43,072 nucleotides of DNA from Octopus bimaculoides (lineage: Eukaryota). The notes under the pieces were generated by a model. It did no database searches and was not told the DNA's origin. It saw only the letters and a program-made list of their open reading frames with translations. This document shows, in pieces, positions 1 to 43,072 of the stretch. The position numbers and the translations under genes were made by a program. Positions within the stretch are counted from its first letter, which is position 1, and every line of letters begins with the position of its first letter. The DNA is taken from positions 77,706,308 to 77,749,379 of the forward strand of contig NC_068982.1 in assembly GCF_001194135.2 (NCBI RefSeq), written 5' to 3'.

Positions 1-326
1 TATTCTTTGTAAGTCTAGTACTTATTCTATCGGTCTCTTTTGCCGAACCGCTAAGTTACGGGGACCTAAACACACCAGCATCGGTTGTCAAGCAATGCTA
101 GGGGGACAAACACACACACATATACATATATATATATACATACATATATATATACATATATACGATGGGCTTCTTTCAGTTTCTGTCTACCAAATCCACT
201 CACAAGGCTTTGGTCGGCCCGAGGCTATAGTAGAAGACACTTGCCCAAGGTGCCACGCAGTGGGACTGAACCTGGAACCATGTGGTTGGTAAGCAAGCTA
301 CTTACCACACAGCCACTCCTGCACCT
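1..326 (-). mobile_element. tRNA-derived composite SINE, CpG-intact (young) copy, truncated by the window edge
   Basis: The minus strand reads AGGTGCAGGAGTGGCTGTGTGGTAAG...GGTTCCAGGTTCAGTCCCACTGCGTGGCACCTTGGGCAAGTGTCTTCTACTATAG (pol III box A/B-like head), then a (TA/CA)n linker, then a 3' module. The same modules recur at 18781-19166 and 25350-25790. Confidence 0.85.
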
Positions 327-642
327 ATACATAAGGTTAAGTTATAAATATAAATACTCACATATATATATACATACTTTTACATATACATACATATACG
401 TACACTTAAATGTACATACATAAATGCCTGTATATACATACAAATGAATCAATTATTATAATTATTATTATTATTATTAGATGCATTATATTATTCATAT
501 TATATAAAATGTAAACAGAGGTATGAGAAAGTTATAAGAGGAGTAATATTGTAATTTATAAAAAGAATATATCCTAAAATTTTAGTTATGTAAGAATGAA
601 ACTGTGTATATATGAGGAGCACACATATATACACACATACAT

Positions 643-1197
643 ATCATCATCATCATCGTTTAACATCTGCCTTCCATGCAAGCATGGGTTGGATGATTTG
701 ACTGAGGACTGGCGAACCAGATGGCTGCACCAGGCTCCAATCTGATCTGGCAGAGTTTCTACAGCTGGATGCCCTTCCTAATGCCAACCACTCAGAGAGT
801 GTAGTGGATGCTTTTACGTGCCACCGGCATGAAGGCCAGTCAGGCGGTACCGGCTACGCTCGAAATGGTGTATTTTATGTGCCACCTGCTCAGGAGCCAG
901 TCCAGCGGCACTGGCAACAACCTTCCTGGGCCTACCTCTTCCACGGGTTCCCTCAACTGTTAGGGAGTGGCACTTTTTCACGCAGCTATCCTCATTCATT
1001 CTCACCACATGTCCAAACCAGCGCAATCGTCTCTCTTGCACACCACAACTGATGCTTCTTATGTTCAGCTTTTCTCTCAAGATACTTACACTCTGATGGG
1101 TATGCACATTTACATTACACATCCAGCGGAGCATACTGGCTTCATTCCTTGCGAGCTTACGCATGTCCTCAGCAGTCACAGCCCATGTTTCACTGCC
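643..1197 (-). mobile_element. RTE-clade LINE 3' fragment (ORF C-terminus plus 3' UTR and (GAT)n tail), internally deleted
   Basis: 1197-922 translates to GSETWAVTAEDMRKLARNEASMLRWMC...QERRLRWFGHVVRM...GTRGRGRPRK, typical RTE post-RT motifs (YGSETW, EMRMLRW, RRLRWFGHV, RGRPK). It joins directly to a 3' UTR ending in ACCCATGC...GTTAAACGATGATGATG. Confidence 0.9.
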
Positions 1198-1959
1198 NNN
1201 NNNNNNNNNNNNNNNNNNNNNNNNNNNNNNNNNNNNNNNNNNNNNNNNNNNNNNNNNNNNNNNNNNNNNNNNNNNNNNNNNNNNNNNNNNNNNNNNNNNN
1301 NNNNNNNNNNNNNNNNNNNNNNNNNNNNNNNNNNNNNNNNNNNNNNNNNNNNNNNNNNNNNNNNNNNNNNNNNNNNNNNNNNNNNNNNNNNNNNNNNNNN
1401 NNNNNNNNNNNNNNNNNNNNNNNNNNNNNNNNNNNNNNNNNNNNNNNNNNNNNNNNNNNNNNNNNNNNNNNNNNNNNNNNNNNNNNNNNNNNNNNNNNNN
1501 NNNNNNNNNNNNNNNNNNNNNNNNNNNNNNNNNNNNNNNNNNNNNNNNNNNNNATAAAGGTTAACGCGTGCGTTCTGTCGTGATACAAACAATATATGAG
1601 TATATGCATATATATGTACATGTATGTACATACCTTCATCTACATGTACATATAGATACATAACTGGGTACATGACGTGGCAAAAGAACATGGACAAAAT
1701 GATAAACAAGGTACAACAAACAAGCAAGCCACATAGAAACATGTCCTTCATCAGCTGCCACCATTAAAACACCGGCGTTTCAAAGAATTAAGGCAGTACG
1801 CATCGTTGAAATGGTTCTTCCCACGAACACAAATTAAATTTTTTTTGTGGAGGGTAGTGGCGGACGGAAAACAAGACAGGAAAATGAAACGGTGAATAAT
1901 ATGTATATATATATACATATATATATGGATATATATGTATATATATGTATATATTTATA

Positions 1960-2110
1960 TAGTGAGAATTTACAAAAAAAACAAAAGATGAACACGGGTG
2001 TGAAAACAACAAACTGATGTATTAGTTTAACACTCGGGAAGTGAGAAAGTCTTTGACGCTTCAAGCCTACGCTCTTCGACAGAGAGGAACACAGAAATAA
2101 ACAGGGACAG
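1960..2110 (-). mobile_element. Probable Penelope-like element terminal fragment with a degenerate minimal hammerhead-like motif
   Basis: Minus strand 2084-2051 reads CTCTGTCGAAGAGCGTAGGCTTGAAGCGTCAAAG. A homologous copy lies at 9200-9375 on the + strand. The family assignment is inferred. Confidence 0.4.
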
Positions 2111-2377
2111 AAAATAAAATAGGTTTAGCAATCTATCATGGCAAATGCTGGACAGAGGGGTCACACAGGAGAACTAGGAAGAAGGGGAGATAATAATGTA
2201 GTGGTGATCCCAAAACGAAGGTGTGCGTGCATGTGACCAGTAGAATAAGTACTGGATTTACAAAGAATAAGTCCTGGAGTCAATTTGTTTGACTAAAGTT
2301 GATACTCCAGCATGGCCACAGTCAAATGACTGAAGCAAGTAAAAGAAATAAAAGAAATATATAATACATATATATAT

Positions 2378-2779
2378 ATCATCATCATTTAACGTCCGCT
2401 TTCCATACTAGCATGGGTTGGACGATTTGACTGAGGACTGGTGAAACCAGATGGCTACACCAGGCTCCAATCTGATTTGGCAGAATTTCTACAGCTGGCT
2501 GCCCTTTCTTATGCCAACCACTCAGAGAGTGTAGTGGGTGCTTTTACGTGCCACCAGCATGAAGGCTAGTCAGGTGGTACTGGCAACGGCCACACTCAAA
2601 ATGATGTATTTTACGTGCCACCTCCACAGGAGCCAGTTCGGCGGCACTGGCGACGATCTCACTCGAATGTTTTTACACGTGCCACCAGCACAGGTGCCAG
2701 GAAGGCAATGTTGGGCACAGGTGCCATGACGATTTCGCTTTCGCTTGCCCCAATAGGTCTTCACAAGCCGAGTTTCGTG

Positions 2780-2781
<2 letters not shown>
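2378..2781 (-). mobile_element. 5'-truncated RTE LINE 3' UTR copy
   Basis: Same tail, core and tandem GTGGCACGT(A/G)AAA units as 643-921 and 33091-33735; three units present. Confidence 0.85.
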
Positions 2782-2819
<38 letters not shown>

Positions 2820-3024
2820 AAATATATACACACACATATATATTTATCTTTGTTTTTATGTGAAGCTAGGTATAAAAACAATTTAACATTAAACTGATGG
2901 ATAACTGTGTACTTTTAGTAGAATAAACATATATTAAACCTTTACAAGGAAAAGTTCAACATTGACTATGAAGTGTAATATATATGTGTGCAGTGTGTGT
3001 GTATATGTATGTATGTATGTATAT

Positions 3025-3350
3025 ATCATCATCATCGTTTAACGCCCGTTTTCCATGCTGGCATGGGTTGGACGTTTCGATTGGGGTTTGGGAAGCCAGG
3101 AGGCTGCACCATGTCCCAATCTTGTCTGGCAGTGTTTCTACAGCTGTATGGCCTTCCTAAAGCCAACCACTCCGAGAGTGTAGTGGATGCTTTTTACGTG
3201 CCACTGGAACAAGGGGGTAGAGGAGCTGGCATTGACCATGATCAGATGGTGCTTTTTACGTGCCACCAGTATGGAAGCCAGTCAAGGCGGCACTGGCATC
3301 GGCCACGTTCGGATCGTGCTTTTTACGTGCTACTGGCATGGGGCTCACAA
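3025..3350 (-). mobile_element. 5'-truncated RTE LINE 3' UTR copy
   Basis: The + strand shows a (CAT)n tail, TTTAACGCCCGTTTTCCATGCTGGCATGGGTTGG, the core and three TTTTACGTGC units. Confidence 0.8.
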
Positions 3351-4096
3351 CTACAATTTCCATATTTATATATATTATATGTTACAAAATAATTTGCAGA
3401 GATAGAGAAAGCAATTCACAGAGACAGAACACCAACACACGCACTTTGGGAGACAACATACCCAGATAGCACTATAAGTATTGATTTGAATTCATCCTAT
3501 TCTGTTTATACACTCACACATATATTACAGATGAGAGCACAGAATAATATGTAGATATATAGATTAAGATAGTAATCTCAGTGTGTGATCACATGTCATG
3601 ACAGAGAAAGCTATGAAAGTTAGTCATCTCATCAAAAGATAAAACGCTTCATTAGTACAATCTTACAATAAATGCCATTTCTCAATATTTTGGGAAAAGT
3701 GGACTATGATATTTTTGCTTTTTGTGAGAAGATGACCATTGCACGACAACCTAGAATAGCATAGCATATATATGTACTTATGTGTGTGTGTGTGTGTGTA
3801 TGCTATCATGTATGTGGTGTGTGAATTTATAGCTTTTTGTACATAGTTTTGTTACACACACACATATACATGATACATATATAATTGATTATAATTACAT
3901 TGAATATAAAAAAATTATTGGAGTAGAAATCAACACCAGATCTTGAGTAGTGTTATATATATGTGTGTGTGTGTGTGTATCAGATAAATATAGATATAAA
4001 TGAGTGGCTAACTAATGTCAACTGCTTGAAAGTTTCAAATATGCAAAAATAAGCCATTTTACTAATACATATATATATGAGTGTGTGTGTATATTA

Positions 4097-4135
<39 letters not shown>

Positions 4136-4449
4136 NNNNNNNNNNNNNNNNNNNNNNNNNNNNNNNNNNNNNNNNNNNNNNNNNNNNNNNNNNNNNNNNN
4201 NNNNNNNNNNNNNNNNNNNNNNNNNNNNNNNNNNNTATATATGTATATATATATATTATTATTATTATTAGAAGAATTGAAGCTATGTGTGTGTGTGTGT
4301 GTATAGCTAGTTATACAATCTCAAGAAGAGATAGTGTAGTAATGTATGTGTGTATATATATATATATATATCGACTTTAAATATATATATATACATATAT
4401 ATAGATAGATAGATTCAAAAGAAAGGAATATCATAAAGAAATGTCTTAC

Positions 4450-4544
4450 CATACGAGATGCACGACGATCATGATGACGGCAGGTACAACGAGATCGTCG
4501 GATCCGATGGACCACCTTCGTTTAAATACCACTAAACCAGGCAT
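4450..4544 (-). CDS. DAGLA: Diacylglycerol lipase (DAGL, alpha-like), first coding exon, 95 nt; downstream exons lie left of the window or in N-gaps
   Basis: ATG at 4544 with A at -3 gives MPGLVVFKRRWSIGSDDLVVPAVIMIVVHLV(W), followed by a phase-2 donor TG|GTAAGA at 4449. This matches the human DAGLA N-terminus as I recall it (MPGIVVFRRRWSVGSDDLVLPAIFLFLLHTTW) better than DAGLB ([22 protein letters not shown]). Confidence 0.9.
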
Positions 4545-4879
4545 CGTGTACTCAGAATGTTTTATTCAGGCTGGTCGTAGAATATCCGGAAATATGTATG
4601 CATTTGTTATTTATTCCATTTCATTTCATCCTTTCATATGGTAGGCGAAAATCTTTCCGAAAATATTTGGTTAAAATGCCTCCGAAATAAATCCATGATG
4701 ACCACAGCGAAGTTATATTGCAATATAACTGGGTTGTTTCAGTTGGATACTTTGATTTTTTTTACTTTCCACTGCTGTTCGTCGATTTATGTACGGTAGT
4801 GGTTGATCTGTTTGTTGTTGATATTTAGTACTGAGAGTTTTACCTTGCTTTGCCAGAGAAATCCTAGCTGCAGTCACCC

Positions 4880-5030
4880 AACAACAGCCGCCTCCGCTGT
4901 TGCCGCTGCCGCCGCCGCGATGCAACCGAGTCGTCTGCTTCGCTGCTGGCAATGCGCGCGCACATCTCTGACGTCACAACCGGAAATGGATGTCTGAAGC
5001 TGGTTGACGCCAATTAAACCACACGACCAG
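4880..5030. promoter_or_regulatory. Candidate bidirectional promoter shared by DAGL (-) and EXT2 (+)
   Basis: CpG-rich segment in AT-rich DNA. It contains the palindrome TGCGCGCGCA (4953-4962), a full CRE TGACGTCA (4969-4976), an ETS-like AACCGGAAAT (4978-4987) and CCAAT (5010-5014). A GCC/GCT-rich tract lies at 4887-4920. Confidence 0.65.
4985..5030 (+). other. EXT2: Candidate short non-coding first exon of EXT2 (start approximate)
   Basis: Donor CCAG|GTAAAT at 5030/5031 just downstream of the promoter motifs. Candidate acceptors precede the EXT2 ATG (TCTTTCTTTTTCAG at 9894; ACCAG at 9925). Human EXT2 also has a non-coding exon 1. Confidence 0.5.
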
Positions 5031-7204
5031 GTAAATGGCTTTTGCTTATCGTCTCATTCATCAATGTTTTTCTTATTAATTCCACCCACAAACTTATTAA
5101 CTATACTTCTAACTTCATCTGGTGCTTGGAATTATATACGAAGTTGATTATTTATAGTCGTTAATGTGTTATTTGTTGACACATCTACGATCATAGATCA
5201 TTTGTTGGATGTCATTTTCTTTACACATTTTAAAATTTTAATTTAATTGATGTGAGAGAAAGGAAAGTCTAATAATTAACATCCTCGTACCCTACATAGA
5301 TACGAAGGACTATGTCAAAATCATTAGACTTTTCCCTCTTTCTCCGCTTTCCAACTGTATATATTCTTCAGTAATTATTGCCGACACAGACAAACCTCCA
5401 CTTGCTTCATCGGACCTTAATGTTTACTTTATCAAAATACTTTTCTCTGGTCGCTAGTGATATTAGCTTTACATTGGAACTAACTATATTTTCAGGAGAT
5501 TCGATAAATGTCTTGATATATCAAAATTGGAAATTATCAATTCCTTTGAGATTATTGAATTATTTCTCTTGGGACCATAACAGATGAAACGACTTAGGAT
5601 CCCAACTTATTGTTTTTGTTATTGTTTTCTTTGTGATATCTTTAATTTACCCCGAAATAACATTAACATTTGTTATCAGTTAATCTCATTCTGGAATTTA
5701 GAAGAGTATTAACCTGTTGTTTTCTCGTTATCTTACTCAGCAGTCTTGGAATTCTCTGTCGAAGAAATTATCGGACAGGAAATAAATATCTTAAAATTCC
5801 ATCTTCGTTGTAATCTTCAAAGTAATTACGTTTCTCACATCTGTTCTTAGGAACAAAATTGAAATAGTCCTCCTCCACCTTTGTTTTATGAATTTTGACA
5901 AAACTTCGACAACAACCTCCTCAATCTTCTGAAGATTGAAATAACATCGAATGGGATATTTTGTCGATGAAGATAAATTTGGTAATCAAGGAATCTCGAT
6001 TTGATTTCTCCTTTAAAAAAGCAACTTATTTAGTTTCTTAACTCTTGAAATATATTCTGAATGCTCTTAGGAAGAAAGAAAATGCTTGGTACATAATTTC
6101 ATTTCTTTTTCCAAGTGTCATATTTTGGTAAGCAGCCATCATCATCATCATTATTAGGCTATCTACCAATGTTAACCAATTTCGGCCCCGCTTTTTGGAT
6201 AATTTAACATTCATTATATCGCTAATATTACTCTTGAGAAACGTATGATCACAGTCACAAACCTGCTTCTTATCTACTTAAGAAACATTAATTAAAACTG
6301 TAAATTATTTTAAATCAAGGGGCACCTACTTACGCGCATTGGGGGTTATTAAAATAAAAGATTTAAGCTTTTATAGACAATATCTGTGTATTATGATCCC
6401 AGTTCATTTCTGCTCTGAAATATTTGTTTACTTATATTTAGTTTAATTGTATTATCTAATCCTAGCTATTCCCATTACTTGTATCATTTTACCAATTCCA
6501 CAGAGATGACTGGACATTATAATAAAACTATTTGACAAGTTTTATTATAATTTAGCATCTTAAAGTTTAATTTTGAAAATTATTTATTTAAATAATCAAG
6601 CGCTGTTTATAGTTGGTATATTTGCAGGACACGTTACATACAATGTCATCTTTGTTTTTCCCAGCAGTATAGCAACTCATGCTATAACCTTGTGAAATTA
6701 AAACATTACTTAAAATTTGTCACTAGTTTTAAATTGTTAAATTCCTTTTCGGTTCTAGATACCATTTTAATATGTTCAACGGAAGTGAACAGACAAACCA
6801 CAGGAAGCATGTGTACATTATCTAAATATCTTCAGACAACAGCTATCCTACACATTCACCATTATCTATGTATTTTTAGATAAATATAAAGATGTATAAA
6901 CTTTAAACTGACGTTTCCCGAATTCAAGACAAACAGATGGCGCGTTTGGAGTTCAGGGCATTCGTGTCAAGTGAAGAGATATTGTTCAGTTCCATTAGTG
7001 TATACTTTTACCTTTTACTTGTTTCAGCTACCGGTCTACGGCCATGCTAGGGCACCTCCTTCGAGTGTTTAGCCGAACAAATACATCTCTCCCCTAGTAT
7101 CTGTTATTTTGTTTGCCTCTTTTGCTGAACATCTAAGTTACAAGGATGTAAACAAATCAACACTGGTTGTTAACCGGCGATGGCGGACAAAGACATACAC
7201 ACAC

Positions 7205-8345
7205 ACACATCATAATCATCGTCATTTTAGCGTCCGTTTTCCAATACTGGCATGAATTGGATGGTTTGACAGGACCTGGTGAGCTGTAGGGCTGCATTGT
7301 ACTCCAAGTCAGCTTTGGCATGGTTTCTATGGCAGGATGCCCTTCCAAATATCGACACTTTACAGTGTGTACTGGATGCTATTTTTCGTGCCAAGTAACT
7401 TGCAAGACAGGAAAGGAAAAAAGTCCTTTTAACTAAGTGGGTGAGTTTTTGAGAGGGCAGAGAGGTGGCTTTATGCCAGGGACAAGCAAAGGCCACTTGC
7501 TAACTCTGCAGTTATACAAGGGTGAGTGGGAATATCTGGGAGAAAGATAGGATGGAAGTGATGGAGTGCCATAACATCAAGGAGCAACAAATAGTATGGG
7601 CTGTGTATCAGGAAAGAGAAGTGGTTATAAGTGTGTGTGGGGAGAGTAACAGATAGCTAGAGATAGGGTAGAGGTAATTGTAGTGCGTGATTAACAGGAA
7701 TGGCGGTGTGGCTTGANNNNNNNNNNTGTAGTGCGTGATTAACAGGAATGGCGGTGTGGCTTGACGGGGGGGGGGGGGAATATCAGTAATGACGTGGGGT
7801 TAGGTGAGAGAGACAGAAATGGCTCAGGAATGATGGTCCAGGTACTAGGGGATAATGAACAAGACATAAAAGTAGTGAGGAATGAGATATAGAGATACAT
7901 AAGGGTGGTTGTAGTGAAGTGTGTGTATGGTGGCAGACATAAGTGAGCATTGGGAATGATAGCAGATATGAGAGGTATTAAAATGAAGTATAGCAGAGCA
8001 AAGGAGAAGCAATATAGCTAGAGGTATGTGGGATGGAATGATAATGAGAATGAGGGCTGGAATTGTGTGTGTGTGGTTTGGGTGGGGGAAGGCAGTAACT
8101 GGTAGCATAAAGAGTTAGGGGATGTAATATGTGCCAAGGACAGATGAATGTTGGGGGAAAGGAATGGGTAGGGAGATGCGATGTGGAGAATGCTTGATGG
8201 GGCAGTGTGGGTATAGAGATAAGGACAGGCTTCCATACAGTTTCTGTCTACCAAATCCATTCACTAGGTATTGATCAACCTGGGACTAGACTTGCCCAAT
8301 GTTTCATGCAGTGGGACTGAACCTGAAACTATATGTTTAGCAATT
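7205..8345 (-). mobile_element. Old long SINE-like composite: tRNA-type head, long CT-rich middle, RTE-type 3' tail
   Basis: The + strand shows a (CAT)n/RTE-type tail at 7205-7410, a GA-rich stretch at 7410-8200 and a SINE head at 8225-8345. It is homologous, in opposite orientation, to 13240-14115. Confidence 0.55.
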
Positions 8346-9199
8346 AAATCTATAAATCCATCAGTAGCTTAGGATGAATTATTAGAAATTATTTTAAAAT
8401 CTAGATCATTTGTCATATAAATGGCACTGGCAGACAGAAATGGTACCTAGGTGTCCTTTTAAGTTCTGAGTTTAAATCCTGCTGAGGTCAATTTTGCCTT
8501 CCAGTTTCCTAGGGTCAATAAAATAAGTACCTGTCAAGTAGTGAGGGTGATTTATGTTGTCCCTACTACTGTTCCATAATAACCAAATTTGTGGCCATTT
8601 TTCTGTCCCAGAAACCATCATCTTCTCTACTAGATTTTAGATGTAACCTGTGTCACATCTCTGGCAAAAAGTGTTTTTGCTTAATCAAAACCTAAGCCAA
8701 CAACCAACTGAGATTAGTTATGTTCTTTCATATATTATCACCTTTTTTTTATAAAAAACTTCATTTAGAAGTGCAAAGAAACTATGCCATTGAACTCAGA
8801 TGCAGCCCAATTAGCTATTTTCTTTGTGTCAACCTCTTCTTGCTATTATACAATACACAAGTGTGGCTGTGTAGGTGAGAGGCTTACTTCCCAGGCACTT
8901 GGTTTTAGGTTCAATCCCACTGCATGACATCTCGGGCAACCATCTTCCATGGAGTTTATTTAGGCAGATTTTCTACTGCCAGATGCCCTTCTGGCCACTA
9001 ATCCTCATCTATTTTCAAGCAAGATAATATTTTCCTGTGGCCAGACATGTTTCCATAGAATACTGGAAATGAATGACACTGATTGTATGACAGTGACACT
9101 CATTTGTAACTACCATGCAATGTCAAGGCAAAGTGACACAAGCACTCATGTGCACTTGCATGTTCATACTCACACACATCTCATCATGGTGGACCATTG

Positions 9200-9375
9200 A
9201 ACTCTGTATATTTTTTTTTCATTCTCTCTGTGTTTTTTCCCTCTTAATCCTTTCTGTCAAAGAGCATAGGCTCAAAACATAAATAAATTTTCCACTCTTT
9301 CTGAGCATTAAACTAATACACCTGCTTGTTGTTCCTACATCTGTCATCATCTTTTGTTTTCTGTAAACTTGAACT
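9200..9375 (+). mobile_element. Second copy of the Penelope-like terminal family, CpG-decayed
   Basis: CTTTCTGTCAAAGAGCATAGGCTCAAAACATAAA at 9250-9283 and the downstream TTAAACTAATACA match the 1960-2110 copy. Confidence 0.45.
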
Positions 9376-9927
9376 ATATATATATATATATATNNNNNNN
9401 NNNNNNNNNNNNNNNNNNNNNNNNNNNNNNNNNNNNNNNNNNNNNNNNNNNNNNNNNNNNNNNNNNNNNNNNNNNNNNNNNNNNNNNNNNNNNNNNNNNN
9501 NNNNNNNNNNNNNNNNNNNNNNNNNNNNNNNNNNNNNNNNNNNNNNNNNNNNNNNNNNNNNNNNNNNNNNNNNNNNNNNNNNNNNNNNNNNNNNNNNNNN
9601 NNNNNNNNNNNNNNNNNNNNNNNNNNNNNNNNNNNNNNNNNNNNNNNNNNNNNNNNNNNNNNNNNNNNNNNNNNNNNNNNNNNNNNNNNNNNNNNNNNNN
9701 NNNNNNNNNNNNNNNNNNNNNNNNNNNNNNNNNNNNNNNNNNNNNNNNNNNNNNNNNNNNNNNNNNNNNNNNNNNNNNNNNNNNNNNNNNNNNNNNNNNN
9801 NNNNNNNNNNNNNNNNNNATGTTGTACCTGCACTTTATTTTCTTCATAAAGTTTGCAAATATTTTCAGTTCACATTTTCTTCTTTCTTTTTCAGTTTTTT
9901 TTTTTCTTAAAAAAATAATTACCAGCC

Positions 9928-10430
9928 ATGGTTGGGAGAACTAGAGTGGTGCGAACATTTTATAAAAACAATTACCAATTCTTTATATTAATATTATTGT
10001 TTGTATTACTGCTAAGTGCCATTTTGTTTTGGCCTAATTCAAACAAGCCATCTGAAGTTTACCATTTCAATTTTCAAACTGCTGAAAAAAGTAGAGAAGT
10101 TAAAATCCTGTCAACTAGCTCCCAGCCATTACCTCATAACCAAGACTGCATCTTCCACACATGTATGGATGTTTACCACTGTGGATACAATGATGATACC
10201 AAAATCAGTGTTTACATATATCCTTTTGAAAAATTTGTGGATGAGAAAGGAATTGGTATTTCTCAGCCCATCTCTCCTGAATTTATGGAAATAGTACAGA
10301 CAATTGCTAATAGTCCATTTTATACACTTTCGCCGGAGTCTGCTTGTATATTTGTTCCATCTATTGACATGCTAAATCAAAACACTTTTAGAAGTGAAGA
10401 AATGGGACAAGCCCTTGCAACATTACATTC
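9928..10430 (+). CDS. EXT2: Exostosin-2 (heparan sulfate co-polymerase subunit), first coding exon, 503 nt
   Basis: Kozak GCCATGG. Type II signal-anchor FFILILLFVLLLSAILFW. CIFHTCMDVYHCG, ISVYIYP and ACIFVPSIDMLNQN match EXT2 motifs (CRMHTCFDVYRCG, IKVYIY, ACLFVPSIDVLNQN). Phase-2 donor TC|GTAAGT at 10431. Confidence 0.96.
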
Positions 10431-10452
10431 GTAAGTACTTTTTTTCTATTTT

Positions 10453-10874
10453 CCATCATCATCATCATTATCTAACATTCAATTTCCGATGCTTGCATGG
10501 GTCAGATGGAATTTGTTGAGGCATATTTTCTACAGCTGAGATGCCCTTCTTGCCACCAATTGTCACTTATTTTCAAGCAAGATATTTCCCCATGTTGTGG
10601 TATGTTTTTTTTTGCAGAAGACTGGAAATGAACAGTGTTGCTTGTATGATGGTGATGCTCATTTACAACCATCATATGTCAAGAAAAGGGTATACACATG
10701 CACACACATGACAGGCTTCTTTCAGTTTCTCTCTATCAAATCCATTCACAAGGATTTGGTCAGCCTGGGGGCTCTTGTAGAAATCACCTACCTCAGGTGC
10801 CATGCAGTGGGACAGAACCTGAAATCATGTGGCTTGGAAGCAAACTTCTTAACCACACAATCATGCCTGCATCT
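10453..10874 (-). mobile_element. Composite SINE (tRNA-type head plus RTE-type tail), decayed
   Basis: (CAT)n tail at 10455, GATGCCCTTC core, and head ending TCATGCCTGCATCT; the same layout as 14526-14952. Confidence 0.7.
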
Positions 10875-11712
10875 CAATAAAACTATAACATGTCTGCAGC
10901 TGTCACCTTATCTGCTAACAAAGAACAGATATTTTTTCTCTCCAAGTATGGAAATTTTTTTGGGAATTATCTCCTCTTTTAATCAAGAGTCACAGCTAAC
11001 ACCAGGTTTTGGTTTTCCTTCTCTAACTAAAAAGCAAATTTCAGTTAATTGTTTTATCCTTTACTTGATTTAGTCATTGGACTGCAGCCATGCTGGAGCA
11101 TTGCCTTGAAGGGTCTAGTCAAACAAATCAACTCCAGTATATATTTTTGAAAGTCTGGTTCTTATTCTATCAGTTTCTTTTGCCAAACTGCTAAGTAATG
11201 GGAATGCAAACAAACTTTGTTTGGAAATAAGTGAGAGTTAGTGACAAGAAGGGTATCTCAGCTATAGAAAATATGCCTCAACAAATTCCATCTGACTCAT
11301 GCAGTGTGGGACACACATGTATATATGACAGGTTTCTGCATAGTTTCTGTCTACTAAATTTACTCACAAAGCCTAGATTATAATAGAATATACTTGCCCT
11401 TGATACTGTACAGTGGGACTGAATCTGAAAACCACATGGTTGCAAAGCAAGCCATACTTGCACCTATTTGAAAATTTTTCTGTATGGCATTTAGTATATA
11501 CCCTCTCCCTAATTACTTGATTTGTAACTCTCATTTGTTCACTCCATCTGGCTGAAAGTAGGTATCACTACTGGAAAACTAGCAAATGTTTCATTTACTT
11601 TACAATACTGATTTTAACTTCTTTTAAGGGTATGATGCACCCTTCACAGGCACACACATGTGGCAAAAATCATAGGAATGTTGGGTTTTCTGTTTCTCAT
11701 TTGTTATTATTA

Positions 11713-12297
11713 TTAACCCTTCATTAGTCACCTGACCTTGCTGAACATGGTTAGTTACATGGGGTATTTACCCACCTCAATACAAAAACGTTTATAGTTT
11801 TAGTATTATGTAAAATATACTCATTCTCTTGGTTCAGAATGTATATCTGAAATCACTGCTTAGAAGTTTGAAACCCTTGTAGCTGATTGATATAAAACAA
11901 TACAATAAAATAAATTATAAAATTAAGGAAAAACTAAAAAATCTTAGATTCAGATCATATTTATTTTGAAAATATGCACAGAATACACCATTTTGTGGAA
12001 TTTTTTTTATCTCTGTGATGAATATTAACATGAAAAAATAACATAACAAGCAATCTCCGTTACAATATGCATTAAATCAAAACTTGAACTGTGTTAGTCA
12101 CATGGGGTGACTAGACAAAATGATGTCTACCTTCCATGACAACTGAGCCGCAACTGCACCACACAACCTGCAGCACACACTCACTGAGTCAGAAGAGTAG
12201 AGGAAGGGAGCCAAAAAATAAGTTGCCAACTAGAAATTACGAGCATTTAAAAAAAATTCAGCTAACAACACACCCCATGTGACTAATGAAGGGTCAA
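11713..12297. mobile_element. Non-autonomous piggyBac-type element (577 bp) with perfect 15-bp TIRs
   Basis: TTAA (11713-11716), CCCTTCATTAGTCAC (11717-11731) ... GTGACTAATGAAGGG (12279-12293), TCAA. Internal TTAGTCACATGGGGTG-type repeats at 11751, 12094 and inverted at 12271. Confidence 0.85.
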
Positions 12298-12740
12298 CTC
12301 TTGTGTTGAAATATGCTGCCTTTGTTTCAATTAATTTTGAAAATAAGAAGAAACTTAGTAAAATCAGTGTCATTATTAAACTGGTTGGTATAAGGTGGTG
12401 AACTGGCATAATTGTTACTGTGCTGGGCAAAATGCTTAGCGGCATTTTGTTTCTTTACATTCTGAATTCAAACTTTGTAACAGTTGACTTTACCTTTCAT
12501 CCTTTCAGTGTCAATAAAATAAGTACCAGTTGAGCATTGGAGTCATTGCAATCAACTTAACCCCTCCTCTGAAACTGCTAGCCTTGTGCCAAGATTTGAA
12601 ACCATTATTAAAGTGGTTTTTGATACATAAATAAATTAACATGAAATTTTGATGGAAGGTTTTAATTTAGATCACTTTGAACAAGAAGTTTTATCATAAG
12701 ATAAAAGGCAGTCTCAGACAGGTTGATATTAAAAGGTTCA
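12294..12740 (+). mobile_element. Second piggyBac-type MITE family copy, interrupted by a SINE
   Basis: Its halves match the uninterrupted copy at 18261-18490 (GCCTTTGTTTCAATTAATTTTGAAAAT... / ...ATGAAATTTTGATGGAAGGTTTTAATTTAGATCA...AAAAGG). Ends are TCAA and TTCA. Confidence 0.7.
12393..12610 (+). mobile_element. tRNA-SINE of the (ATT)n-tailed family, inserted in the MITE with a 15-bp TSD
   Basis: GGTGAACTGGC...ATGCTTAGCGGCATT...GACTTTACCTTTCATCCTTTC...TTTGAAACCATT. TSD CATTATTAAACTGGT (12371-12385) / CATTATTAAAGTGGT (12603-12617). Confidence 0.85.
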
Positions 12741-13239
12741 AGGAAAATTCTTGTGACTATTGACATCTGGTATCTCTCAGCAATCAGGAAATGGTTTGGT
12801 CATGGTATTTCATATTAATTAATTAATAGGATGTGTTAAGATTTGTAATTGAGTTTTGTATTATATTTTATCATTAATATAGATTCTATTCTTGTGTGGG
12901 TGTTTCAATATAAGATCTAACGTGGCCTTTGTATGTCACATGTAGTTCATGAAGTTGTCGATATTCATGTTTACAGATGAATTTATGTTACATTGGACAT
13001 TGACATCACCATTTATGGGAAATGACAGGTACTTATTTTATCAACTCCAGAAGGATTAAAGACAATATTAATCTTGGTATGATTTAAACTTGAAATGTGA
13101 AAAGATACAAATAGTATGTAACACTTAGGTTGGTATGCTGTTAAGTCTTTCATTCATCACCTGAGGAATCTCTATTAATAACTAAAACCTACCCACCACA
13201 ATAGAATTGATATCCTAAAACCACCTTAGTAAATGCTTG

Positions 13240-14115
13240 TATGTGCAAAGCTCTGCCCCGTTCTCACTGCTCTTCCCATCAAACTTCCCCCACATCTCAT
13301 TCTCTACACTCTTCACTTCTTTATCTCTGATATTATTCAACTACCATAATCACCTGAAAGCAAAGTGAGTACAAACTACACACCTACCCTTTCTTTACCT
13401 TCCCTCTCCTCCCCTCCCCAAAACAGTTTCCATTCCTCATTATCTTCTTCCAGTCAAGCTCCTTCCTCTGTGCTATACTCCATTCCTAACACTTCCTTTA
13501 TCCTCTATCATTCCCAATGCCGTCATGTATGTAACAATCCCTCCCCCTGAGCCATTCCTATATCTCTCACCTTTAGTTACTACAGCCACCTCTATCCCAT
13601 CTAACCATCTCCCCTCATATTCTTATGAAATTTTTCTCTCTGTCCCCACCCCCTCAGTACAATCCTCTGTATCACTTCACTTATTCTTCTCCACTGCGCC
13701 TTGAAGCTGTGTTCTGAATCATATTCACCACCATCTGTCCTACCTTCCTCATCTCTATCTTCCTCCCTTTTTCTCCAACTGGGATATCCTTGTATCTCTT
13801 CTACAGCAAGACACCTATCTCTGTCCTTCTATCAGTCTTTTAACCTCTCATCAACTGGTACAAAGTTACCTCCCTTGATACTCCCTGTCACCAATTAAGG
13901 GGACGTTGTCTTGTCTTGCAAGTTACTTGGTGACCCCACCAGTGCTGGTGTAACAACTAAAGTACTCAGTACACTTTGTAAAATAGTTGTCATTAGGAAG
14001 TGCATCCAGCCATAGAAATCATGCTAAAACAGACAGTAGCATTTAGTATAGCCCTCTGGCTTGCCAGCTCTTGTCAAATCGTCCAACCCATGCCAGCATA
14101 GAGGACAAACATTCA
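13240..14115 (+). mobile_element. Old long SINE-like composite with CT-rich middle and RTE-type tail
   Basis: GTCTTGCAAGTTACTTGG (about 13912-13929) is the reverse complement of CCAAGTAACTTGCAAGAC (about 7391-7408). CCCATCAAACTTCCCCCACATCTC resembles the reverse complement of 8172-8200. Confidence 0.55.
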
Positions 14116-14525
14116 TAAGCAGAGGTGTAAATTTCATTAGCAGGTATGTAAAATCCTTTTGGTTATATCGAAGATGTCGTTCTATGCTTTTTGTATACAA
14201 TCTGATAGGGCTTGCTCTGAACACGCTGTAAAGTTTAAGGTTATGAAGACTCTTTTGTTTTGTCAAAGACATGGCTATCTCTCTAATGCTACTGCCATGA
14301 AAAACACACCCTGTACACTTATCTGTAAAATGGCTGCTGTTAGGAAGGGCTTCCAGCTGTAGAAACTAACTGAGATACAGTTACTGTGACCTATCTACAT
14401 AAGCAGTACTTCAGAATATGTACTGATTCTGACTGTGGCAATTTGTCTTATCTATCCCAGTATGAAAAGTGGACATAAAATGATGATGATAAAGAAAGGA
14501 GAAATAGACATCAGAACATTCCAAT

Positions 14526-14952
14526 GAATCATCATCATCATCATCATTGCCATTTTAATGTCCACTTTTCCATGCTTGCAAGGTTCTGATGGAATTCATT
14601 GAAACAGATTTTCTTTGGGCAGCAGCCTTTCATGTTTCCAAACCTCATTTGTTTGTAAGCAAGTAGTATTTCCCCATAACTAGACATGTTTTCATGGAAG
14701 ATTAGAAATGAATGGCTTTGCTTGTAAGACTGACACTCATTTACAACTATCATGTGATTTTTAAAATAAGAAGGCACACACACACACGCACACATGATGG
14801 GCTCCTTTTAGTTTCCATCTACCAAAACAACTCACAAGGCTTTTGTCAGCCTGGGGCTATAGAAGACACTTGCCCTAAGTGCCATACAGGTGAACCTAAA
14901 AGCATGAGATTGGGAAGCAAGTTTCTTAACTAAACAGCCATACCTGCATCTG
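14526..14952 (-). mobile_element. Composite SINE (tRNA-type head plus RTE-type tail)
   Basis: (CAT)n tail at 14529-14546, decayed core, and head ending ACAGCCATACCTGCATCT. Confidence 0.75.
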
Positions 14953-16909
14953 TTCCAAACATTCCAATCAACCTTACCATAATAAAAAAAGCAATGAAAG
15001 AAAAGTATTAATAATTACCTCATTTCATCTAGATAAGACTTTGAAGGTTTTGGAATGATGATGAATGTTGGAATTGTTTATAAATGTAACATACAACATT
15101 AGTAAGGAAATATCAATGTCTTGCTTTCAATTTGTGTGTGTGTGTGTGTGCTAAGATGGCAAGCTGGTAGAATTATTAACATGTCAGGTAAGATGCTTAG
15201 TGACATTTCATCTGTCTTTACATTGAGTTCCAATTTTGCTGAGATTGACTTTGTTTTTCATCCTTTTGGGATTGATAAAATAAGTACCAGTTGATCATTG
15301 GGGTTGATTAATTGACTTGGCCCCTCCCCCAAAACTTCTGGTCTTTTGCCAAAATTTGAAACTAATATATGTGTGTGTTTGTGTGCGTGTGTGTTATACT
15401 TGTGATGATCAACATCATCATTATAATGTCTACTTTTCCTTGCTTGCATGGGGCTGATGAGGTTTTATTAAGGCAGATTTTCCATGATCAGAGGCCCTTC
15501 TTGTTGCCTGCTCTTACCTGTTTCTAAGCAAGGTAATATTTCTCCACAGCAAGGAATACTAGAAATAAATAACACTGCTTGTTTGTCAGTGAAGCACCCA
15601 CTACACTCTCTGAGTGGTTGGCGTTAGGAAGGGCATCCAGATGTAGAAACTCTGCCAAATCAGATTGGATCCTGCTGTTGCCATCTGGTTTCACCAGTCC
15701 TCAGTCAAATCGTCCAACCCATGCTAGCATGGAAAGTGGACGTTAAACGATGATGATGATGATGACACACATATATACAACAGACTACTTTCAGTTTCTA
15801 TCTACCAAATCCACTCATGAGGCTGTGGTTGAAATATGGCTAGAGTAGAAGTCACTCGTCCAAGGTACCATGCAGTTGGTCAGAACTTGAAACCATGTGG
15901 CCAGAAAGCAAACTTCCTAACAATACAGCCATGCCTGCACCTGTGTTGTGGTTTGTATTTTTTTGTCAAGCTAGCCTTTTAGGCAGACATGGAATAGTGT
16001 GTGTGTGTTTCACAAGTTTTTATTTTTGGTAATTTCTTTAAATTGCTGTCTCATTTTCCTTTTATCCCGTGACAACTGATGAGTCCGTCTAACAGAAATG
16101 AAGTATTTCTATTAAAATTATATTTAAACAGTCAATCAAGGAAGTCCGTTCTGTTACTGAGGGTGGGGTGGAGAGATTGAAGGAGTATGTCTTGTTTAAT
16201 TGCTGTGTATTTCAGTTCTTCATACTGCCGTCACCAATTAACATTTTTGATTGATTAAGTATTACATGCACATCCATACACAACACACACATCATGAGTT
16301 AATGAAGCAGCCTCAAAGTGGTCGTTTGACCTGCTAGAAATAGCAGCAAAATCAATGTTTTTGCTATTACACCCATCACATGAGATGGGTATAATAGTTA
16401 AATTTTATTGGAAAAGGGAACAGAATTTGAAGGCAAAAATGTAAAATAAATAAATTTCTTAGAACAAAAATTCTTTGAAGAAACAATCACCCAATTCCTT
16501 GCTCTTTTTTTCTCTCTGAGGCAGTGATAGCTATTCTGAAAGTCTACCAATCAGAGATTACTAATGTTGTATGTTACATTTATAAACAATTCCAAGGTTC
16601 ATTATCATTCCAAAACCTTCAAAGTCTTATCTGGATGAAATGAGGTAATTATAATACTTTTCTTTCTTTTTTTTTTATGGTAAGGTCCATTGGAGTGTTT
16701 GGAACCGATGCAGGTATGGCTGTGTAGTTAAGAAACTTGCTTTCCAATCCCCTGCTTTTAGGTTCACCTGTATTGCACTTAGGGCAAGTGTCTTCTATAG
16801 CCCCAGGCTGACAAAAGCCTTGTGAGTTGTTTTGGTAGATGGAAACTAAAAGGAGTCCATCATGTGTGTGTCTTATTTTAACAATCACATGATAGTTGTA
16901 AATGAGTGT
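14733..16909. repeat. Local inverted duplication: arms 14733-15105 and 16558-16909, spacer 1452 bp
   Basis: The arms are about 90% identical by eye, include non-SINE sequence, and share private SINE deletions. Confidence 0.9.
15595..15765 (+). mobile_element. Short 5'-truncated RTE LINE 3' end
   Basis: CACCCACTACACTCTCTGAGTGGTTGGCGTTAGGAAGGGCATCCAG...ACCCATGCTAGCATGGAAAGTGGACGTTAAACGATGATGATG. Confidence 0.85.
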
Positions 16910-18260
16910 AATAATAAATATTTACTGCAAAATCTTTCTCAAATTATACCCTACTGCCTTACAAAAAAAGTACAATGTAGTCCAGTGTAGTGAAAATAAA
17001 AGACTAAATGGCCATGACTGGAATGCCTTTGATTAAAGATCTTCTGCAGGGCCTACTTGGAGCTAAACAAGAACAACACTTACATGAATACTCAATCTGA
17101 ATGCTATATATCCCTGATTGACATTCATCCTCCCCCACATACAGTTGATGAAATTCCTAGAATGTAGGTAATTCATCAGCAGCAGCAACTATTACTCACC
17201 TCCCTCTTTCTTTACAGTTTCTCATTCTCTTTTGTTACTCTCCCTCCTTTCCTTTCTCTGTCTTTATCTACACTGCTCTCTCTATGTCTAATTGGCTTGC
17301 TTAGCTTCTTCGTTTTCTGTATTGTTCTTTCTTTGCTGTCTGTCTCTTCTTCCTTCTGTCTATCCTTTATGATTCCTGATTCCATTCATTATCCTGTACC
17401 AATCATTTTGTTTAAACATTTTTTTCTTTCATCTTCAATAATGATAATGATGCAGTAATAATAATGATTTTGATACGAGATTTGCATTTTTGAGAGGACG
17501 GGTAGGTCAGTTACATTGACTTCAGGACTTTAGTTGTTCTTTATTCTACCAACCTTAAAAGAAGGACCGTAGCAGAATTTGAACTCAGAATGTTAAAAAG
17601 CAGTTTATTAAGTGATGTTGATATTTTAGCTATTTATCTTTTATCGTTTACTTGTTTCAGTCATTAGACTGTGACCATGCTGGGGCACCTCCTTGAACGT
17701 TTAGTCAAGTAAATCAACTCAAAACTGTCCAACCCATATCAGCATGGAACACAAATGTTAAATGATGATCATGAAACCAGTTGTTCAATATCATGTTGAG
17801 TAAGTATTTGCTTAACTTAAAATGTTTCCCATGTTTATAATAACATGTAATAACTGAAGCATTATGATATCGACTTGCTGTAAAATAATATACTGTTACA
17901 TCATTGAGTAAAGAATATTCAACAGCTGGATTTAACAGCCTTTAAGATCAATGATTTCAAATGACCTACTTGTACGTTTGTCTACTTGTAAGGCTCAATC
18001 AAAAATCCATAACTAGATAATTGAAAAGAAATTTAGTTCAAGTATAAATGCATGGTTAAGAAGTTGGTTTCCTAACCATGTGGTTTCAGATTCAATCTCA
18101 CTGCATTGCACCTTGGGCAAGTAAGTGTCTTCTACTGTAGCCCTGGGATGACCAAAGCTTTGTAGATGGATTTGGAAGACTGTAACCAAAAGAAGCCTGG
18201 TCAGTTTGACAGCTTTCTACCTTGGTCATTACTTCTTTTTTAGCCTGTTGGCTTATTCAT

Positions 18261-18490
18261 TTAATCCTTGTGTTACATTGTTTTTGTTAAAATACACTGC
18301 CTTTCTTTCAATTCATTTTGAAATTAACGAAACATTTATTAAAATAACTTTCTCATTATTAAGCTAATGTTTGGGATATAGATTAATATGAAATTTTAAT
18401 GGAATGTTCTGATTTAGATCATTTCAAAAACATGAAGTTTATGTTATAGAACCAGGGCTGATTTTGAGTTTGTTGCCATCAAAGGGTTGA
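18261..18490 (+). mobile_element. piggyBac-type MITE (family 2), uninterrupted copy
   Basis: TTAA-TCCTTGTG ... CATCAAAGGG-TTGA; the body matches 12294-12740 and, inverted, 25120-25336. Confidence 0.7.
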
Positions 18491-18780
18491 CCAGTTATGT
18501 AACGAAAAGACTATGAAGGTTTAGACTTTGGGCTTGCAGATAGTTAGTATTAACTTCAATCGGTCAATAAATGCCTGAAGCAATTTTGAGCATTAAGGAT
18601 GCTGAATTATTGGTGAAGTGAATCTTGAAGAGAGTAGGTAAAATAAGGCCAAAACTCATTAATTTCCAGCCAAATATCAATGAAATAAGTAGTGCTCACC
18701 AAACACATATTAAATATTCCAACTATATCAATATTAGTAGACTGAGTTTTTATTGTTCTTTATGAATTTCATTAAGTATC

Positions 18781-19166
18781 TTTTTATCTTTTATTTGTTT
18801 CAGTCTTTGAACTGTGGCCAGGCTGAGGCACCATCTTCAAGGGTTTAGTTGAACAAATTAATCCCAGTTTTAATTTTTTAAAGCCTGGTGCTTATTCTAC
18901 CAGTCATCTTTTGCTAAACTGCTAAGTTATGGGGATGTAAACAAACCAACACCAGTTGTCAAGTGATAGTGGGGCACAAACACAAGCACAAAGTGCACAC
19001 ACACACACACAATGGGTTTCTTTCAGTTTTCTGTCTTCCAAATCAATTCACAAGGCTTTGGTTGGCACTAGGCTATAGTTGAAGATGCTTGTCCAAAGTG
19101 CCACATAGTGGAACAGAACCCAGAACCATGTGGCTGGGAAGTAAACTTCTTACCCCACACCTGCAC
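18781..19166 (-). mobile_element. tRNA-derived composite SINE, CpG-decayed copy
   Basis: Co-linear with the 1-326 copy; most CG sites have changed to TG or CA. Confidence 0.85.
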
Positions 19167-20134
19167 CCATTTTTCATTAATCACCTTAGATATTTCTTAT
19201 TAAAATACAGTAATACCATGATGGAAAGAAGGAATTATTGTTTTAAAATCAAGAAATTTTTTTCTTAATTATATTTTAAAATTTTATTTTAGAAATTTAC
19301 ATGATGCTGGATGGAATTACAATAAGGTTTCACTGATTCCATCAATAGGTGAATGATATTAAAGGCTTGCTGACCCCACCAGTCTAGACAGAACTTATGT
19401 GCTCCAAACTTATTACTAGCATTTGCTAATTCTGGAACACTTCTGAACCAGAACATTTGCTTCCAATTTGTAAATATATATATATATATATTTAGGAAAT
19501 GAAAAAAATAAAAATCAATGTAATAGCTATGAAAAATAAAAATAAAAGATGGTGAAAGCTATTGTAACTAACAACAATTGAAAGGAAATATAAGGAAAAG
19601 GTGTAAAGAAATAAAATATATATGAAGTGACAGCAAATAATTCTCATTCGTAGATGTCTTTAGTGGTGTGTGTGTAGAGAGAGAGAGATTGTTGTGGTTA
19701 TATATTATTTAGCAACAGTAAGGAGCTGAAGAGCAGAAGTTTCTAGAAGTATATCAATTGAATGTTTAAAGTATCAGGTACTTTTAAAGTTCTGCCTTGT
19801 TCACTGAACTAGAAACTGCCTTATTTGATGTTATTTCTTTTGGTTTTTGTTTGTGTACATGTGTGTGCATGTTCACTCATGTGTATGCATATTTATGTGT
19901 GTGCAACATAATTCCCAGCTGTTTTAACTGATACCTAGGTGGAAGGTGACATATTTAAAGGAGTTCAACGTGGCAGTTTAATCTTTTTATTTAACCTGTT
20001 CTTTTATTGTAGTGTTGTTGTGTCTGCCTTTCAGGGTGAGTTGTGGTGGTCTGAAGTAAGATCAATACAAGGAGAATAAATCACACTCTAGCTTAATGTT
20101 ATAAGTGCCTGTGCTTTAATAGAAGACATTTATT

Positions 20135-20419
20135 GAATAGAAGAGAAACAAAGAGATAGATAGAGATGTAGTTAGATAGAAATGTAGTTAGATAGAGATG
20201 TAGATAGATAGAAAAATAGATATAAACAGTGAGGAGATTGATGCTAAGTTGGTTTGTTAGATATGAGTACATAGATACATATAGATAGGGATATAGATAT
20301 GTAATGTGGTATGTAGATAGATAGCTAGATATAAACAGCAAGATGGATAGATAAGTTGCTGACTCTTTAGATACAGGTTGATAGTTAGGTATGTATGTAT
20401 GTATGTATGCATGTATGTA

Positions 20420-20462
<43 letters not shown>
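20135..20462. repeat. Compound microsatellite (TAGA-like, TATG, TA)
   Basis: Imperfect GATA/TAGA repeats followed by (TATG)n and (TA)n. Confidence 0.85.
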
Positions 20463-20468
<6 letters not shown>

Positions 20469-21870
20469 TTGTTAGATGGCAATAGGAATAACCTAAAAGG
20501 AAAACATACAACAGGAAGAAAGGAAAAGAAAAAGGCAATGAAAGAGTTTAGCAGTACAAAATATAGCTTTATTTATTTTTCCTTTTTTATTGATCCTCAC
20601 CTGCCTTCCCCACCTTTTATTCTTTATGTCATTATTATAAAGAATTAAGGTTCTATGGATTAATATTAAAATTAAAGTAAAAGGAAGACAAACATATGAT
20701 GAAAAATGACACATATACAAAGAGGGAGAGAGAGAGAGAGAAAGTATGGTTGCTAGGCTAAGCTTAACATTACATGAACAGCAAAAATACTTATATTATT
20801 GGGTTTGGAGAAATTGGTTTTTACACTAAGCAAGAACACAAAACGAAAGAGAGAGAAAACAGTGAAATGAATTGAAGCAAGTTGAAGCTAACATGGCCAA
20901 TACATTTGTGTAAGATATCCAATGTCATGCTTCATTTCATATTAACTAGTTTCTGTATAATCCTTTAGAAAGAGATTTAATGAAAGTTTTTACATTTGTT
21001 GCATTCAAGGAAAAAATATCTTATATCATCATCAACATCATCATCACTATTTTGATGTCCACTTTCTCTATGATTCTATGGGTCAGACAGAACTTGTGGC
21101 AGCTTTTCTACAACCAGATGCCCTTGCTGTTCCAACTTTCACCTATTTCACTGCAAGGTAATATTTATTACCCTTGGTCAGACATGTTTTTTATGGAGGA
21201 CTGATAACAAACAACATTGTTTGTATGGTGGTACAGCTCATTGCGAACCATTATGTGATATCAAGACAAGCACACAAACACATACATATATATGATGGGC
21301 TCCCTTCAGTTTCTGTCTACCAGATCCACCCAAGGCTTTGGTCAACTTCAACCATCTCTGTTAAGACACTCCTAATTCATTTGTCTTCTCATCACCAATA
21401 TTATGTCCATCCTTCCACCCCCTACACTATCCATTTACATCCAGTCTATTTTCTCCTCAACATCAACTTTCTGGAATTCCCTCTTAGAATATATTTTTCC
21501 TGCAGCTGTTAACTACTCTTTTACTTGTTTCAGTCATTTGACTGTGGCCATGCTGGAGCACCGCCTTTTCAGTAAAAACATTAACCATGTTGATCTCCTT
21601 GGTTTTGGTTAGTCTATGAAGACCATTGACACTGCTCTTCTAGATGAAATCAATAAATAAAAATCAAATAAAGCTCTGTTCACAATTATAAACTTTTCAG
21701 TTTAAAGCAAAAATCAATGCTGGTGCATTGCTCTAGTTGCTGAATTTTGCACAGAGTTCAATAACAAATGGCTATAATGTCATGGGGCTAGAATATTGTA
21801 TCGCAAACTCAAGATTGCTTTTACCGCACAAAATAGAAGTGCTTGTGGCTGTAAACTGCTACAACTGAAT

Positions 21871-22053
21871 ATTTAAACCAGTGGTTCTCAACCATTTTTT
21901 TTGCATATGGACCACTTTGATTCCTGTTTTACTTTACTGGACCTTTGTGGCCATCCACTGTATATAAAAAAATCCTACTGTATTTTTATAATTAAATATT
22001 ATATGTACCCACAAGGGCTATATCAACCAAGGATAAGAACTACTGATTTAAAC
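21871..22053. mobile_element. hAT-type MITE (167 bp) with 8-bp TSD
   Basis: TSD ATTTAAAC at 21871-21878 and 22046-22053. TIR CAGTGGTTCTCAACC versus the reverse complement of the right end, CAGTAGTTCTTATCC (12/15). Confidence 0.85.
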
Positions 22054-22288
22054 CATGTACAGGTGGTGGCCTATCATATACATATATATGTGCATGTCTG
22101 TCTGTTTATATACATGCAAATAGACACAAGAGTGGCTAGTTGGTTAAGAATCTTTCTTCCTAAGCATGTAATCTTTAGTTAGGTCCCACTTGGGTGAGTG
22201 TCTTCTATTATAGCTTCAGGTCAACCAAATCCTTATGAGTAAGCAGAAACTGAAAGAAGCCTGTTGTGTGTGTGTGTGTGTGTATATA

Positions 22289-22321
<33 letters not shown>

Positions 22322-22568
22322 ATATATATGTGTGTGTGCATTTGTGTTTGTATCCTTCTCTTGTTATTATGTGATGATTCTAAGCAAGCATCATATCATG
22401 CAAATGATGATGTTCATTTTCCGCCTTCTTCCTTGAAATACATGTCTAGCTACAGGAAAATATTACCTTGCTCCAAAACAAGTGACAGTTGGTGACAGGA
22501 AAGGCTGTAAAAAATCTGTCTCAATGAATTCTGTCTAATCTATGAAAGCATGTAAAAGTGAATGTTCA

Positions 22569-22800
22569 AATGAGCTGGCAGAATCGTTAGCAAGCCAGGT
22601 GAAATGCTTAACAGTATTTAGTCTGTCTTTGTGTTCTGAGTTCAAATTCTGCCGAGGTCGACTTTGCCTTTCATCCTTTTGGGATCGATTAAATAAGAAC
22701 CAGTTATGCACTGGGGTTGATATAATCGGCTTAATCCCTTTGTCTGTCCTTGTTTGTCCCCTGTATGTTTAGCCCCTTGTGGGCAATAAAGGAATTATTT
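22569..22800 (+). mobile_element. tRNA-SINE, CpG-intact (young) copy
   Basis: GAGCTGGCAGAATCGTTAG (box A-like), GAGTTCAAATTC (box B-like) and the core GGTCGACTTTGCCTTTCATCCTTTTGGGATCGAT. Confidence 0.85.
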
Positions 22801-25119
22801 TTATGATGATGATGATGATGATAAATTTGTGTTTGCAAAGAACTCCTCCTCTACTCTATAGCATTCACTGCATAAACATAGCTATGCATACATGTACAGA
22901 CATGTATATGTGCACTCATGTGCACATACGACCTGCTTGGTGGGTGGGCGTTATTGTGTAGCCTCAATTATCCTTGATTAAGCAGACTTGTAGCTTTTAG
23001 ATGATTGTTAGAATGCCTGGCACAGACCATGGATCTCTTTCTCCTCCATTAAAGAACAGATTTCTTGTTTATGAAAATAAATCTTGAAATTTATCTCTGA
23101 AAACTTTTTTCCTTGACTCATTTAAGTTTGGAGGTATACAGCCTAGTGCTTAGGGTGTTGTATGTATGTGTGTTTGTGTGCATGTCTTTGCATCTGTTCC
23201 TTTCACAGCTTGACAACCAGTCTTAGTTTGTTTAAATCTTCATAACTTTGTGGTTCAGCAAAAGTGGCAGATTTTGATAAGTGTCAGACTTATAAAATTA
23301 AGTCCTGAGGTTAATTTGATTGACAACCCAGCATGGTTGCAATCCAATGATTGAAACAAGTAAAAGAATTAAATAACTTTGGCATGTTTTTAAGATATTG
23401 ATTTCTTTTGATATGTTACAAGGACAATTTGTACAGAGGCATGTGTGGGAGGTGGTGGTGGATATAGTCTTTTGTACTGACTTATATCAGTTTTTTGTTA
23501 GTCATAAAATATCACTTTATTCTATTTAATTATCTGTCTCATAGATTGGACATTTCATAATGGTATCATTGAAGTTGTTTATGTTTTTGAAAAGCCAATA
23601 CAATGCAAGTTATAAATAAGATAAGTGAGTGCTCTGTGTTTTAACATCTATTTTGATATTTCAAGGAGATTGAAGATTTGGTCTTGCTAGCTAGCTTTTC
23701 TGTTCTGTAGTGTGTATATGTGTGTATGTATATAGAGGAAGTACTTTGCATGCACAGGATAACTTAGCTATAATAGCCAGTTGGTTGTGTGCAGCTCAGT
23801 TCTGTTGTTAATAAATTGTTTGGTTTTGCTAATGATGATGGCTTCTTTATTCTCAAGTTCCCAATGTTTCATTCTATTCTATTATCGAAATTAGTGTTTT
23901 TGCTCTATAAGGCAGTGAGTTTGCCTGAAAGGGTAGCCTCAAGAAAAAGGAACTGAAAGAGGTTCTAGATTACACTCATGTGTATTATTGTGTTTTTTTA
24001 AAAATTATTATTATTCATCTCTGCACATAAATATCTACTGAATAGTAGGCACCTTGGGTAAACATCTTCTATTATAACTACTGATTAACTGATGCCTTGC
24101 GAGTCAGTTTTGTAGATAAGAACTACAGGAAGCCTGCCATGTATGTGGTGTGTGTATGCATGTGTGAATGTTCGTGTTCCTTGTTGACATTATGATCAGT
24201 TGCTCTCTGTGCTTTTAAAAACATGTAGACTATAAAATCCCTTAGGATGAACATGTAATGATTAGTGACAGGAAGAGCATCTGGTTGTAAAATTTGGCTT
24301 CCCTATCCAAAGATTTGCTTTTCTGGAGGGGAAGGATTGTGAAAAGTGTTTCATGTGTGGTGTGGGAAATTAGACAAAATAGTAACAGTGATGGTAAGAT
24401 GAGAGAAAGATTGGTTGGGTAGCATTGTGTGGAGAAGGCTACTGTAGTTGTAGTAGTAGAAGAGAGAGAGAGAGGAAACTATGTTTCTGTGAGCTAGTTA
24501 TTGATGCATGTAGGTGAGGTGAACCACCAAAATATAAACTATTAATTATATTTGCTACTTATTCATAAATATTCCTTTCATATAACAGAATGTGATAGTT
24601 GACTGGGATTACTTTTAACTGAAAATCTATATCACATATTTACATAATTACTTTTCTGAAGGATTTCTAAGATTTATGGGTCTTGAAATTTGCGTCATCA
24701 ACATTACATTGAGCAAAGACTTTTTTTGTTTCCCTATATTAAGTGTAAATGTGCAGTGGCCTAAGTGATTAATGTGTCCTATTGACTAAAATGTTATGAG
24801 TTCATACCCTGCTGAGATTGTTTCATGCTCTCAAGTTAGTTATATTTCACCTCTAGCATCAGTCTGTGTAAGTCTTTGTTTCCATTTTGTGAAGTTGATG
24901 CTTAGAGTACTCAGATGAAGATGATGTTGAGAATACTTAGATGAAGAAGTTGATGGTATGGTACTATTAATTCTGACCCTTCTGTTTGTAATTACATTAA
25001 TCATATATATATATATATATATATCATATTGACTGGAAGCACACAGCATACCTGGTCAATGGGTATCATCAGGTTGTTTTTTTAACACCATAATTTATTT
25101 AAACACCGTAATTTATTTG

Positions 25120-25336
25120 AAATTTAGACTTAACTGCCTGAGATTGCCTGTAATTTAAAACTTACTATTTTAAAGTAATTTAAATTAAAACTGTCCTTCA
25201 AAACTTTAAGTTAAGTTACATTCCAAATATCAACTTAATATTGGCAAATTTATTTTACTAAATTCTTCATTATTTTCAAAATTAATTGAAACAAAAGCAG
25301 TATATTTGAACAGAAATATGGTAATGAAATGGTTAA
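25120..25336 (-). mobile_element. piggyBac-type MITE (family 2), inverted partial copy
   Basis: ATTTTCAAAATTAATTGAAACAAAAGCAG...GAAATGG-TTAA is the reverse complement of the family 2 left half. Confidence 0.6.
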
Positions 25337-25349
25337 AGATTATAGCTAT

Positions 25350-25517
25350 AGATGCAGGAATAGTTGTGTGGTAAGAAGCTTGCTTCCCAACCACATGGTT
25401 CTGGGTTCAGTCCCATTGTGTGGCACTCTGGGCAAGTATCTTCTACTATAGCCTTTGACCAACTAAAGCTTTGTGAGTGGATTTGGTAAATGGAAGCTGA
25501 AAGAAGACTGTCATGTA

Positions 25518-25574
<57 letters not shown>

Positions 25575-25790
25575 ATGTGTCCGTGTTTGTCCCCCACCAC
25601 TTGATAACAAGGTGTTGGTCTGTTTACATCTCTCTAACTTAGTGGTTTGGCAAGAGAGATCAATAGAATAAGTCTCAGGCTTGAAAAAAAGAATACTGGG
25701 GTTGATTCATTTGACTAAAAGTTCTTCAAAGTGGTGCCCCAACATGGTCACAGTTTAATGACTGAAACATGTAAAAGATAAAAGATAAGA
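25350..25790 (+). mobile_element. Full-length tRNA-derived composite SINE
   Basis: Head AGATGCAGGAATAGTTGTGTGGTAAG...GGTTCAGTCCC, (TA)n(TG)n linker, and 3' module ending GTAAAAGATAAAAG. Confidence 0.85.
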
Positions 25791-27028
25791 TGCCATTGCA
25801 GATTTTTATATTATCTATTAATGAAATTACAGGCAATTAACTTAGAAAATTAAAAAAAAAAGCTGCTTTTATCCATCGTATATAAAAGAAATTAACAAAA
25901 ATTAGATCAACATTTTTTAAGATTTAGGTTGCTACATTAATACTAAAATGTTACAAATAAAAAACTAAGATTGAACACCTGAAACTACCTAATAAATTAC
26001 CAATTTAAAAGAAATAAACTCAATTAGATACTTAACCTTCCTATTGAAGATTAAAACATTATTTGAATATAAAATTTATGTGAATGTAACATGAAAGATT
26101 CCATGAAATGAAATAAAAATTGCAAAAGATGAAAAGATTATTTCATCTGAAATTTATTATTAAAGAAACTTTATAGAATAGCAACTAAATCAACATTCCA
26201 AATCCAAAATTGATTTAAGATTGGTGCAGGCATGGCTGAAAGGTTAAGATGTTCACTTCTTAACCTTGTGGTTTCAGGTTCAGTCCTACTGTGCAGCACG
26301 TTGGGTAAATGTCTTCTACTAAAGTCCCAGGCCTACTAATGCCTTGTGAGTGAATTTAATAGGCAGAAACTGTATGAAGCCTATCATATATGTTTGTATA
26401 TATATATATATATATATATATNNNNNNNNNNNNNNNNNNNNNNNNNNNNNNNNNNNNNNNNNNNNNNNNNNNNNNNNNNNNNNNNNNNNNNNNNNNNNNN
26501 NNNNNNNNNNNNNNNNNNNNNNNNNNNNNNNNNNNNNNNNNNNNNNNNNNNNNNNNNNNNNNNNNNNNNNNNNNNNNNNNNNNNNNNNNNNNNNNNNNNN
26601 NNNNNNNNNNNNNNNNNNNNNNNNNNNNNNNNNNNNNNNNNNNNNNNNNNNNNNNNNNNNNNNNNNNNNNNNNNNNNNNNNNNNNNNNNNNNNNNNNNNN
26701 NNNNNNNNNNNNNNNNNNNNNNNNNNNNNNNNNNNNNNNNNNNNNNNNNNNNNNNNNNNNNNNNNNNNNNNNNNNNNNNNNNNNNNNNNNNNNNNNNNNN
26801 NNNNNNNNNNNNNNNNNNNNNNNNNNNNNNNNNNNNNNNNNNNNNNNNNNNNNNNNNNNNNNNNNNNNNNNNNNNNNNNNNNNNNNNNNNNNNNNNNNNN
26901 NNNNNNNNNNNNNNNNNNACGATCTCTGGATTACCATTTCTCTGATAGTCTGCTCCTGTGCATGAACTTAATAGAATAAACTTCAGGGTTGACATCCAAA
27001 TGATATATATATATATATATATATATGA

Positions 27029-27361
27029 AGGCGCCATGCTCAGTGGTTAGAGTGTTGAACTTATGACCATGAGGTTGTGAGTTCGAATCCCGGACCGGGC
27101 TGCGTGTTGTGTTCTTGTGCAAGACACTTTATTTCACGTTGCTCCAGTTCACTCAGCTGTAGAAATGAGTTGCAATGTCACAGGTGCCAAGCTGTATCAA
27201 CCTTTGCCTTTCCCTTGGATAACACTGGTGGCGTGGAGAGGGGAGGCCGGTATGCATGGGCGACTGCTAGCCTTCTATAAACAACCTTGCCCGGACTTGT
27301 GTCTTGGAGGGTAACTTTCTAGGTGTAATCCCATGGTCAGTCATGACCGAAGGGAGTCTCC
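27029..27361 (+). mobile_element. tRNA-derived SINE of a third family with well-preserved pol III boxes
   Basis: Box A TGCTCAGTGG (27037-27046) and box B GTTCGAATCCC (27081-27091), followed by a ~270-bp non-tRNA body; flanked by (TA)n on both sides. Confidence 0.8.
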
Positions 27362-27605
27362 GATATATATATATATATCTATATATATATATATATGTAT
27401 ATATATNNNNNNNNNNNNNNNNNNNNNNNNNNNNNNNNNNNNNNNNNNNNNNNNNNNNNNNNNNNNNNNNNNNNNNNNNNNNNNNNNNNNNNNNNNNNNN
27501 NNNNNNNNNNNNNNNNNNNNNNNNNNNNNNNNNNNNNNNNNNNNNNNNNNNNNNNNNNNNNNNNNNNNNNNNNNNNNNNNNNNNNNNNNNNNNNNNNNNN
27601 NNNNN

Positions 27606-27644
<39 letters not shown>

Positions 27645-28010
27645 GTTTGTGTGTCTGTTTGTCCCCCCAGCATCGCTTGACAACTGATGCTGGTGTGTTT
27701 ATGTCCCCGTAACTTAGCAGTTCGGCAAAAGAGACCGATAGAATAAGTACTAGGCTTACAAAGAATAAGCTCAGTGGGGCCGGGGGGAGATTTTCTCAAC
27801 TATAAAGGTAGTATTCCAGCATGGCCACAGTCAAATGACTGAAACAAGTAAAAGAGTAAGTAGTAGATGTTCTCTCGACATCATTCACACGCACCTGACT
27901 TGGGCTAAGAAGTTACAGCTCAAGTTGTTATCTATAATCATAAAAATTAAAAGTAATTCAAATTCATTGTTTTCTTGAAACAATAAATTTCTAAAGAGAT
28001 TAGTATTTAA

Positions 28011-28268
28011 ATTCCAATCTATGAAAAGTTTCCATTCTACAATATTCTCAAAGGAACGAAAATTTATCCAGCAACTCAAGCTAATACAAATGAGCCTAGT
28101 AGGTGTAAAAAACTAACTGGCATCTCTTGTCAAGAGTACAGGCGACAGTCAGAACACTTCTGTTTGTTGTGCACTCCACTGTTATTTGATTGCTGTTATT
28201 CTGTGCATCTGTGTGTGCAAAGATCAGTTTTGTTTTGCAGGGTTGCTTTATTTTCACCCTTAACTTAG
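28011..28268 (+). pseudogene. Possible degenerate piggyBac transposase C-terminal cysteine-rich domain
   Basis: An open frame with no ATG encodes PATQANTNEPSRCKK...RRQSEHFCLLCTPLLFDCCYSVH, resembling piggyBac C-termini (RCxxC...RxxTxYxCxxCxxPLC..CF..YH) but missing two Cys. Judged by eye only. Confidence 0.3.
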
Positions 28269-28421
28269 AAATGGAGAAAGACATAGTACTAGATATATAA
28301 AAAAAAGTCCATTTGGGGCTAGAAATCTTGGGAGTAAACGTGAAATTCTTCAAGCAAGCATGTGTCATATGCGAAATCTCTGATGAGCCCGAGTGATGCT
28401 GATGACCTGGAGTTGCCTCTG

Positions 28422-28469
<48 letters not shown>

Positions 28470-29543
28470 NNNNNNNNNNNNNNNNNNNNNNNNNNNNNNN
28501 NNNNNNNNNNNNNNNNNNNNNNNNNNNNNNNNNNNNNNNNNNNNNNNNNNNNNNNNNNNNNNNNNNNNNNNNNNNNNNNNNNNNNNNNNNNNNNNNNNNN
28601 NNNNNNNNNNNNNNNNNNNNNNNNNNNNNNNNNNNNNNNTATATACATACATATATATATATATGTATGTATGTTTGTGTGTATGTGTTAATTAGGTGAT
28701 GATTATGGCCTTATTCCCAACTCAAAGTACAACCTATAGTGGTGGTTTTTAACCTGGGCAAAAGTGCCCCCTTGGTGGTGTTCGGAGCACATAAGGAGAC
28801 TTAGCGCATTTAGAGGGAGACATAATTTTTTTTTGTAGAAGTAAAATATTTAAACCATGAAAAAACTTGTATATTTGCAACACATTTTTTTAAAAAACAT
28901 CTTTGTCGGGATAAGAGTAGAACATTGTGCTATTAGTGAGCAGAAAATATGACTTATGATCTGCTAATGGTCAATATGATTTCATTATATAAGGATTGCA
29001 TCATATTCCACTGTCTGCTTTGACAGTTTCATCATATCTTTTTCTTGTGTGTACCAGAACCATATTTCTAAAATGTCCTTTTTCTAAGACAATAGGGTGC
29101 AATTTGTAAAAATGGAATTTGGCTGCTATTTCTTGCATGTCAAGCAACCATGAGGCAGATCCTGTTGGTTATGATGGAATAAAATAAAAATTAAATATAA
29201 TTTTTTAGGTCTACTTAATTATATTATTAAATAAAAGGAAAGTAAAAACTTGGTTTCGACTTCCTGTGTGTTTCAATTCTTGTCAAAAATGTAATGAAAG
29301 AAGCACTGGCATTATCTGAACTGCTGGTCAGTTAGTCAGTGTGCTATGAATGCTGAATGGATGCACTCTGAGTTCAAATTCTGCTGATGTCAGATATGCA
29401 TCCAGTCCAATGTTCTTACCATTCTAACAATCCACTGAGCACAAAAATAGACTGATAACCACTAATGTCTGCTACTTCATTCTATTTGATAACAAGGTAT
29501 AGTGAACATTAATGTTAATTAATCAAAATGAAGTGATTAGGAT

Positions 29544-29772
29544 TTAACCCTTTAGCATTCAGACTGCTCTGTCAAATGTAATGTTTATTTATTGACATTC
29601 TTTTGAATTAATCATGCATTATCTCATAGCTCTCACAACTTCAATAGTGTAATTGTTTATTCTTTAAGTAACATTGCAGAGTAGGTGTGAGAGGTTGCAA
29701 ATGGCTGGTTTGAATATAAAGCAGGTAGAACATTTGGGCTGGACATGGTCGGTTTAAATTCTAAAAGGTTAA
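29544..29772. mobile_element. piggyBac-type MITE (family 3, 221 bp)
   Basis: TTAA (29544-29547), CCCTTTAGCATT ... AATTCTAAAAGG, TTAA (29769-29772); TIR match 10/12. Confidence 0.85.
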
Positions 29773-30396
29773 AGTCAGTGGATTGGCAGAAGGATAAAAA
29801 TGGACTGGATGCCTTGTGACATTCGTCTCGGCTTTCTGTATCTTGAGTTCAAATTCCGCCATGGCCTACTTGGTTGATAAAATTAATCAGTTGTCCAGTT
29901 GCACCTGGCATCTTGGGTGCCTTTAGCAGGGTCCACTCATATGACAAGCATTTGAGAATACTTTCTTCTCACCCTTCCTCACATCAATCTCAAAGGCTCT
30001 CTAAAAGGTCATGGGCGCTGCCTTTCCTCTTGAAAAAATACTAAAAACAAGAGAAAAAGAACAAAAGAGTTAAATATCAAAGAGAATCTTAGTCTTGCAA
30101 GCTGCTTAGTGATCTCACTAGTGTTAGTTCCGTAGAGAAAGCACCCAGTACATGCTGCGAAGTGCTTGGCATTAGGAAGGGTATTGAACCATAGAAACCA
30201 TACCCAACCAGACAACAGAACATAATGCAGTCCAAAGACTTGGATTCTGTCAAACTATCCAACCCATGCTAGTATGGAATGTGGATGTTAAATGAGAATG
30301 ATTACTACAATGATGATAATGTATTGCTAACACTATAGTAATAACAATAATCTGAAAAACTATGTATTAAAGATTCTAATATTTTATTTTTTTCAG

Positions 30397-30603
30397 TTGG
30401 AACAATGGGACCAATCATCTCTTATTCAACATGCTTCCTGGAGGCATGATGGAATATAGTACTATTCTTAGTGTCAAGACAGACAAGGCTATCATTGCAG
30501 GAGGTGGATTTTCTACATGGACTTACCGAGAGACTTATGATGTATCCATTCCTGTCTTCAATCCTCTTGTTGCTAAGGTTAAGCTCCCTAATTTACCTAT
30601 CAC
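30397..30603 (+). CDS. EXT2: Exostosin-2, second coding exon, 207 nt (absent from the ORF track)
   Basis: TTTTCAG|T TGG... gives (S)[68 protein letters not shown], matching EXT2 [16 protein letters not shown]...[23 protein letters not shown]. Phase-2 donor AC|GTAAGT at 30604. Confidence 0.97.
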
Positions 30604-33040
30604 GTAAGTCTATTTCTACTTTCTAATGTTTTTTCCTTTTCTTATATTTTACAAATAAAGCTGTCTGTCTGTTACTCTGTTTTCCACAGCTCATAAGTTA
30701 AATTCATCATCATCATCCCTTGGAGAGTACTGTCTTGAGTCCTAGAAATCATAGGGCCAGTTACTTGGTTTCCATGACAAAGATCACAATGCTCCCCCTG
30801 AATGGGATACTAGCCCATGCAGAGTTACTCATTTACTGCTTAGTGGACTGGAGCAATGTGAAATTAAGTGTTTTGCTTAAGAACACAGCTCACTGCCCAG
30901 TCAGGAAATGAAAACTACAATCTTGTTTTCATGTGTGCAACACCCTAACCACTAGACCACATGCCTTCACTTAAATGCTAAATACCCAGGGTTCAAATTT
31001 TTTCTCTGATATTAACTCAGTGGATGCACCTGTTTGACTTTGCAAACATCCTTAACCCTTTTGTTGAAATATGTTGCCTTTATTTGAATTAATTTTGAAA
31101 ACAAAAATTTATTAAAACAACTGATGTTTGGGTCATGAAATTTTCTTAAAAATATTATTATATTTCTTGTTCTTATGAACAAGAAGGAGGTGCACCACCC
31201 CTTGCCAAGTTTTACTGATTATAACTCTAACCCTAACCCTAACCCCTTGCTAGGCCTTACTGATTCTCTAGAACTGTAAACTCTCTTAAACTCTCACTCA
31301 TTACACATTTTCTTTGTGAGATGGGAGTTCAAAATGAGCACCAACAGCATCAACATTAGCTGTCAAGGAGAGCCTTTAAGGGATAAAGGGACTGCCCCTC
31401 TTCACACATAAAATGATAATAAAAATATTCTGTAGGGTCTTAGTGGATTTTTGGAAATTTTTGCAGGTAAAAATAATAATTACCATAATTTGTAATTTAG
31501 CATGAATCTCATCTATTCCAATGTAAAATTTATATATCAATTGCACTATAACTTTTGCAAGATATTTCATATATATATGTGTGTGTGTATATTCTTTTAT
31601 TCTTTCATAACATTTCAGCCCAAAGGCTGTGGCCGTGCATATATATATATATATATTTGTATGCATTCATCATATGTACTTACATGCATATATATATATA
31701 CGTACATACACACACACACATACATATATGTATATATACACACATCTTTACACTTACATATACTTAAATTTATCTATTTATTTCATTTGTTTGTTCATTT
31801 ATAGTAACCAAATTATAGACTTGGTGACATTTTCATTTTGCCAACTTGTATCTTTTGGTACATGCACCAGAGACTTAAGCACTCTCATGGGCATGTTTTT
31901 GTCATATTTTTTTAAGTAGTACAAATTCTGCTGTCTATTCCATGATACTGACATTTCAGTGACTTAACTTTTCTGTCAATAAATATTACAAAATCAGTAG
32001 TGTTGTGTTTTATCAAACCTTTTCTAGGAATTTCCAGAATTGTATTCCAATAAGTAACAGGTCTTCAGGATTATGATGTGTACAATTTCTACACATTATA
32101 CAATATATTGGAAATGGACTTTAGTTATTCTTCAAACTAGCTGAAATACTGCTCTCTGGAAAGTTTTCTACTGGTTTCTAAATATTTACACATTTGATTC
32201 TCATTTTGTGTAATTTCTCTCACATGTCACATCTAATTTTCCTTTCTATCTTAATTTGTTTAATAATACTCACTTGCTCAGTAAATACCTACAGAAGTGT
32301 CACCCCCTCTCCCTCCACCATCAACTCTCTTTCCTCATAACTTTCAAAAAATGGGTATTGTATTTCTTATTGAAATTTTTTACAGTTTCATTTCAGAAGG
32401 TGTAAATTACAATTATATTAGAATTTAATGTGAAAACAATGAGGTGGGATGGATATTTCATGCATTTTAACTTTGTTTCCTCATACATTTTAGTGATGTA
32501 GATCAATTTTGTTGAAAAAAAATTACTTTTGAGACCAATGTAATTCCTGCTATTTCTAGCATACTAAATGACCATGTGCAGGGTGGGCCACTTTTGAGTT
32601 TATTTAAAAGAGAGAGATTAAAAATGATAAAATAATGAAAGAAATATGTATTCATTTTTCTACAANNNNNNNNNNNNNNNNNNNNNNNNNNNNNNNNNNN
32701 NNNNNNNNNNNNNNNNNNNNNNNNNNNNNNNNNNNNNNNNNNNNNNNNNNNNNNNNNNNNNNNNNNNNNNNNNNNNNNNNNNNNNNNNNNNNNNNNNNNN
32801 NNNNNNNNNNNNNNNNNNNNNNNNNNNNNNNNNNNNNNNNNNNNNNNNNNNNNNNNNNNNNNNNNNNNNNNNNNNNNNNNNNNNNNNNNNNNNNNNNNNN
32901 NNNNNNNNNNNNNNNNNNNNNNNNNNNNNNNNNNNNNNNNNNNNNNNNNNNNNNNNNNNNNNNNNNNNNNNNNNNNNNNNNNNNNNNNNNNNNNNNNNNN
33001 NNNNNNNNNNNNNNNNNNNNNNNNNNNNNNNNNNNNNNNN

Positions 33041-33077
<37 letters not shown>

Positions 33078-33090
33078 TATATATATATAT

Positions 33091-33735
33091 TAGTGACCAA
33101 GACATTTGGAAATATGCCATGCTTGAGAAGACCTGGCAAGCCAAGTGAGACCATAACCCATGGCCTATGCCAGGGGTGTAACCTGCCCACTTATGCGTAC
33201 CTTTCCTTCATTGGACGCTAAACTCTGCTTGCGAAGACCTGTTGAGGCAAGTGAAATTGAAATCAAATTCAATGATAGCACCCATGACTGGCATCCATGC
33301 TAGTGGAGCACTAAGAGCACCATCCGAGCGTGATGGTTGCCAGGGCAGCTGACTGGCTCCTGTGCATGTAAAAAGCACCATTCGAGCATGATTGTTACCA
33401 GCGTCGCCTTACAGGCACTTGTGCTGGTGGCATGGGAAAAACAATATTTGAGCGAGGTCGTTACCAGTGCCGCTGGACTGGCTCTTGATGGCATGTAAAA
33501 AATACCATTTAAATGTGGCCATTGCCAGTACCACCTGATTGGCCCTTGTGCTGGTGGCACGTAAAAGCACCCACTACACTCTCGGAGTGGTTGGCGTTAG
33601 GAAGGACATCCAGCTGTAGAAACTCTGCCAGATCAGATTGGAACCTGGTGCAACCATCTGGCTCGCTAGTCCTCAGTCAAATCATCCAAACCATGCCAGC
33701 ATGGAAAGTGGACGTTAAACGATGATGATGATGAT
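33091..33735 (+). mobile_element. RTE LINE 3' end: last ORF codons, full 3' UTR with tandem units, (GAT)n tail
   Basis: AGT GAC CAA...AAG TGA gives SDQDIWKYAMLEKTWQAK* (RTE DR..WR-like terminus). The UTR has about five ~65-nt units, the core GTTGGCGTTAGGAAGG and GTTAAACGATGATGATG. Confidence 0.85.
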
Positions 33736-33904
33736 ATAAATGTATGTGTGTTTTTTTCAGTGTTTACAAGTAACCCGGAAAAAATAAAAAGATAGTTACC
33801 AGGATAGCAAAAATTCGCACAAATACCAAGGATGTAATAGCCTACTTACAAAGGTAGAAACTCCGGATTTAGGTGAAATGATTTTGTATAATATAGATAG
33901 ATAA

Positions 33905-34118
33905 ATAAATAAATGGAGTTAAAGACAGGTGTTATTCAATTTTTTTACTTCCGACATATGTTTTGAAGAAAACATTGTTTGTCTTTGGTTTCTTTCTTTC
34001 CCTGATGAGAAGATTGCATTGTTTTACACCATTTTATTCCTTCTGGAATAGTACCAATGTTTTCTTCAAAACATATGTCGGAAGTAAAAAAATTTGAATA
34101 ACACCTGCGTTTAACTCC

Positions 34119-34128
<10 letters not shown>
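33905..34128. repeat. Near-perfect inverted repeat (73/74-bp arms, 77-bp spacer), probably a Penelope-like terminus
   Basis: 33905-33977 versus 34055-34128: two mismatches and one indel. Confidence 0.9.
33997..34084 (+). ncRNA. Type I hammerhead-ribozyme-like motif with one core mutation (GAAA to AAAA)
   Basis: TTTCC-CTGATGA-GAAGA...TCTTC-AAAA-CATATG-TC-GGAAG. Helices I and II pair, helix III is the palindrome ACATATGT, and the cleavage triplet is GTC. Confidence 0.6.
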
Positions 34129-34150
<22 letters not shown>

Positions 34151-35746
34151 GCTTTTATTCTTTTACTTGTTTCAGTCATTTGACTGCAGCCATGCCGGAG
34201 CACTGCCTTTAGTTGAGCAAATCAACCCCAGGACTCATTCTTTGTGAGCCTAGTACNNNNNNNNNNNNNNNNNNNNNNNNNNNNNNNNNNNNNNNNNNNN
34301 NNNNNNNNNNNNNNNNNNNNNNNNNNNNNNNNNNNNNNNNNNNNNNNNNNNNNNNNNNNNNNNNNNNNNNNNNNNNNNNNNNNNNNNNNNNNNNNNNNNN
34401 NNNNNNNNNNNNNNNNNNNNNNNNNNNNNNNNNNNNNNNNNNNNNNNNNNNNNNNNNNNNNNNNNNNNNNNNNNNNNNNNNNNNNNNNNNNNNNNNNNNN
34501 NNNNNNNNNNNNNNNNNNNNNNNNNNNNNNNNNNNNNNNNNNNNNNNNNNNNNNNNNNNNNNNNNNNNNNNNNNNNNNNNNNNNNNNNNNNTATATATAT
34601 ATATACACACATGTGTGTATGTCTTTGTGTCTGTGTTTGTTTCCCCACTACTGCTTGACAACCAGTGCTTGTGTGTTTATGTCCTTGTAACTTAGTGATT
34701 CAGCAAAAGAGACTGATAGAATAAGTAGCAGGCTTTTAAAAAATAAGTACCAAGGTTGATGCATTGAACTAACAATTCTTCAAGGCAGTGCCCCAGCATG
34801 ACCACTGTCTAATGACTGAAACAAGTAAAAGATAAAAGATAATTGCAATCTAAATCCTCAAAACATATGAGGAAACAAAGTTGAGATGCATGAAATATTT
34901 ACCCCAATTTTGTTTCCACATTAAGCAGAAGTGGAGCTAAATGTGCTGTAAGATAGTTATGTCATAGTGAATAAAAATTATCTTGATTACATTTTGATTA
35001 CGATTAAATTATGAAGTTAAAATCTTGAATAATAAGAGAAATCTTATAAACCATATTTTGATCAAAATATATTAAAACTGGAATTTATAACAATTTTTTG
35101 AGACAGTGTAGATTTTAATAATTGCTTTTTTTGTAGTAAAGGTTACATACTCCAAATAATTAATAAGCAGCTTTTTTTTTTCATTATAGTACAAATGACT
35201 TTTTATTCTTGTGGTGATTGCGTTTTTGATGCAATATATTCTATGTTTTCTTCAGCTTTTTAATGTCCACTTTTCTATGCTCACACGAGTTGGAAATTCT
35301 ATTTAGTTTACATTTATAGGAAATTTGAAGCCTAAAACAAAGAAGAAAATATTTGTTCTAGAATGTTTAAACTAGGAGACAGACAGACGTAGAGTAGAGA
35401 GGGAATGTCTTTGATGAGGTTGTGAAAGGCATTGAAAGGACTCTGACAAACCTAACTGATTGATTGTGTGTGACATTTTCTATTCCTAAATGCACTACAT
35501 GCAGGTTAATGTGATAATTAGTATCAATCTTTTTAAAAGAAATTTCCATAAATTAACTTTCTACTAACTATATGAGTTAATTGAAAATTACAATTTGCAA
35601 ATTTCTGTTGTTGTTGAGCCTTGATCAAACAGACATTTCATTAGGTCTTCTGGCTTTTGACCTTTCATCTGCTTTTTAAACATAGTATATCAAGGAGATG
35701 TGCAGTCTGTTAAGACTGGGTTGGGAAATGATGATGAGCTTATGTA

Positions 35747-35788
<42 letters not shown>

Positions 35789-36717
35789 GGGATGGCCAAA
35801 AGGCACCTGACAGTAAATCAAAACTATTTAATTCCAATATTTATTTATGTTTAATAACTGAATGAATTTAATAATAGCACCTAAATATAAAACATCATGA
35901 AAATTATTCAAACTGAAGTCCTTCTTGAACAACACATTTTTCCATTTGAGTCAATACAGAATTACAGATAGTATTTATNNNNNNNNNNNNNNNNNNNNNN
36001 NNNNNNNNNNNNNNNNNNNNNNNNNNNNNNNNNNNNNNNNNNNNNNNNNNNNNNNNNNNNNNNNNNNNNNNNNNNNNNNNNNNNNNNNNNNNNNNNNNNN
36101 NNNNNNNNNNNNNNNNNNNNNNNNNNNNNNNNNNNNNNNNNNNNNNNNNNNNNNNNNNNNNNNNNNNNNNNNNNNNNNNNNNNNNNNNNNNNNNNNNNNN
36201 NNNNNNNNNNTATATAGGGATGGTATTATTAAAATACCGTTACGAGTGGCAAGCGAATTATCAGGCATACAGGTAAATTAATAAAATATATACATACAAT
36301 ATTAGATATATACATATATACACAAGGCCACTACATGAGCACCTACATCACTAAGAAATAGAAGTCAAAAAACTTCTGTACCACGGAATAGTCACAAACC
36401 TATTACAGACATGATAGGAAAAAATTTCAGTGAACAATAACTTATTACCTCTGCTAGGTTAGAACAAGTAATGCTGGTCAGCTTGGTACCAATTTCGAAA
36501 TTTAGCGCCAAACAGGTGCCCGATTTCTCATCAGCCAAAGTCTGCCAGCCAATTACTACTAGGTACTCTTCTTGTTTCCAAGTTAGGTCATATTTCCCCA
36601 TGGCCAGATATGTCTTGGAAGCTTGGAAATGAAGGATATCATTTGCATGACAGTGACACTTGCTTACAACTGTCATGTTGGCAATGAGTCAACGTATAGA
36701 GACAGCAATGCGCGCAT

Positions 36718-36718
<1 letters not shown>

Positions 36719-36810
<92 letters not shown>

Positions 36811-37356
36811 ATCATCATCTTCATCATCATCATCATCATTATTATGTTCTAATTATTTTACATACTAAGAAATAAAAGCTTTGTGAACTGATGCTACTTA
36901 TGGCAGGACAATCAAAGGGCAATTCTGATTTTAGATTCTATCAAATATTAATATTTTATGACAATTTTTGTTGTTTGGTTACTATTATTTGTGAAATTTT
37001 TGTTTACTTCTCGGGTTGCTTTTTGAATTTCATGTTCATACACCTACATATATACACAAATGCATAACACACACAAATTATTTCTGAGTCTTATAACCCC
37101 CACCCCCACTTCCTATTTCACACACATGTTTACTCTGTATGCAGTTTATCCATTTATACAAATACCTACATACAAATTTGTAAATGTTTGTCTCGTTTGG
37201 AATTTTTGTCTGATGATACACACACACATACATACACAAAGTGAATCTCCTTCCACACACCATCATCTATTCAGACAATTCCTGTGGATAATATTTCACA
37301 TGCCTATACAGATAGTATTCAACCAAATATTTACAATGACTGTATGCCTTCCCCTC

Positions 37357-37449
<93 letters not shown>

Positions 37450-38453
37450 CATGTATCCACAAACATATATAAATATATACACAGGCAACTCTCTGTACAC
37501 AAACACCCCACCAAAACTTAATATTCCCATTGCATTCTGATACAAACAATACTGCAAATCCTCCTACACAGTTTCTCCCTAATTCGACAGTCACGATGAT
37601 GATCTGATCTATTACACGATCCCCACTCCCATTTCAAAAGCATGCATGTATATCAAACAGACACAGGCATAATGTGTCTCACTGTCTATTACCTACCCAC
37701 CCATTAATAAACTGACATGTATAATTACTGAAATAGGTGTAGCCATGGTTGTATAGTTAAGAAGTTCACTTCGCAGCCACAGGATTTTGGGTTCAGTCCT
37801 ATTATGTGGCATATTAAGCCAAGTGACTTCAGGCTGACTAAAGCTTTGTGAATGAATTTGGAAGATGGAATGAAAGAAACTAGTCATGTATGTGGGTTTG
37901 TGGATCCTTGTCTTGACACGACATGCTAATTGTAAATGAACATCACTATCGTACAAGCAGTGTTGTTTATTTGCAATCTTCCACTCAAACATGTCCAGCC
38001 GTTGTGCTGTTTGTGTTGAAAGGACTAGGGGAAGAATTACTTTGCTTGTAAACATGTGAGAGTTGGCAATAGGAAGGGCATCTGACCATAGAAAATCTGC
38101 CTCATTGAATTTCTTCTGACCTGTGCCAACTTCAAAAAGTGGATGTTAAGCCAATGATGTCAAAGATGATGATATAAGTACACTAATTGCTCTTCTCTCT
38201 TGCTTTTGTAGACATAACATATATACCTACATCAACACCACTTGAAACAGAGTGTCTGTTTAGGATATTAAAAAAATAATTTTCTGTGATACATTTATTT
38301 CTTAACTGTATTATCTAGAGTTTTATGCACAAAGCCCTAATACAGTGAAAGCATGTTTATGGTAAAAGTGACTGGAGATCAGAATATGTGTTGGCATAGC
38401 ACACATTCTGTGAACTCTGCTTAGTCTGCTGTATGACATCATGAGCAAATGTC

Positions 38454-38485
<32 letters not shown>

Positions 38486-38620
38486 GATAATGATGACATA
38501 ATATAGTGGTAATTTCACCAAAACTTCAAAAGAACTGTTTAGACTTGAGTTCCACTACATGCTCACTTTTTTTTTCATTATATTAATCTTGTTTACACAC
38601 AAAACCCTCACAACAACAAC

Positions 38621-38689
<69 letters not shown>
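36719..38689. repeat. Three long (CA)n microsatellites (36719-36808, 37359-37446, 38622-38689)
   Basis: Pure CA runs of about 34-45 units; the first is followed by (CAT)n. Confidence 0.95.
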
Positions 38690-38691
<2 letters not shown>

Positions 38692-38717
38692 TTTGTTTTG
38701 TCTTGTACTATCCATAA

Positions 38718-38922
38718 TGGCTGGCAGAATCATTAGTACACTAGGTGAAGTGCTTAGCAGTATTTTGCCTGTTGCTACATTCTAAGTTCAAATTCCACTG
38801 AAGTTGACTTTGCCTTTCATCTTTTCGAGGTCGATAAATTAAGTATCAGTGAAACACTGAGGTTGATGTAATCAACTTATCCCCTCCCCCAAAATAGCTG
38901 CACTTGTAGAAAAATTTGAAAC

Positions 38923-38964
<42 letters not shown>

Positions 38965-39432
38965 CATTATTATTATAAATTATAATAATAATAATAATAA
39001 CATGGTGAGCTGGTAGAAATGTTACCATACCAGAAAAAACATGCTTAGCAGCATTTCGTCTTACTTTACATTCTGAGTTCAAATTCCGGCAAGGTCAACT
39101 TTGCTTTTCATACTTTTGAGGGCAATAAAATAAATACCAGTTGAACACTGGGGTCAATGTAATTGACTTAGCCTCACCCCCAACCTGCTGGCCTTGTTTC
39201 CAAAATTTGAAACCATTATTATTATTATCATTATTATTATTATTTTTGCAAATCAGACAAAATGCTTAGTGGCATTTCTTTTGGTTCTTTACATTCTGTT
39301 TACAAATACCGCTGAGGTTAACTTTGCCTTTCATCCTTTTGGAGTCACTAAAATAGATACCAGCAAAGTACTGGGGTTGATGTAATCAACTTGCTCATCT
39401 AAACTTGCTGGTCTTGTACCATAATTTGAAAC

Positions 39433-39463
<31 letters not shown>

Positions 39464-39465
39464 GC
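38718..39465 (+). mobile_element. Head-to-tail train of three (ATT)n-tailed tRNA-SINEs
   Basis: Copies at about 38718-38976, 39003-39245 and 39250-39463 (5'-truncated), each ending TTTGAAACCATT(ATT)n. Confidence 0.85.
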
Positions 39466-39711
39466 TGCTGCTGCCATACTGTAAAGTCATGAAAATTTGC
39501 TGCTCCATAAGTTGAAAAAGTGTTTGTAATCTTTTCAGCCTTCTAAAGCCCTGTGTTTTCATTTTTATTGTTATCATTACATTTCCAAGATTATCTGGAT
39601 TGTGCAGATAGTATTTTTGTGTTGAAGCATCCCCTGCTTTACAATAATTTTTGAATTTTAACTGCTTTCAGCTAAAGCAAATATTTTTCAATTTTCTGTA
39701 ATTATTTAAAG

Positions 39712-42700
39712 ATGGCTGATAAAGAAACCATCATAATATTTGACAAAGGAACGCACTCCTTGTCAAAGAAAATTGAGAACGAGGAAAGAATTGAGAATAT
39801 GAATATTGAATGGCCTAAATTTAATGATGTTACCAAGGCAAAAAATGTTTCACCTCTAAGTAACATCAAAATTTGTGGTGTCGACAATGAAAACAACAAC
39901 AGCAACAGCAGCAGCAGTGACAGCAACAACAACAACAATAATAATAACAGCAACAACAATACAAAAGAAATGAAACATAAAAACACAAGTATTGCCTCTG
40001 CGTCTTTTGTATCTGTGGGGGGAAATATGGAAAGTTTCCACATAGATGAAGAAGAATTAAAATTTTAAAGAGAGATGGAGAAGGGTAGCGCTAAACCCTC
40101 CATCTGACGTGATAGAAAATATCGTAAGCTGCACGGTAACATACCATTGTATCGGAGTCAAGTCTTGGCGGATGGAAAATGCAAAGTACAAAAATACCTT
40201 GAGCACGTATGAGAACAAAAGACCCACATCACCTGAGGGAAAAAGTTTGGAACTATTGAGGTGAGATTTAGGACGGAAGAAAAAGCTAGATTTGATTCTG
40301 CAACCACTTTGAGGAATGACAACTTTTTCTTAATCCCCAGCTATTGTAGCCAGCACTTTGCTAAGATTAGGGTGCTGATGTACCACCAGAAATATCCATT
40401 AGCTGGTTAGTGGTGGCCATCTTGGCAGGTTTGGAAGAAGACAAAGCCACAATATTGGAGGTCAAGAAACTACCTGAGCAAAACTGGTTAGGTATAGGTA
40501 TGGAACTGACCTTGCAATGCATGCAGGGCCATATGGACCAGCTGCCCGATCTAATCAATCTCCCAGATGGTACTCACCTGTCAGTGTTCATGGAGGGTAG
40601 AAAGCCAAGATGCTACATATGTGGATGTGTAAATCACTTAAAGGCTTTCTGCCCTGAAACAAGGAAAAAATAAAGTCCCACTGCTGCCAACATTACAAAC
40701 AACCACAAGTGCAAAATCATAAGCAAGTGCTCAAGACTCCTACGCTCACCTATGTTTTCATGCCAGATTTGTTTGGCAGCCTCTTGGCAGATATCTACAG
40801 TAATGGGCAGCAGAACGGGAGAATTCCTAGTACTGTTAGCCAAGGTGTGGTAATACTACTAACAAAAGACACTGACAATGGGGATGTGCTAGTGAATTTT
40901 TGGCCCATAACTCTGCTAACATAGAGTTTAAGATTTTGGCCAAGGTGTTAGTGTAAAGGTTGTTGAGGAAGCACAAACATGCACAATCTTGAGCAGGTCT
41001 ATTCTCGACAACCTCCACCTTATGCGATACATTGCTTTGGTGGGACCCTGATCAATTTAGAACAGTCAAAAGCTTTTGATAAGGTAGATCATCTCTACTT
41101 GGACGCTGTCTTTAAAGCAGCCGGTTTTGGACCTGTTTTCAGAGGCTGGATTGCTGCAATGCACAGCGGCACCTGCTCGGTAGTCAAAGTAAATGACCAC
41201 CTATCGGAACGATTTAGTATTGCATGTTCGGTCCATCAGAGCTGCCTGCTGTCACTTCTTCTGTCTGTGCTGGCTCTCGAGCTACTGCTGTAGAAGTTGG
41301 AGCAATTAAGAGGCCTCCCTTTCAAAATTGGACTTGGAAGGGCAGTGTCTGCATACACGGATAACATCACTGTCGTCGTGTTGGATGCCTCAGAAGTGGA
41401 GAAGGTTGGCTCCATTCTAAAAGAATATGAGTTGGTTGCAGGGGCTAACATCAATGCCGACAAGTCAGTAGGATTGCGACTGGGCACCTGGAGAGGCAGA
41501 TCAGTGCTGTCAGATGGCATCATTGGTTGCTGGACTGACAGACCAGTTAAACTGCTCAGGGTTGATCCCGACCTCCAGGTGGATAAGAATTGGGAAGTGG
41601 TGATGAACAGAGTGACCTCTCTTACCTAGAAATGGGCAGAGAAGAAGTTGTCCCTGAAAGGTCAGGCAGAGGTGACAAATGTCTACATCACCTCTGTCAT
41701 TATTTATCGTCTGACCATCATGCCTTGCCCCAGTTACTGCTTGATTAGATTGGAGCATATTCGGTTTGTTTTCTTGTAGAAGGGACATGTTCCAATAGTC
41801 AGGTGATCGGTCTGCTGCCAACTTCCTTTGTGTGGCGGCTAAGGCATGCCATGCCTTTTAATGCACAGACATGCACTCAGGTTGCACCACCCGCAGCAAT
41901 TTCTAGTAGGTGAATGTGTGTAGGCTCTGTTTGTGAGACATGCCTTTCTGCAGCTCATCTCCTTGATGGAGTTGCAGTCCTGGGTAAAGGATAGGCCGAG
42001 ATTGGGCACCTAGCACTTAGAATGTCATCAGGCACTCACTGGCCTCTGCAAGTTGAACAATAGGATCAGTAGATGTTCTACTTTAGATATTTATAGAGGA
42101 TTAGTAGTGGGGAAGTGTGATGACATCGTCGGAGAGACTCTAAGAATTGACACAGATGAACTGGCAAGTCTATTCCAGAAGACTTTCTGGTCTGGGACTG
42201 TTATGGATAATTTCCAGATGTCTTTGGCCTGCCAGTGCTACCAGGGGGCGCTATCGGTTTGAGATAAACTCTACAGGCACAGATGTGCTGTCAGACGGGC
42301 TTGTCTAAAGTGCTTGCAGAGCAATGAAACCTTTCTGCATGTACTCGTTCAGTGTCCGGGCATTGCTGACTTGTAGAGTTATGTCGAACAGCTACTGTCA
42401 TGTGTAGGTCAGATCAATGTGCCAGCCGAGTTCATAATGATGATTGCCCCACTGCCCTTCTTTAATTCCTTTGTCTGGTGGCTGTGGCGAAAGAGGTTAT
42501 CTGGTGGACAAGGCTGAAAGGAATGAGGACAGAAACATTCCTCTTTGGTAAAGCCCTCATCGACTTTTTCAAGTTTCACCTGAAAAGGAAAGTGCAAGTG
42601 GAGTGGGAGGTGCTGTCCTCAAGTGAATTTATGAAAAGGTGGGTGAAGTTGCAAAAATGGCATGAGTGGATGATTCCACTCTCAGTGTAGACCTGTGAGT

Positions 42701-42850
42701 TGAAAGAAAGAAGTTGGAGAGGGCTCTCATTCTTGGTATTCAGGGTGTTCTTGGATGGTGGGGTTCCTTGATTATCCCTAGAGGTCCTCCTGTATCAGGG
42801 AAACTCCATCACTATCACTTTTTTCTTTTCCCTCTTTTTCTAGTGTCATA
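39712..42850 (+). mobile_element. Degenerate L1/Tx1-clade non-LTR retrotransposon lacking the endonuclease region
   Basis: ORF1 remnants include the gag-type knuckle CYICGCVNHLKAFC (40611-40652). ORF2 remnants include RT motifs NFWPITLL, EQSKAFDKVDH...GFG..F..WI, QSCLLSLLL, YTDN for YADD (41354-41365), GANINADKS and WAEKKLSLKG, plus a C-terminal CLKC-x8-H-x4-C (42302-42355). There are many stops and frameshifts. Confidence 0.92.
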
Positions 42851-43072
42851 TACCATGTATACTTCCCTTCATCTAATGTATACCATGTATACTTCCATTC
42901 ATCTAATGTATACTGTGTATACTTCCATTCATCTAATGTATACCATGTATACTTCCCTTCATCTAATGTATACTGTGTATACTTCCATTCATCTAATGTA
43001 TACCATGTATACTACCCTTCATCTAATGTATATCATGTATACTTACCTTCATCTAATGTATACCATGTATAC
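42851..43072. repeat. 30-bp minisatellite, 7.4 copies, running off the window end
   Basis: Unit TACCATGTATACTTCCCTTCATCTAATGTA with 0-3 substitutions per copy. Confidence 0.95.

What the first reader, a model, noticed from the sequence alone, without database searches (positions are those of the whole stretch)
4450..5030. DAGL-alpha and EXT2 are head-to-head on a compact CRE/ETS bidirectional promoter
Seen: a 95-nt DAGL first coding exon on the - strand, a + strand donor at 5031, and between them a ~60-bp motif cluster (TGCGCGCGCA palindrome, TGACGTCA, AACCGGAAAT, CCAAT) in the window's only clear CpG-rich segment. Known: DAGL-alpha makes the endocannabinoid 2-AG, EXT2 polymerises heparan sulfate, and ETS and CRE motifs are enriched in bidirectional promoters. 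Human DAGLA (11q12) and EXT2 (11p11) share a chromosome but are not adjacent. Inference: 2-AG synthesis and heparan sulfate synthesis, both involved in axon guidance, may be co-transcribed from one cAMP-responsive promoter in this animal.
Basis: partly seen in the sequence, partly recalled or inferred. Interest (0 to 1): 0.7.

Follow-up and report, generated by a model that had tools for sequence, protein, structure and literature searches.

The report
Old head-to-head DAGL–EXT2 gene pair
A diacylglycerol lipase gene and the heparan-sulfate polymerase gene EXT2 start back-to-back on either side of the window's one strong CpG-rich segment, and four other distantly related animal sequences show the same arrangement, so it is an old, ordinary kind of divergent gene pair whose shared, cAMP-driven regulation is still unproven.

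Summary
A 95-nt DAGL first coding exon lies on the - strand at 4450-4544. The first coding exon of EXT2 starts at ATG 9928 on the + strand. Between them, 4845-5030 is the CpG-richest part of the window (17 CpG in 186 bp, o/e 1.09, against 0.29 window-wide). It holds the window's only TGACGTCA and only GCGCGCGC, plus a CCGGAAAT and a CCAAT. A good donor (CAG|GTAAAT) follows at 5031.

New here: DAGL exon 1 also lies head-to-head upstream of EXT2 exon 1, 1.45-2.0 kb ATG to ATG, in four other distantly related animal EXT2 lineages (L001/L002, L033, L044, L045). I did not find it within 3.9-10 kb in six further EXT2 lineages, including Bulinus and Centruroides. It was also absent from two DAGL-anchored loci, including Ruditapes. 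The adjacency is therefore genuine and ancient.

Not shown: any transcription start site, use of the 5031 donor, co-expression, or cAMP responsiveness. The CRE/ETS cluster is not conserved in the distant loci.

Verdict: a new member of a known kind, namely a conserved divergent gene pair that probably uses a TATA-less, CpG-island-type bidirectional promoter.

The parts
4450..4544 (-). DAGL (alpha-like) first coding exon, coding part: 95 nt, ATG at 4544, ending in phase 2
   Evidence: tblastn gives 62.5% identity to the human DAGLA N-terminus. The same 32-residue exon is found in L001, L033, L044 and L045. Named DAGL-alpha hits appear.
4448..4449 (-). Splice donor GT of the DAGL coding exon (TG|GTAAGA)
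   Evidence: Read from the sequence. The weight-matrix score is 4.0, in the top 1.6% of GT sites. In all homologous loci the reading frame hits a stop codon straight after the final W, as expected at a conserved exon end.
4545..4844 (-). DAGL 5' leader or 5'UTR intron. It holds six upstream ATGs (4603-4696) and a second CCGGAAAT at 4586-4593
   Evidence: Upstream ATGs were listed and the motif. A weak candidate donor AAG|GTAAAA sits at 4844|4843 (top 3.6% of GT sites). Whether this stretch is spliced out is an inference.
4845..5030 (.). Core CpG-rich, TATA-less promoter region shared by the two gene starts (186 bp, 59% GC, 17 CpG, o/e 1.09)
   Evidence: There is no TATAAA inside it. It belongs to no repeat family listed (the 20 largest of 27).
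4953..4962 (.). TGCGCGCGCA palindrome. It resembles an NRF1 site but lacks the central AT, so the binding factor is unknown
   Evidence: It contains the only GCGCGCGC in the window. P=0.06 under local composition.
4969..4976 (.). Full palindromic CRE, TGACGTCA
   Evidence: Single occurrence in the window against 0.11 expected. P=0.004 under local composition.
4978..4987 (+). ETS-like site AACCGGAAAT
   Evidence: It differs from the strict GABP consensus CCGGAAGTG (PMC2077898) at two of nine positions.
5010..5014 (+). CCAAT pentamer
   Evidence: Not significant on its own (P=0.24). It lies upstream of any - strand start in the core, where an NF-Y box for DAGL would sit, but downstream of a + strand start near 4990.
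4977..5030 (+). Putative short non-coding first exon of EXT2. The 5' end is unknown; the 3' end is set by the donor CAG|GTAAAT at 5031
   Evidence: Donor score 5.2-5.3. It is the only comparably strong + strand donor before the assembly gap, apart from five at 7279-8875, a stretch largely made of SINE-like repeats. No transcript evidence.
5031..9894 (+). Putative EXT2 5'UTR intron (4.9 kb, SINE-like repeats, N gaps at 7717-7726 and 9394-9818)
   Evidence: The acceptor TTCTTCTTTCTTTTTCAG|T has 15 of 15 pyrimidines and starts the exon at 9895.
9895..10430 (+). EXT2 first coding exon (ATG 9928, 503 nt coding, donor TC|GTAAGT at 10431)
   Evidence: Pfam Exostosin_GT47 E=1.5e-18.
30397..30603 (+). 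EXT2 second coding exon ([16 protein letters not shown]...)
   Evidence: tblastn gives 68% identity to human EXT2 residues 180-244. Acceptor and donor were read.

Best explanation
DAGL (alpha-like) and EXT2 are true divergent (5'-5') neighbours, and the arrangement is evolutionarily old. In this genome their 5' ends most probably meet in one CpG-island-type, TATA-less promoter region of about 0.2-0.5 kb (4845-5030 and its flanks).

From that region EXT2 would be transcribed rightwards as a short non-coding first exon ending at 5030. That exon would be spliced over a 4.9-kb intron to 9895, or to 9926, just before the ATG at 9928. DAGL would be transcribed leftwards towards its ATG at 4544, either through or spliced over 4545-4844. 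General promoter factors of the CREB/ATF, ETS and possibly NF-Y types would open the region for both directions.

Shown: gene identities, orientation, spacing, the CpG-rich segment, the motifs, the splice-site sequences, and conservation of the pairing.

Inferred: both start sites, use of the 5031 donor, which factors bind, and any co-regulation.
For: 1. Gene identity and orientation are established.

2. There is no N gap between 4236 and 7716, so the DAGL exon and the promoter core lie on continuous sequence.

3. The same head-to-head pair, with the same 32-codon DAGL exon, occurs 1.45-2.0 kb (ATG to ATG) from EXT2 in L001/L002, L033, L044 and L045. Their EXT2 exon-1 sequences are only 40-58% identical to each other and to the window.

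4. 4845-5030 is the top CpG and GC peak of 43 kb. It carries a CRE plus ETS pair with joint P of about 1e-4 under local composition.

5. The sequence just before the EXT2 ATG is AT- and pyrimidine-rich and CpG-poor, with stacked acceptors, as at the 3' end of an intron. Acceptor candidates 22-110 nt before the ATG are also seen in L001, L033 and L045 and, by eye, 39 nt before it in L044.

6. The 5031 donor is in the top 0.7% of GT sites. The other comparably strong + strand donors before the gap lie at 7279-8875, a stretch largely made of SINE-like repeats. L001 has a comparable donor 386 nt from its DAGL ATG, against 486 nt here.

7. GABP/ETS, NRF-1, CCAAT, YY1 and Sp1 sites are over-represented in human divergent promoters (PMC2077898), as are ATF sites (PMC3121118). 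Conserved 5'-5' pairs with short spacers are a recognised class (PMC3514665).
Against: - No transcript, CAGE or chromatin data could be reached, and no cephalopod relative was present in any searchable collection. No start site is therefore observed.
- An EXT2 first exon starting near 4990 would be only about 40 nt long. The CCAAT would then lie downstream of that start.
- The motif cluster is placed just as well for a DAGL-only promoter.
- A 425-N gap (9394-9818) lies right before the EXT2 coding exon and could hide sequence.
- The CRE/ETS cluster is not found in the distant loci that keep the pair.
- GC skew supports - strand transcription across 4840-4940 but shows no clear + strand signal after 4980.
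- The pair was not found within 3.9-10 kb upstream in six other EXT2 lineages, nor within 10 kb in two DAGL-anchored loci. The arrangement is therefore dispensable.
Confidence: 0.6

Rival explanations
1. The CpG-rich motif cluster is the promoter of DAGL only. EXT2 starts elsewhere, either in the unsequenced gap 9394-9818 or at another exon inside 5031-9393, and the GT at 5031 is a chance donor.
For: For a - strand start around 4900-4950, the CCAAT (5010) and the CRE (4969) sit at roughly -60 to -110 and -20 to -70, which are typical proximal positions. That placement is my inference. The - strand is G-rich across 4840-4940, as in a transcribed 5' leader. Thirty-three GT sites in the window score as well as the 5031 donor, so one falling within 60 bp by chance has a probability of about 2% per strand, which is not negligible. 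The gap cannot be read.
Against: The sequence between the gap and the EXT2 ATG looks like the end of an intron and has almost no CpG. All ten gaps in the window are flanked by TA-type microsatellite, so the gap probably hides simple repeat. No other CpG peak lies between 5100 and 9393, apart from a modest one at 6876-7100 that runs into a SINE-like repeat. In four other lineages the whole DAGL-ATG to EXT2-ATG interval is at most 2 kb.
Confidence: 0.25
2. The adjacency is a neutral relic of ancestral gene order. Two independent core promoters happen to lie close together, without shared control or selection for linkage.
For: The pair was not found within the available 3.9-10 kb upstream in six of ten other EXT2 lineages tested, nor in two DAGL-anchored loci. 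The named cases are Bulinus truncatus, Centruroides sculpturatus and Ruditapes philippinarum. Promoter motifs differ between the positive loci. In human the two genes are far apart on chromosome 11 (my own knowledge).
Against: Orientation and tight spacing (1.45-2.0 kb ATG to ATG, or 5.4 kb here because of a repeat-filled intron) are kept in five lineages whose EXT2 exon 1 has diverged to 40-58% identity. This is the signature reported for constrained 5'-5' pairs (PMC3514665). L001 and L044 share a 71-bp block at the same distance (125-195 bp) from the DAGL ATG.
Confidence: 0.3
3. One reading: one cAMP-responsive CRE/ETS promoter co-regulates 2-AG synthesis and heparan sulfate synthesis for axon guidance.
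For: A perfect palindromic CRE sits 1 bp from an ETS-like site in the core. Both are non-random.
Against: There is no TATA box in the core. From my own knowledge of genome-wide CREB studies (Zhang et al. 2005, PNAS; not re-read here), most CREs in CpG-island promoters are bound constitutively and are not cAMP-inducible, and inducibility goes with a nearby TATA box. No full CRE occurs between the two genes in L001, L033, L044 or L045. No paper in the library links the two genes in this way.
Confidence: 0.08
4. The adjacency is an assembly artefact: a mis-join in a gap-rich draft genome.
For: The window has ten N gaps.
Against: There is no gap between 4236 and 7716. The same adjacency is seen in four independent assemblies of other animals, three of them long contigs of 22 kb to 1.4 Mb.
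Confidence: 0.02

Closest known systems
Human-type bidirectional (divergent) CpG-island promoters, e.g. HSPD1-HSPE1 and GABPA-ATP5J (PMC2077898, PMC3121118, PMC3514665)
   Same: Head-to-head genes. The region is CpG-rich and TATA-less. It carries ETS, ATF/CRE and CCAAT-type motifs. Both genes have, or probably have, short non-coding first exons.
   Different: Start sites are not mapped here. The ETS site is CCGGAAAT rather than the strict GABP consensus CCGGAAGTG. The GCGC palindrome is not a canonical NRF1 site. The two products have no obvious shared pathway, unlike HSPD1/HSPE1.
Conserved ancient microsyntenic pairs of metazoans, 5'-5' class (Irimia et al. 2012, PMC3514665)
   Same: The 5'-5' orientation and short spacing are kept in several distantly related animal lineages. 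The pairing has been lost in some lineages.
   Different: The DAGL-EXT2 pair is not mentioned in that paper's main text, and its supplementary lists were not available. The organisms behind four of my five positive loci are unidentified, so the phylogenetic depth cannot be stated.
Human EXT2 and DAGLA gene structures (my own knowledge, not checked here)
   Same: EXT2 has a non-coding first exon, and its ATG lies in a large second exon. The DAGLA N-terminus MPGIVVFRRRWSVGSDDLV... is encoded at the very start of the coding sequence.
   Different: In human the genes lie at 11p11.2 and 11q12.2 and are not adjacent. Here the two ATGs are 5.4 kb apart.

Membership tests
Bidirectional promoter (divergent genes with start sites under 1 kb apart) | The two genes lie on opposite strands, 5' end to 5' end | tested here: met
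   DAGL ATG at 4544 on the - strand and EXT2 ATG at 9928 on the + strand.
Bidirectional promoter (divergent genes with start sites under 1 kb apart) | Transcription start sites less than 1 kb apart | not testable with these tools
   No transcript or CAGE data. Indirectly, the DAGL ATG and the candidate EXT2 exon-1 donor are 486 bp apart.
Bidirectional promoter (divergent genes with start sites under 1 kb apart) | No other gene between the two | tested here: met
   There is no ORF resembling a known protein, no Rfam family and no tRNA. Only SINE-like repeats were found. Two N gaps remain unread.
Bidirectional promoter (divergent genes with start sites under 1 kb apart) | CpG-island character, TATA-poor, with ETS/NRF1/CCAAT/YY1/Sp1/ATF-type motifs | tested here: met
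   CpG o/e is 1.09 against 0.29 window-wide. There is no TATAAA in 4845-5030. A CRE, an ETS-like site and a CCAAT are present.
Bidirectional promoter (divergent genes with start sites under 1 kb apart) | Both genes depend on the shared segment, or are co-expressed | not testable with these tools
   This needs expression data or reporter and deletion assays.
Conserved 5'-5' microsyntenic pair (PMC3514665) | Adjacency and orientation kept in several distant lineages | tested here: met
   Window, L001/L002, L033, L044 and L045. Not found within 3.9-10 kb in six other EXT2 lineages, nor in two DAGL-anchored loci. The taxa of the positive loci are unknown.
Conserved 5'-5' microsyntenic pair (PMC3514665) | Conserved non-coding sequence in the spacer | tested here: inconclusive
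   The only alignment of note is a 71-bp, 66% identical block between L001 and L044 (E=0.004). Nothing aligns to the window. No close relative of the window species was available.
cAMP-inducible CREB target promoter | Full CRE close to the start site | tested here: inconclusive
   TGACGTCA lies at 4969-4976, but the start site is unknown.
cAMP-inducible CREB target promoter | TATA box near the CRE (associated with inducibility, from my own knowledge) | tested here: not met
   No TATAAA in 4845-5030. The nearest is at 5151 on the - strand.
cAMP-inducible CREB target promoter | CREB occupancy and induction by cAMP | not testable with these tools
   This needs an experiment.
EXT2 (exostosin-2) | Exostosin GT47 domain, and closer to EXT2 than to EXT1 | tested here: met
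   PF03016 E=1.5e-18. The nearest database hits are named EXT2 or exostosin-2.
EXT2 (exostosin-2) | C-terminal GT64 domain | not testable with these tools
   Only two coding exons lie in the window.
DAGL-alpha (sn1-specific diacylglycerol lipase alpha) | Conserved N-terminus MPG.V.F.RRWS.GSDD | tested here: met
   My hand count gives 20 of 32 identical to human alpha and 18 of 32 to human beta (both from memory), so alpha against beta is not settled by sequence. The annotation names of the hits say alpha.
DAGL-alpha (sn1-specific diacylglycerol lipase alpha) | Lipase class 3 catalytic domain and long C-terminal tail | not testable with these tools
   The rest of the gene lies outside the window. 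No further exon was found in 1-4449.

The most novel reading that the evidence does not exclude
The DAGL-EXT2 5'-5' linkage is an ancient animal regulatory unit. On this reading it has been held together for hundreds of millions of years by a shared bidirectional promoter, it couples expression of the 2-AG-producing lipase with the heparan-sulfate co-polymerase, and it was secondarily broken in vertebrates and several invertebrate lineages.
Probability: 0.15. Interest if true: 0.5.

Novelty: new member of a known kind. Interest (0 to 1): 0.35.

Why it matters
Divergent gene pairs that stay together over long evolutionary distances are one of the few cases where gene order in animals seems to be under selection. 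Each new pair is a test case for whether a shared promoter is the cause.

This pair is odd because the two enzymes have no obvious common pathway. One makes a lipid messenger; the other polymerises a proteoglycan sugar chain. If they prove to be co-regulated, the pair would give a compact natural two-way promoter for work in cephalopods. It might also hint at coordinated control of two systems used in neural wiring.

If they are not co-regulated, this is simply a correct piece of annotation: EXT2 has a distant non-coding first exon, and the DAGL and EXT2 starts share the window's strongest CpG-rich segment.

Tried and rejected
1. Same-species or cephalopod relatives. The EXT2 exon-1 search gave nothing above 50% identity, and the profile search reached 57% at best, over a partial match. 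Footprinting of the promoter in close relatives and transcript contigs were therefore out of reach.

2. Naming the organisms behind the positive loci. Searching papers for the accession prefixes JAKGBN, JAKGBL, JAAUXT and JAAUYG found nothing. A rough identity clustering of the EXT2 exon-1 hits could not place them, with only Bulinus, Centruroides and human as named anchors.

I worked around this by searching with an alignment in which each peptide was written twice in tandem. The matches cover one copy only.

4. A search for further DAGL exons in the window and in the loci found none.

5. Looking for the same CRE/ETS/GCGC/CCAAT set in the other positive loci. There is no full CRE anywhere. 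L033 has an NRF1-like, ETS and CCAAT cluster, and L001 has YY1-like sites. The motif vocabulary is similar but there is no conserved element.

6. blastn among the five spacers found only the 71-bp L001/L044 block.

7. Rfam and tRNA scans of the whole window found nothing.

8. GC skew as a start-site proxy gave only weak support, and only for the - strand.

9. Literature on the pair. No paper treats EXT2 and DAGLA as neighbours. Irimia et al. do not mention them in the main text and their supplement is not held.

10. Pfam on the ORF fragments at 40.4-42.7 kb and 814-1179 gave no significant family.

Rejected idea: a start site immediately before the EXT2 ATG. The sequence there is a stack of acceptors in pyrimidine-rich, CpG-free DNA.
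Full report
**What the window is.** It is 43 kb of eukaryotic DNA with 36% GC and a CpG o/e of 0.29. It has ten N gaps, and the flanks I read are TA-type microsatellite. It contains many copies of short interspersed repeats. No cephalopod sequence was present in any searchable collection.

**Checking the observation.** On the - strand an ATG at 4544 opens a 95-nt coding stretch (4544->4450) that ends at a donor TG|GTAAGA.
- It encodes MPGLVVFKRRWSIGSDDLVVPAVIMIVVHLVW.
- It also matches database proteins named 'diacylglycerol lipase-alpha-like' (Ruditapes philippinarum) and 'Sn1-specific diacylglycerol lipase alpha' (Amphibalanus amphitrite).
- By hand count it is 20/32 identical to human alpha and 18/32 to human beta, so 'alpha' rests mainly on annotation names.

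On the + strand an ATG at 9928 opens a 503-nt coding exon with a donor at 10431. A second coding exon lies at 30397-30603.
- Together the two exons hit Pfam Exostosin_GT47 at E=1.5e-18.
- The nearest database hits are named EXT2 or exostosin-2.

The donor CAG|GTAAAT would end the exon at 5030.

**Is it more than chance?**
- TGACGTCA and GCGCGCGC each occur once in the window, against 0.11 and 0.00 expected. CCGGAAAT occurs twice, both times inside the CpG-rich stretch, against 0.31 expected.
- These motifs contain CpG, so the fairer null is local composition. Under a first-order Markov model of 4845-5030, a full CRE has P=0.004, CCGGAA P=0.036, both together about 1e-4, GCGCGCGC 0.06 and CCAAT 0.24. 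The CRE/ETS pair is meaningful; the CCAAT alone is not.
- The CpG claim holds. 4351-5150 has o/e 1.0-2.0, and 4776-5100 peaks at 15-18 CpG per 200 bp, against about 2 expected from the window average. The runner-up is 12 per 200 bp at 2576-2800, next to SINE-like repeat copies.
- The 5031 donor ranks in the top 0.7% of GT sites by a simple weight matrix. I wrote that matrix from remembered splice-site frequencies, so the figure is only a ranking. Thirty-three sites in the window score as well. A donor this good within 60 bp of the cluster has roughly a 2% chance.

**The main new result.** The gene pair is old. I used the EXT2 exon-1 peptide and then a profile of it to collect homologous exon-1 ORFs and the contigs that carry them. 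I then looked upstream for the DAGL exon.

The same 32-codon DAGL exon lies on the opposite strand upstream of EXT2 exon 1 in four further lineages. In each, the reading frame hits a stop codon straight after the final W, as expected if the exon ends at the same place.
- L001/L002 (NCBI GCA_022702875.1 and GCA_022702835.1): ATG to ATG 2.0 kb.
- L033 (JAAUXT010045216.1): 1.45 kb.
- L044 (ENA ERZ26222911): 2.0 kb.
- L045 (ENA ERZ21939214): 1.7 kb.

Their EXT2 exon-1 sequences are 40-58% identical to each other and to the window, so they are separate, distant lineages.

The pair was not found within the available upstream sequence in six other EXT2 lineages:
- L040, Bulinus truncatus (10 kb);
- L041, Centruroides sculpturatus (8 kb);
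- L042, L043 and L046 (10 kb each);
- a large cluster of metagenome contigs (up to 9.3 kb in L035).

It was also absent within 10 kb upstream of DAGL in Ruditapes philippinarum (L047) and in L048, whose upstream region is full of retrotransposon ORFs. I could not name the organisms of the positive loci. I can therefore say 'several distant animal lineages' but not how deep in the animal tree. An assembly artefact is excluded by this recurrence and by the absence of any gap between 4236 and 7716.

**Where does EXT2 start?** The 110 nt before the EXT2 ATG are AT- and pyrimidine-rich and almost free of CpG. They carry stacked acceptors at 9852, 9895 (15 of 15 pyrimidines) and 9926. This looks like the 3' end of an intron, not a promoter.
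- Acceptor candidates 22-110 nt before the ATG are also present in L001, L033 and L045 and, by eye, 39 nt before it in L044.
- From my own knowledge, human EXT2 also has a non-coding first exon.

EXT2 therefore needs an upstream exon. Between the DAGL ATG and the gap at 9394, the + strand donors of comparable strength are 5031 and five at 7279-8875, a stretch largely made of SINE-like repeats. In L001 a comparable donor lies 386 nt from the DAGL ATG, against 486 nt here. Together with the CpG peak this makes 4850-5030 the best candidate for the EXT2 start. I put this at about 0.6-0.65. The gap (425 N) is probably TA repeat like the others but cannot be excluded.

**Where does DAGL start?** The - strand has six upstream ATGs between 4603 and 4696. 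A long unspliced leader from the CpG core would carry all of them. There are two readings.
- DAGL starts close to its ATG. A second CCGGAAAT lies 41 nt upstream. L001 and L044 share a 71-bp block with an ACGGAAA core 125-195 nt upstream of their ATGs.
- DAGL starts in the core, and a 5'UTR intron removes 4553/4567-4844. The candidate donor AAG|GTAAAA at 4844|4843 is only in the top 3.6% of GT sites.

The - strand is G-rich over 4840-4940, which mildly favours transcription through that stretch. On either reading the two starts would be under 1 kb apart if the EXT2 exon is real.

**How it most likely works.** One nucleosome-free, unmethylated, TATA-less CpG segment is opened by general factors of the CREB/ATF, ETS and perhaps NF-Y types, and transcription initiates in both directions. 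ETS/GABP, NRF-1, CCAAT, YY1 and Sp1 sites are over-represented in human divergent promoters, and a GABP site can by itself induce reverse transcription (PMC2077898). ATF sites are also listed as over-represented (PMC3121118).

The specifics are weaker:
- the ETS site differs from the strict GABP consensus at two of nine positions;
- the GCGC palindrome is not a canonical NRF1 site;
- the CCAAT is not significant;
- none of the four distant loci has a full CRE between the genes.

L033 has a TGCGCATGCGA, ACTTCCGGTG and CCAAT cluster followed by donors. L001 has a palindromic YY1-like AAGATGGTCGCCATTTTG right before its candidate donor. The promoter vocabulary is of the same general class, but no element is shared. 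Whatever keeps the pair together, it is not this CRE.

'Co-transcribed' is not the right term for divergent transcription. cAMP responsiveness does not follow from the sequence. From my own knowledge of genome-wide CREB work, CREs in TATA-less CpG promoters are mostly bound constitutively and are not inducible, and there is no TATA in the core. A functional link between 2-AG and heparan sulfate synthesis has no support in the sequence or in the searchable literature.

**Comparison with what is known, and novelty.** This fits two known classes: bidirectional CpG-island promoters, and conserved 5'-5' microsyntenic pairs (PMC3514665). The second class reports enrichment of head-to-head orientation and short spacers among ancient conserved pairs. 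I found no mention of DAGL-EXT2 as such a pair, but that paper's supplementary lists were not available. I therefore rate it a new member of a known kind, of modest interest.

**Limits.** Three things limit the conclusions.
- There are no transcript or chromatin data and no close relatives of the window species.
- The taxa of the positive loci are unknown.
- The human probe sequences and the splice matrix come from memory; they were used to find and rank features, not as evidence in themselves.

Noticed in passing
window 36705-36715 (and 4949-4959): The CpG-rich 11-mer GCAATGCGCGC from the promoter core recurs once more. There it is followed by ATGCAC, which gives a near-NRF1 GCGCATGC, directly before a long (CA)n repeat inside the EXT2 intron. 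Two exact copies were found against 0.07 expected.
   Followed up: partly
window 143-307, 7000-7500, 8204-8295, 10689-10780, 14775-14866, 15758-15922, 19002-19155, 21273-21364, 25728-25792, 27805-27869, 34782-34846: There are several families of short interspersed repeats at 61-93% identity (families D11, D15, D17, D18 and D20). From memory they look like the abundant octopus SINE. They account for the secondary CpG and GC-skew bumps, for example 6876-7500.
   Followed up: partly
window 40410-42690 and 42819-43072: A GC-richer block (46-48% GC) carries a string of broken ORFs with reverse-transcriptase-like motifs visible by eye (FDKVDH, YTDNITVV) and a weak zinc-knuckle hit. It is followed by a 30-bp tandem repeat of at least six copies that runs off the window end. 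Pfam on the separate fragments was not significant. It is probably a decayed retrotransposon in the EXT2 intron.
   Followed up: partly
window gaps 1198-1553, 4136-4235, 7717-7726, 9394-9818, 26422-26918, 27407-27605, 28470-28639, 32666-33040, 34257-34591, 35979-36210: Most of the ten N gaps, where I read the flanks, are bordered by TA or TATG-type microsatellite. The gaps therefore probably hide simple repeats rather than unique sequence. The long 'inverted repeats' reported are N runs matching N runs and are artefacts.
   Followed up: no
window 10431-30396: The intron between the first and second EXT2 coding exons is about 20 kb. The window ends 12.5 kb after exon 2 without a third coding exon. 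The gene is therefore very long compared with L044 and L046, where a GT64-domain exon already appears 5-6 kb after exon 1.
   Followed up: no
L033 8720-8815: Between DAGL and EXT2 in this GC-rich unknown animal lies a cluster of TGCGCATGCGA (NRF1-like), ACTTCCGGTG (strong ETS/GABP-type) and CCAAT. Two donors accompany it (GAG|GTAAAT, GCG|GTAAGT). The motif classes are the same as in the window, but there is no CRE.
   Followed up: partly
L001 1874-1900: A palindromic pair of YY1-like half sites, AAGATGGTCGCCATTTTG, lies immediately before a donor AAG|GTGTGT, 386 nt from the DAGL ATG. This is a candidate EXT2 first exon in that species.
   Followed up: no
L044 8930-9660: A second CpG-rich block between DAGL and EXT2 is built of repeated GGATCC-containing units. 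It looks like an inserted repeat or satellite rather than a promoter.
   Followed up: no
L041 8053-8328 and 10013-10288: In the Centruroides sculpturatus scaffold the first part of EXT2 exon 1 appears twice, 2 kb apart, with identical tblastn scores. The remainder of the exon lies 9 kb further on. This is either a local duplication or an assembly duplication.
   Followed up: no
L048 1-9734: Upstream of DAGL exon 1 in this unknown animal, 10 kb is filled with reverse-transcriptase and endonuclease ORFs plus a GDSL-lipase-like ORF. Its relative L045 keeps EXT2 1.7 kb away. Transposon insertion may have pushed the pair apart in L048.
   Followed up: no
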